In this document: one piece after another, positions 1-63,417 of the stretch | Numbering within the stretch: position 1 is the stretch's first letter | How the letters are laid out: each line of letters begins with the position of its first letter | IMG/VR virus record: IMGVR_UViG_2710264769_000001 | DNA from: a virus | DNA: 63,417 bases | Direction: 5' to 3' (one strand) | Notes under the pieces: generated by a model | Seen by the model: the letters and a program-made list of their open reading frames with translations, nothing else | What the model was told of the DNA's origin: nothing | Database searches by the model: none | Made by a program: the position numbers and the translations under genes

Positions 1-99
1 AGCAACGGGAAGGAGAAATCATCGCTATCTTGGGGGTAGGGCTTACCCCTATGTTACTCTCTCAGAAGAAATACGAGAGGAAGTTCTAAAAAGAGACAA
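1..99. repeat. Terminal overlap copy 1 (identical to 63319..63417)
   Basis: Character-by-character identity of agcaacggga...aagagacaa with the last 99 nt of the window. Confidence 0.97.
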
Positions 100-253
100 T
101 TACCAGTGCACCATTTGCGGAACAAACCAAAAACGCCTCTGTATTCACCATTTAGTACCAGTAAGACTTGGAGGAACAGATGATCTAGATAATTTAACTA
201 CAGTGTGCGATTCATGCCATATAAAACTGGATAACGCCGTTCTTTTTGCTTAA
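2..253 (+). CDS. HNH endonuclease, C-terminal part (continues from 63191..63318 across the circular junction)
   Basis: The frame from ATG 63191 runs through the 99-nt overlap. It translates ...EEIREEVLKRDNYQCTICGTNQKRLCIHHLVPVRLGGTDDLDNLTTVCDSCHIKLDNAVLFA, stop TAA 251-253. CxxC...HH...N...CxxCH is the HNH signature. The joined gene is 381 nt (126 aa). Confidence 0.85.
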   Translation, partial: ATGRRNHRYLGGRAYPYVTLSEEIREEVLKRDNYQCTICGTNQKRLCIHHLVPVRLGGTDDLDNLTTVCDSCHIKLDNAVLFA

Positions 254-293
254 TCCCGGCCCCTGCCTAAAAAGTGAAAGGAGGAATACTAAA

Positions 294-1517
294 TTGACCA
301 TCAAAGGTTTGAGCGAAGTAAGAAGGCTCCCCAGAATCGGCAAGATACGCCTGGGGATAAAGAAGGAAAATGCAAAAGGGGTAGAATACCCTGCCGCCGT
401 GGATTACTTTGTTTGCAAAGCAGACGAACAAACTTCCGAGCTTGCGGCCCAGGCATTTAAAGAGGTCTACGGCGAAAAGCCCCGGGAGCTTGATGTTATG
501 TTTCCGGTGGAAGATCCAACTAAGTTTTTTAGCCAGTTTTACCGGCGTTACGGTTCCAGCACCGGCCTTCTCTGTAAAGGCGACGGCGAAAAGGCAACAC
601 AAATAGACCGTGAAACAGGCGAAATGCTTGAAATTGACTGTGACCCTATGGAGTGCGAATGGGCTGAAAAGAAACACTGCCGTCCCGTAGGCACTCTCCA
701 ATTTCTGCTGTATAAAGTTCCCGGCCTTGGGATCTGGCAGATTGATACTTCCAGTTATCACTCCATAGTAAATCTCAACAGTGCTATAGATTTTGTCAGA
801 ACTTTGACTGGCGGGAAAATAGCCTGGATACCTCTAAAGCTGATTATCCGGCCCAAAGAGGTCCAGGTTGAAGGCAGAAAAAAAGTTGTTTACGTCATGG
901 ATCTGGCCAATGAGCATGTAAGGTTGGAACAGATACTTGCTGCTTCACGAAAAACACCTGCGCAGTTCCTTCTCGAAGAGAAAACCGGGATTAAACCCGA
1001 AGAGGTAACAATAACCGAACCTGACTACGATGAAGCCCCTGATGATCTTTATCCTGCCAGCCTAATCAATAACAACAAAGAAAAGGTAATGGATGCAGAG
1101 ACTGAGGGAAAAGCTGAAACTGAGACTGACCCCATAGATAATGAACTACATCGAGTTTGGGATATCCTTTCTGTCCCCGAAGCCAAAAGAAAGGCTACTT
1201 TAAACAAACCCGACCTGGACAAAGAGCAACTCCTGGTGAATCTTAAAAAAGAAGTGGCAAGACGGCAGCAAGCAGGGGAGGCTTCCGCAACGCAGGCCAG
1301 AGACTTCAGAAAAAAAGAAAAAGAGGTTGACTACGACAAAATAAGCGACGGTATGGAGCAATACCAAAAAGAGCTTGAACAGCGGCGTAAAGACGAGCAG
1401 GCTCGAAAACAGCAGAAGGAGCCAGCAGGAGTGCCTGCACAGTCCACACTCTTTGGAGATACGGAAAAGTCGACGCAAAGACCTGCAGCTAAAAAAGTGG
1501 AAAGGTCGTTTTTCTGA
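294..1517 (+). CDS. Conserved phage early protein of unknown function; Cys cluster and charged C-terminal tail; first gene of the recombination module
   Basis: ORF 246..1517. GAAAGGAGG at 277-285 favours the TTG start at 294. Motifs RIGKIRLG, CKGDG, CDPMEC, HC. The C-terminal third is a K/E/Q-rich low-complexity tail. Family not recognised with certainty. Confidence 0.55.
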   Translation: MTIKGLSEVRRLPRIGKIRLGIKKENAKGVEYPAAVDYFVCKADEQTSELAAQAFKEVYGEKPRELDVMFPVEDPTKFFSQFYRRYGSSTGLLCKGDGEKATQIDRETGEMLEIDCDPMECEWAEKKHCRPVGTLQFLLYKVPGLGIWQIDTSSYHSIVNLNSAIDFVRTLTGGKIAWIPLKLIIRPKEVQVEGRKKVVYVMDLANEHVRLEQILAASRKTPAQFLLEEKTGIKPEEVTITEPDYDEAPDDLYPASLINNNKEKVMDAETEGKAETETDPIDNELHRVWDILSVPEAKRKATLNKPDLDKEQLLVNLKKEVARRQQAGEASATQARDFRKKEKEVDYDKISDGMEQYQKELEQRRKDEQARKQQKEPAGVPAQSTLFGDTEKSTQRPAAKKVERSFF

Positions 1518-1550
1518 AAAGCAACCCATTAAAAAAGGAGGAAGAGGGAA

Positions 1551-2645
1551 ATGAGGCATTACAGTCATACGAGGTTTAATCAGTTTGAAACATGCCCGAG
1601 ATCATTCAAACTGAGATATCTCGACAGAATCCCGGAGAAGCCTTCCGATGCCCTTATAATCGGCAGGCTGGTGCATGAAATTATTGCGGAATATGACAGG
1701 GCGCTGTTGAAATCCGGACTACAAACAGATATTACTCTGTTGCCGGAAATCACTCAAATGGTTTTCTATAAGAAGCCCCACCATTTAGGTTCCAGCAGAT
1801 TTACGGAAATTGAGAGTATTATTGAATCTTTCGCCAACAGCCACATTTTCAACCCGAATACGACTGTAGGCATTGAGGAAAAAATTAAACTTCCCTTAAG
1901 CAACGATATTCTTTTCTGGGCGGTGCTTGACCGTTTAGAGATAGATGACAATGTGGCAACCATAATGGATTATAAAACAGATTGGGCTATTCGCAGCCAG
2001 GCCGAAACGGAAAACGACTTCCAGTTGCATATATACGCCTGGATTGTTAAGAAAGAATACCCGCAAGTTGATACCTTCAAGGCCCGGTTGGAGTTCGTGA
2101 GGCATGGTGTTGTTCGGGAGGTCGATATTGATCCCGTGAAAGTAGCTACAACGGAAGATAAGATATTCGGCCTTATAAGGCAAATTGAAAGCGAAGTTGA
2201 GTTTGCACCAAGACCGGGCGAAGGGTGTTCATGGTGTAGCTATGTTGATATGTGTCCTGCGCTAAAGAACCTGGGAGGTAGCATAATTAAGGACGAACAG
2301 GATGCTTTAAGGGTGGCCGGTGAACTGGTCCTGCTGGAAAAACAGGTGGCAGACCGGAAAGAAGCTCTTAAAAAGTGGTGTAATGTTAACGGGTTTGTAG
2401 AGACGAACGGTTTACAATGGGGGTATTACGTAACTGAATCCAAGTCAATCAGCGATGTCAAGGAGTTCACCAAAATTATGAGGGATCTTGGCGAAGATCC
2501 CGAAAAATATCTTTCTGTTGACGAGAGAAGGTTCACGAAAAAACTCCAGGAAAAATATGCCGATGCGTTAGCTTCCGTTCTTGTGGATAAAAGCTACACA
2601 AGGTTTGACAGTAAAAAAACAAAGAATGGGAACGGTGGTGAATAA
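1551..2645 (+). CDS. PD-(D/E)XK nuclease, Cas4/RecB-like, with a 4-Cys Fe-S type cluster
   Basis: N-terminal FETCPRSFKLRYL, core IMDYKTD (D..DxK), C-terminal CSWCSYVDMCP. RBS AGGAGG lies upstream of ATG 1551. Confidence 0.8.
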   Translation: MRHYSHTRFNQFETCPRSFKLRYLDRIPEKPSDALIIGRLVHEIIAEYDRALLKSGLQTDITLLPEITQMVFYKKPHHLGSSRFTEIESIIESFANSHIFNPNTTVGIEEKIKLPLSNDILFWAVLDRLEIDDNVATIMDYKTDWAIRSQAETENDFQLHIYAWIVKKEYPQVDTFKARLEFVRHGVVREVDIDPVKVATTEDKIFGLIRQIESEVEFAPRPGEGCSWCSYVDMCPALKNLGGSIIKDEQDALRVAGELVLLEKQVADRKEALKKWCNVNGFVETNGLQWGYYVTESKSISDVKEFTKIMRDLGEDPEKYLSVDERRFTKKLQEKYADALASVLVDKSYTRFDSKKTKNGNGGE

Positions 2646-2646
2646 A

Positions 2647-4632
2647 ATGCTTAAAAGCCTTTGTTTAAATAATTTCAGGAATCATGCCAACACTTACATT
2701 CCCCTGGAAAAAGTAAATATCTTTGTTGGACCCAACGGGGCAGGCAAAAGCTCTATCCAGGGAGGGATCGAGTTTCTTTTTACCGGAAAGTGCAACTGGA
2801 CCGACAGAAAAGGTTCCGGCGCAGAGGATCTTATCCGCTATGGTCAGAAAAAGGCCGTCCTGGAAGCGGAAGTAGAGGGTATCGGGAATATTAAACGGGA
2901 CTATCCCGGCGGGTTAAAAGTGGAGGGGTGGAGCGGCAACTCTACACTTCAACAAAAAACTTTTTACGAGCAACTAAAAGCAACCGAAGGAATTATTTCC
3001 GCAGTCCTTAATACCGGCAACTTCTTGAACATGCCTGCAGGCGATCAGAAGAACATGCTTTTTGCCCTGATGGGTCTGGAATTTGACAAGAACAGTATCC
3101 TTAAAAGCCTGGCAGAGTGGACTGAAAAGAATGGCCTGAGCAAAGAAACTGCAAAAGCTATACTTCTGACATTCCAGAAATATTGTCCCCAAGCGGTGGC
3201 AGGCGGCGCAGAGATATTTGACACACTGGACAAAGCTTTCCGGGAAGCCAGAAAGATCGCTAAAAAGGAATTGGCTGAACTTGACAGCCTGGTTAAATAC
3301 AAAAAAGAAGCCTGCGAAAAAATTGATCTCCCGGACGGCATTACCCTGGCTGACAAGGAGGAGGTAATCGAACAGCTCAATGCAGTTAAAAAAGAAAAGG
3401 AATCTTTGGCCTCAACCATAGTGCATGAGAGCTTTATGGCCGAAAGGCGGGAAATGCTGGATAAAAGAGAAACAAGGGTCAAGGATGAATTGAGCAAGCT
3501 AGAGCAAGAAATAAAGAATACCGTAATTATAGATACCGGCCAAATGGAAGCGGAACTGAAAAAAGTCAATGACAAGTACGATAAGGCAAATGCCGAGGCC
3601 GAGGAAGCCAGTAAACAGCAGGCTATATTGAACGCAGAAATAGCCAGCCTGGATAAAGTAATTGCCAGCCTGGAAAAGATTAAAGGAGCCTGCCCTCTTG
3701 CTCCCGAAAAGCTGACCTGCCCCCATCCTGAAAAAGACCTGAAAGAAATGCTGAAGCAGTTCATAAAAGAGAAAACAGATAAAGCAAAAGCCAAAGACGC
3801 CGTTGATAAAACGCTTGACGCCTTTCGAGAGACATGCCGAGAACTCAAAAAACAACAAGATCAATTAGTCCAGAATATAAATAGAGGCGAAGAAGTCGAA
3901 GCCAAATTGCAAAGTTTAAAAAAACAGAAAGAGGGTTATGAGGCGTCTTTGACCGAGATAGAACAGGAACGTATTTCCCTGGGCGAACCGCAGGATGTTG
4001 AAGAAACCAGGAATAAAATAGCAGAACTTGAGACAAGAATCGAAAAAGGAGAAAACTTGCGCCAGGCCCTTGAACTTTCGGACCAAGCCGAAACAGAATA
4101 CGAAGAAAACGTTAAAAAATTCTACAGGAAAGATGAGGAAGTAAATGCCCTGGAAGAACTGGTTAAGGCTTTCAGTCCCGGAGGCATAAAGCAGGAATTG
4201 CTGAAAGAAATCGTAAATCCGGTTCAGGAAAGGATCAGCGAAAGAGTAGCGCAGCTCACTGGCGGACTGTTTAGGGTTGTGTTTGAGGTTGAAGGCGATT
4301 TTGAAATTAAGGTTTTCAAGAACGATGTTCTTTATAAGAAACCGTCGAAAGGCGAGAAGCTGTTAATAGGCGTGGCCCTTCAGGATGTATTAAGCTCTCT
4401 GGCCGGATTTGGAATTATAGTTGTCGATGACACGGAGGCGCTTGATCCGGATAACAGGGTAAATCTCATTAATACTCTTCTTTCCCTGGAAGATGATAAA
4501 ACGGTAATCGTTCTTTCGGTCAGGGGCGAAAAGGAACCTGTTGATCCCGGCATTCCCGGGTTGGCCGTTTTTATGGTGGATAATGGCAAAGTATATAGAG
4601 CACAGAAAGTAAAGCAACCTGTGGGTGCTTGA
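2647..4632 (+). CDS. SMC/Rad50/SbcC-like AAA ATPase with a long coiled coil
   Basis: MLKSLCLNNFRNH...VGPNGAGKSS (Walker A), about 350 aa of coiled coil with a central CPxxxxxxCP hook-like motif, Walker B IIVVDDTEALD. ATG 2647 is preferred over the upstream alternative start. Confidence 0.8.
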   Translation: MLKSLCLNNFRNHANTYIPLEKVNIFVGPNGAGKSSIQGGIEFLFTGKCNWTDRKGSGAEDLIRYGQKKAVLEAEVEGIGNIKRDYPGGLKVEGWSGNSTLQQKTFYEQLKATEGIISAVLNTGNFLNMPAGDQKNMLFALMGLEFDKNSILKSLAEWTEKNGLSKETAKAILLTFQKYCPQAVAGGAEIFDTLDKAFREARKIAKKELAELDSLVKYKKEACEKIDLPDGITLADKEEVIEQLNAVKKEKESLASTIVHESFMAERREMLDKRETRVKDELSKLEQEIKNTVIIDTGQMEAELKKVNDKYDKANAEAEEASKQQAILNAEIASLDKVIASLEKIKGACPLAPEKLTCPHPEKDLKEMLKQFIKEKTDKAKAKDAVDKTLDAFRETCRELKKQQDQLVQNINRGEEVEAKLQSLKKQKEGYEASLTEIEQERISLGEPQDVEETRNKIAELETRIEKGENLRQALELSDQAETEYEENVKKFYRKDEEVNALEELVKAFSPGGIKQELLKEIVNPVQERISERVAQLTGGLFRVVFEVEGDFEIKVFKNDVLYKKPSKGEKLLIGVALQDVLSSLAGFGIIVVDDTEALDPDNRVNLINTLLSLEDDKTVIVLSVRGEKEPVDPGIPGLAVFMVDNGKVYRAQKVKQPVGA

Positions 4633-4636
4633 GGGA

Positions 4637-4684
4637 ACCCCCAAGCCCAGGGTTAATCCCCTGGGCTTAGGGGTTTTATTTTGA
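4637..4684 (+). terminator. Rho-independent terminator
   Basis: acccccaagcccagggg-ttaat-cccctgggcttaggggt hairpin followed by tttatttt. Confidence 0.75.
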
Positions 4685-4700
4685 AAGGAGGAAGAACATA

Positions 4701-5057
4701 TTGGAAGATAACAAAATGACGAGAGAAATCATCATAGAGCATTTTGGACAAGAAAGGCCTGAACCGATAACAATAACAATCCCCGGCAAGGGAACGGTAA
4801 GGGCTGAAAACGCTGTAGTTTATTGCTCCGGCTTAATAGAAAACACCCTTACAGATCGGATAATTAAAGGCCAAACAATGACTTTGGCAATCGGCAACAT
4901 AATTCCTACGGAGCTGGCAAGGGCACATATATCATTAACAGATTGCATAAAAGAATCAATGGCGCAAATGATTAAAGAACACCCTCAGCTAAAAATAAAC
5001 GCAGAAGGAGCAAAGCTCATATTGGCTGGGTATCTTTTGAAGCAATTAGATAAGTAA
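4701..5057 (+). CDS. Hypothetical protein
   Basis: 118-aa ORF. AGGAGG lies 8 nt upstream of TTG 4701 (ATG 4716 is an alternative start). Confidence 0.5.
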   Translation: MEDNKMTREIIIEHFGQERPEPITITIPGKGTVRAENAVVYCSGLIENTLTDRIIKGQTMTLAIGNIIPTELARAHISLTDCIKESMAQMIKEHPQLKINAEGAKLILAGYLLKQLDK

Positions 5058-5071
5058 TGGGAGGACAGGCT

Positions 5072-5686
5072 ATGGCAAGACAAATATTAGCAGTTGAAGG
5101 CGGCAATATCAAGGGAATAGCTAACCTCTATAAGATGATCAACATAGACATAAACGACCTGTCTCCGGAACGGCCATGGACGCCGGATGGGGTGGACTAT
5201 TTGATTGAGCTTTACAAGCTGGGTTATTCTGCTGAAGAAATGGCAATAGAGATGAACCGGACTACAGGGAACGTGATCGGAAAAATCTATGACCTGGGAG
5301 AAGAAGGAAAGCTGTCTTTGGAAATGTGGGGATCGAAGAAGAATGGGAAGAAGCTGGCAAGAGGGCCTTTGGGGGATGTATGTGGGATATTTGTGGGGGA
5401 GGGGGTGAAGGCTGTGGCAGTAACGAAATGGGCCTACCTGACAGTTACAAAAACGAAGTTAATCTTTGAGGGGCCTTACAATAGTGCTTTCAAGGATGCA
5501 TTGAAGGACGAAATTCCTATGGGCTGTCGTGAATGGGACGGCGAAAAGTGGATTATTGGAAAGGACTATCTTGATGATCTGGAAACCCTGATAAAAGCAT
5601 ATTATCCCCGATGCTGCAAAGTGGAGGGCGGTATAATAACAAACTTGCTTACCGGGGAGCTTATGGACGATTCTTTTTACGAATAA
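5072..5686 (+). CDS. Hypothetical protein with a GcrA-like helix-turn-helix segment
   Basis: WTPDGVDYLIELYKLGYSAEEMAIEMNRTTGNVIGKIYDLG resembles the GcrA N-terminal DNA-binding motif. GGGAGG lies 7 nt before ATG 5072. Confidence 0.5.
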   Translation: MARQILAVEGGNIKGIANLYKMINIDINDLSPERPWTPDGVDYLIELYKLGYSAEEMAIEMNRTTGNVIGKIYDLGEEGKLSLEMWGSKKNGKKLARGPLGDVCGIFVGEGVKAVAVTKWAYLTVTKTKLIFEGPYNSAFKDALKDEIPMGCREWDGEKWIIGKDYLDDLETLIKAYYPRCCKVEGGIITNLLTGELMDDSFYE

Positions 5687-5833
5687 TAAGTTGAATTTTA
5701 GAGGAGGAGGAAAACAGATGGAGGCTGTAGCAAAGGAGTTTTACTTTAAAAAGTTGGAGGCCGAGCATGATGTCCCGCCCTTGCCCGGGTGCAGGAGTTG
5801 GAATGCGGGGTGGGAGAAGGAGGAAGAAGAAAG

Positions 5834-6121
5834 ATGAGAGATGCTAAACAAGATATAGAAACCTTAAAAGAATTTAAGACGCTAAAAGAATTTCCACATA
5901 TTCGGAGTTGGTTAATTGAGGTAATTCAATACTGGATTAATCGGGTGCAGAAGTTGGAAGAGGAAAATAGGCGACTATATAACATATTGGAAAATCTTTT
6001 TGATGCCTGGGAAGCATATTCTACGTGCCTAGCACCACAGGAAGCTATAAATGATTATTATACCAAGTTTATTGAGGATATGAACGATGCGAGAGAATTC
6101 CTGGAAGGAGGAGGAGAGTGA
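5834..6121 (+). CDS. Hypothetical protein (helical)
   Basis: ORF 5789..6121. GAAGGAGG lies upstream of ATG 5834. Confidence 0.45.
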   Translation: MRDAKQDIETLKEFKTLKEFPHIRSWLIEVIQYWINRVQKLEEENRRLYNILENLFDAWEAYSTCLAPQEAINDYYTKFIEDMNDAREFLEGGGE

Positions 6122-6519
6122 TGTTTTGCAAAATATGCGGCGAATTCAGACAGCAAAAGATGAGATTGCCTGGGTTATTGGCGTTTATCACAAAATGCAA
6201 CGTTTGAAAGCCAAAAACCGCTTTAAGCCGGAGGAAAGCGAGGTTGAGGAAGGATGTCAATAGAAAAAGAAGGCGGGAAGTATAGCTTATACTGCGACAT
6301 CTGCGGAGAAGAAACACCGGGAATTTTGGTGGTTGCTTTGTTTTATCGAGCGAGATAGCGGCAGTAGATGAATACGATAAAGATTTATATAGCTCAAACA
6401 ATATAGTTTGGGAAGATGTAAGAAGCGCAATCATACTGAAAAGCGGAAAAGTTTTGTTGTCAACAGTTTCACCGAAAACCGTAGTAAAACGCTGGAAAGA
6501 AGAAGGAGCGTGAGAGATA

Positions 6520-6747
6520 ATGGCAGGGCAAGCAAAACAGTATTGTCCTTACTGCAAGCTCGAAAGAGAACTGGACGACGAAGTTACCTGCCCAAACTGC
6601 GGAAATTATATGCTTTTAAGAAGCAATAAACGGTATACCTGTCCTGAATGTAACAGTCTAAACGTTTTTCATAAAGAAATTCATCCGGATACTGATATGA
6701 ACAAGGTTGTCCTGTGTTGTAAAGATTGTGGTTACGAAGGAGCGTGA
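6520..6747 (+). CDS. Zinc-ribbon protein (several CxxC pairs)
   Basis: CPYC...CPNC...CPEC...CKDC motifs in 75 aa. GGAGCG/GAGAGA purine-rich RBS before ATG 6520. Confidence 0.6.
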   Translation: MAGQAKQYCPYCKLERELDDEVTCPNCGNYMLLRSNKRYTCPECNSLNVFHKEIHPDTDMNKVVLCCKDCGYEGA

Positions 6748-6755
6748 ACAGTAGC

Positions 6756-7580
6756 ATGGAACCTTATACCCTCAACCGCTCCGGTCTCTATGTCCCGGAG
6801 CGCGTAGCCAAGCGTCCGATTGCCATAGATTTATTCTGCGGAGCGGGAGGCTTTACTTTGGGTTTTTTGCAGGCCGGTTTCGAGGTCATTGCCGGGCTGG
6901 ACAACGATATCCCATCTGCACTTACTTATCTCTACAACCTGGGAAGCTATCCCGTCAATATGTACTGGATTGAGCCTGGAGACAAGGAACGCTTTAATAA
7001 TTATCTGGAAAAGCAAATAGCCAAAAAGGGTAAAAACGGTATTTATACCATGCCGGTCAGCGGCGGCAATCCATACATGAAGGAATATCCGCCGGTCAGG
7101 AACTTTTTCTTTGGCGATGCTCGCAAAATTACCGGCCAGGAAATACTTGGTGCCCTGGGCTTCAAGCAGGGAGATGTGGACTGCGTTATGGGAGGGCCGC
7201 CATGCCAGGGCTTCAGCATAACCGGAAAAAGGGACGTGATGGATCCGCGAAACAGCCTGGTATTTGAGTTTGCGCGCCTGGTGCTGGAAATACAGCCAAA
7301 GACCATGATCATGGAAAACGTCCCGGGGATATTGAGCATGGTTACACCTGAAGGAATTCCGGTTGTAGATGCTTTCTGCCGGGTGTTGGAGGATGGGGGT
7401 TTCGGAGCATTTGATGCGCTGAAACAGTCATTGCTTAACACGGCCGGGGCCGGAGCGGCACTTAAAGGCAGCAGCAGGAAGCCGAGCAAAAGGCAGGTTA
7501 GGTGGATGGAGACGGGCATTGAGGATGAAAACGAAGGGCTTGAAAGCAAAAAGCAGCTTTCGCTGGAAGGGGTTGTTTAG
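6756..7580 (+). CDS. dcm: DNA (cytosine-5) methyltransferase-like protein, catalytic half only (no TRD, no motifs VIII-X)
   Basis: Motif I DLFCGAGGFTLGF, motif IV GGPPCQGFS, motif VI MENVPG. After ...LEDGGF the sequence becomes an A/G/K-rich tail without QxRxR or GN(A/S)V. Confidence 0.75.
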   Translation: MEPYTLNRSGLYVPERVAKRPIAIDLFCGAGGFTLGFLQAGFEVIAGLDNDIPSALTYLYNLGSYPVNMYWIEPGDKERFNNYLEKQIAKKGKNGIYTMPVSGGNPYMKEYPPVRNFFFGDARKITGQEILGALGFKQGDVDCVMGGPPCQGFSITGKRDVMDPRNSLVFEFARLVLEIQPKTMIMENVPGILSMVTPEGIPVVDAFCRVLEDGGFGAFDALKQSLLNTAGAGAALKGSSRKPSKRQVRWMETGIEDENEGLESKKQLSLEGVV

Positions 7581-7583
7581 ACC

Positions 7584-7817
7584 ATGACCCGTGTCCGTTA
7601 CGTCAACAAAGACCACAGTCATAGACTCTACGGCCAGACTGGTGTAGTTCTAACTCGGGGCAGAGGCCCAGGGCCGCGGAACGAGCTGGTCAAACTGGAC
7701 AGCGGGGAACTGGTCGTGGCGCCATTTTGGAACTGGAGGAAAGTGGGAATAAAAGAGAAAGGAGAGGAGCGGAGAAATATCCGAGCTGGTTTTACCGGGA
7801 AAGCGGAAGAAAAATAG
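7584..7817 (+). CDS. Hypothetical small protein (KOW/SH3-like beta segment plus basic tail)
   Basis: 77-aa ORF tightly packed after the MTase gene. Confidence 0.4.
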   Translation: MTRVRYVNKDHSHRLYGQTGVVLTRGRGPGPRNELVKLDSGELVVAPFWNWRKVGIKEKGEERRNIRAGFTGKAEEK

Positions 7818-7840
7818 CCAAATAAGAAAGGGCGGGTGAT

Positions 7841-8749
7841 ATGATGGCGACGACGAAAATAGAGTGGTGTGACCGTGTATTTAACCCTGTCACTGGATGC
7901 TCCCCGGTCAGCGAAGGGTGTATCAATTGTTACGCGGCCAGGATGAGCAAAAGACTGGCCGGGCGGTATGGCTATCCGGCAGATGAGCCGTTTCGGGTTA
8001 CGCTACATCCGGAGCGGGTTAGTACTATGGAACCTGCTTTACAGGGGGAAGGCAAAAAGATATTTATTTGCTCAATGGGGGATTTGTTCCATGAAGACGT
8101 GCCCTTCGAGTTTATCAGCGACGTGTGGGACTTAATACTTGAGTGTAAATGGAACACATTTCTTATACTTACTAAGCGCCCAAGCAGAATGCTTGAGTTC
8201 TCTAAATGGTACGAACACTGGTATGACGATTTTGCAGCAGATCATATATGGCTTGGCGTAACCGCCGAAAACCAACAACGGGCCGACGAGCGCATACCGA
8301 TTCTGTTGCAGATACCAGCGGCGGTGCGGTTCGTGAGTTGCGAACCGTTATTATCGGCAATCGACTTATCGAAATGGTTAGGGATATGTAAAGGCTGCGG
8401 TTCTCCGGCTACAAGATGCGGGCCTGATCTGTGGAAGAAGAATAAAAAATGCTGTCCGGATTGTACGCACACAGACGTTTATCTGGACTGGGTTGTTGCG
8501 GGCGGAGAAAGCGGCCTCAACGCCCGGCCGGTGCACCCGAATTGGGTGCGGAGCCTGAGAGACCAGGCTGTAAGTGCAGGGGTGCCATTTTTCTTTAAGC
8601 AGTGGGGCGAATATTGTCCTGAAAGCAATTTTGGATTGGAAAAGGATCTCGTTTTCGATGGTGACCACATGCTTAAAGTTGGCAAAAAAGCCGCTGGCCG
8701 GGTGCTGGACGGGCGGGAGTGGAATGAGATGCCGGAGGTGAAAGTATGA
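7841..8749 (+). CDS. Phage Gp37/Gp68 family protein (DUF5131) with an extra Cys-rich insertion
   Basis: N-terminus TKIEWCDRVFNPVTGCSPVSEGCINCYA is the hallmark of this family. Insertion GICKGCGSPATRCGPDLWKKNKKCCPDCTH. Confidence 0.75.
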   Translation: MMATTKIEWCDRVFNPVTGCSPVSEGCINCYAARMSKRLAGRYGYPADEPFRVTLHPERVSTMEPALQGEGKKIFICSMGDLFHEDVPFEFISDVWDLILECKWNTFLILTKRPSRMLEFSKWYEHWYDDFAADHIWLGVTAENQQRADERIPILLQIPAAVRFVSCEPLLSAIDLSKWLGICKGCGSPATRCGPDLWKKNKKCCPDCTHTDVYLDWVVAGGESGLNARPVHPNWVRSLRDQAVSAGVPFFFKQWGEYCPESNFGLEKDLVFDGDHMLKVGKKAAGRVLDGREWNEMPEVKV

Positions 8750-8964
8750 TCAAGTTGGGCACGGTAGTTAGATATAGACTGAACGGCAGAAACTTCTGCC
8801 GTTGATTAAGCGAGTATACGGGGGATCATCTGATCAGCATCGAAGCGCCGGTTGGAAAAGCGCTGCTTGGGAAAAAGCAGGGGGACAAGTTCCAGGTAGA
8901 GGCCCCGGGCGGACCGGTAACTGTAGAAGTTATAGAAATTCAGGAAAAGCTCCTGAGAGGGTGA
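8746..8964 (+). pseudogene. GreA/GreB C-terminal-domain-like gene interrupted by an in-frame TGA (8803-8805)
   Basis: ATG 8746 overlaps the upstream stop (ATGA). Translation is MIKLGTVVRYRLNGRNFCR-stop-LSEYTGDHLISIEAPVGKALLGKKQGDKFQVEAPGGPVTVEVIEIQEKLLRG. The second part matches the GreA C-terminal signature (IS..SP.G.AL.GK..GD...V..P.G......I) but has no start codon of its own. Confidence 0.55.
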
Positions 8965-8968
8965 CTAA

Positions 8969-9433
8969 ATGGCACGAGAACAGGATAAATATCCTGGTTT
9001 TTATCGGTTGTATGTATCTCTTTTAAAAGATGGAGTTATAGAAGATTTAGAAAATCATAAAGAATTATATAAAAAAATTGGCATGTTTAAAGAATCATTT
9101 GTTAACTGGTGCTCCAAACAAAGAGTTAATTATGAACATGATATATATGACGAAGTAAATGAGTTTCTAACCAAATTCCTTAAAAAAAGAATGTATAATT
9201 TTAACTTGCCATTGTGGAAAGAAATATCAAGGATAGTTTTTGAAAGAGATAATTATACATGCCTTTATTGTAATAAAAAAGGCGGAAATTTAGAAGTTGA
9301 CCATATAATTCCATTATCAAAAAATGGCACTAATGAGCTAGAAAATTTAGTTACCTCTTGCCGAACGTGCAATCGACAAAAAAGAGATAAGACGGTCAAA
9401 GAGTTTATGGAGTGGAGGGTAATAAATGGCTAA
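8969..9433 (+). CDS. Free-standing HNH homing-type endonuclease
   Basis: CLYCNKKGGNLEVDHIIPLSKNGTNELENLVTSCRTCNRQK. The gene is visibly more AT-rich than its neighbours. Confidence 0.85.
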   Translation: MAREQDKYPGFYRLYVSLLKDGVIEDLENHKELYKKIGMFKESFVNWCSKQRVNYEHDIYDEVNEFLTKFLKKRMYNFNLPLWKEISRIVFERDNYTCLYCNKKGGNLEVDHIIPLSKNGTNELENLVTSCRTCNRQKRDKTVKEFMEWRVING

Positions 9434-10370
9434 CAATAAGGATGTTTATTACTTTAGCCATGATAGCAATGCAAGAAATGATGAAAAAATACTTATGTTC
9501 AGAGCAGAACATGGATGGGAAGGTTATGGTTTATATTGGGCGTTGGTTGAAATGATGTTTGAATCTAATGAGACCTGCCTTTACCATTCAAAAATTAAAG
9601 GTATAGCGGCTGGTTATAACATTGATATAACACTGTTACAAAATGTTATTAACACTTGTATAACAGAGCAACTCTTTGTTAGCGACGGGGAAAAGTTCTG
9701 GAGTGAGAGCCTTCGTAGGCGTAAGGCAGCCTTTCATGCTTCAAGGGAAAAGAAATCTAAGGCGGGCAAGAAGGGGATGGCGTTAAGATGGGGAAAGTCC
9801 GAAAAGTCGGCATCAGATAACACTGTTATAACAGAAAATAACAAAGTTATAACAGAAAATAACAAAGTAAAGGAAAGTAAAGTAAATAAAAGAAAAGAAA
9901 AAGAAAAGAAAAGTACTAAAGATCTCTTGTCCGAACTCCCTGGTTCGGACGGTGAGAAAACACCAGAAGAGCCTGTATTTAAGAAGGAGAGTGCTGCCTA
10001 TAGGGGTGCGAATTATTTAAGAGGTATGATCATGGGAAATAACCCCAGGGCAAAGGTTCCTGATGATAAAGAGGACGACAGCCTAATGCAGAAGTGGGCA
10101 CTGGAAATGGACAGGCTTCACAGGCTGGGACCTCCCGGGGGAACTAAGGGCTATACCTGGAACGAGATCAAAGCGATAATAGATTTTTGCATGGATGATA
10201 GTTTTTGGAGAGCAAATATCCTGTCACCATCAAAGCTCCGGAAGCAGGTAGTTATTCTTGAAAACAAGATGAAAGAGAGGGATAAGGTTGGAAAAGCTGG
10301 GTCAGCTCCTAAGCCGGGTTACAGACCAAGCGAACACGATTGGAGTAAAGAACCAAAAGACCGGATTTGA
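9426..10370 (+). CDS. Replisome organizer / replication initiation protein (DUF4373, DnaD-like)
   Basis: N-terminus VYYFSHDSNARNDEKILMFRAEHGWEGYGLYWALVEMM. It lies directly upstream of a DnaC-like loader and contains iterons internally. Confidence 0.7.
   Translation: MANNKDVYYFSHDSNARNDEKILMFRAEHGWEGYGLYWALVEMMFESNETCLYHSKIKGIAAGYNIDITLLQNVINTCITEQLFVSDGEKFWSESLRRRKAAFHASREKKSKAGKKGMALRWGKSEKSASDNTVITENNKVITENNKVKESKVNKRKEKEKKSTKDLLSELPGSDGEKTPEEPVFKKESAAYRGANYLRGMIMGNNPRAKVPDDKEDDSLMQKWALEMDRLHRLGPPGGTKGYTWNEIKAIIDFCMDDSFWRANILSPSKLRKQVVILENKMKERDKVGKAGSAPKPGYRPSEHDWSKEPKDRI
9825..9866. repeat. Two perfect tandem 21-bp iterons (candidate origin)
   Basis: gttataacagaaaataacaaa x2 (9825-9845, 9846-9866), followed by an A-rich tract (9867-9915) and the inverted repeat gtccgaac/gttcggac (9929-9950). 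Confidence 0.6.
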
Positions 10371-11052
10371 GTGCAGATGTGACAAGTCAGGAGACATACG
10401 GGATTTAATCTCTACCTGCTATAAATACTTGGAGCCTTATAATGCTGAATGTCAGGAGATTAAGCGCAGGTGGCAGGAATGTTTAAGAAAAGCCGGTATA
10501 TATGAACGTTTTTACGATGCAAATATCAAGAACATTCAAGCCAGGGGAATACCGGAGCAAATCAGAACGCAATACAAGCAGATTACGGACTATCTGTTGC
10601 ATTTAGAAAAAAACACTAAAACCGGCAGGGGTCTTATTCTTAAAGGCCCTCCGGGGACGATGAAAACAACTTTGGCTGTAGCAATTCTCCAGGAAGCGAT
10701 ATTTTATGGCTATTCCGGCAGGAAAATCCTGATGCAGAGTTTGCTTGACGAAATTTTTATGATGAAGGCCAGAGGAATAGAGGAATGGCTAAAGTTTGAA
10801 AATGAACTGCGGAATTGCCGCCTTCTGGTGGTGGACGAGTTAGGTAAGCACAGCTCCGAAGGGTGGGTAATGACAAAGTTTGAGGCTATTGTCTCAGAGC
10901 GGCATGAGCGTAGAAGAAGCACTATCTTTATTACCAACCTGACGAGCAAGGAATTGAAGGGGCTTTACAGCGAAGGGGTAATTGACCGATTTAACCATGT
11001 AAACGATGTGGTTAATTTTGAGGGTAAAAGCTTGAGGGTGAAGGGGGATTAA
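10288..11052 (+). CDS. DnaC/IstB-like AAA+ helicase loader
   Basis: Walker A LKGPPGTMKTTLAVA, Walker B LLVVDELG. Start uncertain (TTG 10288 overlaps the preceding gene). Confidence 0.75.
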   Translation: MEKLGQLLSRVTDQANTIGVKNQKTGFECRCDKSGDIRDLISTCYKYLEPYNAECQEIKRRWQECLRKAGIYERFYDANIKNIQARGIPEQIRTQYKQITDYLLHLEKNTKTGRGLILKGPPGTMKTTLAVAILQEAIFYGYSGRKILMQSLLDEIFMMKARGIEEWLKFENELRNCRLLVVDELGKHSSEGWVMTKFEAIVSERHERRRSTIFITNLTSKELKGLYSEGVIDRFNHVNDVVNFEGKSLRVKGD

Positions 11053-11054
11053 GG

Positions 11055-11531
11055 ATGGTTGATATAAGCTTATTTACCTCAAATACAGACGAGTGGGAAA
11101 CGCCACAATGGTTATTTGATGAACTAAACGAGGAATTTGGGTTTGTCCTCGATGTTTGTGCAACTGCAGAAAACAGAAAATGCCAAAAGTATTATGACAA
11201 AAAAACAGATGGACTTAAACAGGATTGGCGCGGGGTATGCTGGATGAATCCTCCTTATGGTCGCGAAATTGGCAAATGGGTTCAAAAAGCTTATGAGGAA
11301 TCGTTAAAAGATGCAATGGTAGTTTGCTTACTACCGGCAAGGACAGATACGCGATGGTTTCACAGTTTTATTTGGGATGAAGATAAGCACCAGCCAAGAC
11401 AAAATGTTAAAGTTAGGTTTCTTAAAGGCCGGTTGAAATTCAGTGGTGCAAGCAACAGTGCACCCTTCCCCAGCATGATAGTAATTTTTTTTAACCCCAG
11501 CAGGTTACTTAAAGTAAACAAAGAAACATAA
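11055..11531 (+). CDS. dam: Phage-type DNA N6-adenine methyltransferase
   Basis: EWETPQWLFDEL...LDVCA...WMNPPYGREIGKW...LLPARTDTRWFH...RFLKGRLKF, typical of the phage Dam family (NPPY catalytic motif). Confidence 0.85.
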   Translation: MVDISLFTSNTDEWETPQWLFDELNEEFGFVLDVCATAENRKCQKYYDKKTDGLKQDWRGVCWMNPPYGREIGKWVQKAYEESLKDAMVVCLLPARTDTRWFHSFIWDEDKHQPRQNVKVRFLKGRLKFSGASNSAPFPSMIVIFFNPSRLLKVNKET

Positions 11532-11545
11532 AAGGAGTGTAAAAG

Positions 11546-11803
11546 GTGTCTGGTTGGATGTTCATGTTTATTGGGATATTAGCTGGCTTCTTCGGCGGCC
11601 TTTGGGCCGGAGCCGTTGCAGACAGCCTGGAAAGGAGGAACGGACGTATGGTTGAGCAGTGTCCTAACTGCGGCAGTATGCTTACCGAAAAAGTTGAGGA
11701 AAAAGAGCGTAGCTGGCGGCATGTGGTTTATGTGTATGAGTGCTTAGAGTGCCAGGATAGATTTGTGGTGGCGAAGAGCATAAGAAAGGGGAGAGAGACT
11801 TGA
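11546..11803 (+). CDS. Small membrane-anchored zinc-ribbon protein
   Basis: N-terminal hydrophobic helix, then CPNC...CLEC. Confidence 0.45.
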   Translation: MSGWMFMFIGILAGFFGGLWAGAVADSLERRNGRMVEQCPNCGSMLTEKVEEKERSWRHVVYVYECLECQDRFVVAKSIRKGRET

Positions 11804-12345
11804 AAAATAATAAGCTGTTTACTTGCTGGTCTTTGGCCCTGTTAATCACTATGTTGGTTATTACTGGTGCTGTAATTGCAGCCAATGCAGAGTTACGCCG
11901 GGAGATGGAACGGCTTCAGATTGAAAAACTTCTCCTGGAAGCGGAAAACGATTTCCTGCGGGACAAGCTTGAGGAGTTAAGGAAAAAGCAGGCAGAACTC
12001 CGCAAAAGAATTGAGGAATGGCTGGACGATTGGGAAATGGGAATTTTTGAGTTAACTTTTTATACCAGGAAGTGCGGCTATCCCTGGAACGATGGGATCA
12101 CATACTTGGGATACGAGGCAACACCAGGCCGGACTATAGCTGTAGATCCGGAAGTAATACCCTTTCATTCCTGGGTATGGATTGAGGGTTTTGGTTGGCG
12201 CAGGGCCGAGGATATAGGGCCAGCTATCAAGGGCAACCGTATTGACTATTATGTTGGGGAAGGTCCAGAAGCACACCGGGAAGCAATGAGGCTGGGCAGG
12301 CAGCAGTTAAAGGTAGTTTACCAAAAACAACCGGGGAAAGAATAA
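11800..12345 (+). CDS. Membrane-anchored 3D-domain (MltA/RlpA-like fold) cell-wall protein
   Basis: TM helix, coiled coil, then FELTFYT...GITYLGYEATPGRTIAVDPEVIPFHSWVWIEGFGWRRAEDIGPAIKGNRIDYYVG, matching the 3D domain pattern. Confidence 0.65.
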   Translation: MKNNKLFTCWSLALLITMLVITGAVIAANAELRREMERLQIEKLLLEAENDFLRDKLEELRKKQAELRKRIEEWLDDWEMGIFELTFYTRKCGYPWNDGITYLGYEATPGRTIAVDPEVIPFHSWVWIEGFGWRRAEDIGPAIKGNRIDYYVGEGPEAHREAMRLGRQQLKVVYQKQPGKE

Positions 12346-12455
12346 GTTTAAATTTTCTAAACAGGAGCTAATATTTTGGCCCTGTAGGGTTACTTAATAT
12401 AAACCTACCAGAAGGAGCAGTAAAGTTTCTCCACGGTCAAAATTTTTAGCTCTCC

Positions 12456-12836
12456 GTGAAAATTATAAAGGGGAGTGATATCCAGGTGAGCATAAGAGTA
12501 AAACAAAATTACCGCCTGCCTCCTGAAGAGGAGGCTAGAAGAAAAGAGCTTTACGATAAGGGATTGACTGATTCGGAAATAGCCAAAGAACTGGGATATG
12601 TCCCGAGAATAATACAGCAGTGGCGCATGGCACGGGATTTGCCTAGCAACTACAAAAGGGAAAAAAGATACGGTTCGAAACTTGTCAGGCAATGCGAGGG
12701 CTGTATCCATGCTAATTTAAAAAAGAATTGGTGTAACATCTTTACTGAACCTGGTTATTTTTGGAGAGAAGGAAATACTTGCTGGAGAAGGAGAGAGAAG
12801 GAAGTTGATCCACTCGACACTAAACAAAACCATTAA
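12456..12836 (+). CDS. Small HTH protein with a Cys/Trp-rich C-terminus
   Basis: LTDSEIAKELGYVPRIIQQWR helix-turn-helix. Start codon uncertain. Confidence 0.45.
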   Translation: MKIIKGSDIQVSIRVKQNYRLPPEEEARRKELYDKGLTDSEIAKELGYVPRIIQQWRMARDLPSNYKREKRYGSKLVRQCEGCIHANLKKNWCNIFTEPGYFWREGNTCWRRREKEVDPLDTKQNH

Positions 12837-13242
12837 GTTCACCGTTTATGGAATTGCCCAGCCGAAGGGCAGCACCAAGGCGTTTACTTATTACGATAGA
12901 AACCAGGGGAAATATCGAGCTGCTACAACAAGCGACAATACTAAAACTAAACCCTGGCAGGAGCTTATAGCTTCAGCAGCACAAGAGCACCGGCCGGAAT
13001 GGGGGATACATGATGGAGCAGTTATACTCAGTGCTAAGTTCTATTTTTTCAGGCCCAAGTCAGCCAGTGCAACTAAGAGACCTTATCACACAGTTAAGCC
13101 GGACCTGGACAAACTTACCAGGTCGTTAGGTGATGCGCTGAAAGGGATAATTTATACCGATGATTCCAGGGTTATCAGGCAGAACGTTACTAAAGATTAT
13201 GGAGATCCGCCCAGGGTAGAAATTGAAGTTGAATTACTTTGA
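12805..13242 (+). CDS. rusA: RusA-family Holliday junction resolvase
   Basis: FTVYGIAQPKGSTKA...KPDLDKLTRSLGDALKGIIYTDDSRV matches the RusA core. Confidence 0.8.
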   Translation: MIHSTLNKTIKFTVYGIAQPKGSTKAFTYYDRNQGKYRAATTSDNTKTKPWQELIASAAQEHRPEWGIHDGAVILSAKFYFFRPKSASATKRPYHTVKPDLDKLTRSLGDALKGIIYTDDSRVIRQNVTKDYGDPPRVEIEVELL

Positions 13243-13269
13243 AATCTAAAAGCGGAAGGCGGGGAACTG

Positions 13270-13527
13270 ATGAACCCAAAAGAGAAAATAATTATCACCA
13301 GACATTTTTATAAAAGGTGGTTGGAAAGGGTTAATCCTAAAAAACCGAGCAGGGAGACAGTTAGAAAATGTGTCAGGAAAGCTTTATGGGACGGTTATGA
13401 AAGAGTTGGCTCAAATTTATACTATACGTATTTTAACGGGTATCAGATAGTGCTAACGAAAAATTTTTATGGATGGTGGGCGGCTAAGACAGTTATACCA
13501 GTAGGGCAAAAGAAGGTGATGCCATGA
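13270..13527 (+). CDS. Hypothetical protein
   Basis: 85-aa ORF, packed within the operon. Confidence 0.4.
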   Translation: MNPKEKIIITRHFYKRWLERVNPKKPSRETVRKCVRKALWDGYERVGSNLYYTYFNGYQIVLTKNFYGWWAAKTVIPVGQKKVMP

Positions 13528-13754
13528 TCCAATCCTTCACAATCGCTCATTATGTAATGTTTAACCAGCCTGACATATATGAGCGCATAATCAAGATATA
13601 CCGTATTCCCAGGGTAAAGATTCCAGAACCGCAGATCACGGTTGTCTTAGTCCCCAGGGATGAACTTACCAGGGAGCAGAGGGAACTGGAAAAGATAATG
13701 AAGCAGAGGCCCCTGCCGGGCATAGCGGGAACATTGCCGGGGGAGGGAAGTTGA
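13524..13754 (+). CDS. Hypothetical protein
   Basis: 76-aa ORF; its start overlaps the previous stop (ATGA). Confidence 0.4.
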   Translation: MIQSFTIAHYVMFNQPDIYERIIKIYRIPRVKIPEPQITVVLVPRDELTREQRELEKIMKQRPLPGIAGTLPGEGS

Positions 13755-14263
13755 TGGAAGAAAAGCAGATGCAGGAAGAACAGTTAGATGAGCAGCAGAA
13801 AAGAAAAAAAGAGGTTAAGGGTTGGCTTTTGCATTATCACGACAGGCTGGAAAAATACGAAGCCAAAAAATCAGAGATACTCTCCAAGCTTTACCCAGGC
13901 AGCATATTGAAACTATCCAAGATGCCTTCTTCCAAAATTAGCGATCCCACAGGGCAAATGGGAAGGGATCTGGCTATGTTGCAGAAAACGGAAAAATGGC
14001 TGGAGCTGGTAGAGGACGTTGAGAGAAAATTAACCGACAAGCAGTTACTTATACTGTCGCTGAGAAGGGCGTACAGGTTCCATGGCACAGGTTGGACTGA
14101 CAAAATTCATATCAAGTATGCAAGCACAATCGCCAAAAAGACCGGATTACCGGAAGAAGAATGTTATATTGCAGACCGGACCACCTTTTGGCGCTGGTGG
14201 CAGGAAATAGAGGACCTGGCCTTATGTATGGCCGAGGAAAGAAAGTTATTTGTTGGTGAATGA
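13751..14263 (+). CDS. Putative late-gene transcriptional activator (ArpU/RinA-like, sigma region-4-like)
   Basis: Last early gene before the packaging genes. It has the ...SDPTG...LTDKQLLILSLRR... pattern seen in ArpU/RinA regulators. Assignment is from position and weak motifs only. Confidence 0.4.
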   Translation: MMEEKQMQEEQLDEQQKRKKEVKGWLLHYHDRLEKYEAKKSEILSKLYPGSILKLSKMPSSKISDPTGQMGRDLAMLQKTEKWLELVEDVERKLTDKQLLILSLRRAYRFHGTGWTDKIHIKYASTIAKKTGLPEEECYIADRTTFWRWWQEIEDLALCMAEERKLFVGE

Positions 14264-14359
14264 AAATTTTTTTTACAATGCAACAGTTTGCAACAAATGG
14301 TTTAGGATTACGATATATTATGATACCGGTAAGCTTGTCTGGACAAGCAAATAACGAAA

Positions 14360-14418
14360 ACCGTAAAAGGGAGGGGCTAGGTGCACATAGTTCCTCCCGC
14401 AGGGAAAAAAGATACGGT
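14360..14418 (+). promoter_or_regulatory. Structured leader RNA element (nested helices)
   Basis: accgta (14360-65) pairs with tacggt (14413-18). Inside it, gggagg (14369-74) pairs with cctccc (14393-98), with a GUGCAC-containing loop. Confidence 0.4.
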
Positions 14419-14434
14419 TAAGAATACATAACAA

Positions 14435-14467
14435 GAGGCCGTCCAAGGTGGGCGGCCTCACTCTTTT
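14435..14467 (+). terminator. Intrinsic terminator inside the leader of the late operon
   Basis: gaggccgtcca / tgggcggcctc stem followed by actctttt, 15 nt before the ATG at 14483. Confidence 0.65.
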
Positions 14468-14482
14468 GGGGCAGGTGAGGAT

Positions 14483-14953
14483 ATGGAAAGCGATTTCCGA
14501 AGTTATGATGAAGTTCTACAGGAATTTATAGAATACCGCATGGCCGGTGACGCCACGGCCTGGGCGCAAGCAGAACTGGCTTATTACGCTTGCAACGTCA
14601 TGGGGTGCAAAGCCAGGAAGTTTGCAGCTGACGTTGGCTATTCTGAGAGGTATATATCAGACCTGCGGAAAACGTATTCTGCTTTTCCGGGCCCGGAAAT
14701 TAGGATATCTGAGCTTTCATTCTGCCACCATTCTATTGCCGCAAGGACTAATGATCCGCATTACTGGATAGCGCAGGCGGCAGATCGTCATTTGTCAACC
14801 AGGGAAATGAAAAAGGCTGTAAAAGGCCATACGACACCGGACGAACTGAGAAGGGCTGAGGCAGTTTGGGCGGCAGTGGAGAGGACGCTTGCATTAAGGG
14901 GCCCTGGTGCAGATTGGTTGATGGAGCGCATAAAAGAAAAAGCCGGGGGTTAG
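14483..14953 (+). CDS. Hypothetical helical protein (possible HTH)
   Basis: 156-aa ORF; GGTGAGG RBS. Confidence 0.5.
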   Translation: MESDFRSYDEVLQEFIEYRMAGDATAWAQAELAYYACNVMGCKARKFAADVGYSERYISDLRKTYSAFPGPEIRISELSFCHHSIAARTNDPHYWIAQAADRHLSTREMKKAVKGHTTPDELRRAEAVWAAVERTLALRGPGADWLMERIKEKAGG

Positions 14954-14965
14954 TCCCCGGCTTTT
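14938..14965. terminator. Bidirectional terminator between convergent genes
   Basis: aaaagccgggg-gttagt-ccccggctttt, flanked by A-run and T-run. Confidence 0.8.
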
Positions 14966-14993
14966 ACCCTCTTAGTTCCGCTCATATCTTATT

Positions 14994-15302
14994 TTACGCC
15001 CAGTCATCCGGCGCGATTACAATAACGTCATCGCTAATCCGGTAGACAGTACCGTTCTTTGGCAGTTTGTCGTCGTCATATTGGGCGACTATAGTGATAT
15101 TAACTCTATCAAGCAATCCCGACAGATCATCGTAATATTCGCCCTTAACTTCGGGGATTTCCTCCCCCATCCCGACAAGGCCGGTTGCAAATATGCGGGG
15201 ATAGCCGTTGATGCTACTCCAGTTACACAGGATACCCTCTTTGCCGTCATAGATCACGATACCTGATTCTTGGCCGGTAAGCTCTTGTAAGTTATCAAAC
15301 AT
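14994..15302 (-). CDS. Small strongly acidic protein
   Basis: ORF 14994..15332. AAAGGAAG RBS before ATG 15302. 19 D/E versus 7 K/R in 102 aa. Confidence 0.55.
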   Translation of the reverse strand: MFDNLQELTGQESGIVIYDGKEGILCNWSSINGYPRIFATGLVGMGEEIPEVKGEYYDDLSGLLDRVNITIVAQYDDDKLPKNGTVYRISDDVIVIAPDDWA

Positions 15303-15353
15303 TTTGGCACTTCCTTTCTTTTTGGTAAACATATTATATTCTTCATGCAGGGG

Positions 15354-15515
15354 CTAAATTCCTTCTTCCACATCATGTCGCTCCCGATATTCATGGAGAG
15401 CTGCTAAGACAACATTAGTCATTGTCATACCCTCACGCTGGGCATATTCGTGTAGCCAGCGTTTCACGTCTGGCGGGACTTTCAGATACAGTTCGACTAT
15501 CTCTCTCAACAGCAT
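15354..15515 (-). CDS. Ribbon-helix-helix (Arc/CopG-like) protein
   Basis: Not in the ORF track (53 aa). MLLREIVELYLKVPPDVKRWLHEYAQREGMTMTNVVLAALHEYRERHDVEEGI. GAAAGGAGG lies 5 nt upstream. Confidence 0.65.
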   Translation of the reverse strand: MLLREIVELYLKVPPDVKRWLHEYAQREGMTMTNVVLAALHEYRERHDVEEGI

Positions 15516-15678
15516 TAGCCTCCTTTCTTTCGTCTTTATGGCGGCCTACGAGCTTACCATTCTTGTATAAGTTCCAGCCGCCATTTTCGTATTTGGCTTG
15601 GTAAGCCATTTTCCCATAAACCTCCTTTCAAATATCTTGCTTGGGGGAGCCCTTTGGCAAGGCTCCCCCTGGCAGGAG

Positions 15679-15864
15679 TTAGCGGCGCTTAGTATAGCAG
15701 TTAAGACCGAGTATAACGTCAGTTCCTGGGATTGGCTGATTGCCGCTTGTAGTGGCAACGATAGTTGTTTTGCCGCTTGCACTGGGTCCGAGACGCTTTG
15801 TAACGTCGATTTCCAAGTGTAGAATATTGCCCTTGAGTTCGCCTTTGACGTTTTCAAAGTTCAC
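15679..15864 (-). CDS. Hypothetical small protein
   Basis: 61-aa ORF; AAAGGAGG lies 8 nt before GTG 15864. Confidence 0.5.
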   Translation of the reverse strand: MNFENVKGELKGNILHLEIDVTKRLGPSASGKTTIVATTSGNQPIPGTDVILGLNCYTKRR

Positions 15865-15955
15865 GGGTCAGACCTCCTTTCATCGTAGGTTGAGCGGAGC
15901 AGGGGAAAGAATTTCCCCCTGGTCCCGGCTTTCACGGGACAGTCCCTTGCCCTTT

Positions 15956-16342
15956 TTAGTAGCACTCAGTCCAATGCTCCCCTGTTTCCTCTCCCCATTG
16001 TTCCCGGGGAGCAAGACGCTGGCCTGCAAAGTTGTAGTCAGCTCCGCATTCGCAGGTATTCGTGAAATGGGAAAGTTCGACTTCTTTTCCGCATTCGCAA
16101 AGGCCAACGGCGGGTTCACGAACATTCCAACGGAGTATACGAACACCTTTGCAAATTACATCATGCTCACCAGATAAGCATTTTTTGTAATTGCCAAGTG
16201 CTTCTGGTGGAAGGTTTTTGGTGTCAACATTACCTTGCTCATCGCAAGGGAAGGCAAAACCGGCTCCTGGCATATTTTTAAATTCGAAGTATAATGAAAT
16301 GTCCTTGCATTCAACAATTTTGGTTTTCCTAATAATTTTCAT
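15956..16342 (-). CDS. Hypothetical Cys-rich protein
   Basis: 128-aa ORF with CECGKEV...CECG. Its start overlaps the stop of the upstream peptide gene (ATGA). Confidence 0.55.
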   Translation of the reverse strand: MKIIRKTKIVECKDISLYFEFKNMPGAGFAFPCDEQGNVDTKNLPPEALGNYKKCLSGEHDVICKGVRILRWNVREPAVGLCECGKEVELSHFTNTCECGADYNFAGQRLAPREQWGEETGEHWTECY

Positions 16343-16443
16343 CGGATTAGTACCTCCTTCAGCGTTTCGTTTACGATGTAGCAGCCCAGGATGATAATGA
16401 TAGCTACTACAAGAGAGATAAGGCCGGGGAATAAGCGGAGCAT
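16339..16443 (-). CDS. 34-aa single-pass membrane peptide
   Basis: MLRLFPGLISLVVAIIIILGCYIVNETLKEVLIR; AAGGAGG lies 8 nt upstream. Not in the ORF track. Confidence 0.45.
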   Translation of the reverse strand: MLRLFPGLISLVVAIIIILGCYIVNETLKEVLIR

Positions 16444-16447
16444 GATA

Positions 16448-16666
16448 TCAACCTCCTTTTTTGGCTAACCATTTATCCCTGGCAGCACGACACTTGATCT
16501 TGTTTTTTATGTCCAGGAGCAGAACAACAAAATGCTCCCGGTCAATGCCTTCGAGGTAAGCGCGAAGCAGGGGAGCCGCTTCCGCAGGAGTAGAAACGTT
16601 TTTAATTTCAGAGGGAACCGAGGAATCACGAACCAGGGTAACTTTGTAACGGGGGATGCGATACAT
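16448..16666 (-). CDS. RadC-like N-terminal fragment; the JAB/MPN catalytic part is missing
   Basis: MYRIPRYKVTLVRDSSVPSEIKNVSTPAEAAPLLRAYLEGIDREHFVVLLLDIKNKI matches the start of RadC/UPF0758 JAB proteins. It then ends in an unrelated basic tail without the HxH...S...D motif. Confidence 0.6.
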   Translation of the reverse strand: MYRIPRYKVTLVRDSSVPSEIKNVSTPAEAAPLLRAYLEGIDREHFVVLLLDIKNKIKCRAARDKWLAKKGG

Positions 16667-16684
16667 CAACAACACTCCTTTCAA

Positions 16685-16996
16685 TCAGCCTTGGCAGGCT
16701 TTAATTTTGTTGTTTGCGGTTCCGTTCCAAAACCACATCGGTGGGAGATTGTCTGGTTCATGATAGAACCAGAAGTTGCCGTCCCTGGTGCGGGCGATAG
16801 CTGGAACATCTTTTGCCCACCAAGGCGGCCTGGAATAAGCGTCACGAAAAAGAACTTGTGCTTCGCGAGCGACGTAAATCCGAACTACATAGTCATTCTC
16901 GAATAAGCTGTCATAGGTGAAGGCCATCCCGTAGCCTGGGAAGGGATAAACTTTCAGTCCGGGATTGGCTTTTTGAAGCTTTTCTTTTAGGTTCAT
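16685..16996 (-). CDS. Hypothetical protein (Trp-rich), first gene of the minus-strand operon
   Basis: 103-aa ORF; AGGAGG RBS. Confidence 0.5.
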   Translation of the reverse strand: MNLKEKLQKANPGLKVYPFPGYGMAFTYDSLFENDYVVRIYVAREAQVLFRDAYSRPPWWAKDVPAIARTRDGNFWFYHEPDNLPPMWFWNGTANNKIKACQG

Positions 16997-17031
16997 TTTC
17001 TTCCGGGGCCTCCTTTTATTTATTAATGTAG

Positions 17032-17141
17032 TTTACTTATAGTCACTTTAATTATACAGCCAGCCAGCTATATGTGGCAAAAAGTAAACGAGGCTAAAAA
17101 TAACGATAGAAGGGTTTTTATGCCCTTAAAGTTTACTTTAG
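17032..17141. promoter_or_regulatory. Divergent control region with three copies of GTTTACTT
   Basis: agtttactta at 17032-41, aagtaaac (inverted) at 17084-91, agtttacttt at 17132-41. The outer copies are exactly 100 bp apart in an AT-rich 210-bp intergenic region. Confidence 0.45.
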
Positions 17142-17206
17142 ATAAACAATACTTAAAATTTCTACTGTTTTAGTGGCTTTAGGTAACTTTTTGAAGGCGG
17201 TGAAGT

Positions 17207-17803
17207 GTGATGGCAGGAAAGAAGAAGAAATTGACAGCGAAGCAGGAGAAATTCGTGGAAGAATATCTCGTGGACTTGAATGCTACCAGGGCTTATAAGG
17301 CCGCTTATCCTGCTACGAAAACGGATAATGCAGCAGCAGCCTCAGCAGTCAGGTTGCTAAGAGATGTTAAGATTCAGGAAGCGATTCAGAATCGCCGGCA
17401 GATTCTTGCCAAAAACACCATCACCCCGGAGAAAGTCGTAGAAGAATGGATGAAAATTGCCGGGTTGGATATAAAAGACTTTCTTTCATGGAGGACACAG
17501 TTGGGCGTAGTCGGATACACAGAAGACGGCCAGCCGGTTTTTGATTTTCGGCCAGTAATTGAATTGAAGGATTCGGAGCATGTAGACGGAACGCTGGTGC
17601 AGGAAGTTTCGATTAGTGAGAAAGGCGTTTTCAAATTCAAGCTCCACGACCGAATGAAGGCGCTGGAGAACATAGCGAAGCATCTAGGAATGTTTGTAGA
17701 AAAACAAGAAATTTCTGGTCCCGGTGGTGGACCGATTGAGATTGATCTTTCCGGGCTTACATTAGATGAATTGAGGCGGTTGGCGGCAAGTGAAGAAGAT
17801 TAA
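17207..17803 (+). CDS. terS: Terminase small subunit
   Basis: KKKLTAKQEKFVEEYLVDLNATRAYKAAYP...AAAASAVRLLRDVKIQEAI is the Terminase_2-type N-terminus. Confidence 0.85.
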   Translation: MMAGKKKKLTAKQEKFVEEYLVDLNATRAYKAAYPATKTDNAAAASAVRLLRDVKIQEAIQNRRQILAKNTITPEKVVEEWMKIAGLDIKDFLSWRTQLGVVGYTEDGQPVFDFRPVIELKDSEHVDGTLVQEVSISEKGVFKFKLHDRMKALENIAKHLGMFVEKQEISGPGGGPIEIDLSGLTLDELRRLAASEED

Positions 17804-17836
17804 ACGCTGCACCTATTTATTATTAGTATTATTTGT

Positions 17837-17874
17837 CGTCCCGGAAGGACGTTTTAAAACGTCCCAAAAGGACG
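17837..17874. repeat. Two CGTCC-N5-GGACG palindromes
   Basis: cgtcccggaaggacg (17837-51) and cgtcccaaaaggacg (17860-74). Confidence 0.7.
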
Positions 17875-17965
17875 AATTGTGATTTTTACGAGATTGAGAG
17901 GGTCTTTCAAAATGGTTTTAAAAGCGCGGGGAAAATGGGGAAAAATGAAAACTGTTGTGCCGTTT

Positions 17966-18000
17966 TAATCCTAAAACAGGTGATAATCCTAAAACAGGTG
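17966..18000. repeat. Tandem 17-bp direct repeat just upstream of terL
   Basis: taatcctaaaacaggtg at 17966-82 and 17984-18000. Confidence 0.8.
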
Positions 18001-18008
18001 GTTAACGG

Positions 18009-19562
18009 GTGATTAATACAATAGCCACAACAAAACAGGAAGCCATACGCCGTCTTGCGGCTAAAGAATTGTATAAAAGAAGTTGCCACGATTTTATTTC
18101 GCAGGCTGTGAAAATTGAAGATAAAGACATGCCGGGCGTGGTTATACCATTTAAAATGTGGCCGGACCAAAAATTTGTCTTAGATATATTTTTAAATCTT
18201 CGTCTTATCATTGTTCTCAAAGCCAGGCAGCTTGGGTTGACGTGGCTTGCACTCGCGTACATAGCCTGGAAGATGCTTTTTAATCCAGGCTTTTCTGTAT
18301 CAGCTCTTTCAAGGACAGAGAACGAAGCGGAAGAGCTTTCTCGCAGGCTTGGCTTTATCTTTCGTCATTTGCCGGATTGGTTATGTGTTGAAGGAAAGAA
18401 AGAACATCCTTATTTGCCGGTTTATGTACCTTTTACTACCTCTTTGGAACTTATTCATCCTGCTGGGGAACCGTCAACTTTTACTTCATTTACTAGCAGT
18501 CCAAATGCAGGCCGGAGCTTTACTGCCTCTTTAGTGCTTCTTGACGAGTGGGCCTTCCAGCAGTGGGCGGAAGAGATATGGACTGCTGCATATCCTACGG
18601 TAAACCGTCCGACAGGTGGTCAGGTGATTGGTCTTTCTACCGGAAGAATCGGGACGCTGTTTGAAAAAATATGGAATGGTGCAGTAAGACAAGAAAATGG
18701 GTTTTATCCTATTTTTTTACCGTGGAACGCAGATCCAAGGCGAACTCTGGAATGGAGAGAGCAGACAAAAAAAGACCTGCCAAATACTTACAAAGCAGAG
18801 TATCCAGAGACTGCCGAAGAAGCTTTTACGGTTGGAAAAGGTGCTTTTTTCCCAGAATGGAATCCAGAATTGCATATTATACCCGTACCCGGTTGGTATC
18901 CACCAAAATATTGCCAGCTTTATGGTGCTTACGATGCCGGTTTTGGTTCCAGGGCTTGTTTTAAATGGTATGCTGTATTCCCAGATGGAAGGGCAGTTTG
19001 CTATAGAGAATATTATCCGCAACATGTTACCGACCCAGAGCAAGCAAAAGAGATTTTAAGATTAAGCAAAAACCCTGCCGGAGAACAGGAGGACCTTATA
19101 GATATTGTAGCAGATCCTTCATGTTGGAATAAGCAGAGCGGGACAGGTGAAAGCACAGCGGAAATATTTGCGAATTACGGGTTATACATGAGAAAAGCAG
19201 ACAATGACCTCTCTAATGGCTGGAGAAGACTCCATCAATGGCTTATGCCGATAAAAGACAGTCAGGGAAACTATATCCCTTCTTTACGTTTTACCTATGC
19301 CTGCCCGAACACAATCAGGACTTATCCGGCATGTGAGCAGTCTAAAACTAACCCTGAAGATATTTCCAGTTCCAGCGAACACCATCCACAAGATGTTGAT
19401 AGGTATTTCTGTATGAGCAGGCCGGTACTAAGAGATCTTGCAGAAATGCTGGTTCCTGGCGGTCTGCCTGGAGAAGGGCAGAGAGAATGGGACTTTGACA
19501 GCGAGGAGGGGTTGGATGAGTATGAGGACGAGGATGTAAGCGATGAGCCGGGGTTTTATTGA
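18009..19562 (+). CDS. terL: Terminase large subunit
   Basis: LKARQLGLTWL (Walker A-like), LVLLDEWAF (Walker B), C-terminal nuclease-type acidic motifs, 517 aa. Confidence 0.85.
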   Translation: MINTIATTKQEAIRRLAAKELYKRSCHDFISQAVKIEDKDMPGVVIPFKMWPDQKFVLDIFLNLRLIIVLKARQLGLTWLALAYIAWKMLFNPGFSVSALSRTENEAEELSRRLGFIFRHLPDWLCVEGKKEHPYLPVYVPFTTSLELIHPAGEPSTFTSFTSSPNAGRSFTASLVLLDEWAFQQWAEEIWTAAYPTVNRPTGGQVIGLSTGRIGTLFEKIWNGAVRQENGFYPIFLPWNADPRRTLEWREQTKKDLPNTYKAEYPETAEEAFTVGKGAFFPEWNPELHIIPVPGWYPPKYCQLYGAYDAGFGSRACFKWYAVFPDGRAVCYREYYPQHVTDPEQAKEILRLSKNPAGEQEDLIDIVADPSCWNKQSGTGESTAEIFANYGLYMRKADNDLSNGWRRLHQWLMPIKDSQGNYIPSLRFTYACPNTIRTYPACEQSKTNPEDISSSSEHHPQDVDRYFCMSRPVLRDLAEMLVPGGLPGEGQREWDFDSEEGLDEYEDEDVSDEPGFY

Positions 19563-19851
19563 TCGGCAAGGGCATAGCAAAGCAAGAGCAAAGGAAAGAA
19601 AGGTGAAGAAAAGAATGGAAGAGCCAGTAACTTATGCTAATGAGAAAATAATTAAAAAAGAAAAGGTAGTTGAAATTGCCAGAGTTGTTCAGGATAGTAT
19701 ATACAATTATGGGAAAGCGAAAATATTCAATATACTTGAAGCAACTCTGGAAGGCCAAAAGCTTGAAGCCGCAAAGCGTATGGTGGAAGATGTTTTAGAT
19801 AAAATTGGTTATGAAAACAATATCATTGTTAGAAGTTTGATGGAGGAATAA
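19543..19851 (+). CDS. Hypothetical protein
   Basis: 102-aa ORF overlapping the terL end. Confidence 0.45.
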   Translation: MSRGFIDRQGHSKARAKERKVKKRMEEPVTYANEKIIKKEKVVEIARVVQDSIYNYGKAKIFNILEATLEGQKLEAAKRMVEDVLDKIGYENNIIVRSLMEE

Positions 19852-19853
19852 TA

Positions 19854-19885
19854 AAACCGGCCTGCCCTTGCCGGTTTACTTTTAT
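19854..19885 (+). terminator. Rho-independent terminator
   Basis: aaaccggc-ctgccctt-gccggttt followed by acttttat. Confidence 0.7.
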
Positions 19886-19899
19886 GGAGAGTGAAGCCA

Positions 19900-20126
19900 G
19901 TGTTTCCCAAAGGCCAAAAAGTGACAGTTTCAAAAAGGGTAGTCGCAGGGAAGCTGTTGTCGTTTATAGCCGTCCTGACATGATAGTAGTGGAGTATATC
20001 CCGGAGCCGAAAAGAAGCATTTTCGAGCAGAGGAAGGGAGCCTATAGAGAAACGTTTACGGTTGCAGACTTGGTGGAAAAAGATCAGAAAGGAGAACGGT
20101 ACTGCAAAATAGTGCCGGTGTTTTAA
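19900..20126 (+). CDS. Small SH3-like protein, apparently needing a -1 shift at an A5 run (19932-19936)
   Basis: GGAGAG lies 8 nt before GTG 19900, which gives VFPKGQKVTVSK... and stops at 19981. The tracked ORF 19884..20126 has no RBS, and its sequence looks protein-like only from ...KKGSRREAVVVYSRPDMIVVEY onward. Confidence 0.35.
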
Positions 20127-20143
20127 AAAGAAAGGGGACAGTA

Positions 20144-20452
20144 ATGCAAATACCGGAAACAATCAAAAAATTCTGGTGGGATAAACCACAACAAAAAGGG
20201 GGACAAAGCATCATGGACAGATGGGACCGTAAGACAGGCTTTTGCTGTGCTACATGTGCTCATTATGCGCCGAAGGACGAAGAAAAGGGACGTTGCCGCA
20301 GACATGCCCCTACGATACAGGGCTACCCGGTAGTGTATGCGGATACGGACTGGTGCGGGGATCATAAAATCGGGAGTAACCCGAGCAAGGTGCTGGCAAT
20401 GCAAAAGATACCCGGAACTTGGGTGCATCAATCAGGGGGAGAAGTTAAGTGA
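20144..20452 (+). CDS. Hypothetical Cys-rich protein
   Basis: 102-aa ORF with CCATCAHY...C...C...WCGDH. Confidence 0.5.
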   Translation: MQIPETIKKFWWDKPQQKGGQSIMDRWDRKTGFCCATCAHYAPKDEEKGRCRRHAPTIQGYPVVYADTDWCGDHKIGSNPSKVLAMQKIPGTWVHQSGGEVK

Positions 20453-20865
20453 ACAAGCATATCACAGCAGAGCAGCTCCAGGAGCTTACAGAGGATCAGA
20501 AGGAAAGGCTTAGAGCGTGGTGGAAACCGGAGGAAGGGGACAAGTTTTATGGCAAGGATTGGCGGGGAAGATATTGCACAGAATGGTGCGTTTATGTAAA
20601 CGAGGAAGGAGAAGTTTACAGGTATGGCTATGGTGATATTGACAAAATGGAAGATTGCCTGCCCCTGCTTTCTATCGGCCAGATGATTGAACTACTTGCC
20701 GAAGAAGATCCCGGTTCATGGTCAATAAATTGCACTACATCCGGCGGGTGGTATATAACTTCAAACAATCTTTACGGGCCGAAATTTTACGTTACAAATA
20801 ATGATGGGACGGACTTTATTGAGTTATGCGACGCCCTCTGGCAGGCCGTGAAGGAGGCCCTCTAA
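20449..20865 (+). CDS. Hypothetical protein
   Basis: 138-aa ORF with overlapping start and stop. Confidence 0.5.
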   Translation: MNKHITAEQLQELTEDQKERLRAWWKPEEGDKFYGKDWRGRYCTEWCVYVNEEGEVYRYGYGDIDKMEDCLPLLSIGQMIELLAEEDPGSWSINCTTSGGWYITSNNLYGPKFYVTNNDGTDFIELCDALWQAVKEAL

Positions 20866-21198
20866 ATGAATCATAATGCTGAAAGTATTGTCCCTGTCGA
20901 AAACTACAAACCTTCCAACGAATTTGAGAAACAGTTTATTGATTATTTTAAGGAGCAGATAGCGGGGATAGTTTTCGGCATAAAATTTGACGGCTATTCC
21001 CCAGACAAAGAAGTAATCCTGCTTCACCATACACCGATAAGGCTTTTCCAGGCTATAGAAAGGCTTTTGGGGGATAAGAACAGGTATTTCTATGTGAGAG
21101 CAAACGGATGCTATGAGCAGGAAAGATATGTTCCAACAATGGGTTCAAAAAAGCTTCATCGGGCCAATACTTATAGAATACGCATATTTCTTGAGTAA
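20866..21198 (+). CDS. Hypothetical protein
   Basis: 110-aa ORF. Confidence 0.45.
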   Translation: MNHNAESIVPVENYKPSNEFEKQFIDYFKEQIAGIVFGIKFDGYSPDKEVILLHHTPIRLFQAIERLLGDKNRYFYVRANGCYEQERYVPTMGSKKLHRANTYRIRIFLE

Positions 21199-21211
21199 GA
21201 AAAGATGTTAT

Positions 21212-21694
21212 ATGTCAAAAGGGGGAAGAAGATTGAAACCACAAAAAGAGATCGCTCCGGGCCTTCCGGCCAACATCAACCTTATTCCCGGCAATTCAGG
21301 TGCTGACGGCGATCTACCGGCCTACTATAACGATGGTATCTACACAACCCGCTGGAAGCTGTCTCTCAAAGAGCGGCTTTTAGTTTTTTTATCCGGTAAC
21401 ATCTGGCTGAACGTCATGGCAGTAGCACATCCGCCGGTAAGGCTGGACGCGGAAGCGCCGTTCGAGGTGGTCAAGATTAAAAAGCCGTGGGGAACTCTAT
21501 GGGGAACCGGGGAATTGGAACCGTTGGAACAAAAGAAGCAGACTGAGCAGACGCAACCGGAACCGCAGAAGCAACCCAAGCCTGTTTTCCATCCGGAAGA
21601 TTTCACGGGCGCGGAAGATGATACTCTGGAACCGGAGGACGAGGCCGAAAAGGAGAAGCGATCCGGGGACGACGACAGGGGGTTTTATAGTTGA
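21212..21694 (+). CDS. Hypothetical protein with an acidic/Pro-rich tail
   Basis: ATG 21212 within ORF 21113..21694. Confidence 0.45.
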   Translation: MSKGGRRLKPQKEIAPGLPANINLIPGNSGADGDLPAYYNDGIYTTRWKLSLKERLLVFLSGNIWLNVMAVAHPPVRLDAEAPFEVVKIKKPWGTLWGTGELEPLEQKKQTEQTQPEPQKQPKPVFHPEDFTGAEDDTLEPEDEAEKEKRSGDDDRGFYS

Positions 21695-21744
21695 TCCGTG
21701 TTAAGAAAGATTTTCCTGCACCTAACGAAATGAGGGGGATATCG

Positions 21745-22065
21745 ATGAATGATAAGAAATGCTGCGATAACTGCCGATGGTGGACGCATGACAGCGCCAT
21801 GATGGATGCCGTTATTGGAGAAGAAGGCTATTCGGTTTGCGGCAAACTTCATCCCATTACTCTTTACGGGAAAGAGGTTTATATGGACATTATCACTCCC
21901 AGGGAATTTTGCTGTCCTGAATGGTTAATAGACGATCCTGTCCCGGTTATGACCGATGAAGAGATCCGGGCCATGCTTGACGAAGATCCGGAAACAGGCG
22001 AAGATGATGATGTAACCGATGAAGAATGGAGTATCATAGCTGATGATAAGGCCCGTTCAAGTTAA
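21745..22065 (+). CDS. Hypothetical Cys-rich protein
   Basis: MNDKKCCDNCRWW...C...CC; GAGGGGG RBS. Confidence 0.45.
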   Translation: MNDKKCCDNCRWWTHDSAMMDAVIGEEGYSVCGKLHPITLYGKEVYMDIITPREFCCPEWLIDDPVPVMTDEEIRAMLDEDPETGEDDDVTDEEWSIIADDKARSS

Positions 22066-22234
22066 CATCTATGGCGGGGTAGACGAAGAAGAAGAGGGCC
22101 AATTCACGATATGCTGTCCTATATGCGGGATGGTTTTCATCTTTAAAGCCAGTCTGAAAATAGTCTGTCCGTTATGCAAGGCTTTAATCGAGTTCAGCCT
22201 GATACCCATGGACAGCGATCCGAGTTTACATTAA
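22043..22234 (+). CDS. Small zinc-ribbon protein
   Basis: CCPICG...CPLC. Confidence 0.4.
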
Positions 22235-22250
22235 AGGAGCGTGGAGGCAA

Positions 22251-22790
22251 ATGTCGTATAAGTGTAGTGCTTGCGGGAAAACGCATGAGAGTATGGGAGA
22301 ACTGCAGGCGTGTCACCAAGCCAGGAAACAGGCCAGTGCAGTTAATGCTATGCAGCCGCCAGTAAAGACGGAAGAGCCGGAAAAGGAAGAGAAGAAGCCT
22401 TTAGATGAACCGGTTATTGTTAAGAAGTTTCGTAAAAAGCCGGTAATTGTTGAGGCTTACCAGACAGACAAAGAGGCCCAAATTGAAACCCTGGAAGGAA
22501 CAATGACGGCAAGTCCGGGGGACTGGATAATTACAGGAGTAAACGGTGAGCAATATCCCTGCAAGCCGGATGTTTTTGAGAAAACTTATGAGCCGGTAGA
22601 TGAGCAGCAGGAGGCAAAGGAGCTTCCGACTGTCCAGGCCGAAGAAAACAAAGGAAAATTTATTATTCCTGCTGAGTTTTTACCCCCCGAAATTGAGTAT
22701 ATGAGCCAGGGCCAGTATATGAAGCTGAATGTGCTGGGTGTCTTGGGCGAAAAGGGCGTGGAAGTGGAAGAGGTGGAGCTATATCGATGA
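22251..22790 (+). CDS. Zinc-ribbon plus PGDYG-like domain protein
   Basis: CSACG...C N-terminus. [14 protein letters not shown]...[29 protein letters not shown] matches the PGDYG family pattern. Confidence 0.55.
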
Positions 22791-23074
22791 TACCCGACAA
22801 GGTTAAAATTGGCGGGATTGTGTACGATGTAAAATTTGTTGACATTGGTGAAGTGTCTGAAGATGATTGGAATATGAAAGGTTGTATCGTCTATTCCAAA
22901 CAGGAAATTAGAATCAAGAAGGGTATGTCTCCAGATTGCACAAATGAAGCATTTTTGCATGAATTGTTTCACGGCATATTTGACCATTGTGCTTTTGAGC
23001 AGGATGATACTACAATATCTCGTTTATCACACTGTATGTATCAGGTATTGAAGGATAATAAAATTCACTTTTAA
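22787..23074 (+). CDS. Mini HExxH protein (putative zinc metallopeptidase-like)
   Basis: [12 protein letters not shown] in a 95-aa ORF. Confidence 0.45.
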
Positions 23075-23161
23075 ATTGGACAGGCCCTGGCCGAAATGGT
23101 TTGGCCAGAGCCGAAACAAATGGAGTAAGAACAATAAAAAAGCAACAGGGGGAGTAAAGTA

Positions 23162-24049
23162 GTGAAATGCTTTCACCATAACGATCTTGACGGCAGATGC
23201 GCCGGTTATTGGGTAAACAAGTGGGCGTATAGAGACGATCCATACGGAGAAGAACCGGAGCTATTCGAGATTGACTATAAAGACACATTCCCGATGGATA
23301 AAATCAGGAAAAACGAGCTGGTCTACATCGTGGACTTCTCTATTCTGCCGGAGCAGATGACAGAGCTTCTTCAAATAACCAATAATGTAGTATGGATAGA
23401 TCACCACGAATCGGCCATAAAACGCTACAAAGATTTTGATACATCGCAAATTCGTGGAATCCAAAAAGTAGGAGTAGCCGGTTGCGTCCTCACTTACATT
23501 TATTTGTTCGAGCTGACCGACAGAGGTAGGCCGGGAAAACAGAAGAAGTTTGAAGATGCAATGATAACCAAAGTTCCGATGTTTACCCGGTTGATTGGTG
23601 ATCGTGATATATGGGCGTGGGTATTTGAGGAAAGAACGGCTAAGTTCTGCGCAGGTATGCTTGTTTACGATACCGATCCGACATCTGAGATATGGGAAGA
23701 TGCCATGAAAGACACCAAGCCTATTGAAGCCACAGGCGAGGTAGTCCTGGCATATCAGCATGTTCATAATCAGGAGATGCTAAAAGCCTATGCTTTTGAA
23801 ACTGAGTTTGAGGGGCATAAATGTATTGCCTGTAACGTGGGCCGTGTTTCCAGCCAGTTTTTTAGTGATTTAGCAAATAAATACGATATTATGATGCCCT
23901 TTGTATTCGATGGGAACGTTTTTACCGTGTCTCTATACACTGTCAAAGGTATTGATGTATCCGAGATAGCGGAGAAATACGGCGGTGGCGGCCATAAGCA
24001 GGCGGCTGGTTTTAACTGCAAGGAGCTGCCGTTTAAGAAGATAGCTTAA
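23162..24049 (+). CDS. DHH/DHHA1 phosphoesterase (NrnA/RecJ-like)
   Basis: HHNDLDGRCAG (DHH motifs I-II), WIDHHES (DHH), GGGGHKQAAGF (DHHA1 GGGH..AAG). Confidence 0.8.
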   Translation: MKCFHHNDLDGRCAGYWVNKWAYRDDPYGEEPELFEIDYKDTFPMDKIRKNELVYIVDFSILPEQMTELLQITNNVVWIDHHESAIKRYKDFDTSQIRGIQKVGVAGCVLTYIYLFELTDRGRPGKQKKFEDAMITKVPMFTRLIGDRDIWAWVFEERTAKFCAGMLVYDTDPTSEIWEDAMKDTKPIEATGEVVLAYQHVHNQEMLKAYAFETEFEGHKCIACNVGRVSSQFFSDLANKYDIMMPFVFDGNVFTVSLYTVKGIDVSEIAEKYGGGGHKQAAGFNCKELPFKKIA

Positions 24050-24067
24050 GGTTAAAGGAGTGACCCT

Positions 24068-24250
24068 ATGAGCCAGGAAAAAGAAGCCATGCTCCTCCAC
24101 CCTAACGAGAAAAGATTGATTCAGAAAATACGGGAGCTGGGTCACGGGATCATAACGGACCTGCAAGTAAGGAACAGCCTGCCGGAAGAAGCAAAGATCG
24201 TTTATGAAAAGGTCCGTTTCAATATTCCGGAGGGAAAGGAGGGGAGATAG
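24068..24250 (+). CDS. Hypothetical small protein
   Basis: 60-aa ORF with an RBS. Confidence 0.35.
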   Translation: MSQEKEAMLLHPNEKRLIQKIRELGHGIITDLQVRNSLPEEAKIVYEKVRFNIPEGKEGR

Positions 24251-24541
24251 ATGCCGGAAGCGTGTGTTGCTAAGACAGAAATGAAAGCACCAGCCTTACT
24301 TGATGCCAGCATAAAAGATTTAGGTCGTGAAGTTATGAGAACAAAGGAGCTTATATACAGGCTGCACGGGATTTTGTTTGTCCCAAGGCTGGAAAGCGAA
24401 GATTGTGAAAAGGCCGGGGCAGAAAACAAAATAACAAGTGTTCTTGATTTTACACGGAACGAATTATTTGAAGCCAATGATAGTTTATTAAATATCTGCA
24501 TTGAGTTGGAAGAAGTAGTCGGGCAGATCAAAATCCTCTAG
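24251..24541 (+). CDS. Hypothetical protein
   Basis: 96-aa ORF. Confidence 0.4.
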   Translation: MPEACVAKTEMKAPALLDASIKDLGREVMRTKELIYRLHGILFVPRLESEDCEKAGAENKITSVLDFTRNELFEANDSLLNICIELEEVVGQIKIL

Positions 24542-24591
24542 AGCTACCCTTAAAACTAAATACCGTTTTCCATAGCGTTATGAAACGTCTT

Positions 24592-24658
24592 GGGGAGGCC
24601 GAGAGCAGAAGAACCGCATAAACAGCGGTTTTTGTGTTCTCTGTCTCCCCATTTTTTA
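24592..24658 (+). terminator. Long-stem rho-independent terminator
   Basis: ggggag...gaaccgc-ataaaca-gcggtt...ctcccc followed by attttttatt. Confidence 0.75.
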
Positions 24659-24691
24659 TTTGGTGGCAGAGTTGAAAGGTGGTGATTAATA

Positions 24692-26806
24692 TTGGCCTTT
24701 ACCAATTATGATGCCGAGGCGCCTTCTTTAGCTACAACTGAAGATCTGTCCACGACAGTTTTAGAAATACCTTTCGATCTCCAGCAGATGCGCACCCAGG
24801 CCGTGAAGAAGTGCTATGACTGGTTCGAAGCAGACCGTATGGCCAAGCAGTTCTACATGGAAGAAATGGAGGAGATGTATAAGCTCTACAAGAGCGATCA
24901 CTGGAGCCTGAAAGGTGAGGACGGCAGGGTTCTCCGCACCCAGGCGCAGAAAAGGGCCAGGCCGAACGCTGTAGAGAATATTTCTTTCGCACTTGTAGAA
25001 GGTTTTGTTTCCGAGTTCAGCCAGGACATTGATATCGTAGACTACCCGGTAGAAAAAGGCGATGATGAAGTCGCCCTTATAATGACAGACCTGAAAGAAT
25101 TTATTGCATATAAAAACCGGATCGCTGTAGAGCGGGAAAAGTGGCTCCGGTGGTTCTTTCTCTATGGAACCGGGATCTGGCATATCTATTGGGACCCGAC
25201 CTGGACAGGCGGCAAAGGCCCCAATAGGTGGCATGGCGATATAAGGTGGATAGCGTCGCATCCGCAGGTGGTTTATCCCGATGCCCGTTGCCGTGACAGC
25301 ATAGAGGATGGCCGCAGGATACATAAAGCTTTCTGGAGAACGCTGGAATACATCAAAGAAGAATTTCCTGAGCATGGCGGCAAAGTCATGCCGGATACTG
25401 TCCGCTACGATATGCTTATTGGTGATGAAATACCAATGGAGACTTCGGAAAGCGGTGAAGAGCAGGCGCTTATTGTGGAGACATGGTACAAAGGCAGGCC
25501 CATAATCTTAGACGAAGACGAAGAGGACTTGGGCCCTGGGCTTCATGTGATCTGGTGGGCCGGTGAGGGGAACAGCCAATACCTTAAACATGCCAATTAT
25601 GTTTATCATGATCCTGGTGAGAATACTAAATTCCCGTTCATTTTCCGGCAGTGTTATCCACGGGAAAATTCTATTTGGGGCTTCGGGGAAATGTATTTCC
25701 TGAAAAACCCGCAGATCATCAGAAACAAAACAGCAGAGATCATCATCGAGGGCCACGTTCATCATGCCATGGGGCAGACGATTTACAATGAATCTGCGCT
25801 GACGCCAAAACAGCAGAAGAACGTCAAGGAGCGCGGCACTCTTCCGGGCATGTGGTATCCGGTCAAAGATATAAATGGCATAAAACGCCTCCAGGGAACA
25901 AGCGTTCCTCCGTCGCTCCAGGGCGAAATGGAACGGTTACAGAAAGTATCAGAAACACTGGTAGGCCGGTTTGACATTTCCCAGGGAAGAACACCAGGTA
26001 GTGTTACAGCTTTCAGGGCTTTGGATTTACTTGCTTCCAGGGCGCAGGTAAGGCTCCGCAGCAAAGAAAAAGCCATGGTCACGGCTTATGAAGATTGCGG
26101 CAACTATATGAATAATCTCATATCCAAGTTTTACACCAGCAGAAGAGCTTACCGTATTTTGGGCGATGATGTTGCTCAGACCGTTTACGGTATTTTTGAT
26201 CCCGGAATGTTGCAAAGAGTTTATATTTATGACTTTGATGAATCTATGCCTCTTCAAGATTTTGAAAGAGGCGGTTGGGCCAGCGAGTTCGGTATGATAG
26301 AGGGCGAACATTACGAGATTTACTGTCCGCAGTACGATACGCAGTGCAAAGTCTCAACAAGCCTGCCTACAGACAGAATCTTTTACATGGACATGGCGAA
26401 GGAGCTTTACATGGCGCAGCTCATTGATCAGGAGATATTCTGGTATGTGCTGGATAACGGCAAGTTCCCGCCGTTCAAAGAGCTTTTGGAGAAAATGCAA
26501 GAGAAGGCACAGCAACAGGCTATGATGCTACAAGGGCAGGGTCAAATACCAGGCGGAGGACAGCCTGGGGGCCAACCTGCTGCCGGTGGCGGTGGTGCCG
26601 GTTTGGGGGCATTGGAAGGCTTGATCGGAAGCATAACAAGCGGATTGCCTCAGCAGCAGGGTATGCCGCCTGCCGGGGAAGGTTATGATCCCGTGGCTGA
26701 CATTGAGGAGGTTTTTAGAGCTAATCCGCAGCTTGCACAGCAATTCTCCAAACTTTCTCCGGCCATGCAGGAGCAGGTTATCAATTCAATTCTGCCACAA
26801 AGTTAG
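24692..26806 (+). CDS. Portal protein
   Basis: 704-aa ORF at the head of the morphogenesis operon. The Q/G-rich C-terminal tail and size are typical of portals. Called from position and size. Confidence 0.7.
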   Translation: MAFTNYDAEAPSLATTEDLSTTVLEIPFDLQQMRTQAVKKCYDWFEADRMAKQFYMEEMEEMYKLYKSDHWSLKGEDGRVLRTQAQKRARPNAVENISFALVEGFVSEFSQDIDIVDYPVEKGDDEVALIMTDLKEFIAYKNRIAVEREKWLRWFFLYGTGIWHIYWDPTWTGGKGPNRWHGDIRWIASHPQVVYPDARCRDSIEDGRRIHKAFWRTLEYIKEEFPEHGGKVMPDTVRYDMLIGDEIPMETSESGEEQALIVETWYKGRPIILDEDEEDLGPGLHVIWWAGEGNSQYLKHANYVYHDPGENTKFPFIFRQCYPRENSIWGFGEMYFLKNPQIIRNKTAEIIIEGHVHHAMGQTIYNESALTPKQQKNVKERGTLPGMWYPVKDINGIKRLQGTSVPPSLQGEMERLQKVSETLVGRFDISQGRTPGSVTAFRALDLLASRAQVRLRSKEKAMVTAYEDCGNYMNNLISKFYTSRRAYRILGDDVAQTVYGIFDPGMLQRVYIYDFDESMPLQDFERGGWASEFGMIEGEHYEIYCPQYDTQCKVSTSLPTDRIFYMDMAKELYMAQLIDQEIFWYVLDNGKFPPFKELLEKMQEKAQQQAMMLQGQGQIPGGGQPGGQPAAGGGGAGLGALEGLIGSITSGLPQQQGMPPAGEGYDPVADIEEVFRANPQLAQQFSKLSPAMQEQVINSILPQS

Positions 26807-26826
26807 CAAGGGGGAGGTGGTTAAAC

Positions 26827-27057
26827 ATGCCTCTTAAAAGCGGCAGTTCCAAGGATGCCGTTCAGGACAATATTGCCGAAATGATCCGCAGTTACAAAGA
26901 GACCGGCAAAATAGGCACTACGAGGCCGAAAAGCCTTGCGCACGCCAAAGAGATTGCAGCGGCAGCAGCCTACAGCAAGGCCGGTAAAAGTAAAAGTAAA
27001 AAGGGTGGTGGTAACTCAAAGAAGAAAGGCAAAGCCAAAGCCAAGAAGAAAAAATAG
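26827..27057 (+). CDS. Small basic protein with a Lys-rich tail
   Basis: ...AAAAAYSKAGKSKSKKGGGNSKKKGKAKAKKKK. Confidence 0.5.
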   Translation: MPLKSGSSKDAVQDNIAEMIRSYKETGKIGTTRPKSLAHAKEIAAAAAYSKAGKSKSKKGGGNSKKKGKAKAKKKK

Positions 27058-27071
27058 TTCACAGCTTCAAG

Positions 27072-27098
27072 AACCCGCATAACAAGTGGGTTTTTTAT
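27072..27098 (+). terminator. Rho-independent terminator
   Basis: aacccgc-ataacaa-gtgggtt followed by ttttt. Confidence 0.7.
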
Positions 27099-27160
27099 TG
27101 CCCTGATATTTTGGGCCGACAACTCGGAAAGACGAGGTTAAACCGGCTTAATAGCCTGGC

Positions 27161-27205
27161 GACGTGGAAAGACACGGAATAAAAGACGACGTGGAAAGAC
27201 ACGGA
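27161..27205. repeat. 18-bp direct repeat x2 upstream of the scaffold gene
   Basis: gacgtggaaagacacgga at 27161-78 and 27188-205 (27-bp period). Confidence 0.8.
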
Positions 27206-27220
27206 TGGAGGTAGAAACAA

Positions 27221-28201
27221 ATGTTTGTGTATGAAGAAGAAAAAAGATACCTTGACCTGCAGTTGTTTGCAGATAATCTTGAAGATGTCGAAGATGACGA
27301 TCCAAATAAAGCAGATTTAGACGATGTTGATGGCGATGATGACGATGGTAAAGATGTTGATGAAGAGGATTTTGAAAAATTAGCAGCCCAGGGTGCTATT
27401 GAGGATGAAGAGGACGAACCAGAAGACGAGGGCGAACCCAAGGTTAAAGCAAAGGAAACAGTACCAAAAAGCACCGTAAAAGACGCCAAGGAAACCCCGC
27501 CAGTTACTAAGGAAGAAACGGCAGAAAAACTCTTTACAAAAGAACAGGTAGAAGCCTTGATCAACGAACGTTTAGCTCGTGATCCCTACCGTGCTATTGG
27601 ACGGCGCCTGGAGCAGAAAACTGGCATGACACTCCAGCAACTTGACGAATACGCTGACCGGCAGCAAGAAGAAGAAGAAGTTAAGAAATACGCCGAAGAT
27701 AACATGGTGGACGAGGATGAAGCCAGAAAGCAGGTAAGAATCTTACGTGAGAACCGGGAACTTAAAGCGAGGCTGGCCAACGTTGAAGGACAACTGCCAA
27801 GCTACCAGAGGACGCTTGATTATATTAACGACAAGGCCAGGGATATCAATAATCCTTATGTTCGTAAATACGAAAAGGAGATTGACGCTTTTGCGCAGAA
27901 TGGCAGGGCCTGTTCCTTTGAAGCTGCCAAGAATTATATCTTGGGGCAGAAAATACTAAGTGGAGAACTGGCCGAAGCGATTAAAAGCGGGGCCATCAAT
28001 AAAACCCTGGCAGATATAAAGAAGCAGAGCAAGGTCAAGGTGCAGAGCGGCTCTTACTCAGGCAAGAGCATCTCTGAAATGGCGGCAGACGAAGTCGATC
28101 CGTTCCAAAAGCAGATAGCCGCAATGATGGGAGTGCCGCTTAAAGAGGTCATAGCGGAAAAAGCCAAAATTCAAAGGGAACGGAGAAGCGGCAGAATGTA
28201 A
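27221..28201 (+). CDS. Scaffolding protein (acidic N-terminus, coiled coil)
   Basis: D/E-rich first 90 aa followed by helical heptads. It lies between portal and capsid. Confidence 0.6.
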   Translation: MFVYEEEKRYLDLQLFADNLEDVEDDDPNKADLDDVDGDDDDGKDVDEEDFEKLAAQGAIEDEEDEPEDEGEPKVKAKETVPKSTVKDAKETPPVTKEETAEKLFTKEQVEALINERLARDPYRAIGRRLEQKTGMTLQQLDEYADRQQEEEEVKKYAEDNMVDEDEARKQVRILRENRELKARLANVEGQLPSYQRTLDYINDKARDINNPYVRKYEKEIDAFAQNGRACSFEAAKNYILGQKILSGELAEAIKSGAINKTLADIKKQSKVKVQSGSYSGKSISEMAADEVDPFQKQIAAMMGVPLKEVIAEKAKIQRERRSGRM

Positions 28202-28267
28202 TAAGTAGCTCCGATATATTCGGGGCTTTTTAGTTTCCAAACAATCTTAAGCGAGGTGAAGTAAAAG

Positions 28268-28996
28268 ATGTTTACTCCTGCAAGAGTAACGGCAGGGTTC
28301 GAGCCTTTGTTCCATAAGATGGGATTTGCGCCGAACCCTGTTCCTTATGAGCTTACCCCCAACACAGAGTTTAAAATGGGGGATATGGTTGTACTCCAAT
28401 ACGGCAAGGTGGTCAGGGCAACTGCTGCCAGCGTTTCCGGTATTTTAGGCGTTATGGCCCATGATGTAAAGCAGGCCGATAATCCGGCTGCCGGGCTAAC
28501 CAAGGGCCTGGTCTATGACAATCCCAATACTATTTTCAGGGTAAGTATTGCGGATATGGGCAACCGGGACTATACGGCAACTGGCGGTGCTTCTGACGGC
28601 ACAACGGTAACGGCGGCGGAAGCAACCCTGACTACTGCCAATGTTTTCCGTGGGGCAATGCTTTACGTCTATGAAGGCACCAATAAAGGCGCTATCAGGA
28701 CGGTATCCGCCTATTCCAACGCTGCCAGTGTGGGGACATGGACTGTCACATATCCTTTCCCCAACCAATGCGATACAACTACCAAGTTTATCGTGTTTGG
28801 CGGAGCTAGCGAGGCTAACGACGGCATTAACGTTGGAAAAGCCGGTATTGTGCTAAAAGACCATGCCAGAGTAGATGGGGACGCCGCAGCGATCTCCAGC
28901 GGCAATCCGGTAGGCCCTCTGGTCTGCTTGGCACTTGATCCGGCCAACCTGTGGATGGATGTAATGATCCGTGCTTCAAAGCACCTCTTCGGATAA
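28268..28996 (+). CDS. Head structural protein (possible decoration/auxiliary capsid protein)
   Basis: 242-aa beta-rich ORF immediately upstream of the capsid gene, with a near-identical RBS context (agcgaggtgaa). Confidence 0.45.
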   Translation: MFTPARVTAGFEPLFHKMGFAPNPVPYELTPNTEFKMGDMVVLQYGKVVRATAASVSGILGVMAHDVKQADNPAAGLTKGLVYDNPNTIFRVSIADMGNRDYTATGGASDGTTVTAAEATLTTANVFRGAMLYVYEGTNKGAIRTVSAYSNAASVGTWTVTYPFPNQCDTTTKFIVFGGASEANDGINVGKAGIVLKDHARVDGDAAAISSGNPVGPLVCLALDPANLWMDVMIRASKHLFG

Positions 28997-29044
28997 GGGG
29001 TGCTTTTCCTTTTCCAATTCAAATTTTAGCGAGGTGAACGAAAG

Positions 29045-29893
29045 ATGATGCTCTCTGAAAACTGGCAGGAGCTTATGCTGCCGATCTTACGCAGAATCTT
29101 CGATAAACATAAGAAAAAGCTCAAAGACTATGTTTTGGTAATCTTTAATGTGGAAACTTCAACCAAGGCGATAGAGCAACACTTAGGAATCGGCTCTCTC
29201 GGCCTTATGACCCCTTGGGATGAATCTGGGCGTCAGGTAGCCTACGAGGACATCCACAAAGGCTTCCTGGCGACCTATCGGCATAAGAAATATTCCAAGG
29301 GCCTTGAAATCGAGAGAGAACTTCCCGAGGACGATCAATACGGCGAGATCAAGAAGCGGGTAAGAATCCTGGTGAGGACTGTTTATTATACCAGGCAGTT
29401 CTATGCTGCTTCCGTGTTCAACAATGCTTTTAATGACCTTTATCCCGGGCCGGATGGAAAGGCATTGTGTAGCGCAGCACATCCCTATAGTCCTACCAAC
29501 AGCGCAACGTTTGGCAATTACGGTGATCCTGATTCACTTGGGTCTACCTTGAAGCTCAATGCCGATAACGTTGAGAAGGTCCGTAACGCCATGATGGAAT
29601 GGAAGGACGATAAGGGCAATCTGTTGGCTATAAGCCCGGATACCCTGGTTGTGCCTCCCAAGTTACGTAAACCTGCTATGGTTATTGCTGATACAGACAA
29701 AGAACCGGATACCAGCGATAACAACGTTAACATCTGGAAAGGTGCTTTAGATGTGATTGAGTGGCCGTTCCTGACCAATCCTAATGCCTGGTTTATGATG
29801 GACAGGGAAAGGGCTAAAATGTATGCTAACTGGTTTGACCGCAGGGTTGCCAAGCTGGAGCAGGATAGGGAGAACTTCGATACAGAAGTGGGT
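29045..29893 (+). CDS. Major capsid protein (Mu gpT-like), exon 1
   Basis: ...STKAIEQHLGIGSLGLMTPWDESGRQVAYEDIHKGFLATYRHKKYSKGLEIERELPEDDQYGEI... fits the gpT-like capsid pattern. The proposed 5' splice site follows GGU at 29893. Confidence 0.7.
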
Positions 29894-30162
29894 AAACATA
29901 CTTGCCCGGTTGCAGGGAAACTTGCAGCATAAAACAGCGGGGAAAAAACGGGAAAGCTAAGGCACAGAGCTATGCCGACCCGAAGGGAAGTCAATAAGTA
30001 ACGTTATTGACACACGCAGAGAGCAGAGGGTGAAACCGCTAACGGAATATAATCCCTCCACGAGTCCCCGCCACCCTAACGTAAAGACGAGGGTGAAAAG
30101 GTGCTCCGATACCCCGACGAAAGACGGGGAGCATAGGATAAAGAGCCTGTGCATAACAAATG
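29894..30162 (+). ncRNA. Group I intron (IC3-like core, no ORF)
   Basis: P1 UGGGU(29889-93)/GCCCG(29904-08). P10 CUU(29901-03)/AGG(30163-65). P2 29909-14/29923-28. P3 GCGGGG(29937-42)/CCCCGC(30066-71). A6 J3/4. P4 CGGG/CCCG. GGGAAAGCUAA. P6 29990-97/30004-11. P7 G-A-GAGCA(30019-25)/UGCUC-C(30102-07). P8 CACCCUAACGUAAAGACGAGGGUG(30072-95). P9 30112-16/30125-29. Terminal G at 30162. Confidence 0.7.
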
Positions 30163-30237
30163 AGGTATAAGGTTGTTAATAGGTTCAGCTTTGGCTGGGA
30201 CGAGCCAACCTTCATTTGGGGGGCAATTAACCCCTAA
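30163..30237 (+). CDS. Major capsid protein, exon 2
   Basis: RYKVVNRFSFGWDEPTFIWGAINP-stop has no start codon or RBS of its own, is in frame with exon 1 after removing 269 nt, and is followed by a terminator. Confidence 0.65.
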   Translation, partial: RYKVVNRFSFGWDEPTFIWGAINP

Positions 30238-30260
30238 TTAATATCAACATATCAACTAAG

Positions 30261-30295
30261 TAAGGGGAGCTTTGACAAGCTCCCCTTATCTTTGA
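30261..30295 (+). terminator. Rho-independent terminator after the capsid gene
   Basis: taaggggagc-tttgacaa-gctcccctta followed by tcttt. Confidence 0.75.
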
Positions 30296-30312
30296 AAGAA
30301 GGTGAATTTTAA

Positions 30313-30825
30313 ATGTCCGGATTCAGCCATTCCAAAGGTTATTCTGCTATAGAAAACGGGTTCGCTGTAGGACCCGAAGGAGAAGAAACAACGATAATTA
30401 ACCAAGACGGTGTTGTTTTCGTTGAGGGAACCCATAAGGTCCCTAAAACATTTACTGTCAGCACTATCCTGGCTGGTGATGCTGCTGCTACTGCCGCTAA
30501 CTACGGGGTATTTTTTATAGCTCCGTTTGCCTGTGAAGTAGTGTCCGTTAGAGAATCACATACAGCGGCTGGCACTGATGCCGGTGCCGTGACGCTTGAC
30601 ATTGAAAAGCTCACAGGCACGCAAGCCCCTGATGCTGGTGTGGCAGTACTTGGAGCTACCAAGATTAACCTAAAAGGAGCGGCAAATACTGTTCAAAGCC
30701 CTGCTTTAACAGGCACAACGGCCAATAAGCAATTAGCTGCCGGTGACAGGCTGTGCTTGAAGGATGCAGGGACACTTACGGCAGTAGCGGGTTTGGCCGT
30801 TACTGTGGAATTAAAAGCAATCTAA
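30313..30825 (+). CDS. Virion structural protein (A/G/T-rich beta protein)
   Basis: 170-aa ORF; a terminator-like hairpin taggcccgat/atcgggccta lies at 30834-60. Confidence 0.5.
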   Translation: MSGFSHSKGYSAIENGFAVGPEGEETTIINQDGVVFVEGTHKVPKTFTVSTILAGDAAATAANYGVFFIAPFACEVVSVRESHTAAGTDAGAVTLDIEKLTGTQAPDAGVAVLGATKINLKGAANTVQSPALTGTTANKQLAAGDRLCLKDAGTLTAVAGLAVTVELKAI

Positions 30826-30889
30826 AGATTATTTAGGCCCGATCTAACCCATCGGGCCTATTCTCCTTAATCTTAAGGAGGTGTATAAA

Positions 30890-31249
30890 TTGGCTTATTT
30901 TACTCCGACCGAAGTTTTAAACGATGTTGATAAAACCTTTGGTGTTGGCAAGGCAGAATCTGCTACGGGTAATAAGATTACCGTGGAAATACCGGCTGTA
31001 GCAGATAAAAAACATTATATCGGCTCTATTGTTCTGACCGGGACAACCGGAACGGGCGGCGCAGAGGCGCTTGTTATTAAAAAAGGTTCAACAACTGTAT
31101 GGCAGGAAACTTTTGCGATTGGCACCGACAAGGTAAGGCAGTTCCAGGCTGTTCCTTTGGTTGGAAACGAGGGGGAAGCGGTAACGGTAGAGGCTTCTGC
31201 TACCAACCTCACGGCAGGAAAACTGTATGTTGTTTACTACACGAAGTAG
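30890..31249 (+). CDS. Virion structural protein
   Basis: AAGGAGG at 30875-81 favours TTG 30890 within ORF 30881..31249. Confidence 0.5.
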   Translation: MAYFTPTEVLNDVDKTFGVGKAESATGNKITVEIPAVADKKHYIGSIVLTGTTGTGGAEALVIKKGSTTVWQETFAIGTDKVRQFQAVPLVGNEGEAVTVEASATNLTAGKLYVVYYTK

Positions 31250-31260
31250 TAGGTGGGCGC

Positions 31261-31509
31261 ATGAACAGGAGGCAACTTTTCCAGATAGCAGAAAAAAACG
31301 GCATTAGACAGGACAGGACAAAAGCTCTTGCCGCAACAAGGCAGGAGCTTCTTGCCTATTATAAGTCTGAGCAGGGCCAGGAAGAGATAAGAAATGCTCC
31401 ACGTATTCCGGTAGAGTTTAACGATGATTTTCCCCTTAACGAACAGCCGGCAGAACTTATTGTAAACCTTCTCATGCAGGAGGTAGAGAATTATGCCAAG
31501 GACAGTTAA
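31261..31509 (+). CDS. Small protein with a Rho-N/SAP-like N-terminal helix pair
   Basis: MNRRQLFQIAEKNGIRQDRTKALAATRQELLAYY; ATG 31261 inside tracked ORF 31099..31509. Confidence 0.45.
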   Translation: MNRRQLFQIAEKNGIRQDRTKALAATRQELLAYYKSEQGQEEIRNAPRIPVEFNDDFPLNEQPAELIVNLLMQEVENYAKDS

Positions 31510-32332
31510 AACCCTTATACAGTTAATTGGAAGGGTTAGGGACATACTGGAAGAACCAGTGCCGGCCAGATGGTCCAATGACATGATTAAGGACTACCTT
31601 AACAAAGCCCAGGAGGATCTTGCCATACTTGCCGAAAGGCTGAAAACCAGCGAGGTTACGTTAAAAGCAGATTTGACGCTAACCGGGACAGTGAAAGTGG
31701 AAGCGGGTTCACTTAACGCTGTTATAGGCACGGGGACAGCTTTTTTAACCGAGCTTTCTGTAGGCAATACGATCAAAATCGGCACTGAAAAAAGAATTGT
31801 AGCTACTATTACAGACAATGAGCATTTAACGGTTACTGTGGCGTTTACTACTGCCAAAGCAGCCGGGAGCAGCATTATTCTTGTGGGAGATGAGGGAAGG
31901 CTAAGTTTCCCCAATGATTTCTTGATGCTGAACGAGCTTTTCTGGACTGACGGTACTTACAAATATGAAATTAAGCCCGGTTCTTCCAAAATCCCTGTTG
32001 ATGACGATACAGATACGGATACGATCAGCGGGCCTCAATACTATTATTTGGTCAACGGAGCAATCGAGATAAGGCCGATACAAAGCACTGATACAGAGAT
32101 TATCATTGTTTATTATGAAGATCCGCCTGAAATGGTCAACAACGAAGATAAGCCCTATTTCAGCCATTCCCAGGACGCTTTAATAGCCGGTGCTGTATGG
32201 ATGGCCTACCGTGACGACAATGACCCCCGGCAGCAGCCCTGGTTGGAGAATTACAGCCGTGAACAGATGAGATGGCTAGCGGTAGAAACGCAGAACTACC
32301 AGGACGCATTTCAGCAGGAATCTAATTGGTAA
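31493..32332 (+). CDS. Head-tail joining/structural protein
   Basis: 279-aa ORF in the morphogenesis operon. Confidence 0.45.
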   Translation: MPRTVKTLIQLIGRVRDILEEPVPARWSNDMIKDYLNKAQEDLAILAERLKTSEVTLKADLTLTGTVKVEAGSLNAVIGTGTAFLTELSVGNTIKIGTEKRIVATITDNEHLTVTVAFTTAKAAGSSIILVGDEGRLSFPNDFLMLNELFWTDGTYKYEIKPGSSKIPVDDDTDTDTISGPQYYYLVNGAIEIRPIQSTDTEIIIVYYEDPPEMVNNEDKPYFSHSQDALIAGAVWMAYRDDNDPRQQPWLENYSREQMRWLAVETQNYQDAFQQESNW

Positions 32333-32354
32333 TGAGAAGGGGCGGGATCTGGCT

Positions 32355-33344
32355 ATGGCTAACAGGAAACGTCAAAAAGGATTAAGAATTGGCGAAATAG
32401 ATTACGAGCGTATTGTAGACTGGTCCGGCGGTATGAATGATGCTGTCAACCCTGCCCTCTTGGGTGATAACGAAAGCGCGCTTCTGGAGAACGCCTCCCT
32501 GGACGAGAAGGGAACTCTTTTTTGCCGTAAAGGGAGCAGAAAAAGGTATGCCGAAACGATAGGGAACTATCCCGTTACTGGCCTTGATGCTTATTATAAA
32601 TCTGATGGCACCAGCAGGTTACTGATTGGTACCAGTGATGGGAAGCTATATGTAGACGAACCGCATATTACCAATTACTACGATACCCAGGGCGAGTTCA
32701 ACAATGGCAAATACCAAGCTACTGTCGCCACGGTTGACGGCAAGGTCTGGCCCATGATAGTTTTCACGGGTTTTGAGAACGACTACTTTGCCGACTTCCA
32801 CACCCGGGATTCCGGCTGGACGATTGACGATACTGTTTACAAAACAGGGGCCAAGTCTGCCAAGGGTACGGGCACAACACAGAAACTTATCCGGGAGTTT
32901 GGGTTTAACGCTTCCCAGGTTTATATCAAGTTGGCTTGCCGGTTTGCCGAAACAAATCAGGTGCATTATCCGGTCATCTTCAAGTCTCCTACTGGCACCG
33001 AAATTCAAGCTGTGGTGGCTGACGCCGACGGTAATTTCAAATATCATAACGGGACGGCCTTGACCGCCTTTCCGGTAGCCAGAAACTACATCGCCAACAC
33101 CTGGTACGTAGTAGAGGTTTTGGTTAGAAGCGGTACTTTTTGGGTGAGTATCGAAGGACAGAGCTTGACGCCTTCTGGATTGGCGATGAAGGATACTGAA
33201 AATAATGCCCAGAGCCAAGTTGCCAAAGTACAAATACAGAATGCAGGCTCTGCTTCTGCCACCATGTGGGTGGATGATGTGGAAATAAACAGTCTTGCGC
33301 CTGTGTTTCGCCCTAGTCCAAGATTTGCTAGAATTCTGTTTTAA
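32355..33344 (+). CDS. Structural protein with a jelly-roll/LamG-like C-terminal half
   Basis: 329-aa ORF. Confidence 0.45.
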   Translation: MANRKRQKGLRIGEIDYERIVDWSGGMNDAVNPALLGDNESALLENASLDEKGTLFCRKGSRKRYAETIGNYPVTGLDAYYKSDGTSRLLIGTSDGKLYVDEPHITNYYDTQGEFNNGKYQATVATVDGKVWPMIVFTGFENDYFADFHTRDSGWTIDDTVYKTGAKSAKGTGTTQKLIREFGFNASQVYIKLACRFAETNQVHYPVIFKSPTGTEIQAVVADADGNFKYHNGTALTAFPVARNYIANTWYVVEVLVRSGTFWVSIEGQSLTPSGLAMKDTENNAQSQVAKVQIQNAGSASATMWVDDVEINSLAPVFRPSPRFARILF

Positions 33345-33375
33345 TGGAGAGTAATTCACTGAGGAGGTATAACTA

Positions 33376-33762
33376 ATGAGTGCCATTTCCAATTACCTTG
33401 AAAATGCATTACTTAATCATGTTTTTCGAAATACTGCGTATACCTCACCAACTGCTATATATGTCGCACTTTATACCAGTGATCCTACTGATGCTGACGT
33501 GGGAACGGAGGTTTCTGGTGGTGGATATGCCAGGCAACAAGTTATTTTTAATGCTCCTTCCAACGGAGCGATAACTAACTCTGCCAATATTGTTTTTCCT
33601 GAAGCGACAGCCGATTGGGGCACAATAACGCATATAGGTTTGCGTGATGCGTCCTCTCTTGGTAACCTGCTATGGTATGGTCCGGCAAGGGAAAGCAGAT
33701 TAGTTTTGACTGGCGATCAGGCTATTATTAAGGCTGAAACCTTGAATGTTTCCTTAGACTAA
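33376..33762 (+). CDS. Conserved phage fibre-associated protein
   Basis: YLENALLNHVFRNTAYTSPTAIYVALYTSDP...GTEVSGGGYARQQV.F......I.N...I.FP.AT..WGTITHIGL.D is a widespread phage family pattern. Confidence 0.55.
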   Translation: MSAISNYLENALLNHVFRNTAYTSPTAIYVALYTSDPTDADVGTEVSGGGYARQQVIFNAPSNGAITNSANIVFPEATADWGTITHIGLRDASSLGNLLWYGPARESRLVLTGDQAIIKAETLNVSLD

Positions 33763-33774
33763 GGAGGCGATTAT

Positions 33775-34590
33775 ATGCCAAGATTGAAAGCTGCAAATAA
33801 TGCTAGGACAACTCTTTCGCAATCTATAGATGCAACTGCAACCTCGTTTACTGTAAACGATGCTTCAATTTTTCCTAGCCCACCCTTCAGAATAACAATA
33901 GAAAGCGAAATAATGGAGGTTGGGGCAAAAGATAACGTTACGAATACTTTTTCTAGTGTCCAGCGTGGATTGGAAGGAACGACGGCTACCAGTCACTCAA
34001 ATGGAGTTCCTGTGGAAAACAGACTGACTGCTGGAACTTATGAGGAACTTGCTACGGCGGCAGATCTTGAGTCGCATTTGTCCGATACTGCGCCACACGG
34101 AGCAGTTGCAACGGCTACTCCGGATAGGCTTGCCCTGCGTGACAGCAAAGGGCAGGTTGTGGGATTTGTGCCCGCAGCAAGGGTATACCATAGTGTTGCT
34201 CAAAGCATAGCTAGTGCTACCACAACTTATTTATCGTTCGACAGTGAACGGTTTGATACTGATGGAATACACGATCCTGTGACCAATAATAGCAGGCTAA
34301 CTTGCCAGACGGCGGGCAAATACTTTATTTCGGCAACGATCCTGTGGGGGTCAAATACAACGGGATATAGACAGTTAGGGTTGCGCCTAAATGGTGTCAC
34401 TACAATTGCTTTAGATCGCCGAAATACGAATGCCACGGCCTTTAATCCAGCCATGACCGTTTCAACCCTGTACAACCTTTCAGCAGGAGATTATGTAGAG
34501 ACGCAGGTATATCAGAACTCTGGTGGTGCGTTGGACGTAGGCGTTATATCAGCATATACTCCAGAATTCATGATGATTAAGGTGGGATAG
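33775..34590 (+). CDS. Tail fibre/receptor-binding protein with a C1q/TNF-like C-terminal domain
   Basis: ...YLSFDSERFDTDGIHDPVTNNSRLTCQTAGKYFISATILW...LGLRLNG...STLYNLSAGDYVETQVYQ matches the C1q-head pattern. Confidence 0.55.
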   Translation: MPRLKAANNARTTLSQSIDATATSFTVNDASIFPSPPFRITIESEIMEVGAKDNVTNTFSSVQRGLEGTTATSHSNGVPVENRLTAGTYEELATAADLESHLSDTAPHGAVATATPDRLALRDSKGQVVGFVPAARVYHSVAQSIASATTTYLSFDSERFDTDGIHDPVTNNSRLTCQTAGKYFISATILWGSNTTGYRQLGLRLNGVTTIALDRRNTNATAFNPAMTVSTLYNLSAGDYVETQVYQNSGGALDVGVISAYTPEFMMIKVG

Positions 34591-34591
34591 C

Positions 34592-35065
34592 ATGAAACTG
34601 ATATATACAAAAACTCATATATTAAGCAAGTTGCATGACGAACTCCTTGCAGCAGGCATCCCGTTAGATAATGGCGGTGCAAGCCCAGTGCAAGGTATCG
34701 GTGACGAAATTTATATCTATGTGGCAGATAGCATACCACAGGCAACCATAGACCAAATAACTGCAATAGTCAATGCCCACGACCCAACACCGCCACCTTC
34801 ACTTTTGCAATCGTTAAATATAACCGCAGACAAAGCCCAAATCACCGCAGATGGTATAGATACAGCAACCATTATCATAACTTTAGAGCCGGCGGGTACG
34901 GGCGTTACTGCGGTTGATGTACTTGTGGATGGCCCTCCCGTAACTGAAATTGATATCATTGATAATGTAGCAATCTTTGAATTTACTGCAACTGACGCGG
35001 GGAAATATATGGTCGAAGTTATTAGCGGCAATATCCGTAACCATATTTTTGTAAAGGCGGTGTAA
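34592..35065 (+). CDS. Ig-like (Big-type) domain protein
   Basis: ITADKAQITADGIDTATIIITLEP...VDVLVDG. Confidence 0.5.
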   Translation: MKLIYTKTHILSKLHDELLAAGIPLDNGGASPVQGIGDEIYIYVADSIPQATIDQITAIVNAHDPTPPPSLLQSLNITADKAQITADGIDTATIIITLEPAGTGVTAVDVLVDGPPVTEIDIIDNVAIFEFTATDAGKYMVEVISGNIRNHIFVKAV

Positions 35066-35234
35066 GGCATGAAGGTTGAAAAGAAGATGGGCAAAGTTAA
35101 GATAACCGCTTCCAAGCAGAATGAGGAAATTAAGAGGTTAAAAGTAGAGGTTGAGAAGTTAAAGAAAACTAAGTAATACACATCTGGTCTAAGAAGTGTA
35201 GCAGTTTAACAATTTGCCCACAGGAGGCAACTGT

Positions 35235-36245
35235 ATGAAACACACTGAGAATAGCCAGGATACCGGCTATTTTTTAGTTTCTCAGCTAATAGACGAAGTA
35301 GAAGAACTGTTTGGCCCTGTAGATAGAAACAAACTGGAGGCAAGGTTGTCGGCTATTCTATCATTATACGATATTGCACCTAAAAAACCAGAAGCAGGCC
35401 ATCCAGATATTATTGAGAAAATGAAGTCTTTTTTGTCTGCTAAGAAGATAGAAGGGTTTTCTCGCAACACGTTGAGCGGTTATGGTATCGAGTTAAGAAT
35501 ATTTGCTGAAAGTATGCCAAAACCAGTTGACGAAATTGAGACAAATGATATTCGGATGTTCTTAAGTAAGTTTAACCACTTGAAACCAAGTTCTTTGGCA
35601 AAGAAGCTGTTTGTCTTAAAAAGTTTTTTCGGTTGGCTTACGGAAGAAGAGATAATTCAACGTGATCCTACACGAAAAATAAAACCGCCTAAAACCGAAA
35701 AAAGGATGCCGAAATCTCTAACTATCGGGGAACTGGAAATGTTGAGAGAACACTGCAAAACACCGAGAGAGAGGGCATTTATTGAAGTATTCTATGCTAC
35801 TGGTGGCAGGCTTACTGAAGTGTACCAGCTAAATAAAGAAGATGTTGACTGGCAAAATCTTTCTATTAGGGTATTGGGCAAGGGAAGCAAAGAACGAGAA
35901 GTTTATCTTTCTACTAGGGCAGCTTATCATTTACAGAAATACTTAAACTCCAGAAGTGATAACTGCACAGCATTGTTTGTAACCGAAAGAAAACCGTACA
36001 GAAGATTATCTAGAAGAGGCATCCAAAGAGAAATAAAAGCCATAGCCGCTCGAGCCGGAATAGAAAAGAATGTCCATCCGCACGTGCTCAGGCATACTTT
36101 TGCTACGCTTACTTTAAATAACGGGGCAGAACTGGCAGTTTTACAGCAATTGTTGGGGCATGAATCTCCTGTTACTACGCAGGTTTATGCTCAGGTAACA
36201 GATGAAAGGAAAAGGACTACACACAAAAAGTACTTAATTCAATAG
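35235..36245 (+). CDS. Tyrosine recombinase, XerC/XerD-like (second recombinase of the genome)
   Basis: ATGGRLTEV (Arg), HVLRHTFAT (HxxR), LGHESPVTTQVYAQV (His/Tyr). Own RBS (ACAGGAGG) and own terminator. Confidence 0.85.
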   Translation: MKHTENSQDTGYFLVSQLIDEVEELFGPVDRNKLEARLSAILSLYDIAPKKPEAGHPDIIEKMKSFLSAKKIEGFSRNTLSGYGIELRIFAESMPKPVDEIETNDIRMFLSKFNHLKPSSLAKKLFVLKSFFGWLTEEEIIQRDPTRKIKPPKTEKRMPKSLTIGELEMLREHCKTPRERAFIEVFYATGGRLTEVYQLNKEDVDWQNLSIRVLGKGSKEREVYLSTRAAYHLQKYLNSRSDNCTALFVTERKPYRRLSRRGIQREIKAIAARAGIEKNVHPHVLRHTFATLTLNNGAELAVLQQLLGHESPVTTQVYAQVTDERKRTTHKKYLIQ

Positions 36246-36251
36246 GAACTT

Positions 36252-36278
36252 AAGAGCCGCAAGGCTCTTTTTATTTTT
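36252..36278 (+). terminator. Rho-independent terminator
   Basis: aagagcc-gcaa-ggctctt followed by tttattttt. Confidence 0.75.
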
Positions 36279-36395
36279 ACAAAGTAACCTGCAAGTTTTT
36301 GCAAAGAACCTCGCAAAGCTGCATTCAAGGGTTTTGAGGTGTACATCAAGGGCCATTCTTGGCGGCAACTTATAAATCTCAAGGTGGTAGTTAGA

Positions 36396-38639
36396 ATGTT
36401 TAATGCCTATTTATTCAACGAACATAGTTATAACTATCAAAAAGAACAATATGTTAATGCGAACCTTTCCGGCTATGGGATGCTGGTTGCTAATATGACT
36501 ACCCGTATTCATTGTTCTGGCACGCTTGCAGGCTACGGTATAGCAGATTTTGCCTACTGGCGACGCTGTTTTATAGATGCATTATTGCCAGGTGCTGGAC
36601 AAATCACGACTAGATTACGTAGCTATAAAGGTGCGTTTAATGAAGCAATTTCCATAGAAACGACATACGGCGAAACATTAACTATTCCTGCTAATGGCGT
36701 TTTGAATACTTCTGAAGGGAGTATTAAGTGCTGGATTTCCCTTCTTCGTAATCCCGGCACTACAGAGCAATTTATCTTCGATGGCGCTGGAGCAATAAAT
36801 CGCAATATGCAGGTTCTAATAAAAACTGACGGAAGGCTCGGTTTGCGGTATGGTACCGGAGCAACTACTATCGAAATAGCTGGGCCATCTGCACTGGTTA
36901 AAGAAGAAGCTTATTGGGTAGTTTGGCGATGGTCAAGTGAAGGTGTGGCTCTGTTTCTCAACGGTGAAGCAGTTGCTGCAAACTCCATTGCGCCGGATAT
37001 AAGTTTTGGTTCTTATGTTTACGGGGGTTCCAAAGCCGACGGCACCTGTCAGCTAGATGGCCTTATTGACGACCTCTGCATTTCATCCCGTGCTCCTACT
37101 AACGCAGAGATAGCGGCAGCTTACCAGAATGGAAACGAAGCGCCGCTGGAATTGGATAAAGATACAACGTATCTGATGCGTTTCGACGGCAACTTGAATG
37201 TCCAGGCCACTTATGTCTGGACCTCCCCAGCCATTGACGCCAGCAACGCAACCAACAAGGCATCCGGCCACGTGGCTTTAACCGCCGAAACGCCCGGCAA
37301 CAGTGTTATTGCTGTCCAGTCCCGCAGTGCTCCGGCCTCTGTTGGCCCGTGGACGGATTGGGTGAATGCCTTGGTAGACGGCACTCTCCAGCATACCGCG
37401 GATAATTTTGTCCAGGTACGGTTGACCCTCACCCGGAGCGGTGAGGATGACCCGAACATTGATGAACTGGTGGTGATCTTCGACGGGATGCCTGCCGCCA
37501 CTCTGCTGGCTTCTGACTTTACTGCCGAAGGCCAGTTTTATTTTGACACCCTTCTAGATAATGTGGTAATCGTCAACGGCATTAATGCTCCGCGCAAATA
37601 TGACGGTACTACCATAGCGCTTTTAGGCGGCTCTCCTCCTCATGCCCGGTATGTGGCGGCGCATAAGAATAGATTATGGTTGGCCTTGGGCTCTAGGCTT
37701 TATTTTTCAGAACTGCTTAACTTTGACGACTGGCCGGTTCTAAACTTTATAGACATCAGCCCAAACGACGGCGACACCATCACCGGAATTATGACCTATG
37801 GTGATTACCTGATCATAACTAAAGGTCATTCACTCTGGATGCTGACAGGTGACGGCATAGAAACTTTCATGGTCAGGCGTATTCATGCGGACCGGGGTGC
37901 TTATGCACCGAGATCGCTTATTAAGATTAACGATACTTCATGCTTTGTCTCCGATGATGGTATCTATCTGACAGATTTTACCCAGGCCGTTCTTATCAGC
38001 GAAAGAATAAGGAATTACTGGCGCACTTTGAATCCAAGGCGTCTAAGCCAGGTGGCAAGCTGGTTCTATGATCATAAACTTTATGTGGCTGCTCCATCAG
38101 GTAGCAGTATTTACAACAACACTTTAATCGTTTACGACGTTTTAAGACAGGCTTTTATCGGGGTTTACACAGGCTGGAATATTTCCTGCTGGACTTCGTT
38201 CAGGGAAGGCGGCAGAATAGCCAGTTATTATGGAAGTTCTACAGAAACGCAGGTAACAGAGATAGGGACAGGCTTTTCCGATAACGGAATGCCTTATACT
38301 ATGAAATGGCGAAGCAAGGAGATCGACTTCGGCGCACCGGAGATATACAAGAGGCTCAATAAGATGCTTTTGCAGGTTTCTCCTGCTGCTACGGAAGCAA
38401 CTATTATATTGAGGTTCTATGTCAATGGGCAGTATATCGGAGAAATGCCTGTAGTAATTCCTGCCGGTGTTGGCAACCTGGTTCACAATATCCAGGTTCT
38501 TGCCAGTAAAGCCGGAGTGGTTGGCGGCCAGAGGCTTGCGCTGGAGATAGCCCAGGAAGTATTGAACAATCCCGTGGGTATACAGTTGATAAGCATAGAA
38601 CACATGGCCAAAGGTATCAAGCCTACCATTTTCCGGTAA
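36396..38639 (+). CDS. Large tail/baseplate protein with a LamG (concanavalin-like) domain
   Basis: IKCWISLL...FIFDG...LRYGTG...WVVWRWSSEGVALFLNGEAVA...DDLCISSRAPTNAEI is LamG-like; the rest is beta-rich. ATG 36396 with a GGTGG RBS. Confidence 0.6.
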   Translation: MFNAYLFNEHSYNYQKEQYVNANLSGYGMLVANMTTRIHCSGTLAGYGIADFAYWRRCFIDALLPGAGQITTRLRSYKGAFNEAISIETTYGETLTIPANGVLNTSEGSIKCWISLLRNPGTTEQFIFDGAGAINRNMQVLIKTDGRLGLRYGTGATTIEIAGPSALVKEEAYWVVWRWSSEGVALFLNGEAVAANSIAPDISFGSYVYGGSKADGTCQLDGLIDDLCISSRAPTNAEIAAAYQNGNEAPLELDKDTTYLMRFDGNLNVQATYVWTSPAIDASNATNKASGHVALTAETPGNSVIAVQSRSAPASVGPWTDWVNALVDGTLQHTADNFVQVRLTLTRSGEDDPNIDELVVIFDGMPAATLLASDFTAEGQFYFDTLLDNVVIVNGINAPRKYDGTTIALLGGSPPHARYVAAHKNRLWLALGSRLYFSELLNFDDWPVLNFIDISPNDGDTITGIMTYGDYLIITKGHSLWMLTGDGIETFMVRRIHADRGAYAPRSLIKINDTSCFVSDDGIYLTDFTQAVLISERIRNYWRTLNPRRLSQVASWFYDHKLYVAAPSGSSIYNNTLIVYDVLRQAFIGVYTGWNISCWTSFREGGRIASYYGSSTETQVTEIGTGFSDNGMPYTMKWRSKEIDFGAPEIYKRLNKMLLQVSPAATEATIILRFYVNGQYIGEMPVVIPAGVGNLVHNIQVLASKAGVVGGQRLALEIAQEVLNNPVGIQLISIEHMAKGIKPTIFR

Positions 38640-38652
38640 AAGGAGAGATTTT

Positions 38653-39213
38653 ATGCCTTATGTTGATTTAGGGCCTCCAAAGAAAGAATACACGCCAAAG
38701 GCATTAGCGGCTATCTTTACCCTGATCCAGCAGGGCATTAACTTTATTGACAAGACCAATTTCCCGAGAGGGATAAGCGGGACAATCATTAATGCCGGGA
38801 CACTGCCGGGAGCAGCCCTTAAAAACGGAGACACTCCTTTATACAAACTGGAGTGGCGGGAATGGCCTATCCCCTTGGTGCTGCTTGGCGATCCGGTTAA
38901 TACTACCAGCACAAGTGGCAAGGATGTCGGCGGGTATTTCGCCTGGAACCCGCTTAACTTCCCGGGTGCAGGGAAATGGTATCTGGAGGCAAGTATGGCG
39001 ATTGCCGACGCTTCCGCAACCGCAACCTGTATTTTGAAAGGATCTGCTGAATACGGCAGTGTATCCACGCAAGAAACAGCGCTTATACGTGTTAGGTCTG
39101 GAGAAATAGCCATGCCTGCCAGCGGAGAAAACCTCTGGGTAGTGTTAAAAACCAGCAATGCTAGTTATGCGGCAGCTCTGGCGGCGGCAAGGCTGATATT
39201 TGTTCCGGGTTAA
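38653..39213 (+). CDS. Tail structural protein
   Basis: 186-aa ORF; AAAGGAG RBS. Confidence 0.45.
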   Translation: MPYVDLGPPKKEYTPKALAAIFTLIQQGINFIDKTNFPRGISGTIINAGTLPGAALKNGDTPLYKLEWREWPIPLVLLGDPVNTTSTSGKDVGGYFAWNPLNFPGAGKWYLEASMAIADASATATCILKGSAEYGSVSTQETALIRVRSGEIAMPASGENLWVVLKTSNASYAAALAAARLIFVPG

Positions 39214-39244
39214 AAATTGATCAAGCGGAAAGGAGTTGATAGTT

Positions 39245-40444
39245 ATGCCAGCTTCAAACGACTGGATTAGCAGCCTTAGTCCCACACAGTTAGGTAAATT
39301 GGCTGAAACTGCCCCACAGTTAGTTCCGAAGGGAGCGCAGGTATCAAAAGACCCCAGCACTGTTTCAGCACCGACTTATACCTGGGAAGGAACTAAGCTG
39401 ACCCCACAGCAGGAATTAAATAAGGCAACAGGCTACAAAATTCAAGATACTTCACCCCAAATAGGCACGGCAACTTTAGTTGAACGCACTCCCACAGGAC
39501 AGGAAGGCCAGTATTATCAAACTTATCAGGTATATGAACCTCAAACAGGGCAAACGACTAAAACAGAAAGTATAGTTGAGCCGGGTAGACAGCAACAACA
39601 GCCGACTTTCTCCCCCGACTACGTGATGAACCAGGCCATCCCCATCTTTAACGAACTCCAGCGGATCTGGCAGGAAACAGCCGGCAACGTAGAGCTTGCC
39701 CCCCTTGTGGCGCAGGCTTATGCACAGCTAATGAGCACCATTGAGCAGGCCGAGGCTTCCATTCGCAGGCAGTTTGAGGAGCAGATGGGCGGCGTAGACC
39801 CTGCTACTCAGGCGGCGCTGGCCAGCTTAAAGGAGACCGTCCAGGAGCAGCGCAGGTCGCTCATGGAAGAAATGAGCCGCAGGGGATTGCTCCAGTCCGG
39901 TATATGGCTGGAGATGGAGGGCAGGCTTGCCAAAGGGCATCTGACGGCACAGCAGCAGATGCTGGGTAATCGTTTATCCGCTCTCCAGAACCAGTTAAAC
40001 CAGGCTTTGCAGAACTTCGCTTCGGCCAGGATAAACGCTGCGTCTCAGTACGGTCTTGAAGGGATCAGGCAGTTGGAATCCGATGTAACAAGAAGGCAGG
40101 AGGCCATAGCCAAGAATTTACAGAACGCCATCAACCTGGCGCAGTGGCAGGATCAGCAGGAGCTTGGCTGGTATAGTGCCAGGGCGCCTTACGAGCTTGT
40201 GCCGGAATCTGAACGATGGCAGCAGGAGCCTACAACGCCTGCAAGCCAGACATTGGCCCCTGCTGTTGATTATGGCAAGCAGCTCTATGAGGCTCAAAAA
40301 GCTTACAGTGCGGCTACTACGCAGGCGGAAAGGGATGCAGCCGCATTAAGAGGACAGGAAATAAGGCAGCAGGCAGAAAAGGCAGGATTGACAACGGCGC
40401 AGGTAGACGCAGCGGCCCAGGATTGGTGGCGAAGGGGGTATTAG
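39245..40444 (+). CDS. Q-rich coiled-coil virion protein
   Basis: 400-aa ORF; GGAAAGGAG RBS before ATG 39245. Confidence 0.5.
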   Translation: MPASNDWISSLSPTQLGKLAETAPQLVPKGAQVSKDPSTVSAPTYTWEGTKLTPQQELNKATGYKIQDTSPQIGTATLVERTPTGQEGQYYQTYQVYEPQTGQTTKTESIVEPGRQQQQPTFSPDYVMNQAIPIFNELQRIWQETAGNVELAPLVAQAYAQLMSTIEQAEASIRRQFEEQMGGVDPATQAALASLKETVQEQRRSLMEEMSRRGLLQSGIWLEMEGRLAKGHLTAQQQMLGNRLSALQNQLNQALQNFASARINAASQYGLEGIRQLESDVTRRQEAIAKNLQNAINLAQWQDQQELGWYSARAPYELVPESERWQQEPTTPASQTLAPAVDYGKQLYEAQKAYSAATTQAERDAAALRGQEIRQQAEKAGLTTAQVDAAAQDWWRRGY

Positions 40445-40447
40445 GAG

Positions 40448-41428
40448 ATGGCTATTGAAGATATGTCATGGTTAATCGAAGCTTCACGGAAAGCACAGGA
40501 GAAGCGACAGCAGTTTGCTTCTCCTTCTATTTCACAGCATATTCCTACCGGATTTACCGGCCTTGCTGCTGCCAAAGAGCCTGCATTTAAGATGCCACTT
40601 AGTCCGAAAGAAAGGGCGGGCCAGATCATTGAGCAGATGAGGCAGGAGCAGGCCCAAAGGCCGGTAGTTCCTACTATTTCCGGTAAAAGGCTCATGGAAG
40701 AACTTCGCAAACAGCAGGAAGCGGAGAAAAGAGCGCAGGAAGAATGGGAATATCAGTTAGAACGGGATAAGCTGGCTGATGAGCGTTATGAGAAGGAATG
40801 GGAATACAAGGTTGCACAGGATGCTATTGCCAATGCTTTGAAAGCGAAAGCGGCAAGCGGAACAGGAACAAAAACAACAAAAGAAGATCTTTATAATCCT
40901 CTAGAACCTTATCCCTGGCTAACTACAGAAAACCAGCAAAGAGAGTTTCTTAATGCTGTAGGAGGCCAATATATCAGTAACTTTATTAACGATATTATCG
41001 CTGACGGGGGTTCCTGGAAAGACATCAAAAGCGCGCTGGATTCTCCGGCAGTAAAAACACAGTTGGCGGCTCACATGTTAAATGATACAGACGCACTCCA
41101 GATAGCTTTAGAACGATATGAACAAGCTATTAATTCCATGATTGCACAACAAAGGCCTATTCCGGTTGGCGCCAGTAAAGATCCTATTTCATTTTTCGGT
41201 GGAATAACACAAAGAGTGGATTGGTCCAAAAAATACTTAAATGATCTGGAAAAAGCAAGGAAAGAAGTAATGGAAGCTCTGCTCAAGGCACCAATTCAAA
41301 AAGCGGAACAAGAAAAAACTGTAGAAAGATATAGCAGTACGTTTATACCGTCATTTTTCCCTCAAACTAATTTGTCCAAGGTCCAGGGCCAGCAAAGGCC
41401 TAGGATTCCAGGCGTTTCTACGAGATAA
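40448..41428 (+). CDS. Coiled-coil virion protein
   Basis: 326-aa ORF. Confidence 0.5.
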   Translation: MAIEDMSWLIEASRKAQEKRQQFASPSISQHIPTGFTGLAAAKEPAFKMPLSPKERAGQIIEQMRQEQAQRPVVPTISGKRLMEELRKQQEAEKRAQEEWEYQLERDKLADERYEKEWEYKVAQDAIANALKAKAASGTGTKTTKEDLYNPLEPYPWLTTENQQREFLNAVGGQYISNFINDIIADGGSWKDIKSALDSPAVKTQLAAHMLNDTDALQIALERYEQAINSMIAQQRPIPVGASKDPISFFGGITQRVDWSKKYLNDLEKARKEVMEALLKAPIQKAEQEKTVERYSSTFIPSFFPQTNLSKVQGQQRPRIPGVSTR

Positions 41429-41445
41429 GAAAGGAGGGGCAATTA

Positions 41446-44400
41446 ATGGCTATTGACCGCAGAAGTGATCCATTAGGGCTTTATGCAGCGTACGAAGAAA
41501 ACAAAAAAAAGAAGAAACGGCCAGTATTTGAGCCGGATCTTTCCAGACGAACTATGCCAACAACTCCAGAAACCCCTGTAATACCCACAACGGCCATAAG
41601 CACCCCTGATTTATGGCAAAAATCAGCACCGGTACAGCAGGTTGTTCCGGCTAAACCATTTGTGCCACAAGTGCCTGCTACAGAAATGGGCAGGTATGCG
41701 GAACCTGATATAATAAAACCTACAGTAATGCCTGATGTTGTTACAGGCGCAGCTCCAACGGCAAAGCAGGTTATAGAAAACCTAAAGGCAAAACAGATTA
41801 TCCCTTCTATTCCGACAACTCCTACATTTGACTATGAATGGAAATGGGAATATTTGCGGCCACCTACAACTCCTACAGATGTAAAGGAAAAAGCACAAAT
41901 AGACAAAACGCCTCCTGATTGGTTTAAAAGGCTTATGAGCGGCAAAGATATTTTTGGTATTCAGGCAAAAAGACAGGAAATGCTTGAAGAAGGATGGGAG
42001 CCTACTACTCCACAGGCACTTGAAGAATGGTCCCAAAGGCTTAGGGCTTTTGAGCGGACTAAGCCAGGGCAGTATTTGCTCCGCATGAGCGAAATGGCGG
42101 GGCAAATAGCGGCCCCTGGAAAGAGCGTTTATGAAGAAATGCCTTCTACTGGTAACGAAGCACTTGACTTTACTGCCGATATTATAGGTGTAATTACAGG
42201 TTATATGGTTCCTGGCGGTATAGGCCGCATGGGTTATGAAATTGTATCCCCTGCTACAAATATGGTTATGGGACGTCTTTTGACAGGCAAAGTAGGGGAA
42301 CGTGTGCTTAGAACTATGGCCAGCCAGAAAGTTTTGCAGGAGTTGGGCCCTGTCCCTTCGCCGCTTAAAGATATTGTCGGCAGGGTTGCTGCAAGGGCGG
42401 TTATCGGCGGCCTTACATCAGGCATTAATTTTTCTGGCCGCAGATTGCTTTTAGATGCTTTACAGCTTCAAGGGATTCCCGATGCAAAAAAGATACAAGA
42501 GATAGCGAAAAATTTAACTAAAGATTTTGGCTGGGGCTTTTTGACCGGAGCTGTTCTTGGCGGAGGCAGGGCGATTATCAAGGAAGCGTCGCCGTACTTT
42601 AATAAAGAAAGCATGGTGCGCCAGGGATACAGGGAAATAAAAGATCCTGCCACTAAAAAGGGACTGGATATTTACTGGAGAGAAACCAGGGTCCAAAAGG
42701 GTGAAAGACCATCAATAGAATTTGTAGTAGTAAAACCGACAGAAGAAACTTTACAGGCAAGAATAGATTATCTGTATAAATATTCACAGACGGAATGGGC
42801 GCAAACACCCAGAGGCAGGGAAATGATTGCCCGGATTAAAGATACTGTAGATGCCTATGAAATAGGCAAAACCGGCGCATTTGCAATCATTCCAGAAGCT
42901 CCATATACAAAAGAATGGCCTATGAGAGCGCCCAGGCCGGAAGTGCAGGAAAAGGTGCAGAGATTACAGGCCGTTACTCGTGGCGAAATTCCTCCCACTG
43001 GACAGGTTCCAACTACTGCTACCGGTTTATATGGAGAAAAAGTCGAATTACCCTATGTTGGACGGCGACAGCAGGCCCCATCAAAGTTTCCGGAATTTAA
43101 AGTTTTACCAACCGATGTGGGCAAACTGCAACCCATGACAGCTCCCATTGCCGGAGGGCCTATCATAAGCCCTTCACAGCTACGGCAACTTGTAAGAGAA
43201 GGCACTGCCAAAAGCACAAAAGAGATTAACGATGCTACTATTTTAGCTTATCAGAAGGCGGTAGAACAGGGCCTTGGGCATAAAGAAGCCCGGAGCATAG
43301 TCCAAAATATTGTTGATACTTTCAGGCAGGTTGGGGCAAGGCTGAATACAGAAAACGTAGCAAAGTATTTTGAAAATATAAATGCTGGTATGGCCCCTGC
43401 GGAAGCTGTAAAAATGGTAGCAGAAAGGCCGGATAAAATTGGGCCAACTGCTGTTTACCGTGATCCGTATCAAATGACCCAGGAAGAATATGTCGCCAAA
43501 AAGGTTAAAGAAGGAGTGTCCCGGGATGCGGCTGAGAGAGAGCACTATGAGGCTGTAGCCGAAGCGATCCGCGCGGACAGGGTTGTAACGCCTGCGGCTG
43601 TTGCCAGTTATCCTGATTTAGAGAAAATATTGGAAGAAAAAATAGCAAAGCGCACAGAAGAAATGAAGGCGGTTGAAATTGCAAAGGCGAAGCCGGAAGT
43701 TAAGCCTGAACCCAAGCCTGCCGAAGTACCGGCGAAGGAACCGTGGCAGATGACCAGGAAGGAATACATGGCAAAAGGTATAATACCTTTGCCTGTAGAC
43801 CATCCTTTGCAGGTTAAAGCTGAAAATGCAATAAAGGCTTTGAAAGAAGCAAAGAAAAAATTGCTTGATGTTTCCCCACACAAATATGGTGATGATGCTA
43901 TAGAAAAGTCTTTACGTTCAACAAAAGTTCCGCGTGAAATTAAAGAAGCGTACAATATCGCCAAAAAAGAGTATCGAAGCGCAGTCAATGCGGTTGAACA
44001 AGAGGCAGATCATAAAACATTAGTTGAGCGAGCCCTTGCCGAAGGCAAGCCCATACCTCCTGAAGTATTGGCCGATTATCCCGATCTGAAGCCTGTGGAG
44101 GCACCCGCCAGAACCATTGACGATCTCAACCTTGGCCGCAGTGGTAAAGCTGCTTTAAAGAAATGGGCTGCAAATGAAAGAATAATGGTGGACTTGGATA
44201 AACCAGATGATCCTGATACAAAACTATTCGTTGAGTTCTTCAATAAGTATTATCAAGCAGGGTTAGAGGGAGTTAGCAAAAGAAACATTCCCTTTGATGA
44301 GGTAGATACTGGCTTTCCTCCTTTCCTGGCTGATGAATTTTATGAGGCAGGTGAAAAGGACGCTGCAAGAACAAAACCAAAAGAGGAACCAGAAAAGCCT

Positions 44401-47400
44401 GCCGGTGAACCCGGTAAGCCATGGTGGGAAAAAGATGTAGATTGGACTACTCCGGAAGAATACAAAGGGGAGCCAGGTATTCCTATCAGGATTAGACCTG
44501 TCGTTTCAAGTACCGGCAAAGGATATTCCCTGATGGACGCCAACGGTGTCCGCTTTGGCACTATCCGTGAATCATGGGAAGAAGCTGTTGCGGCGGCAAA
44601 CAAGGAGAACCGCAGGCTATATGAGGCAGAACAGATAAGGCTTAAAGCAATCCAGGAAAAGGAGAAACAGGAGGCCCCTGCCCCTACAGAGAAAACGCCT
44701 TCCGGTATCACATGGAGGCTGAATGATGAAAAGGGCGGCGTAGAGATTAAGTTTCCAGAAAGACCGGATGATGCGATAATCCAGCGTCTTAGAAATGCCG
44801 GTTTTAGATGGAGTAAGCCTCAAAAACTCTGGTATGCAAAACAAAGTGACGCCCGGATTGCACTGGCTAAGGAACTGGCTGGGGAACAGGAAAAACCGGA
44901 AGTGAAAGAACCTTCCAAAAAAGAATTGAAACCACCAGAAGATTCTGGTAAAATGGAAGCAGAAAAAGTTCCTGTCCCCGAAGGCAGGGTTGCCGATAAT
45001 ATAGACTGGCTCAAGGGCGCCGCTTCTGATGCCAGGAAGAGGCTTGCGGCTCGCAGGGCAAAGCGGGAAGCCGAAGCACAGAAAGAGGAAATGCCGGAAG
45101 AGCTTTCCTTCGCTGTCGGCAAGGCAGGCGGCCTGCCGATGGATGATCTTGTTGACTATGCTATTGTAGGGGCAGAACTCCTTGCTACCGAGAATCCCTC
45201 TTATGACGAATGGGCAGAGGTTATGCTGGAGGAATTTGGGCCAGCAATCAAGCTCTTTTTAAGAGGCATTTACGGCCAGTCCAAGGCCATGCTGGAAATG
45301 ACCCCTGCCGAAATTAATGAAATGGTTGGTATTACCCAAAGGGAGGAGGTAACGGGTCTTGAGGATCGAAGAGAACCTGATGGCACCCAGCGCGGTGAAG
45401 AGGCACTGGAAAGAGTTCCGTCCGAAGATGTACAAAGAACTGAAGGAGAGCGGGGAGCTCGACCAGACCGTAAGGAAAGCGATAAGGCTGACGATAGAGG
45501 ACATCGCAAAACTGCAAGACCAGGGACTGACGTACGAACAGGCGTGGGAGATGACGAGAAACAACTGGATGTACCTGCCGAGCGAGAAGGAGGCACCGGA
45601 GCTGGGCATGAATCTCCGGACCCTGAAATTACCACCCCTGGAAGAAGTATAACCAGCGAGAACTACAGAATCAGGCCGGAAGATCAGCTTGATACTCGTT
45701 CCAAGCTACAAAAACTGAATGACAATATCAGGGCAATCCGCTTAATGAAAGACCTGGTTGAAAGAAATCAGCCTGCTACTCCCGAAGAGCAGGCTATTCT
45801 TATTAAATACGTTGGTTGGGGCTTCTACAAAGACGTATTTGATAAGTCCTATGCGGAGAAGCATGGCCTTATGGAGCAGTATAATGCTTTAAAAGAACTG
45901 CTGACCGAAGAAGAGTTTATGTCGGCAAGGGCAACTACGCCTTTTGCGCATTATACGTCACCGGAAATTATTAACGCTATGTATGAAGTGCTCCAAAGGA
46001 TCGGGTTTGATGGCGGCAGGATCCTTGAACCGGCTATGGGTATCGGCCATTTCTTTGGTATGATGCCTGAAAACCTTGCCAAGAAAAGCTGGCTCACCGG
46101 GGTTGAGATAGATACGGTTTCCGGGAATATTGCCAAGCTCTTGTATCCCAGGGCCAATATCAATGTCATGGGCTACGAGGAATTTGACGTTCCTTACGAC
46201 AAGAGAAAGCTGCTCAATGAAAACTATTATGACCTGGCAATATCTAACGTGCCGTTTAACCGGACGCCTCCTGCCAAAGATGTGCGTTACAAGAATATTG
46301 CCGATAACCTGCATAACTTTTTCTTCGCCAAGGCGGTGGATCAGGTTCGTCCTGGCGGGATAGTAGCGTTTGTTACCTCACGTTACACGATGGACAGCCG
46401 TGATAGAAGTTTCCGGGAATACCTAAATGAGCGTGCCGATTTTCTTGGTGCTGTTCGTTTGCACAACGAGGCTTTTAAAGGCATAGCGGAAACCCAGGTA
46501 GTGACCGATATAATTTTCTTGCGTAAGCGTGCCGTGGGAGAGCCTTATGCCGGTGAGGAATGGCTGGAAAACAAAGATGTAACCGTAGAAAAGAACAGGG
46601 AAGCGATCAATGAGTATTATGTAGATCATCCTGAAATGGTAATGGGAGAAACAGCGTTTATCCGGGGCATGTATTATGCCGGTGAATACGCCGTTGTGCC
46701 GGATGGCAGGGATCTGGCTCAATCTGTAATAGATGCGCTTACAGAAAAACTCCCCAGGAATGCTTATAAGCAAAGGCCGGTCCACGAAGCGACCGAAGCT
46801 CCGAAAATAGAAGACTTTTTAATTGCGCCACCTGAAACACAAGAGGGATCTATCGTTATCCAGAAGAACAAGCTGATGATTGCACAACTGGATGATAACG
46901 GCCAGCTTGTTTTGATGCCTGCCGACAAGGTTCTTAATTTTACCCCAGGCGGCACAGTTGAAAAGAGAATTCGGGGTATGATAAAGATCCGGGATATTTA
47001 TAATGAACTACTTAACCTGGAATTGAGTGACGGATCAGAAGCAGAAATAGAAAAGCTAAGGAAAACGCTCAACAAGGTTTATGATGATTTTGTTAAAAAC
47101 TATGGCTATATAAATACTGCGGCTAACAGCAGGGCGTTTGCCGAAGATAATTCCTATTACAGAATAGCAGGGCTTGAAGTTCAAGATCCGGAAACCGGAA
47201 AGTATGTAAAGAATGATGTATTTAAGAAGCGCACTGTCCGGAAATATGAGACTAAGACCTCTGCAGAGAACAGCAAGGAAGGGCTGCTCATTACGCTAAA
47301 TGAACGTGGTGTAGTTGATATTAACCATATTGCCAGCTTGACCGGGAAAACTTCTGATCAAGTTGCAGAAGAACTAACAGGCTTTATCTTTAAAGATCCG

Positions 47401-50400
47401 GAAAAGGGATGGGTTACTGCAGACGAGTATCTTTCCGGAAACGTCCGGCAGAAACTGCGTATTGCTGAGGATGCCGCAAAACATGATAAAAGCTATGAAG
47501 CAAATGTAAAGGCACTTAAAGAAGTGCAGCCAGCTGATCTTACACCGGATAAGATATACGTTAAGCTTGGGGTTCCCTGGATAGGTAAAGATGATGTTAG
47601 AGACTTCCTTGTGCATTTACTGGACATTAAGAGTTGGGAAGCGGATGAGGTAAGAGTAACGCATGAGACAAGAAGCGGTATTTGGGGAATAGACTTCAAG
47701 GACAAAGGCGTAAAGACAAGCGTTAGGAACTCCACGGCCAATAGGAAAACGTGGGGTTTTGTTTTTCGTGGTTTTGATACATCAACGGGGCGCTCATTTA
47801 CTATCGAAAAGAGCGCTCTTGATATAATCGAATCCTTGCTCAACAGCCGCAGCCTCAATGCAACGTTTAAGCGAGTAACTTATGATCCTGTAGAAGGCAG
47901 AGAAAAAGAAAAAACTGTAACCCACCAGGCTGCTACTTTGGCCCTTCGTGAAAAAGGAAGGGAGATTGAGCAAGAATTTAAGGAATGGCTCTGGAGCGAC
48001 AGCGAAAGGGCTGAACGGTTGGCTAAGGTTTACAACTGGGAATTTAACAATTCGGTAATGCGAAACTTTGATGGCAGCCATCTTACCTTCCCGGGGATGA
48101 ACCCGGCAATTACCCTGGGGCCGCACCAAAAGGACATGGTATGGCGCATAGTACAATCAAGAGGGGCATTAGCTCACCACGTTGCCGGTTCGGGGAAAAC
48201 CTTTGTCATGGTCGCTTCAGCAATGGAAATGAAGCGTTTGGGAATTGCTAATAAGCCTATTGTTGTAACCAGACCGAGCATCATCGGCCAGTTTGCGGCA
48301 GAAGCAAGAAGGCTTTATCCAGCAGCTAAGATTTTGGCATACAGTCAAAAAGATATGGCAGCAGATAAGCGCAAGAAAGCTCTGGCGCGCATTGCTGCAG
48401 GTGATTGGGATCTTGTGATTATGCCCCATTCCAGCTTCAAGATGGTTCCTTTGTCCGGGGAATATGTTGAGAGGATCATAAACCGGGAGCTTGCAAATCT
48501 GGAGAGGTCTATCCAGGAGCAGAGAAGGGCATTAGGACAGGAAGGGAAAGCGATTGTTCGCAAAATGGAAAATGCCCGGAATGCCCTGGAGAAAAAACTT
48601 CGTGAGCACTTGGCAAAACTGGAAAGACAGCAGGATGCCGGTTTTATGACTTTTGAGGAATCCGGTATAGACGCTCTATTTGTGGACGAATCCCATTACT
48701 ACAAAAATCTTTTTTATAATACCAGTATGAACAACATTGGCAACATGGGATCGCCTCAAGGCTCTATGCAGGCATTTGATATGTTTACTAAAACGGATTA
48801 TGTCCGTAACTTACGTGACGGAAGCGGAATAGTTTTTGCTTCCGGAACGCCGATTTCTAACTCCATGGTGGAAATGTATGCCCTGCTGCGATATCTTGCG
48901 CCACAGGAGCTGGAGGCAAGGGATTTGCACAGCTTTGATGCCTGGGCCAGTGTTTTTGGCAGAGCGGTAACAGCCTCAGAGCTAAATCCATCAGGGAAGG
49001 GTTTCCGGCCTAAAGTCCGGTTTGCTCAGTTTGTAAACCTGCCGGAGCTTTTACAGCTTTATCATAGTTTCGCTGATGTGGTAAACCATGAAAGATTCCT
49101 GGAGCTTAACCCTCATATTAAGTTGCCTAAGATAGCAACAGGCCAGCGCATACTTATTTCAGCACAGCCTTCGGAAGAGATCATGGATTACATCGAAGAG
49201 CTCGACGACAGGTGCGAAGCGATTAAAGCAGGACATGTAGACCCTTCAGAGGATAACTTCCTGAAAGTGGTCAATGATGGCAGGCTCGTGGCCCTGTATC
49301 CCCCTCTCCGGGGCCTTATGGACTACAAGGACAGCCGGATCAACCTGGCTATAAACAATATATTTGATATTTGGAAGAAGTACGAAAAAGACAGGCTCAC
49401 ACAGCTTGCCTTTCTAGATCTCTCCGTACCAAAAGGGAAATCCAAAGAGCAAGAAGAGGCTGATATTGACGAAGAGGCCGAGGATGTTGTATTTGAGGAT
49501 CTCGAAGAAGATCAGCAGACCGTCTATGAGGTTATCCGCAGAAAACTGCTGGCCAAAGGAGTGCCTGCAGACGAGATCGCTTTCATCCATGATTACAAGA
49601 CAGACAAGCAGCGCCTTGAGCTGTTTGAGAAGGTGAAGCGCGGCGATATCCGCATCCTGCTTGGATCTACTTCAAAGATGGGCGAAGGGATGAATGTCCA
49701 GGACAAGGTTATTGCGGTCCACCATCTGGATTGTCCCTGGAAGCCCTCTGAGATAGAGCAACGGGAAAGAAGAGGTATCCGGCAAGGCAACCAGAACGAA
49801 GAAGTGTTTATCTACACTTACGGCACAGAACGAACTTTCGATATTTTCATGTGGCAGCTCATTTCTATAAAACAGAAGAACTTCAAGCAGGTAGAAACCA
49901 GAAACATTAACCCGGAAATGAGGGAAATGGAGAACTTCGACGAGATACAAATGTCGTCGAAGCAAATGAGTGCCATATTAACCGGCGATCCTAAATATAT
50001 GGAATATACGGAAATTGAGCAACGTCTAATCGAGCTTGCGGCCATTGAAAGTGGTTATATCGGCAAAAGAGAGGCTATAAAACGGGAGATTAGTTCTGCT
50101 TCTATGTCGCTCGAAGGCGCAAAAAAAGTGGCCGAAAAATCCAAACAAGATTTGGAAAGAGCAAAAAATATCAAAGGTGATTTGTTTGAGATCAAACTGT
50201 TTGACAAGGTTTACAAGGACAGGAAAGAGGCCGGTAAAATAATTCAAGGCGTAGAGGGTCCTTTAAAGAATGTTTTCCATAAGTATGATAAATTTAGGCA
50301 GGAATCTTTTTACACCCCCAAACAATTTTTAGACGAAATAAACAAACTCCAAGGCATTAACGCTCACCTCTTTAATGCTGAGAAATATAAAGAGGGCATT

Positions 50401-53400
50401 TCAGAAGAAGAATTAAATGCAGTAATTATTCCGCTGGGAGAATTTGCGGGCTTTCCCCTTAGTTTAAGATTGCATTATCAATATGGTGGAGCGTTAATCT
50501 TTGAGGGCAGCAACTTTTATAAAGTCCTGCTTGGTGAGACCGGGTACAACACTATCCGCAGCTTAGAGATCCGTGCTCAAGGCATAAAAAAGGATTATAC
50601 CGACAGGGTTAAATTTATCGAATCCCTCACAAAGCGACTTGAAGAACTGAAAGCAGAAGCGGCAAAACCCTTTAAATACGCCGATGAACTTAAAAAGCTG
50701 AGAAGGCGCAAAGAAGAACTGGCTCAGGAGCTTGGGATCGACCAGCTCGAAGGGGAAGTAATGGTTGAAGATGCTTATGTGCCGGAGACTTATGGCGTTG
50801 GAGTCATCGAAATAAGTCTTATGATAGACGGCATAAAGCAAAAGGTTGAAGTTACCGGCAAAGAAGTTGCTCCGGGCATAGCAATAAATAAAGGTGTGAA
50901 AAATGAGAAAAAGGATATACGAGATCTTTGGAGGGTTACTCATCTTCAATCAGGGTTGCGCTTCGGCACCTATTACGATACCATGCAGACAGCGGAGAAG
51001 GCCGCTTTAGCTATTTCAAAACTTGCTGATTGGAATGTGCCGTTAAGCGACATAAGTAATGAAATAAAACAAGAGGCTACTAAGCTTGCCGAAGATTTTT
51101 CAAAGAAGGAGCAGCAGGCGCAGGCCGAACAAGAACTTGAAGAACGCAGTTATGACATTTTCCTCAACCGAACCGAATATCTAAGCACAGAGGTTTCGGC
51201 TCCGGCAAAAGAGCTGAGACATGCGCCTGAGAGGACATCTCAGAAGCAAAAAGCAGGCGGCCTCACTCTCCTGGTTAAGCTGGTTGATAGGGGAGTAATC
51301 GAAAGACCAGCTTTCCATTTCGACGTAGGAGGCGGCAGGTATGATCTTGGTATCGAATACCTGAAGGAAAACGGGATAGAATGTATCCTTTGGGACCCGG
51401 AGGCCCGATCACCGGAATACAACAAGGCCAGCCTTGAGCGGCTAAAACAGGTAGGGGGCGCTGAAACAGCGTCCCTTAATAACGTACTGAATGTTTTACC
51501 TGACAAGGAAAGCCGCTTGGATGCTATTCGGTTCATGTTCCAGCACCTGCAGACCGGCGGCCTTGCCATTATCACTGTCCATCAGGGCGATAAAACTGGA
51601 GTGTCTAAAAAGGTTGTTGTTGGCAATCAGTATAACTGGCAGCTTAACCGGCCTTTGGAAAGCTACCTGCCGGAGATTAAAGAAGCTCTTGGCAATGCGG
51701 CAAACATCGAAATGAAATACAACGCTTTTCTTATCACAAAAAAGCGCAGGTTGGATTTAACGAGGCTGGCTAAGAGGGTTTCTGCGGAAAAAGCTGCGGC
51801 TGAAAAGGCCGAAGAGAAAGCGGAAAAGGAACTATTAAAAGTTCACAAAGAACCGTGGCAGGAGGAGCTGGATGATTCCATGCCTGAAGTAATGCACAGC
51901 ATTGCTAAGAAGGATGCCAGAGCATTTGCTAAAGCTACGGGCGCAAGAGAGGGCGAAACCGGCAAACAGGCATGGGAGCGGGTCACAAGAAAGCAGGATA
52001 TATTGAGAAAAATAGACAGAGTAATCGCTACCTATAAAGGCCATGTCAGAGGGCCGATGGCGGGATTTTTCCGGTCTAAAGAAAAGTATATACGCATTAA
52101 AACCAAATTCTTTGCGGATTTGGAAATTCTGGCGCACGAATTGGGCCATTTTCTTGACGGAGAGCTAAAGTTGTTCTCGAAAAGGAATATAAACAAGGTA
52201 ATGGGAGAAAAGGCGTTTGATAGTATTTCCCAGGAACTGGTGCTTAATTCTCCTTATGTGCAAGAAACGCTCTTGAAAGTCCGGCCCGAGGCCAGTTTCA
52301 AGCTCCAGGTTCATGAGGGTATAGCCGACTTTATTAACTTTTATATAAACGAGCCGGAAAAGGCCAAAGAGCTTATGCCGGGATTCTATGAGTACTTTGA
52401 CAAGATGATTCATACGCAGTCGGAGCTTTTAGATAAGGTGGAAGAAATCCGGGCCATAGTTGACAAGTACTATCGCCAGCCGGATATTGCCCTGGTTAAT
52501 TCCTTTATCGGCAGCGAAAAGGAAAAAACTATATCCTGGTCAAAGGTAAAAGATTGGTGGGAGCAGGTTTACTACAACATATTTGACGATTCGGCCAGGA
52601 TAGCCTATTACATGGAGCAACTCTACGGTGGGCGCAAAGTTGCCGGTGAAGGAGCTACGAAAGTGGTCGATCCGGAGAAAAATGCGTGGCTGATGTATCG
52701 GATGGCAAAAGGAGCGCAGATGGCGGCGCATAACTTTATTCGCAGGGGCGGGGGGCAGATTGAATACGGAACAAAGAAAAAGATAGGCCCTTCGCTCTAT
52801 GAAATAACTGATCCGATTCACCAGATGGGCAAGGATGAGGATGGCGTTCCGCATTTTGTCAAATTCACCGCTTACCTGGTATCGAAAATGGCTATTTATC
52901 GAGAAGATGAGCTTGGTGTCATCTCCGGGATGGATAAGGCGCAGCTTGAAGCGGCCAGGAGGCTTGTAAAAGAAGTCGAAGCCTCCAAATATTTTAAGAA
53001 ATATGACAAGGCCAGAGAAGAGATGAGAGACTTCTGCAGGTTTGTTTTAAGGCAGCTTGTCAGAGGCGGTATATTAAGCGAAGAAGGCTATGAAACCATA
53101 ATTAAAAAATATCCTGATATATACATTCCCTTCTACCGTGTCCGGGATGACCGCAAAGTTAAAAAAAGTGAAGGCCAGCATATCGCCAATATTTCCAAGG
53201 GAGTAATCACCTACAAGGGCGCTATGTTGCCGATTCAAGATCCATGGCAGAGTATTATCAGGCAGACCCACATCTTTACTATATTGGCGGACAAAAACCT
53301 TGCCATGCAAGCACTCGTCGATATGGAGCAAATCGCCGGTGGGACAGGAGAATGGTTCTCCAGCATACCTACACCAGTCAAGGTTACAAAAGCTACGATT

Positions 53401-55182
53401 GGGGAGCTGCTCACTATGCTGGGGATTGATGTTGATGATTCCTCAGCGTTAGATGTTCTCGGCGAATTGTTGAACGAAGCGGCGCAGGGCAAAGAAGTAG
53501 ATATGGGAACGCTTGTAAACATCTTTCGACCCGAACGTTTTGGAGATGTCCGCAAGAACGTGGTTATGGTATGGCGTGAGGGAAAACCGCAGTTCTATGA
53601 GTTCAAGGACAAACAGCTTTTCAATGCGATCATGCACATTGATTCGGAGACGGCTGGATGGTTTGTGGATACTTTTCTCAGACCTGCGGCGAAGCTGTTA
53701 AGGATAGGAGCAACATGGAACCCCAGGTTTCTCGGTTTTAACGCCTGGAGAGATGCGTGGCAGACTCCTATTTACAGCGAATATCAAAACCTGCCGCTTT
53801 TAGGATTGTTTAAAGGTTTATACCACATTGCCAAAAACGATGAAGTTTACCGGGATTTCCTTGCTGATAGAGCCGGTATGAGCACACAGCTTTCCTACGA
53901 TAAGGACTATCTGACCGAAGGATACCATCATATTTTGAGAAGCAGATGGCAGGAAATGATGAAGATAGCGATTAACCCCATCGGGCTTCTTGGCAGGGCT
54001 TCAAGCATGATAGAGTATGCAACCAACGTAGGGGAATACATGGCGGCACGCAGAAAAGGCGCACACTGGATAACCGGCAGTTTTGCCGGTCGTGATATAA
54101 CAGTAGATCACCAGGTTCATGGCAGTAAAACAGCTATAATCCGAGGAAGTACTCCATTCTTCAATGCAGCGATAAGGGGCCATGATAAGATGCGCAGAGC
54201 CTTCCAGAAGAATCCCGCACGTTTTATTTTAAGGGCGCTTTTGATTTTGACCTTGCCTACCGTGTTACTTTATCTACTAAACCGGAATAATCCTTATTAT
54301 CAGGAGCTTCCAGAGTGGCGGAAAAACCTTTTCTGGAATTACCCTCTCCCTGTGGGCGGCAGTTTCACAAGAACAAAATGGTTTTTAACAGTTCCCAGGC
54401 CATTCTTGATGGGGATTATTTTTGGCGCTTTTCCTGAAAACCTGATGCGCCAGCTTGATAAGAAAAACAGGGCTTCCTGGAACAATCTGTCCGAGGATCT
54501 GCTGAAAACAGCAGTGCCAAACTATATGCCTGCGGCCATAGGGCCTATACTGGAGCAGTGGGGTAACTTGAGATTCTATAATGATGCTCCCGTTGTCCCT
54601 GCCAGTGAAGCCGGGAGAGCACCGGAGTTTCAATATGGTGCTTATACCAGCGAAGTTGCAAAGCTCCTGGGTAAAAAGCTCAAGTTGTCACCCAGGAGAA
54701 TAGATGCTTTAATACAAGGCTATACGGCAGGGGTGGGCAGGCACGTCATAAGAGCAGTAGATGAGCTGCTTTATCTCACAGGCGTTGCAGACCGGAAGTT
54801 GCGGCCTAAAGGGACGATTCAGGACATTCCTGTCCTTGGGGATATTATAGCTACCTCGGGGGCTTATGGCTCTGCTTCTGTGGACAGGTTCTACAAGGAT
54901 CTGAACAGGGCAGAAGTTTTGGCCGCCAGGGAACAGAGCTATCTTGAAAGAGGTCAAACGCCGCCTAAACTTTCGGCAAAGGATCAGGCGCTGCTTTGGG
55001 ACCTTGAATATATGCGCTCTTTACAAAGGGAACTGGCAGGGGTACGCAGCATTATGAGAGAAATCCATGAAAGCGCAGATTATACGCCGGAAGAAAAAAG
55101 AAAGCTGCTTGACTTCTATGAACTAACAATTGTCAACCAGGTGCGGGTACATTACAGCTTACAGCCGATACCGATTGAATAG
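41446..55182 (+). CDS. Giant polyvalent virion protein (4,578 aa): DarB-like N6-MTase, SF2 helicase, second SAM-MTase-like domain, HExxH motif, C-terminal TM segment
   Basis: ENYRI...IKYVGWG...ILEPAMGIGHFFG (46021-60), SNVPFN (46241-60). Helicase motifs GSGKT (48181-200), DESH (48683-97), QRERRGIRQGN (49757-90). HFDVGGGRYD (51316-45). LAHELGHFLD (52129-60). Hydrophobic ILRALLILTLPTVLLYLL (54222-80). Uninterrupted 13.7 kb ORF with RBS GAAAGGAGGGG. Confidence 0.85.
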   Translation: MAIDRRSDPLGLYAAYEENKKKKKRPVFEPDLSRRTMPTTPETPVIPTTAISTPDLWQKSAPVQQVVPAKPFVPQVPATEMGRYAEPDIIKPTVMPDVVTGAAPTAKQVIENLKAKQIIPSIPTTPTFDYEWKWEYLRPPTTPTDVKEKAQIDKTPPDWFKRLMSGKDIFGIQAKRQEMLEEGWEPTTPQALEEWSQRLRAFERTKPGQYLLRMSEMAGQIAAPGKSVYEEMPSTGNEALDFTADIIGVITGYMVPGGIGRMGYEIVSPATNMVMGRLLTGKVGERVLRTMASQKVLQELGPVPSPLKDIVGRVAARAVIGGLTSGINFSGRRLLLDALQLQGIPDAKKIQEIAKNLTKDFGWGFLTGAVLGGGRAIIKEASPYFNKESMVRQGYREIKDPATKKGLDIYWRETRVQKGERPSIEFVVVKPTEETLQARIDYLYKYSQTEWAQTPRGREMIARIKDTVDAYEIGKTGAFAIIPEAPYTKEWPMRAPRPEVQEKVQRLQAVTRGEIPPTGQVPTTATGLYGEKVELPYVGRRQQAPSKFPEFKVLPTDVGKLQPMTAPIAGGPIISPSQLRQLVREGTAKSTKEINDATILAYQKAVEQGLGHKEARSIVQNIVDTFRQVGARLNTENVAKYFENINAGMAPAEAVKMVAERPDKIGPTAVYRDPYQMTQEEYVAKKVKEGVSRDAAEREHYEAVAEAIRADRVVTPAAVASYPDLEKILEEKIAKRTEEMKAVEIAKAKPEVKPEPKPAEVPAKEPWQMTRKEYMAKGIIPLPVDHPLQVKAENAIKALKEAKKKLLDVSPHKYGDDAIEKSLRSTKVPREIKEAYNIAKKEYRSAVNAVEQEADHKTLVERALAEGKPIPPEVLADYPDLKPVEAPARTIDDLNLGRSGKAALKKWAANERIMVDLDKPDDPDTKLFVEFFNKYYQAGLEGVSKRNIPFDEVDTGFPPFLADEFYEAGEKDAARTKPKEEPEKPAGEPGKPWWEKDVDWTTPEEYKGEPGIPIRIRPVVSSTGKGYSLMDANGVRFGTIRESWEEAVAAANKENRRLYEAEQIRLKAIQEKEKQEAPAPTEKTPSGITWRLNDEKGGVEIKFPERPDDAIIQRLRNAGFRWSKPQKLWYAKQSDARIALAKELAGEQEKPEVKEPSKKELKPPEDSGKMEAEKVPVPEGRVADNIDWLKGAASDARKRLAARRAKREAEAQKEEMPEELSFAVGKAGGLPMDDLVDYAIVGAELLATENPSYDEWAEVMLEEFGPAIKLFLRGIYGQSKAMLEMTPAEINEMVGITQREEVTGLEDRREPDGTQRGEEALERVPSEDVQRTEGERGARPDRKESDKADDRGHRKTARPGTDVRTGVGDDEKQLDVPAEREGGTGAGHESPDPEITTPGRSITSENYRIRPEDQLDTRSKLQKLNDNIRAIRLMKDLVERNQPATPEEQAILIKYVGWGFYKDVFDKSYAEKHGLMEQYNALKELLTEEEFMSARATTPFAHYTSPEIINAMYEVLQRIGFDGGRILEPAMGIGHFFGMMPENLAKKSWLTGVEIDTVSGNIAKLLYPRANINVMGYEEFDVPYDKRKLLNENYYDLAISNVPFNRTPPAKDVRYKNIADNLHNFFFAKAVDQVRPGGIVAFVTSRYTMDSRDRSFREYLNERADFLGAVRLHNEAFKGIAETQVVTDIIFLRKRAVGEPYAGEEWLENKDVTVEKNREAINEYYVDHPEMVMGETAFIRGMYYAGEYAVVPDGRDLAQSVIDALTEKLPRNAYKQRPVHEATEAPKIEDFLIAPPETQEGSIVIQKNKLMIAQLDDNGQLVLMPADKVLNFTPGGTVEKRIRGMIKIRDIYNELLNLELSDGSEAEIEKLRKTLNKVYDDFVKNYGYINTAANSRAFAEDNSYYRIAGLEVQDPETGKYVKNDVFKKRTVRKYETKTSAENSKEGLLITLNERGVVDINHIASLTGKTSDQVAEELTGFIFKDPEKGWVTADEYLSGNVRQKLRIAEDAAKHDKSYEANVKALKEVQPADLTPDKIYVKLGVPWIGKDDVRDFLVHLLDIKSWEADEVRVTHETRSGIWGIDFKDKGVKTSVRNSTANRKTWGFVFRGFDTSTGRSFTIEKSALDIIESLLNSRSLNATFKRVTYDPVEGREKEKTVTHQAATLALREKGREIEQEFKEWLWSDSERAERLAKVYNWEFNNSVMRNFDGSHLTFPGMNPAITLGPHQKDMVWRIVQSRGALAHHVAGSGKTFVMVASAMEMKRLGIANKPIVVTRPSIIGQFAAEARRLYPAAKILAYSQKDMAADKRKKALARIAAGDWDLVIMPHSSFKMVPLSGEYVERIINRELANLERSIQEQRRALGQEGKAIVRKMENARNALEKKLREHLAKLERQQDAGFMTFEESGIDALFVDESHYYKNLFYNTSMNNIGNMGSPQGSMQAFDMFTKTDYVRNLRDGSGIVFASGTPISNSMVEMYALLRYLAPQELEARDLHSFDAWASVFGRAVTASELNPSGKGFRPKVRFAQFVNLPELLQLYHSFADVVNHERFLELNPHIKLPKIATGQRILISAQPSEEIMDYIEELDDRCEAIKAGHVDPSEDNFLKVVNDGRLVALYPPLRGLMDYKDSRINLAINNIFDIWKKYEKDRLTQLAFLDLSVPKGKSKEQEEADIDEEAEDVVFEDLEEDQQTVYEVIRRKLLAKGVPADEIAFIHDYKTDKQRLELFEKVKRGDIRILLGSTSKMGEGMNVQDKVIAVHHLDCPWKPSEIEQRERRGIRQGNQNEEVFIYTYGTERTFDIFMWQLISIKQKNFKQVETRNINPEMREMENFDEIQMSSKQMSAILTGDPKYMEYTEIEQRLIELAAIESGYIGKREAIKREISSASMSLEGAKKVAEKSKQDLERAKNIKGDLFEIKLFDKVYKDRKEAGKIIQGVEGPLKNVFHKYDKFRQESFYTPKQFLDEINKLQGINAHLFNAEKYKEGISEEELNAVIIPLGEFAGFPLSLRLHYQYGGALIFEGSNFYKVLLGETGYNTIRSLEIRAQGIKKDYTDRVKFIESLTKRLEELKAEAAKPFKYADELKKLRRRKEELAQELGIDQLEGEVMVEDAYVPETYGVGVIEISLMIDGIKQKVEVTGKEVAPGIAINKGVKNEKKDIRDLWRVTHLQSGLRFGTYYDTMQTAEKAALAISKLADWNVPLSDISNEIKQEATKLAEDFSKKEQQAQAEQELEERSYDIFLNRTEYLSTEVSAPAKELRHAPERTSQKQKAGGLTLLVKLVDRGVIERPAFHFDVGGGRYDLGIEYLKENGIECILWDPEARSPEYNKASLERLKQVGGAETASLNNVLNVLPDKESRLDAIRFMFQHLQTGGLAIITVHQGDKTGVSKKVVVGNQYNWQLNRPLESYLPEIKEALGNAANIEMKYNAFLITKKRRLDLTRLAKRVSAEKAAAEKAEEKAEKELLKVHKEPWQEELDDSMPEVMHSIAKKDARAFAKATGAREGETGKQAWERVTRKQDILRKIDRVIATYKGHVRGPMAGFFRSKEKYIRIKTKFFADLEILAHELGHFLDGELKLFSKRNINKVMGEKAFDSISQELVLNSPYVQETLLKVRPEASFKLQVHEGIADFINFYINEPEKAKELMPGFYEYFDKMIHTQSELLDKVEEIRAIVDKYYRQPDIALVNSFIGSEKEKTISWSKVKDWWEQVYYNIFDDSARIAYYMEQLYGGRKVAGEGATKVVDPEKNAWLMYRMAKGAQMAAHNFIRRGGGQIEYGTKKKIGPSLYEITDPIHQMGKDEDGVPHFVKFTAYLVSKMAIYREDELGVISGMDKAQLEAARRLVKEVEASKYFKKYDKAREEMRDFCRFVLRQLVRGGILSEEGYETIIKKYPDIYIPFYRVRDDRKVKKSEGQHIANISKGVITYKGAMLPIQDPWQSIIRQTHIFTILADKNLAMQALVDMEQIAGGTGEWFSSIPTPVKVTKATIGELLTMLGIDVDDSSALDVLGELLNEAAQGKEVDMGTLVNIFRPERFGDVRKNVVMVWREGKPQFYEFKDKQLFNAIMHIDSETAGWFVDTFLRPAAKLLRIGATWNPRFLGFNAWRDAWQTPIYSEYQNLPLLGLFKGLYHIAKNDEVYRDFLADRAGMSTQLSYDKDYLTEGYHHILRSRWQEMMKIAINPIGLLGRASSMIEYATNVGEYMAARRKGAHWITGSFAGRDITVDHQVHGSKTAIIRGSTPFFNAAIRGHDKMRRAFQKNPARFILRALLILTLPTVLLYLLNRNNPYYQELPEWRKNLFWNYPLPVGGSFTRTKWFLTVPRPFLMGIIFGAFPENLMRQLDKKNRASWNNLSEDLLKTAVPNYMPAAIGPILEQWGNLRFYNDAPVVPASEAGRAPEFQYGAYTSEVAKLLGKKLKLSPRRIDALIQGYTAGVGRHVIRAVDELLYLTGVADRKLRPKGTIQDIPVLGDIIATSGAYGSASVDRFYKDLNRAEVLAAREQSYLERGQTPPKLSAKDQALLWDLEYMRSLQRELAGVRSIMREIHESADYTPEEKRKLLDFYELTIVNQVRVHYSLQPIPIE
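45359..45652 (+). CDS. Candidate nested +1-frame ORF inside the giant gene (97 aa)
   Basis: GGGAGGAGG (45341-49) lies 9 nt before TTG 45359. Translation ...KRHWKEFRPKMYKELKESGELDQTVRKAIRLTIEDIAKLQDQGLTYEQAWEMTRNNWMYLPSEKE looks like a folded helical domain. The main frame here is an R/E/D/G-rich linker. Confidence 0.35.
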   Translation: MRIEENLMAPSAVKRHWKEFRPKMYKELKESGELDQTVRKAIRLTIEDIAKLQDQGLTYEQAWEMTRNNWMYLPSEKEAPELGMNLRTLKLPPLEEV

Positions 55183-55240
55183 CGGGAAGAGGGTAGGGAC
55201 TAAAAACCCTGCCCTCACTATTTTAAGAAAGGGTGATTAT

Positions 55241-56053
55241 ATGTTTAACGACATTAAGCCTACAGACTGGTTTTACAAGGCCCTGGAAATTCTCTTCAAG
55301 AGAAAAATGATTGCTGGCTTCCCTGATGGAAGTTTCAAGCCGGACGATCCCGTTAACAGGGCGCAGGCAACTGCTATGATCTCCAGGGTGTATTCAAGGC
55401 CCTGGGACCTGGTTAAAGAAGTAACCCCTTCCGTGGTAAAAATCCTGGCGACACACAACGGAGTAACAAGCCTGGGAAGCGGGGTTATGCTTGATACGAC
55501 AGGCTTTATAGCTACAAACGTTCATGTAGTTACGGTAGGATTGGATGTTTGCTCCGATATCAAAGTATTTTGCATGAAGCTGCCTTCCTATGGTTTTAAT
55601 GCGGAAGTATTAACCGGAGACTTTGGCCAGGATATAGCAATCATTCGATGCAAGGGTATTCCTGAAAGCTACTGCAAGCCAGTTAAGTTTGCGCAGGAAG
55701 CAATCTGGATGGATGAAGTTTTCTGCTTCGGCAATCCCCTTGGGTATCTTCATTCGGCCTCCAAAGGGATTGTAAGTTTTGAGAAGCGTATTTTCAGCGG
55801 GTGCGAGTTTATTCAGACTGATGCGGCTGTAAACCCTGGCAATAGCGGGGGCGGGGCCTTTAATTTAGCCGGAGAGCTGATTGGTCTGCCAACGTGGAAA
55901 GTGGTTTGGGCTGATCAGGCCAAGACAATCCCGGTGGACAATATCAGCTTCATTACTCCGGCCTGGCATGTGGAGAAATTCTATAATCAGGCAAAAAGCA
56001 AGCAGAATATAGGGCTTATCACCGGTGAACCGGTTGAGTTTATACTAACATAA
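55241..56053 (+). CDS. SLH-domain trypsin-like serine protease
   Basis: N-terminal SLH motif (WFYKALEILFKRKMIAGFPDGSFKPDDPVNRAQATAMI). Catalytic ATNVHVV / DIAII / GNSGGG. ATG 55241 within tracked ORF 55130..56053. Confidence 0.8.
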   Translation: MFNDIKPTDWFYKALEILFKRKMIAGFPDGSFKPDDPVNRAQATAMISRVYSRPWDLVKEVTPSVVKILATHNGVTSLGSGVMLDTTGFIATNVHVVTVGLDVCSDIKVFCMKLPSYGFNAEVLTGDFGQDIAIIRCKGIPESYCKPVKFAQEAIWMDEVFCFGNPLGYLHSASKGIVSFEKRIFSGCEFIQTDAAVNPGNSGGGAFNLAGELIGLPTWKVVWADQAKTIPVDNISFITPAWHVEKFYNQAKSKQNIGLITGEPVEFILT

Positions 56054-56078
56054 TTTCCAAGGTCAGGAGGCGGTCAAT

Positions 56079-56303
56079 TTGCAGGAATATCAATGGTTGG
56101 CTAATTTTGGATTTGCGGCGGTAATTGCTTGGTACGCCTTAACAACCTTAAATGCGACTATAAAGGATTCTGCAAACAAACATGAAAGGGCCATAGCCGG
56201 AATGACACGCCAGTTAAAACTAAACTCTATTATCCTGGCAAGGATCAGCGGTCAAGACTTTAGCCAAATAGAAAAGGATTTTGATGCTAACGGGAGCTGT
56301 TAA
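56079..56303 (+). CDS. Putative holin/lysis-associated membrane protein (BhlA-like topology)
   Basis: Single N-terminal TM (FGFAAVIAWYALTTL) plus a helical tail; AGGAGG lies 8 nt before TTG 56079. It sits directly upstream of the amidase. Confidence 0.45.
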   Translation: MQEYQWLANFGFAAVIAWYALTTLNATIKDSANKHERAIAGMTRQLKLNSIILARISGQDFSQIEKDFDANGSC

Positions 56304-56305
56304 AG

Positions 56306-57013
56306 TTGGATATTATCAAAAACATCATACCGGAAAACCGGGCCAACCGTCCGGGTTTTTTTATGACGCCTCAATATATTACAATTCACAACACCGGCAA
56401 CCCAAATGCTACAGCCCTAGCACACGGAAATTATTTAAGCAAGAACTCTATCGCTGAAAGATTGCCTGTTTCCTATCATTTCACAGTTGATGACCTACAT
56501 ATAGTCCAGCATTTACCTTTAAACGAATCAGGGTGGCACACAGGAGACGGAACAAACGGCCCGGGGAACCGTAAAAGCATAGGCATTGAAATATGTGAAT
56601 TTACGGACACGAACAGACAGTTAAAGGCGGAGGAAAATGCTTACCGGCTTACAGCCTTTCTCTGCAATACCTTAAATATTTCGCCTGACTTTGTGGTTCA
56701 ACATCATCACTGGACAAGAAAAAACTGTCCCAGGGTGTTAAGGGGCAGACCGGGAGGGTGGACTTTTTTTATAACCATGGTAAAGAAGCACTTGCAATTA
56801 TTTACCGATGTGCCTAATGATTACTGGAATATTGACGATCTCCAGTGGGCCAAAGAGAAGGGAATTATCAAGGGTTCCCCTGACGGTAGCTTTAAACCTG
56901 ATGATTCTTTAACCAGGGCGCAGGCTGTTTCAATGATAAAAAATCTTTATAATGCCGTTATTATCGAGATCGGCGAAAAAACAGGCCACAAATTTGACCA
57001 AACAGAGGGGTGA
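56306..57013 (+). CDS. Endolysin: N-acetylmuramoyl-L-alanine amidase (Amidase_2/PGRP) with a C-terminal SLH domain
   Basis: ITIHNTGNP..., GWHTGDG, HHHWTRKNCP (zinc ligands). C-terminal FTDVPNDYW...AKEKGIIKGSPDGSFKPDDSLTRAQAVSMI. Confidence 0.85.
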   Translation: MDIIKNIIPENRANRPGFFMTPQYITIHNTGNPNATALAHGNYLSKNSIAERLPVSYHFTVDDLHIVQHLPLNESGWHTGDGTNGPGNRKSIGIEICEFTDTNRQLKAEENAYRLTAFLCNTLNISPDFVVQHHHWTRKNCPRVLRGRPGGWTFFITMVKKHLQLFTDVPNDYWNIDDLQWAKEKGIIKGSPDGSFKPDDSLTRAQAVSMIKNLYNAVIIEIGEKTGHKFDQTEG

Positions 57014-57114
57014 AAGGTGTCTTAAGGTAAACCTACGAAGGGGGACAGTTAAGAGGCAAGGTGCTTAAATTCTTTAGCTCTCCGGTTAAAATTTGCAGGG
57101 GGGAGGTGTTAAAC

Positions 57115-57378
57115 ATGACTGACCTGGATCTGATTGCCGGCGTTGGTGCGGTTGGACTTATTGTCGGAGTTGTAGAAGTAGTTAAAAGAACGACGAATCT
57201 TAATCCGAAGTATGCGCCTGTTCTGTCTCTTGGCCTTGGGATTGGAGCAAGTTTTGGATATTCGTACTATGGCGGGGCACAATGGTTTACAGCACTTATC
57301 ATGGGTCTAGCGGTAGGATTGAGCGCCATTGGTGGTTATAGTGGAACAAAGAATGTACTGGAAGCATTAAACAAGTGA
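57115..57378 (+). CDS. Holin (multi-TM, Gly-rich)
   Basis: MTDLDLIAGVGAVGLIVGVVEVV...LSLGLGIGASFGY...ALIMGLAVGLSAIGGY; GGGGGAGG RBS. Confidence 0.65.
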   Translation: MTDLDLIAGVGAVGLIVGVVEVVKRTTNLNPKYAPVLSLGLGIGASFGYSYYGGAQWFTALIMGLAVGLSAIGGYSGTKNVLEALNK

Positions 57379-57403
57379 TCCCCCTCTAAAACATATACCT
57401 TTT

Positions 57404-57443
57404 AGGGCCCTCCTGATGTCCCCTGGGAGGGCCTTATTTTTTT
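57404..57443 (+). terminator. Rho-independent terminator at the end of the late operon
   Basis: agggccctcc...ggagggcct followed by tatttttttg. Confidence 0.75.
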
Positions 57444-57564
57444 GTGAAAAAATTAAAGTTGTTATAGCCACCATATAGGATTGTAATTATTTCTCAGGGG
57501 AGCAGGAAGAAGAGGATGAAGAATAGAATATTTTGGCAAGACTAAGATAAGAGAAGGAGATAAA

Positions 57565-57846
57565 TTGAACAAAAAAACAAGAATCCTTTTATTGGTGCTG
57601 CTAATTTTAGTGTTCATTACTTTATTCAGGTGGGATGATAGCAAATGGGAATCAACACCGAATTACATAATAAACATGAAATACGATAGGCTAACTTCTT
57701 TATCGCAGTATACGGTTTTAAGTCCAAGAGAAAAAAGGACAGTTTATGAAAACCGTTTCGTAACTATAGCTACGAATACAGGGTTAAACTTGTGTATGTT
57801 GGGTATAGGAATCGCTCTGTTGCTGGAAGCGAGGAAAAAAGAATGA
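57565..57846 (+). CDS. Two-TM membrane protein (moron-like, AT-rich)
   Basis: Hydrophobic segments at both ends. It lies between the lysis genes and the integrase and has its own RBS AGAAGGAG. Confidence 0.5.
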   Translation: MNKKTRILLLVLLILVFITLFRWDDSKWESTPNYIINMKYDRLTSLSQYTVLSPREKRTVYENRFVTIATNTGLNLCMLGIGIALLLEARKKE

Positions 57847-58043
57847 ACATCTAATGCGGATTGTTTTTCTTTCCAGACTTCTTTCCAAGGAGAGAATTTT
57901 TAAGTATATATTAGTATAAATGTTTGCTATAAGTTAAATACCATTATACAAACAAATCCCCTGTATATCACTGTTACCATGCATCAATATACATAATATT
58001 AAATCAGGGCGATATGCCACCGATGTAAAGCTAAAACATCAAT

Positions 58044-58072
58044 AAACCCCGATTATTCGGGGTTTTCTTTTT
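58044..58072. terminator. Bidirectional terminator
   Basis: aaaccccg-attatt-cggggttt flanked by A/T runs; downstream of both 57565..57846 and int. Confidence 0.7.
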
Positions 58073-58079
58073 CTCCAGG

Positions 58080-59162
58080 TCATTCCGTTTTCTCTCCAAA
58101 GTTTTCAAAGAGGTTGTCCAGTTTACGGGCTGCCTCTTTTCTATTTTTGCCTATAACATGTGCATAAGTATTCCAAAGTTGTGAAGCATTTGCATGGCCC
58201 AGCATGTCTGCAACATCAACAGGATTAACACCTTTTGAAAGCATCAGGGTGGCAAAGGTATGCCGCAGGCCGTGAAAAGAAATTTTCTTTACTCCGGCCT
58301 TTTTGATTGCTCTGTCCATGATTTTGTTGATTAGTTGCGGGATTAAAGGCTTGCCTTTTGCCGTGGTAAAAATATATTCATCATTGCTTTTGGATTTATA
58401 TTGTTCGAGTTTTTTCATTATAACAGGCGTAACGTCAATGGTGCGCCAGCCGGAAGCAGTTTTGGCATCCGTTACAGTTATGGTGTTGTTATTAAAGTTG
58501 ACATACTTCCGTTTCAGCCGCAATATTTCCATTTTTCTCATTCCCGTGGCAAGGGCCAGAAGGAACAGCAAAGAGTACTGATGATCTTCTACGGCAGATA
58601 GAAACTTTTCTGCTTCTTCCTCAGTCCAAAAATGTATTGCAGGTCGAGGAACAGTAGGCTTGACTACATCATCCATCGGATTTTTGGCGATATATCTCCA
58701 CTTTACTGCATATTTGAATCCCAGCGTGAAAACCTTGCAAATGGCATGGACTGAATTGGCCGAATAATGTTTTCTTTTTTCGGTAAGGAAGTTCTGGATC
58801 ATAAGGCCAGTAACATTGGGCAGTTTTGTCCTGCCCATAACTGGAATAATGTGCTTCAGGGCAAATTCATACTGAATTATTGTTGACTTGGCAAGAGATT
58901 TCATTTTACTGTATTTTTCTAACCAGGTTGTTAAGAATTCCTCAAGGCTAATATCAGCAGGTATGATAATATCGCCTTTTTGTTTTTCTACCATAAGACG
59001 ATATAAGAGAGCTTTTGCTTCTGGTGACTTTGCTGGCCGGTTAAGACCTAACTCTTTGCGTACACTGATCCATTTAGCGGGAAGCCTTTTACCATCATTA
59101 TCGTAACCTTGTTCAATTACAATATAATAATTATTGCCTTTTTTCTGTATGTGGCCGGACAT
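58080..59162 (-). CDS. int: Phage integrase (tyrosine recombinase)
   Basis: N-terminal Arm/SAM-like domain, HGLRHTFATLML, LGHANASQLWNTYAHV. An AT-rich 230-bp region at 57850-58079 is the likely attP. Confidence 0.9.
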   Translation of the reverse strand: MSGHIQKKGNNYYIVIEQGYDNDGKRLPAKWISVRKELGLNRPAKSPEAKALLYRLMVEKQKGDIIIPADISLEEFLTTWLEKYSKMKSLAKSTIIQYEFALKHIIPVMGRTKLPNVTGLMIQNFLTEKRKHYSANSVHAICKVFTLGFKYAVKWRYIAKNPMDDVVKPTVPRPAIHFWTEEEAEKFLSAVEDHQYSLLFLLALATGMRKMEILRLKRKYVNFNNNTITVTDAKTASGWRTIDVTPVIMKKLEQYKSKSNDEYIFTTAKGKPLIPQLINKIMDRAIKKAGVKKISFHGLRHTFATLMLSKGVNPVDVADMLGHANASQLWNTYAHVIGKNRKEAARKLDNLFENFGEKTE

Positions 59163-59173
59163 TTATATCAACC

Positions 59174-59803
59174 TCATTTAACGTCCTTAATTGTTTTTTT
59201 AACCAGTCCCAAAACAATTAATTCGTTTTTTTCAGGTATTATTGGTTTATATTCTGGATTATCACTTTGTAAAATAACTTTGCCGTTATTTTTAAAAACA
59301 CGCTTAATAACCGCTTCCCCGTCCGACAACAGTACAACCGCAATTTCTCTATCCAAAACATCATTCTGTCTTTTTACTAATACCAAACTATTCTCCTTAA
59401 TTTCTGGCTCCATGCTTTTCCCTTTTACACGCAACAAAAAATATTCGCCTCCTTTTATCCATTCTACGGGAACAGTTATGTATTTTTCTATATTTTCTTG
59501 AGCAAATACAGGCTTTCCAGCATGAATTTCGCCAAGAACGGGTATAGGTTTTACTTCTTCGGGTTCAAACATTTCGGGAAATCTTGCCCTAATATCTATG
59601 TTGCCAAGTAAAAAATCGATAGAAACTCCAAACAGAGATGCGATTTTTAAAAGAACATCATATCTCGGGCTTTTTTCTCCTGCTTCATATTGCACTACTG
59701 AAGAACGGGAAACATTGATTTTTTCTGCTAACTTTTGTTGAGTTAGCTTAAATTCTTTTCTTAATTCTGTTAATCGTATTGCAAAAATATCTTTTTTTGT
59801 CAT
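59174..59803 (-). CDS. cI: CI-like repressor (XRE HTH plus S24 LexA-type autopeptidase)
   Basis: LTQQKLAEKINVSRSSVVQYEAG; VKGKSMEPEI ... VIKRV (Ser/Lys dyad). Confidence 0.9.
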   Translation of the reverse strand: MTKKDIFAIRLTELRKEFKLTQQKLAEKINVSRSSVVQYEAGEKSPRYDVLLKIASLFGVSIDFLLGNIDIRARFPEMFEPEEVKPIPVLGEIHAGKPVFAQENIEKYITVPVEWIKGGEYFLLRVKGKSMEPEIKENSLVLVKRQNDVLDREIAVVLLSDGEAVIKRVFKNNGKVILQSDNPEYKPIIPEKNELIVLGLVKKTIKDVK

Positions 59804-59839
59804 TTTATCACCCCTTTTAGTTGCATTATAGTTTAAGAA

Positions 59840-59951
59840 GTTACTTATAGCAACCTACTGTTACTATAAGTGATAATAAAATTTTTTTAGGGGTTGACAA
59901 AGTTACTGTAAGTGTCTATAATATAAATTAGAAACGTTACTAAAAGTTACT
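59840..59951. promoter_or_regulatory. Operator array between cI and cro (GTTACT-containing sites)
   Basis: gttacttatagcaac (59840-54), gttactataagtgat (59860-74), gttactgtaagtg (59902-14), gttactaaaagttact (59936-51). Confidence 0.6.
59894..59922 (+). promoter_or_regulatory. Consensus sigma-A/sigma-70 promoter for the rightward early operon
   Basis: TTGACA (59894-99), 17-nt spacer, TATAAT (59917-22). One operator copy lies in the spacer. Confidence 0.75.
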
Positions 59952-59964
59952 GATTAAGGAAAGG

Positions 59965-60186
59965 GTGAAACTAAGAGTGAGAAAAATATTATACGCTTTA
60001 AGAACACAAAGAAATCTTTCACAGAAACAAATTGCACAAGATTTAGGAATCTCACGTTCTTATTATACCCATATTGAACAAGGTACAAAGACGCCGAGCC
60101 TTAAGGAGGCAGTTAAAATTGCTCGTTATTTTTATGTTTCTGTTGAAGAATTATTTGCTGATGTTTACAAAAAAACAACTGCATAG
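59965..60186 (+). CDS. cro: Cro-like XRE-family HTH regulator
   Basis: LSQKQIAQDLGISRSYYTHIEQG; divergent from cI. Confidence 0.8.
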   Translation: MKLRVRKILYALRTQRNLSQKQIAQDLGISRSYYTHIEQGTKTPSLKEAVKIARYFYVSVEELFADVYKKTTA

Positions 60187-60200
60187 GAGGTTCGTTTCGT

Positions 60201-60368
60201 ATGGAAGAGAAGCGTTTCCTCACTATCAAAGAAGCCAGTGAACTTTTAAACATTACCGAGAACCGGCTTTACATCATGTGCCGGGAACGCAGAATACCCC
60301 ACATTAAAGCCGGCAAATGTATCAGGATTGATATGCGGAAGATTTACAGGGAGGCAGTTAACGAATGA
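60201..60368 (+). CDS. Excisionase-family (MerR-like HTH_17) DNA-binding protein
   Basis: 55 aa, not in the ORF track. FLTIKEASELLNITENRLYIMCRERRIPHIKAGKCIRI; AGGAGG RBS. Confidence 0.55.
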   Translation: MEEKRFLTIKEASELLNITENRLYIMCRERRIPHIKAGKCIRIDMRKIYREAVNE

Positions 60369-60476
60369 AACGGTCTTATAAGTATTGTTAATTAAACATT
60401 AGTTAAAACGCACTCAGGAGAACGTTTCAATTGAAATGGGAGCAAATTTGAGGGGGGGGAGAAGGGAGGGAAAACG

Positions 60477-60665
60477 GTGAGTGTCCATGCTGAATTAGAA
60501 AACGTAAAAAAAGACTGCTTAAAAGCAGTTATGGCTGTATTGGAAGATAACCTGGAAGTTGTTGATAATATGGCGGTGCTGGTAAGCAATATAGATGATG
60601 ACATTAAGGACATTATATCCACTCTTGAAAGAATTGACCTTAATGTGCCGAACAAACGGAAATAA
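60477..60665 (+). CDS. Hypothetical small acidic protein
   Basis: 62-aa ORF; GGGAGGG RBS. Confidence 0.4.
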   Translation: MSVHAELENVKKDCLKAVMAVLEDNLEVVDNMAVLVSNIDDDIKDIISTLERIDLNVPNKRK

Positions 60666-60704
60666 AAGAAGAGCTACAATCGGCCATTGATGCATTGTTA
60701 GATA

Positions 60705-61085
60705 TCAGGAATCAGCTTTATTAGCCAGTTCCCTCTCCAGCACCTTCACAATACTCTTCACAGTCTCAGGAGAAACACCAGACTTCTTAATATAAGTAGC
60801 CAGCTCCAGATAAACCGGATCGCTCAAGGCTTCTTCCTTAACGAATTCTACCAATCGCTGAGGCAGCTCATAAATCCAGGTCTCCTGGTCCAGGCCGCAA
60901 AGGTAATCAACAGACACCTTCAGTTCTTTAGCAATAATCGCAAGTTGATCCGGGTTGGGGGAGTTTTTCCCACGAAGCCAGTGAGTAACGCTGGCTCTGC
61001 TGATACCAACCAGATCGGCAATGTGTTTATGTGTAACGTTGTCAGCCCTTGCAAGAGCTTTCTTAAGGCGCTGAGGAAATTTTCC
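60705..61085 (-). CDS. Second XRE-family HTH regulator
   Basis: MGKFPQRLKKALARADNVTHKHIADLVGISRASVTHWLRGKNSP; ATG 61085 within tracked ORF 60705..61163. Confidence 0.7.
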   Translation of the reverse strand, partial: GKFPQRLKKALARADNVTHKHIADLVGISRASVTHWLRGKNSPNPDQLAIIAKELKVSVDYLCGLDQETWIYELPQRLVEFVKEEALSDPVYLELATYIKKSGVSPETVKSIVKVLERELANKADS

Positions 61086-61152
61086 CATAATAACACCCCC
61101 TGTCAATCTTACCTGAACAGGGGAGAAAAAGCAAGAGAGAGGAGGGGAGAGC

Positions 61153-61506
61153 TTGGAAAACAAGTGGATGATGGAGTTCGTAGCGAAAAGGGCGGGGGAG
61201 ATTGAGGAGCGGTTGAGTAATGACCCTTACTTTGTGCCAATCAGGGATAAACTTGAACGGCTGAAGAAGCAACTCGTTATTCCTGAAAACTTTCGGATGT
61301 TAAGGGAGATTGAATCCTTGGAAGATGCCCTGGAAGGAATCATTAAAGACGAGTTCTATCTCCAGGGCATAAGGGACGGGATCAAGCTGGCGCAGGAGCC
61401 GGAGGGAATAGCGTTCCCGGAGTATTATCATCGGGAATGGCCGGGTAACAGGCTCCCTGCCATTAAAACAAAGGGAGTGAGAACTTCTAATGAGAAACAC
61501 AGATGA
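61153..61506 (+). CDS. Hypothetical protein
   Basis: 117-aa ORF divergent from the second HTH gene. Confidence 0.45.
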   Translation: MENKWMMEFVAKRAGEIEERLSNDPYFVPIRDKLERLKKQLVIPENFRMLREIESLEDALEGIIKDEFYLQGIRDGIKLAQEPEGIAFPEYYHREWPGNRLPAIKTKGVRTSNEKHR

Positions 61507-61759
61507 GACAATCAGGCATATCTACCGCACGACCGAAAACGAGGCAGTGCGTGGGTATATGGAGACGACCCTGGCCTTGATACTCAAGGAAAAGCTGGAA
61601 CGCAAACGCCGGCAGAAAGATAGAGAACTTATTAATCATTTTAATCTTATGCGCTGGACTTATGCGAATCATCCTTCTGAATTTGTCCATGCCAAACTTG
61701 AGACAGCGCTCCCCCGGACTTACCGGGAGATTATAGAAAGGGGGCTGGAAGTTGCATAA
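61490..61759 (+). CDS. Hypothetical protein
   Basis: 89-aa ORF. Confidence 0.4.
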   Translation: MRNTDETIRHIYRTTENEAVRGYMETTLALILKEKLERKRRQKDRELINHFNLMRWTYANHPSEFVHAKLETALPRTYREIIERGLEVA

Positions 61760-61792
61760 AAGATTAATTTGACGGAAAGGAGGTAGTAAATC

Positions 61793-62410
61793 ATGGCAAC
61801 ATGGCTGCACTTTGTAGGCAAACAATACTACTCCAAGGCAAAATTTAAAAAAGAAGCGGAGAAACACGGTGTTTCCAGGAGAATATCTCTCCAGATGCTC
61901 AAGAAAATGAGTTGGGGCGACAGGATACTGCTTGCGCAGTTGGATGGTAAAACTCCTGTTATCTTTGGAGAATTTTACGTGGACCGGATTATCGGTTTTA
62001 GTCCAGAAGTAATGGAAAAGATTCAGCAAAGCCATTCTTGCAAGATAAACGACCTGGGCGGCTATATGGTATCCCGAGAGTGCGGGGACTTCATGGCCGG
62101 TGTGTCCTATGTCGTAGACGCTTCTATCGCAGAGCTGGTGGATTGCGCCAAAGATGCTGAGGATGCTGGCAAGCCGATGGTCGCCGGTATATTTATCGAA
62201 AGGCCGCTTGTACGCCTGAAGCAGATTCCCTTCCGTCAGGGTTTCCGGGCGTTCGATTATCAGGCTTTTATGGAGGCCTACAAAGTGGCAGAAACCAGAT
62301 CAAACGGAAAAATCCCGGTAGTTTACGGCCAGTTTTATGATTACGAGCAATTACCGTCATTACCGGGAACCGGAGAGATTCAGGAAGTAAAGAACTACAG
62401 GAAAAAATGA
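61793..62410 (+). CDS. Hypothetical protein
   Basis: 205-aa ORF; AAGGAGG RBS. Confidence 0.5.
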   Translation: MATWLHFVGKQYYSKAKFKKEAEKHGVSRRISLQMLKKMSWGDRILLAQLDGKTPVIFGEFYVDRIIGFSPEVMEKIQQSHSCKINDLGGYMVSRECGDFMAGVSYVVDASIAELVDCAKDAEDAGKPMVAGIFIERPLVRLKQIPFRQGFRAFDYQAFMEAYKVAETRSNGKIPVVYGQFYDYEQLPSLPGTGEIQEVKNYRKK

Positions 62411-62664
62411 GAAGAAGGGAGGGGGCCGTAGTGGAAAACAAGGAACTTTATACGCTTACTGAGGCCAGGGAAAGTTTCAGCGATTCCATCCACCAGGCTG
62501 TAGAGGACTTGGAGACGCTGAAAGGGCTGGCTGGGAAGTCTACAATCGCATACGATTTCCAATGGACAACAATAGTATTAAAAGATTTACTGATGAAAAC
62601 AAACCAGCATATTGCCGATTTGAAGCAGGTTGTAAGGGAAGAGGCTGAGACGGTTGCTAGGTAA
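62407..62664 (+). CDS. Hypothetical protein
   Basis: 85-aa ORF with overlapping start. Confidence 0.4.
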   Translation: MRRREGAVVENKELYTLTEARESFSDSIHQAVEDLETLKGLAGKSTIAYDFQWTTIVLKDLLMKTNQHIADLKQVVREEAETVAR

Positions 62665-62954
62665 GATATGCCCGATGATGTCAACTGGCTGGCACATGGT
62701 ATTGTGAAGAAGAACATTGCGCTTGGTGGTACGAAGCAGAAAAAGTATGTTGTGTTGTATACTTAAAAACCATTATTAACCGGAGGCGAAAAGATGAAAG
62801 AAGTGGAGATTTATCTTGATGATCTGACACCAGAAGCCAAAGAAAAAGTCCTGAAGGAATTGGGCAATAACGAGAACTAGGAATATATGCCGTTGGCTAT
62901 AGTTACTTTGGATGAAGAAGATTAATGATCATGGCCTATAAGGAGGTATTGAAG

Positions 62955-63167
62955 ATGGAACAATTAAATCGCTTTTCCCAAGGCCTTGCCGATCCCCAGG
63001 AAGCAAAAATAATGGCTCACTGTGCCGGTTGCGATGGGGAAATTTACGAAGGAGAAGATGTTTACCGGGTTAACGAGGCGATTCTCCACAATGATTGGGA
63101 ATGTCTGGTTCGTTATATAGACCCGGAAGTAATGACTGTTGAGGAAGCGTTAGGAGTGGAAAATTAA
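62955..63167 (+). CDS. Small Cys-containing protein
   Basis: AAGGAGG before ATG 62955; CAGCDGE... Confidence 0.45.
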   Translation: MEQLNRFSQGLADPQEAKIMAHCAGCDGEIYEGEDVYRVNEAILHNDWECLVRYIDPEVMTVEEALGVEN

Positions 63168-63190
63168 AAGTTTTGGCGGGGGCGGTGATT

Positions 63191-63417
63191 ATGGGAAAAC
63201 ACTTGAAGAACACCAAAAGAATATGCGAATTGTGCAGTAAGCACTTTATGGTTGAAGCTAAAGAAGTTCGGAGAGGCTGGGGACGTTTTTGCAGCTTACG
63301 TTGTGCAAATATATGGAGAGCAACGGGAAGGAGAAATCATCGCTATCTTGGGGGTAGGGCTTACCCCTATGTTACTCTCTCAGAAGAAATACGAGAGGAA
63401 GTTCTAAAAAGAGACAA
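63191..63417 (+). CDS. HNH endonuclease, N-terminal part (continues at position 100 of the window through the circular junction)
   Basis: MGKHLKNTKRICELCSKHFMVEAKEVRRGWGRFCSLRCANIW... (zinc-finger-like CxxC...CxxxC). There is no stop before the window end, and it is in frame with 2..253. Confidence 0.8.
   Translation, partial: MGKHLKNTKRICELCSKHFMVEAKEVRRGWGRFCSLRCANIWRATGRRNHRYLGGRAYPYVTLSEEIREEVLKRD
63319..63417. repeat. Terminal overlap copy 2 (identical to 1..99)
   Basis: Same 99-mer as positions 1..99. It lies inside the HNH ORF, so it marks circular closure rather than a genome end. Confidence 0.97.

Follow-up and report, generated by a model that had tools for sequence, protein, structure and literature searches.

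Introduction

Phage capsid genes split by group I introns have published precedents in Lactococcus phage Tuc2009 and mycobacteriophage LittleE (PMC3706429). In the former, an annotated group I intron splits mp4, the gene of the major head protein (PMC3706429, PMC2504315), and in the latter RT-PCR and N-terminal sequencing demonstrated that the intron is spliced (PMC3706429). Further examples come from Bacillota phages and prophages (the B. cereus-group introns TMP-IVS1/2 and Twort-like ones; PMC2504315, PMC4227781), where the prophage introns of tape-measure and nrdD genes have been assigned to IA2 (PMC2504315), a subgroup marked by two domain-7 hairpins (P7.1 and P7.2) and by an extended domain 9 with P9.0, P9.1 and P9.2 (PMC4227781). 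The cyanobacterial pre-tRNA-Leu(UAA) intron ('Syn Rz', PMC4498298) is the archetype of subgroup IC3, in which P5(a-d) is absent (PMC11835236). An early in-frame stop is a typical feature of such introns (PMC3984707), and the Rfam/GISSD models under-represent those of phages (PMC11878797).

Here, we analysed a viral stretch of 63,417 nt (IMG/VR record IMGVR_UViG_2710264769_000001; hereafter the window), in which a temperate phage or prophage very probably harbours, in its major capsid gene, an ORF-less group I intron whose splicing would yield a 307-aa capsid protein. The preliminary description of the locus had judged such an intron unusual in a phage capsid gene, a view that finds no support, given the precedents of Tuc2009 and LittleE and the abundance of the intron's family in viral contigs; real as the intron is, it adds one more case to a phenomenon that phages were already known to show.

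Results and discussion

An exact in-frame interruption of the capsid gene

All features described below lie on the plus strand. Exon 1 (29045..29893; 283 codons ending in GAA GUG GGU, with U at position -1) encodes a Mu gpT-like/Phage_capsid_4 major head protein (Pfam PF10124, 3.9e-19; PF25209, 3.2e-10; PHROG 371). As called, the ORF (29045..29932) spans 295 aa and closes with the tail ...GKHTCPVAGKLAA*, its UAA stop (29930..29932, in the frame of exon 1) lying within J2/3 after 12 codons of intron sequence. Exon 2 (30163..30237) consists of 24 codons and a stop (RYKVVNRFSFGWDEPTFIWGAINP*), and the first plausible gene downstream of it starts at 30313. Deletion in silico of the 269 nt at 29894..30162 creates an in-frame junction (...DTEVG|RYKVV...) and a 307-aa product, the insertion point falling exactly between codons; the ORF end, the exon-2 frame, their coordinates and the in-frame joining that had been proposed were all confirmed in the sequence.

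The expectation that related capsids would run uninterrupted through the EVG|R junction was borne out by alignment with the spliced product, of which more than 200 uninterrupted homologues (~300 aa, 54-88% identity) cover 99-100%, being continuous across ...FDTEVG|RYKVV.... Exon 2 is kept in 23 of the 23 aligned homologues (R290, S292 and G294 being invariant), its inclusion moves the end of the Phage_capsid_4 profile match from 213 (unspliced) to 249 (spliced), and in the AF2 model it contributes two strands (290-295 and 301-305, pLDDT 82-90). An intron-less allele (L001) reads GAGGTTGGA|AAATATAAA, the corresponding window sequence being GAAGTGGGT|AGGTATAAG. The strong terminator reported behind exon 2 stands as a strong GC-rich hairpin (30260..30289; 13 bp, -21.2 kcal/mol) of terminator-like appearance, but not as a terminator call, since its weak U-tract left it uncalled by the consensus terminator scan.

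The intron itself (29894..30162) starts with AAAC and ends in ...AACAAAUG, with a terminal G at 30162. As A occupies both 29894 and 30163, its boundaries are ambiguous by one base, an ambiguity settled by the U(-1)/terminal-G rule. It contains stops in all three frames, and its longest internal ORF is 46 aa. The proposed Rfam search gave a divided answer: in a permissive local scan Intron_gpI (RF00028) matched 29884..30129 over the full length of the model (positions 1-253; 30.1 bits, E 7.5e-6), but this lies below the curated gathering score (GA) of 50 bits, which is a model threshold and no biological criterion, and the scan of the whole window at that threshold returned no group I match. 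Neither group II nor other Rfam families matched. The intron's minimum free energy (MFE) z-score was -5.95, none of 200 shuffles being equally stable; together with the Rfam match and the end-to-end homologues, this places the feature well beyond chance. Homologues, Rfam alignment, covariation (below) and P1 all agree on a group I intron that splits the capsid gene at exactly the boundaries first put forward.

Secondary structure

The sequence has the group I secondary structure, with all the helices listed in the preliminary description present and nearly every assignment upheld by folds and relatives. P1 (29889..29908) pairs exon UGGGU and intron AA (29889-29895) with UUGCCCG (29902-29908), so that a U.G wobble (U29893.G29904) sits at the 5' splice site; it is found in the MFE fold, and in 7/7 relatives six P1 pairs form, each with the relative's own exon and with the U.G invariant. 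The P10 guide AUACUU (29898..29903) is the complement of the six bases that open exon 2 (AGGUAU, 30163-30168); the CUU/AGG pairing originally drawn beside the P1 guide is present and can be extended from 3 to 6 bp. Analogous P10 helices of 4-5 bp were read by eye in two relatives (L301 and L203). P2 (29909..29928) is an 8-bp hairpin with a GAAA tetraloop (29917-29920), and 8-bp P2 hairpins with GAAA or GAGA loops and differing stems occur in 7/7 ORF-less relatives; these 5' halves were folded sequence by sequence, in place of a second covariance model, because MAFFT mis-registered P2, P4 and P6 between subtypes.

The 5' strand of P3 (GCGGGG, 29937..29942), followed by J3/4 AAAAAA (29943-29948), pairs with CCCCGC (30066..30071) in a pseudoknot with P7, and in all seven relatives P3/P3' measures 6-8 bp and shows compensatory changes. 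Within P4-P5 (29949..29982), P4 (CGGG 29949-29952 with CCCG 29979-29982) leads through J4/5 AAA into P5, a 20-nt hairpin (29956-29975) that carries an 11-nt-type GAAA receptor (GCUAAG...CUAUGC; assigned from sequence and literature, PMC2275092 and bioRxiv 10.1101/2024.05.28.596103) and no P5abc. P6 and P6a (29985..30015) comprise GGG (29985-29987) with CAC (30013-30015) and an 8-bp hairpin (29990-30011); proximal P6 is weak, with a central G.A mismatch, whereas the P6 of relatives is GGU/ACC or ACC/GGU, and the P4-P6 topology is common to the intron and its relatives.

In the 3' half, the 5' strand of P7 (30019..30025; G, a bulged A at 30020, then GAGCA) faces UGCUCC (30102-30107), and G30021-C30106, the equivalent of the family-invariant G-C pair, is the putative G-binding pair. 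An extra, P7.1-like hairpin of 33 nt (30026..30058; GAGGG...CCCUC, with conserved UGA and AAUAUAAU loop residues) separates P7 from P3'. P8 (CACCCUAACGUAAAGACGAGGGUG, 30072..30095) is an IC3-type GNRA receptor hairpin, with CCC/GGG and an asymmetric UAA/A loop (PMC2275092). P9 (30112..30129) is closed by a GAAA loop (30119-30122), and P9.1 (30131..30152; GCAUAGG-AUAAAGAG-CCUGUGC) is followed by the tail AUAACAAAUG up to the terminal G.

The intron family and its covariation

A covariance model (R1) was built from relatives, the intron itself being one of the seeds of the model that matches it at 30012..30168 with 143.7 bits. R1 searches recovered dozens of relatives and revealed a family abundant in viral contigs, with phage tape-measure and nrdD (ribonucleotide reductase) genes as hosts. 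In the R1 alignment (51 sequences, ascertained via the exact P8 string and fitted to the model, with covariation assessed for P7, the P7.1-like hairpin, P8 and P9.1), 97.7% of the cells are paired and 22 of the 25 pairs show compensatory changes. The covariation score amounts to 0.533, as against 0.172 in shuffles (0/500 reach it) and <=0.12 in slid controls. All the P7 cells are paired, with compensatory changes at 4/6 pairs and the G-C present in 47/47; such changes affect 4/5 pairs of the P7.1-like hairpin and 7/7 pairs of P9.1, whose loop is AUAAAGAG or AUAAAAAG in 36/51 members, and P8 covaries at 7/7 pairs. P9 was left unpaired in the model, since the seeds do not share one P9 architecture. 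The inner part of the P7.1-like hairpin is missing in relatives L147 and L229. An HNH-like coding sequence was seen by eye inside the introns of three relatives (L294, L184 and L196).

By the evidence of its sequence and predicted fold, the intron is a member of a lineage widespread among phages and Bacillota, in which putative IC3-type tetraloop-receptor contacts (L2-P8 and L9-P5) occur together with a P7.1 hairpin of IA-like character and an extension, P9.1. At the nucleotide level, neither the intron nor window positions 17-32 kb matched GenBank phages by blastn at normal thresholds, and the exact core pattern GAGGGTGAAAAGGTGCTCC had 0 viral matches. Another exact pattern, AACGGGAAAGCTAAGGC, had 3 matches, which we dismissed as chance (no group I signal in any).

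Comparison with described introns

The cyanobacterial tRNA-Leu intron shares with the capsid intron an identical P8 (CCCUAACGUAAAG-N-CGAGGG) between P3' and P7', the string GGGAAA(C/G)CUAA at P4-J4/5-P5, a P2, the absence of P5abc and a bulged nucleotide in P7; the resemblance to this P8, already noted in the preliminary description, is real (an identical 20-mer at P8). Unlike the capsid intron, the cyanobacterial one is hosted by a tRNA anticodon loop rather than an ORF, it lacks the P7-P3' hairpin, the P9.1 AUAAAGAG hairpin and the AUAACAAAUG tail, and it attains just 24-36 bits with R1, ~24 of them from P8 alone. Introns in tRNA-Tyr/Arg-like genes (L093, L124, L152, L081 and L156) have the same order of P7, P7.1-like hairpin, P3', P8 and J8/7 and reach 44-60 bits, but they sit in tRNA hosts and are devoid of the P9.1/tail module. 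Their flanks form tRNAs upon brute-force in-silico splicing (the anticodon identities being approximate); ARAGORN detected none of the intron-containing tRNA genes, the cyanobacterial control included.

Among capsid introns, that of Tuc2009 carries the same 20-nt receptor hairpin, but it has an ORF (orf38), interrupts an unrelated capsid family and bears the hairpin not at P8 but at a distance of ~61 nt from its 5' splice site (R1 20.9 bits, hairpin only). The occurrence of the P8 string in Tuc2009 and staphylococcal phages was consequently rejected as P8 homology, the hairpin being located elsewhere in those introns; as far as sequence can tell, it is a modular receptor element. The LittleE intron, likened here by description only, likewise ends in G and follows a U at -1; it differs in its length (820 nt), its endonuclease ORF and its high-GC actinophage host. 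The Bacillota 'IA2' introns resemble ours in the domain-7 insertion and the extended domain 9 (the TMP introns being likened by description), and their tape-measure and ribonucleotide reductase hosts are those of our intron's relatives, but they possess P7.1 and P7.2 and P9.0/9.1/9.2, as opposed to one composite hairpin and P9 plus P9.1 only.

Subgroup affiliation

The label 'IC3-like' given to the intron holds in part. The presence of P2, the absence of P5abc, the P8 receptor (CCC-UAA-CG/CG-A-GGG) combined with a GAAA L2 and the 11-nt receptor in P5 combined with a GAAA loop L9 all fit IC3, the receptor motifs (as defined in PMC2275092 and bioRxiv 10.1101/2024.05.28.596103) being matched at the sequence level only. 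Against it stand two IA2 markers (PMC4227781), the 33-nt hairpin that separates P7 from P3' and the extension of domain 9, yet a hairpin like the former is also found in the tRNA-gene introns L093/L124/L081. Domain 7 holds a single composite hairpin, whose outer stem of 5 bp may be joined by an inner one of 3 bp, and domain 9 comprises P9 and the conserved P9.1, with no P9.2 seen in the folds. An intron of a Twort-like staphylococcal phage (Twortvirinae) scores 26 bits with R1, in an alignment that covers P7, P9, P9.1 and the GUAACAAAAUUG tail, as against the 44-60 bits of the bacterial tRNA-gene introns, ~24 of which derive from P8; beyond the P8 string, the 3' half thus appears about equally similar to both.

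Proposed splicing and the rival explanations

We propose that the capsid transcript runs through the intron and that the RNA would fold into the P1-P10 group I architecture, acting catalytically and probably being spliced in vivo. Exogenous guanosine would attack at P1's U.G pair, on the 3' side of U29893, whereupon the freed 3'-OH of exon 1 would attack after the terminal G30162, with P10 aligning exon 2. The ligated exons would encode the full 307-aa capsid (...FDTEVG-RYKVVNRFSFGW...), and unspliced RNA would give the 295-aa protein, ended by the UAA in J2/3 and deprived of two conserved C-terminal beta-strands.

It is very unlikely that the intron has decayed beyond splicing and left the capsid gene a pseudogene in a defective prophage. 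Such a reading could draw on the sub-threshold Rfam score, the mismatched proximal P6, the absence of the intron from other capsid relatives and its location in a phage that bears an integrase and may be integrated. However, no other helix shows damage, and all of them agree with the family consensus (the invariant G-C of P7, the U.G, the terminal G, and the two tetraloops together with their receptors), and exon 2 is undamaged, retaining its invariant residues. The phage genome around the intron looks intact as well, the neighbouring structural genes being long and open (one of 4578 aa).

Even less probable is a truly split gene, in which the 295-aa protein would be complemented by a separately translated 25-aa product (MRYKVV...). 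The exon-2 frame had been described as lacking both a start codon and a ribosome-binding site; an in-frame ATG does exist (30160-30162, opening an ORF at 30160..30237), but no Shine-Dalgarno precedes it, the AUG belongs to the family-wide intron tail ...AACAAAUG/AUUG whatever the host gene, and the conserved ribozyme fold of 269 nt would be left unexplained. Least credible of all is a different element (group II intron, intein, IS or translational bypass) or an assembly artefact, for which nothing specific speaks, given an insertion placed precisely between codons and endowed with group I hallmarks: an intein is excluded by the stops in all three frames, no group II or other Rfam family matched, and a length of 269 nt is far too great for translational bypassing.

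Recurrence and possible mobility

Two further group I introns occur in capsid genes homologous to this one: that of L005 lies at the same site and codon boundary (46.9 bits, Rfam), and that of L049/L052 at another site (61.8 and 63.3 bits, both exceeding GA). A search of metagenome and viral contigs with the junction pattern TTYGAYACNGARGTNGSTWAAC yielded no further intron-bearing capsid, only the intron-less L345 and chance matches. None of the other capsid relatives examined had an intron of the same type at this site, so that comparison gives no direct sign of selection maintaining this particular insertion. Neither within the intron nor adjoining it is there a homing endonuclease gene (the sole HNH-like signature of the window lies at 2..250); because it has no such gene of its own, its spread would need recombination, an endonuclease provided in trans or reverse splicing.

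Tentatively, and with more doubt than conviction, one may go further and regard the intron as part of a formally undescribed lineage bridging the tRNA-gene IC3 and phage 'IA2' introns, and the gpT-like capsid family as a recurrent target, with at least three independent gains at two sites pointing to site-specific invasion. The bridging lineage would unite an IC3 core, L2-P8 (IC3 receptor) and L9-P5 (11-nt receptor) contacts, a single conserved P7.1, the P9.1 AUAAAGAG hairpin and the AUAACAAAUG tail. The gains would include two unrelated group I introns at one identical codon boundary, the invasion of a conserved capsid motif proceeding by reverse splicing or by a trans-acting endonuclease.

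Implications

No new mechanism is revealed. In practice, gene callers truncate the capsid at this locus, giving the 295-aa ORF a spurious tail and leaving exon 2 unannotated, and two public homologues (P0105 and P0109) are similarly truncated. Once the intron is recognised, the most abundant protein of the virion can be annotated correctly, ENFDTEVGR being the predicted junction peptide of its spliced form. A lineage mixing IC3-type and IA-type features supports the view that the subgroup scheme of 1990 fits phage introns poorly (PMC11878797), and the Mu gpT-like capsid family joins those structural genes of phages into which group I introns have inserted.

Interruption of the capsid gene

The unspliced capsid ORF (29045..29932, + strand, 295 aa, C-terminus ...DTEVGKHTCPVAGKLAA*) matched Mu-like_gpT (PF10124, 3.9e-19), Phage_capsid_4 (PF25209) and PHROG 371 'major head protein', and the next plausible gene 3' of the capsid region begins at 30313. 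By removing 269 nt in silico (29894..30162), the ORF is joined to a second frame (30163..30237, + strand, translation RYKVVNRFSFGWDEPTFIWGAINP*) with the reading frame kept and a 307-aa product, just as the preliminary description had proposed. Used as a query, the spliced product retrieved 231 proteins at E <= 1e-5, the best 120 of which were nearly all ~300 aa long (98-100% query coverage, 53-88% identity). All 23 aligned gpT-like homologues run uninterrupted through the junction (e.g., P0001, ...ENFDTEVGRYKVVNRFSFGWDDPSFVWGAINP), exon 2 holds three residues that are invariant among them (R290, S292 and G294), and the match to the Phage_capsid_4 profile (262 positions) extends to 249 in the spliced protein but ends at 213 in the unspliced ORF. 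In the AlphaFold2 model, exon 2 is predicted to form two beta-strands (290-295 and 301-305, pLDDT 82-90), and the exon junction falls in a low-confidence loop. As the DNA of an intron-less relative (contig L001) has GAGGTTGGA|AAATATAAA in place of the window's GAAGTGGGT|AGGTATAAG, the insert can be placed exactly between codons, with the U at -1 of the occupied allele supplied by a synonymous GGT. The boundary is ambiguous by one base (29894 and 30163 are both A) and was settled by the U(-1)/terminal-G rule. Hence, we consider the capsid gene to be really interrupted at 29894..30162.

The exon 2 frame had been called start-less, which proved incorrect, since the last intron bases (AUG, 30160-30162) provide an in-frame ATG and a 25-aa ORF (30160..30237, + strand, MRYKVV...). 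No Shine-Dalgarno sequence was found upstream of this ATG, and the tail that is shared across the intron family (consensus ...AACAAAUG/AUUG) suggests that the AUG is incidental. The strong terminator described after exon 2 is present as a hairpin (30260..30289, -21.2 kcal/mol), but it has a weak U-tract and was not flagged by the terminator scan. Another terminator-like hairpin, with a T-rich tail (28978..29006, + strand), lies immediately 5' of the capsid gene, after a 242-aa ORF, so that hairpins may flank the gene at both ends.

Evidence for a group I intron

Scanning the whole window with Rfam Intron_gpI (RF00028) at the gathering threshold gave no match, while a local search aligned the full-length model (1-253) to 29884..30129 with 30.1 bits (E 7.5e-6), under the gathering threshold of 50. 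The MFE fold independently gave P1, P2, P3, P6a, the extra hairpin, P8, P9 and a further 3' hairpin (z-score -5.95; 0/200 shuffles equally stable). The P8 string (CCCTAACGTAAAGNCGAGGG) had at least 120 matches each in the genome and viral collections. From clear relatives we built a covariance model of the 3' half (R1), spanning P7, the extra hairpin, P3', P8, P7', P9 and P9.1, which matched the window in a single copy (30012..30168, 143.7 bits, the window itself being a seed member) and dozens of loci outside it (up to 192 bits). In 51 aligned sequences of this half (an alignment fitted to the R1 model, with relatives ascertained via P8), 97.7% of cells formed a standard pair (29-50% with the 3' partner slid), 22 of 25 pairs carried compensatory changes (reached by 0/500 shuffles), and the covariation score was 0.533 (0.172 in shuffles, <= 0.12 when slid). 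P7 pairing was 100%, and the G-C pair beside the bulged nucleotide was invariant (47/47), as would be expected of a G-binding pair.

All six P1 pairs form in 7/7 ORF-less relatives, each with its own exon, and neither the U.G pair nor the AAAC at the intron start varies among them. These relatives also share an 8-bp P2 hairpin (GAAA or GAGA loop, differing stems), a compensatory P3/P3' of 6-8 bp (GCGGGG/CCCCGC, AGUGGGU/AUCCACU, UCCCGUG/UGCGGGA, AGCGAGGG/CCUUUGCU), and the P4-P5 and P6/P6a topology. The sole weak element of the window intron is the proximal P6 (GGG/CAC with a G.A mismatch); P10, drawn initially as CUU/AGG, is present but can reach 6 bp (AUACUU/AGGUAU). Taken together, the local Rfam match, the MFE fold, the covariation and P1-P3 in the relatives bear out the initial assignment: 29894..30162 is a group I intron, and we infer its splicing from sequence.

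Other introns in the capsid family

The public protein P0105 (ending ...FDTEVA) is the truncated exon-1 product of a capsid homologue (57-60% identical) on contig L005, in which a 281-nt group I intron (5236..5516, Logan SRR22388001; Rfam 46.9 bits) occupies the same codon boundary as the window intron (FDTEVA|KFK), with exon 2 (KFKSVGRFSYGF...) next. R1 gave no match on the L005 intron, which thus differs from that of the window. A second site (NAWF|M, residues 250/251) carries a 459-nt insert in L049, L050, L051 and L067 (2227..2685) and a 1185-nt one, long enough for an ORF, in L052 (2227..3411); group I introns at this site scored 61.8 and 63.3 bits, exceeding the Rfam gathering threshold. 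P0109, ending NAWFN, is probably another truncated product. No further intron-occupied copy of the FDTEVG|RYK site was found by junction pattern in metagenome and viral contigs.

Phage context and intron mobility

The window represents a temperate phage or prophage and, besides the capsid, encodes a recombination module, TerS and TerL, a portal of the P22/SU10 type, two tyrosine integrases and a polyvalent protein of 4578 aa; neither the intron nor window 17-32 kb matched GenBank phages (blastn at normal thresholds). The 4578-aa ORF (41446..55182, + strand; helicase C-terminal and LPD38 'large polyvalent protein' domains) closes the structural module, one integrase (35214..36245, + strand) lies among virion structural and tail genes of the same strand, and the second is found at 58080..59162 (- strand).

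We found no ORF within the intron and no endonuclease gene nearby. The sole endonuclease-like sequence in the window, ~29 kb from the intron, is an HNH-like signature (CxxC...HH...N...CxxC, regex match alone) in an incomplete ORF at the edge of the window (2..250, + strand). The exon-1 frame meets a UAA 12 codons into the intron, within J2/3, at which ribosomes would halt; such early in-frame stops have been noted as typical (PMC3984707).

The sole Rfam match over threshold in the window was a Twister-sister ribozyme (RF02681, 15881..15957, - strand; 42.4 bits, gathering 34, E 4.9e-6), situated opposite the surrounding + strand genes within a stretch (14953-17207) without ORFs >= 150 aa.

Subgroup affiliation and precedents

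The intron had been regarded as IC3-like, with a P8 nearly the same as that of the cyanobacterial tRNA-Leu intron, and the cyanobacterial matches to the P8 string indeed sit in tRNA-Leu(UAA) genes, which bears out this P8 identity. Its P8 (CCC-UAA-CG/CG-A-GGG; L2 = GAAA) agrees with the published IC3 GNRA receptor, the one most often found at the L2-P8 contact of group I introns. Its P5 holds an 11-nt-type receptor (GCUAAG/CUAUGC; L9 = GAAA), a combination that makes the usual L9-P5 contact (PMC2275092; bioRxiv 10.1101/2024.05.28.596103); P5abc is absent, which also fits IC3. On the other hand, the hairpin between P7 and P3' and the extended domain 9 of the window intron resemble the features by which IA2 introns are recognised in the literature (PMC4227781). 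The relatives' host genes encode tape-measure proteins (PF10145) and NrdD, and prophage introns in genes of this type were described as 'typical IA2', homologous to those of Twort, SPbeta and Tuc2009 (PMC2504315). In R1, P8 by itself is worth ~24 bits. Total scores were 24-36 bits for cyanobacterial tRNA-Leu introns and 44-60 bits for bacterial tRNA-Tyr/Arg-like introns (extra hairpin also present), and a Twortvirinae intron scored 26 bits without P8. Furthermore, 133 phage records in GenBank, of which 81 are of Staphylococcus, contain the 20-nt hairpin CCCUAACGUAAAGNCGAGGG at 100% identity, and in Tuc2009 (L352, 20280-20299) and Staphylococcus phage 110 (L353, locus 1202-1223) it lies outside the P8 position. 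It behaves as a portable receptor module, so that a string match alone is no proof of P8 homology. Judging from these features, the intron is best described as IC3-like in core and receptors and IA-like in its peripheral elements, so that the IC3 label suits the former (including the lack of P5abc) but not the P7-P3' hairpin and domain 9.

A capsid-gene group I intron is less unusual in phages than was supposed, as there are published precedents: the database record of Tuc2009 annotates mp4 as a capsid gene with a group I intron, and for LittleE, RT-PCR and N-terminal sequencing have proven that the capsid-gene intron is spliced (PMC3706429). Phages dense in introns are also known (PMC12880540), and two IMG/VR contigs (L293, 1..2229; L292, 1488..5256) resemble these intron-rich huge phages: complete group I introns with 3' halves of the R1 family are densely arrayed in them (at least 8 introns in 2.2 kb and 12 R1 matches, respectively), separated by exons down to ~10-30 nt. 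As far as our searches show, this is the first intron noted in a gpT-like capsid family. Its subgroup features are mixed, in agreement with the published view of phage 'IA2' as heterogeneous and of the subgroup scheme as inadequate (PMC11878797).

Follow-up and report, generated by a model that had tools for sequence, protein, structure and literature searches.

What does a phage gain from one gene that fills more than a fifth of its genome? An earlier note on this locus, made from the DNA alone, had described an unbroken 13.7-kb open reading frame (ORF) of 4578 aa, 22% of the genome, placed it "where a tape measure would be" and proposed a combined ejection and anti-defence effector. These claims were followed up here in the window, meaning the whole 63,417-nucleotide stretch of viral DNA analysed (IMG/VR record IMGVR_UViG_2710264769_000001).

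The giant gene and its product

The ORF call and the translation agreed on the unbroken frame and its length. The ORF started with ATG, was translated without an internal stop and made up 21.66% of the window; at the window's base composition, the chance of 4578 stop-free codons was about 10^-111. The ribosome-binding sequence lies just 3' of the TAA of the preceding ORF (41426-41428). The protein consists of four blocks, as follows.

41431..41439, plus strand: Shine-Dalgarno sequence AAGGAGGGG, 6 nt 5' of the giant gene's ATG (read from the sequence)
41446..55182, plus strand: whole gene, predicted phage-type polyvalent protein of 4578 aa and 519.5 kDa (ORF listing, translation)
41446..45345, plus strand: block 1, aa 1-1300, N-terminal region specific to the lineage (Pro-rich at its start, with a Gly-rich segment and linkers rich in K/E)
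45343..51045, plus strand: block 2, aa ~1300-3200, DarB cassette (LPD36, N6-adenine methyltransferase, linker domains, SF2/SNF2 helicase, C-terminal extension)
51193..51780, plus strand: block 3, aa 3250-3445, extra class-I SAM-dependent methyltransferase (weak match to Pfam Methyltransf_23)
51943..55179, plus strand: block 4, aa ~3500-4578, conserved C-terminal "chassis" of ~1080 aa, 123.9 kDa and pI 9.2 (family search)

The same product was called, identical over its 4578 aa, on three contigs of ~63.3 kb from separate sequencing runs, and the giant ORF was therefore no assembly artefact. The ends of the window overlap by 99 nt, which indicated a circular assembly and thus a complete genome of ~63.3 kb. 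A motif search of the protein located each of the 13 motifs quoted in the earlier note once, in the order given there (13/13). At least two effector-type domains stand in one chain (N6A methyltransferase (MTase), SF2 helicase, class-I MTase, zincin motif, LPD38), and its sequence suggested a phage-type polyvalent protein in the sense of Iyer et al. 2017 (PMC5512222).

Genome context and phage type

The neighbouring genes were used to place the giant gene within the genome.

6726-7580: stand-alone DNA MTase
18009-19562: TerL, 5' of the giant gene
24692..26806, plus strand: P22-like portal protein (PF16510, E=1.9e-20; phrog_156)
29045-29932: MCP, 5' of the giant gene
31493..32332, plus strand: SU10-type head-tail adaptor (PF24175, E=5.9e-17)
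33376..33762, plus strand: podophage GP4 fibre I gp80-like protein, the fibre anchor (PF23140, E=4.9e-51)
33775-34590: fibre, 5' of the giant gene
36339..38639, plus strand: nozzle/"head-closure"-type tail protein with a Laminin_G_3 domain (tblastn to Palmer gp15 and VvAW1 gp07)
38653..41428, plus strand: three unannotated ORFs of 186, ~400 and 326 aa, directly 5' of the giant gene
55241..56053, plus strand: SLH and trypsin-like serine protease, directly 3' of the giant gene
56306..57013, plus strand: Amidase_2 and SLH endolysin (profile scans)
57061-57378: holin, 3' of the giant gene

The giant gene lies among the late, virion genes of a phage with portal-terminase packaging genes, with TerL, portal, MCP and tail genes on its 5' side and lysis genes on its 3' side. 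The position noted earlier, after the tail and fibre genes and before the lysis genes, was borne out by the fibre anchor, fibre and nozzle-like genes 5' of it and by the endolysin and holin 3' of it; the SLH-protease gene and a 74-aa ORF sit between the giant gene and the lysis module. An SLH and trypsin-like protease neighbour also follows the gene of one relative (P0001). The host probably has an SLH-anchored envelope and is probably not a proteobacterium, and the phage is temperate. The portal, adaptor and fibre anchor (P22_portal, SU10_adaptor, GP4 gp80) mark the phage as a podovirus.

The three ORFs directly 5' of the giant gene gave zero family matches in profile scans. By their position, they are candidate companion ejection or internal proteins, and their sizes resemble the pattern found 5' of the giant genes of VvAW1, PTXU04 and JC1.

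Profile scans agreed with the earlier remark that no tail tube, sheath or tape measure could be recognised in the window: tube, sheath, tail-chaperone and tape-measure families were matched by none of the ORFs scanned across it, and Pfam and PHROG scans of the whole giant protein and of its 600-aa segments found no tape-measure family. This was expected, as the phage has the hallmarks of a podovirus. The same hallmarks overturn the description of the gene's position as that of a tape measure, as this is where podophages encode their ejection proteins, and the giant gene takes the place of the last and largest of these.

That the protein sets the length of a long tail in the manner of a tape measure has in its favour only that the gene is very large and comes after the tail genes. 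Against it stand the podophage portal, adaptor and fibre anchor, the missing long-tail families, and the fact that the phages of all characterised relatives with its C-terminal module (JC1, phi24B, PTXU04, VvAW1, Palmer, Pelagibacter podophages) are known or described as short-tailed. This reading has practically no probability and is effectively refuted by the podovirus hallmarks and the lack of long-tail genes in the ORFs scanned.

The C-terminal chassis

The chassis, with its boundary at aa ~3500-3520, is composed of a zincin-like motif domain, a helical body, a conserved hydrophobic helix and LPD38.

52063..52395, plus strand: zincin-like metallopeptidase core, putative, aa ~3540-3650 (H3564-E-x-G-H3568, D3571, E3624)
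54223..54279, plus strand: hydrophobic helix, aa 4260-4278 (ILRALLILTLPTVLLYLL at 4261; Kyte-Doolittle 2.27)
54295..54837, plus strand: Pfam LPD38, aa 4284-4464 (PF18857, E=2e-30 / 1.8e-31)

It was found in 11,825 protein cluster representatives (E<=1e-3); its family includes VvAW1 gp01, PTXU04 gp25, Palmer gp20 and phi24B gp47 (phrog_9854). The module was C-terminal in nearly all: in 136 of 158 relatives, no more than 60 residues followed the match. The residues ahead of it ranged from 14 to 3374, with fewer than 250 in 7 of 118 members. Among 17 long relatives, the cargo included Sno helicase, ddrB-ParB, ART, Zeta toxin, DarA_C and RadC. One relative (P0010) combined the N-terminal region with the chassis and lacked DarB, another (P0034) combined DarB, the second MTase and the chassis, and Palmer gp20 and PTXU04 gp25 had only the chassis in common with the giant protein. 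The chassis is a module common to a very large family of phage proteins, and its cargo is interchangeable. In the short-tailed phages that were examined, it is encoded by the gene that closes the virion module; VvAW1, Palmer, PTXU04 and L006 likewise have this gene ahead of lysis, and JC1 has almost the same arrangement.

The HExxH motif reported earlier (LAHELGHFLD at 3562) was the sole one in the giant protein and proved to be a family feature, as HExGH was invariant in 106 of 106 aligned members and the downstream E3624 was 99% conserved. The phage-type MPTase clade has been described by an HExxH helix, a downstream Glu and an Asp 3 residues past the motif (PMC5512222), and HExGH, D3571 and E3624 match that description at the level of the motif only. 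Pfam MPTase models had no match in the chassis, and a Foldseek comparison of the region with anthrax lethal factor was not significant (E=0.2-0.6). We regard the region as a putative zincin-like peptidase.

The hydrophobic segment near the C-terminus, also described earlier, was the sole strongly hydrophobic 19-mer in the giant protein. It is conserved in the family (T4269, P4271, L4275 and N4279) and adjoins LPD38, which scored 106.6 bits against a curated cutoff of 27 bits; a milder second hydrophobic stretch covers aa 4312-4330. No pore-forming domain was recognised in the giant protein.

The AF2 model of the chassis (pLDDT 76.8) was mostly alpha-helical. Foldseek searches of BFVD with the whole chassis returned phage proteins at E=1e-24 to 1e-40 and TM~0.6, including those of PTXU04 and Ralstonia phage Alix. 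Against solved PDB structures, those of T7/P22-type ejection proteins included, nothing significant was found by phmmer, profile hmmsearch or Foldseek. Comparison with residues ~2100-3500 of N4 gp50 (vRNAP) by hhalign gave a probability of 0.3% (E=0.2).

Two relatives are known from virions. JC1 gp69 was detected in CsCl-purified virions by mass spectrometry with 51 unique peptides (PMC9144972). The phi24B protein gp47 was abundant in virions yet missing from the tail and capsid density of the cryo-EM map, and a role in ejection, after packaging in the capsid, has been proposed for it (bioRxiv 10.64898/2026.04.10.717836). These observations bear on a reading in which the chassis is an external or tail-lumen part (a plug, needle or central fibre) and the enzymes are displayed or stored in the tail. 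Some database annotations label relatives as "tail fiber". However, phi24B gp47 is missing from the resolved density despite its abundance, a chain of 520 kDa is hard to fit into a short tail, neither fibre, beta-helix nor receptor-binding folds were found, and the chassis model is largely helical. We therefore consider this reading very unlikely.

The enzymatic cargo

The DarB-like N6-adenine MTase and SF2/SNF2 helicase that had been read from motifs were supported by profile, by homology to P1 darB and by motif alignment.

45643..46725, plus strand: LPD36-like helices and gamma-class adenine MTase, aa 1400-1760 (motif I LEPAMGIGHF, motif IV SNVPF)
48112..49845, plus strand: SF2 helicase/translocase, aa 2223-2800 (motifs I GSGKT, II DESH, III SGTP, VI QRERRGIRQGN)

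The cassette matched phrog_10089 ("DarB-like antirestriction") at E=1e-157 to 1e-189. The match covered positions ~1464-3324 of 4647, leaving the N- and C-terminal thirds unmatched, and the giant protein was not collinear with this ~4600-aa profile over its full length. Over ~80% of its length, the cassette was 31-38% identical to the giants of JC1, VvAW1, Ralstonia phages and Itty13, and tblastn matched it to P1 darB (NC_005856) in two pieces across aa ~1502-2592 (E=5e-14, 23.5% identity). The MTase module carries ENYRI at 1405, IKYVGWG at 1453, EPAMGIGHFFG at 1528 and NVPF at 1601. Its LPD36 GxG(G/A/S) motif lies in a region that aligns with P1, JC1 and VvAW1. It is a variant of the published form, reading YVGWGF with a final F that P0034 and P0013, the nearest relatives, also have. 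Motif IV is SNVPF against GNVPF in P1 DarB, with the same N-V-P-F form. The helicase carries GSGKT at 2248, DESH at 2414 and QRERRGIRQGN at 2772, and its region was matched by Pfam ResIII, SNF2-rel_dom and Helicase_C above or near their cutoffs. The MTase and helicase motifs align with those of P1 DarB, the catalytic motifs are all intact, and the DarB cassette is complete.

Such an enzyme could also act in the cytoplasm late in infection, modifying progeny DNA before packaging and never being delivered. The stand-alone DNA MTase at 6726-7580 indicated that the phage does modify DNA. However, the module to which the cassette is fused has relatives in purified virions, the giant gene lies within the virion module and not the replication module, and the archetype works from the virion: P1 DarB is virion-delivered and guards incoming DNA in cis against type I restriction (PMC5512222). 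A purely cytoplasmic enzyme is thus extremely unlikely.

The segment read earlier as a second Rossmann MTase-like domain has a class-I SAM MTase fold according to its AF2 model (pLDDT 80.3) and Foldseek, which returned 295 PDB matches at E<=1e-3 (best E=7e-8). FDVGGGRYD begins at 3292 and LAIITVHQGD at 3373. The NPP(Y/F) motif is absent and the domain is of the small-molecule/tRNA type; its substrate is probably of a non-DNA-amino kind. Homologs were present in P0034, P0017 and P0001.

A word-indexed search found no homologs of the N-terminal block.

42055..42777, plus strand: Gly-rich, moderately hydrophobic segment with GxxxG-like runs, aa 204-444
43465..43503, plus strand: P(Y/W)QMT..EY.AK copy 1, aa 674-686 (PYQMT at 674)
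43741..43779, plus strand: P(Y/W)QMT..EY.AK copy 2, aa 766-778 (PWQMT at 766)
44632..44871, plus strand: small domain, aa 1063-1142 (GFRWSKPQKLWYA; phrog_27491, 6.5e-11)

The Gly-rich segment was common to only 3 of 158 chassis proteins (P0010, P0033 and P0078). The earlier note had described about 1,400 aa of repeats and linkers. Its two P(Y/W)QMT elements were found, but the extent of repetition did not hold, as self-BLAST showed no extended internal repeats in the giant protein, only these motifs of ~12 aa. The small domain also matched a primase-associated phrog (9e-7) and, weakly, Pfam DUF5710, and was present in P0010 as well. A profile scan detected no lytic transglycosylase or lysozyme domain in the giant protein.

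Proposed function

Our preferred reading, to which we give a probability of about 0.7, is that the protein is DarB anti-restriction cargo on a chassis, packaged in a short-tailed phage and ejected at infection. The protein would be synthesised late and packaged into the capsid via the chassis, as suggested by the virion proteomics of JC1 gp69 and phi24B gp47. It would leave through the portal and tail channel with or before the DNA. The basic chassis with its hydrophobic helix could then engage the envelope and help to form the conduit missing from a short tail. Such a role follows the phi24B gp47 proposal and is consistent with the defect seen for PTXU04 gp25, a "Fit" gene whose knock-down caused a large drop in EOP (PMC11879866). 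By homology to P1 DarB, the cassette would work in cis, moving along the incoming genome and protecting it from type I restriction by methylation or shielding. The zincin domain may cut the cargo off the chassis before or after delivery; MPTase processing of polyvalent proteins is a hypothesis of Iyer et al. (PMC5512222). The second MTase would act on its own, probably non-DNA-amino, substrate.

Passage of a 520-kDa chain through the portal channel is a difficulty for ejection. The single strongly hydrophobic helix, the lack of a recognised pore-forming domain and the weak similarity of the JC1 gp69 C-terminus to the chassis also weigh against our reading.

As the chassis is unlike any solved structure and unlike the N4 vRNAP C-terminus, the case for an ejection role is built on gene position, the virion proteomics of relatives and one knock-down. 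For our protein, which comes from an uncultured, metagenomic genome, we infer packaging, ejection and enzymatic activity. The combined ejection and anti-defence effector proposed earlier fits what is known of JC1 gp69, phi24B gp47 and PTXU04 gp25.

Alternatively, the protein might be packaged anti-defence cargo only, with the chassis serving for capsid targeting, packaging and self-processing and the conduit being supplied by the ORFs at 38653-41428. P1 DarB, a head-internal protein that is dispensable where there is no restriction, would be a precedent. The likeness of the chassis to no solved ejection protein and the three unannotated ORFs directly 5' of the gene agree with this view, as does N4 vRNAP, in which, according to Iyer et al., the MPTase-containing region is needed for encapsidation (PMC5512222). 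Yet hhalign showed no link between the chassis and the N4 vRNAP C-terminus, the hydrophobic helix is conserved across the family on a basic module (pI 9.2), and some members, such as the 7 of 118 mentioned above, carry the chassis with very little cargo. Moreover, PTXU04 gp25 has the chassis and no DarB cassette, and its knock-down strongly cut plating on a laboratory host, which argues for a core function beyond anti-restriction. Packaged cargo with no part in ejection is therefore possible but unlikely.

Starting again from ejected DarB cargo on a chassis, a speculative extension would make the chassis a cargo-agnostic delivery platform of P22-portal/GP4-type podophages, a third, structurally uncharacterised ejection solution beside those of T7 and P22. 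The chassis would then both build the conduit across the envelope and carry swappable anti-defence payloads, and the second MTase, of small-molecule type, would be injected to modify a non-DNA target on entry. We hold this to be quite improbable. If true, the candidate targets of that MTase would be a host defence signal, a cofactor, RNA or protein, and it would represent a new class of injected anti-defence enzyme.

Comparison with known systems

The closest known systems were the giants of Bcep22-like phages (Lessievirus), namely Bcep22 gp75 and those of BcepIL02, DC1 and JC1 (gp69; phrog_10089), together with their equivalents in ~60-kb Ralstonia podophages. Phages of the JC1 type resemble ours as podoviruses of ~61-63 kb with one ~4500-aa gene that takes up ~22% of the genome, and GP4-type tail parts are common to both. 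The 4515-aa DarB-like protein gp69 of JC1 accounts for 22.1% of a 61.2-kb genome (PMC9144972), and its gene, like ours, is the last of the virion module, 5' of the lysis module. The size and placement that the earlier note had found telling are therefore not unusual, as the JC1 gene matches ours in both. The MTase-helicase core of JC1 was 31% identical to ours over ~1700 aa, and its C-terminus was weakly similar to our chassis (E=4e-6). The differences were that the N-terminal ~1300 aa of the Bcep22-like proteins are unrelated to ours (those of CSP3 and Stean are annotated with a lytic transglycosylase or lysozyme domain), that the extra class-I MTase was not seen in JC1, and that two short reverse-strand ORFs separate the giant gene from lysis in JC1, where ours has the SLH-protease gene and the 74-aa ORF. 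The host of our phage is also probably one with an SLH-anchored envelope and not a proteobacterium.

The Vibrio phage protein VvAW1 gp01 (3640 aa, annotated "DarB-like antirestriction") was collinear with ours, being 34% identical over ~1850 aa of the DarB core and then 22.5% over ~930 aa of the HExxH/LPD38 chassis. VvAW1 is a small podophage with a 38.7-kb genome, in which the gp01 gene comes last, behind the tail and "DNA ejection" genes. The protein lacks the ~390-aa insertion that holds our second MTase, and its N-terminal region is shorter and unrelated.

Chassis proteins with no DarB include PTXU04 gp25 (E. coli phage, 2197 aa), phi24B gp47 (2811 aa) and Bacillus phage Palmer gp20 (1678 aa), and Pelagibacter podophage proteins likewise have the chassis and no MTase-helicase cassette. 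All of these proteins share our C-terminal module over ~700-1000 aa, and their genes likewise close the structural region, that of Palmer gp20 being followed at once by holin and endolysin. Their cargo differs (LPD1/LPD5, lysozyme and others).

P1 DarB (2255 aa) is the archetype of the LPD36-MTase-SF2 helicase dyad, with MTase and helicase homologous to ours. It lacks the HExxH/LPD38 chassis, the second MTase and the long N-terminal region, and P1 is a myovirus whereas our phage is a podovirus. P1 DarB is a free-standing protein, and its packaging requires other Dar/Hdf proteins. The likeness to the ejection proteins of T7 (gp14/15/16) and P22 (gp7/20/16) is one of position and logic: in a short-tailed phage, a run of genes closes the structural module, and the largest of them comes last. 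An enzymatic (lytic transglycosylase) domain is found in T7 gp16 too; our protein is 3-7 times larger than the T7 and P22 proteins. Giant proteins of this sort were already known from JC1 and VvAW1, and ours joins them; what is unusual in it is only the second MTase and the orphan N-terminus.

The giant gene and the genome that carries it

The gene at 41446..55182 (+) was exactly as the earlier note had read it, a single uninterrupted ORF of 13.7 kb. ORF listing and translation gave 4578 codons from an ATG start with no internal stop, a run expected by chance with a probability of about 10^-111 at the window's base composition, and a product of 519.5 kDa. The gene makes up 21.66% of the window, in line with the 22% first estimated. 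A strong Shine-Dalgarno sequence, AAGGAGGGG, was located at 41431-41439, 6 nt 5' of the ATG and right behind the stop of the upstream ORF, and the identical 4578-aa protein was called on three ~63.3-kb contigs (63,343-63,348 bp) from separate sequencing runs. Positions 1-99 of the window are identical to 63319-63417, and this 99-nt terminal overlap indicated a circular assembly with a true genome length of 63,318 bp. Together, these observations showed that the gene is real and that the window is a complete ~63.3-kb genome. No close relatives of the locus were found by megablast against phages, and scans of genome contigs and of viral contigs each returned a single distant locus.

A temperate podovirus with no tape measure

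About 40 ORFs spread over the window were scanned against Pfam and PHROG, which gave the structural, lysis and lysogeny features listed here.

18009-19562: large terminase (packaging/head)
24692-26806: P22-like portal (PF16510, E=1.9e-20)
29045-29932: major head protein (packaging/head)
31493-32332: SU10-type adaptor (PF24175)
33376-33762: domain with a match to gp80, the fibre I anchor of podophage GP4 (PF23140, E=4.9e-51)
Tail fibre: N-terminus like that of JC1 tail fibres
36339-38639: nozzle/"head-closure"-type protein (tail)
Lysis set: protease with SLH and trypsin-like domains, Amidase_2+SLH endolysin, holin
Lysogeny set, minus strand: integrase and S24/HTH repressor

By its gene content, the window is best described as the genome of a temperate podovirus. 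The same scans gave no match to tube, sheath, tail chaperone or tape-measure families, in agreement with the first reading of the sequence, in which no tube, sheath or tape-measure gene could be recognised; in a podovirus, that absence is expected. The earlier note had also placed the giant gene where a tape measure would be. This did not hold, as the slot is that of podophage ejection (internal virion) proteins. The position of the gene had invited the reading of its product as a tape measure; with podovirus hallmarks present, no long-tail family among the ~40 ORFs scanned and no point of agreement with a tape measure, that reading is rejected, and we give it a very low probability. The placement ahead of the lysis genes was correct, as the protease, endolysin and holin all lie downstream.

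For the C-terminal part of the giant protein, the nearest relative (49% identity) came from a Synergistaceae MAG, where a gene for an SLH+trypsin protein follows it, as here. This shared neighbour and the source of the relative suggest a host with an SLH-anchored envelope. The protease gene itself (55241-56053, +) sits 3' of the giant gene and 5' of the endolysin gene, and its counterpart occupies 3944-4523 of the Synergistaceae locus (L005); the product could assist lysis, by cutting SLH-anchored envelope or S-layer tethers, or could act as a processing protease.

The left half of the window is devoted to replication and recombination, with an SbcCD-like nuclease, DnaD/DnaC loaders, a DNA methyltransferase and a DHH phosphoesterase. 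The early region (1551-4632 and 9426-11052, both +), which encodes the SbcCD-like nuclease pair and the DnaD-like and DnaC-like helicase loaders, resembles the Bacillus podophage Palmer in gene content, a likeness that would fit a host background of Firmicute-like or Synergistota type. The stand-alone DNA methyltransferase (6726-7580, +; phrog_116, E=1.6e-33) brings the methyltransferase domains of the phage to at least three, and the DHH-family phosphoesterase (23162-24049, +; phrog_4771, E=3e-45) could be an anti-defence enzyme that degrades nucleotide signals. Separate from the lysogeny integrase (58083-59162, -), a second tyrosine recombinase (35214-36245, +; Phage_integrase PF00589, E=2.8e-37) is embedded with the tail-fibre genes on one side and the nozzle gene on the other, a position that would suit a fibre-switching, shufflon-like system. 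An invertible tail-fibre segment was sought there and rejected, with only short, chance-level inverted repeats found within 32000-41500.

Immediately 5' of the giant gene, three ORFs of 186, ~400 and 326 aa (38653-41428, +) had no family matches and no TM-like segments, and tblastn found no similarity between them and the VvAW1, Palmer, PTXU04 or JC1 loci. In VvAW1, PTXU04 and JC1, too, ORFs of comparable size stand ahead of the giant gene, and those of JC1 are virion-associated. The three ORFs may encode companion internal or ejection proteins, a companionship that, given the tblastn result, is positional only.

Domain architecture of the giant protein

All 13 sequence motifs quoted in the earlier note were recovered from the translation, once each and in the order given. 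The central block (aa ~1300-3200) matched phrog_10089, "DarB-like antirestriction", at E=1e-157 to 1e-189. By tblastn, ~80% of this block showed 31-38% identity to the giant proteins of JC1, BcepIL02, VvAW1, Itty13, Stean and PBC5, a range that also took in those of many ~60-kb Ralstonia podophages; identity to P1 darB was 23.5% (E=5e-14). Alignment with P1 DarB showed that the LPD36 signature YVGWGF, methyltransferase motif I (LEPAMGIGHF) and motif IV were all kept, the last in the N-V-P-F form of P1 DarB (GNVPF), and in the multiple alignment helicase motifs I, II, III and VI were kept as well. Tests of homology and motifs for a DarB dyad were positive, and by homology the block is a complete DarB-type cassette, which bears out the DarB-like N6-adenine methyltransferase and SF2 helicase modules first proposed.

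A second Rossmann methyltransferase-like segment had been noticed, and it maps to aa ~3250-3445. Its AlphaFold2 model (pLDDT 80.3, pTM 0.79) matched class-I SAM-dependent methyltransferases in the PDB by Foldseek (E=7e-8; 295 matches at E<=1e-3), upholding that assignment. The top matches were small-molecule, tRNA and sugar N-methyltransferases (NNMT, GNMT, Trm9, KedS8, DesVI), and an NPP(Y/F)-type motif was absent. The segment is an insertion relative to VvAW1 gp01. Word-indexed protein search found no homologs, and relatives emerged only from local searches of family members: among the retrieved proteins, P0034 carried the segment at the same position, P0017 elsewhere in the protein, and P0001 also contained it. 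In these sequence comparisons, the segment behaves as a mobile cargo domain.

The N-terminal 1300 aa consist of a Pro-rich start, a Gly-rich, moderately hydrophobic stretch (aa 204-444), and K/E-rich linkers with a small domain at aa 1063-1142, for which two PHROGs gave matches and DUF5710 gave a weak one. Of the ~1,400 aa of repeats and linkers first described, the two P(Y/W)QMT motifs of ~12 aa each were present, and self-BLAST of the N-terminal 1400 aa found no extended internal repeats; in this respect the first description went too far. A word-indexed protein search with the N-terminal 1300 aa found no homologs, and local searches of family members found parts of the region in P0010, P0033 and P0078 only; on these comparisons, it appears to be lineage-specific. 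The Gly-rich stretch was considered as a second universal module and rejected, being present in only 3 of 158 C-terminal-module proteins (local jackhmmer).

A widespread C-terminal module

The remaining ~1080 aa (aa ~3500-4578; 123.9 kDa, pI 9.2) form a module that we call the chassis, the domains ahead of it being cargo. At E<=1e-3, an exhaustive HMMER search recovered 11,825 representatives of clusters at 50% identity, of which 3,295 passed E<=1e-30. In 136 of the 158 retrieved members, no more than 60 residues separated the end of the match from the C-terminus; its N-terminal boundary clustered at aa 3500-3520, and between 14 and 3374 residues (median 839) stood ahead of it. The HExxH motif reported earlier is the only one in the giant protein (aa 3564), and HExGH was invariant in all 106 aligned family members. 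E3624, within an E..ADF motif, was 99% conserved, and D3571, three residues past HExGH, matches the description by Iyer et al. of a phage-type clade of zincin-like metallopeptidase (MPTase) domains. The hydrophobic segment noted in the C-terminal part was likewise found, as the sole strongly hydrophobic 19-mer of the protein (aa 4260-4278), with T4269, P4271, L4275 and N4279 conserved in the family; Pfam LPD38 follows at aa 4284-4464 (E=2e-30). From these profile matches, we assign the giant protein to an HExGH/LPD38 chassis family.

The AlphaFold2 model of the chassis, built from a 34-sequence alignment, was mostly helical (pLDDT 76.8, pTM 0.66). Nothing significant was found in the PDB by fold (Foldseek) or by profile hmmsearch with the family alignment, nor by phmmer of the whole protein against solved structures; a non-significant Foldseek match to anthrax lethal factor (E=0.2-0.6) gave a mere hint of a zincin fold. 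Against BFVD, the model had 68 whole-module matches to phage proteins at E<=1e-3 (TM ~0.6), including PTXU04 and Ralstonia phage Alix; RelA/SpoT, LT_GEWL, methylase and helicase were among the names given to the matched proteins. On the N-terminal side of the hydrophobic helix, a polar cluster at aa ~4080-4250 (window 54145-54660), in which R4086, N4099, D4103, E4190, D4221, H4222 and G4226 are invariant or nearly so, is covered by no recognised domain or solved structural match and may be an unrecognised active or interaction site.

The chassis carries varied cargo. VvAW1 gp01 (3640 aa) is collinear with the giant protein, DarB core followed by chassis, and P0034 (4431 aa) has DarB, second methyltransferase and chassis arranged as here. 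In P0010 (2111 aa), the N-terminal region is joined to the chassis without DarB. The likeness of JC1 gp69 to the giant protein covers the core and, at a weak level, the C-terminus, and that of Palmer gp20 and PTXU04 gp25 covers only the chassis. LPD38 was found in all 17 long relatives, with Sno-type helicase, ddrB-ParB, other DNA methyltransferases, Zeta toxin, ART-PolyVal, DarA_C and RadC among the cargo, which is the set of domains that Iyer et al. (PMC5512222) listed for polyvalent proteins. The DarB core occurred in only ~6 of the nearest 150 chassis proteins, so the cassette behaves as interchangeable cargo.

Proposed role in ejection and DNA protection

We consider it probable (about 0.7) that the giant protein is a packaged cargo-on-chassis effector that combines ejection with DNA protection, a reading that draws on domain identities, intact catalytic motifs, modular architecture, podovirus context and conserved gene position. 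The chassis would bring the protein into the capsid, the protein would be released through the tail at infection, and the chassis would help form a trans-envelope conduit. The DarB cassette would translocate along the entering DNA and methylate or shield it, and the predicted zincin domain may split cargo from chassis. P1 DarB is a head component that acts in cis to protect the DNA coming in against type I restriction (PMC5512222).

The chassis gene was the last structural gene in each relative examined (VvAW1, Palmer, PTXU04, JC1 and a metagenomic phage with a P22 portal). In VvAW1 it lies behind "DNA ejection" and tail genes, in Palmer between a lytic tail protein and a holin; downstream of the JC1 giant gene, two short reverse-strand ORFs stand between it and the lysis module, and in the metagenomic phage a lysozyme+LPD38 protein precedes a GH25 lysin. 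That the giant protein is a non-virion enzyme would accord with the stand-alone DNA methyltransferase of the phage; we judge this unlikely, as 51 unique peptides of JC1 gp69, a protein of 4515 aa whose gene takes 22.1% of a 61.2-kb genome, were detected in CsCl-purified virions (PMC9144972). A role as a tail component is likewise held to be unlikely: gp47 of phi24B (2811 aa; LPD5, LPD1, LPD38, metallopeptidase), a phage whose tail resembles that of GP4, is abundant in virions, missing from the cryo-EM density, and has been proposed as an encapsidated ejection protein (bioRxiv 10.64898/2026.04.10.717836).

The main rival takes the chassis for a handle that serves packaging and processing alone and plays no role in ejection. 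Iyer et al. proposed that MPTase domains process polyvalent proteins (PMC5512222), and searches for a link to T7/P22 or other solved ejection proteins (phmmer, profile hmmsearch, Foldseek against PDB) returned nothing significant. A link to the C-terminal encapsidation region of N4 vRNAP was rejected, as hhalign gave it a probability of 0.3%. We consider this rival improbable and prefer the combined ejection and DNA-protection effector.

Comparison with known systems

By domain content and gene context, the giant protein tested positive as a polyvalent protein of the phage type. The uncultured ~63-kb phage, a temperate podovirus, thereby joins a known but poorly understood class, in which short-tailed phages spend about one fifth of the genome on a single polyvalent protein delivered from the virion. 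What sharpens the picture of this class is a C-terminal module that is very widespread, keeps HExGH invariant, lacks a solved structural relative and takes swappable N-terminal cargo. Size, share of the genome and placement had stood out in the earlier note. Giant proteins of such size, genome share and position, upstream of the lysis genes, are already known from Bcep22-like podoviruses. The added class-I methyltransferase, predicted to be of a non-DNA type, is the one feature here without clear precedent. The giant protein matched the Bcep22-type phrog_10089 profile through its central third alone, and is thus not a full-length member of that family. It further differs from the Bcep22-like proteins in its orphan N-terminal region, in having no detectable lytic domain and in a different likely host lineage.
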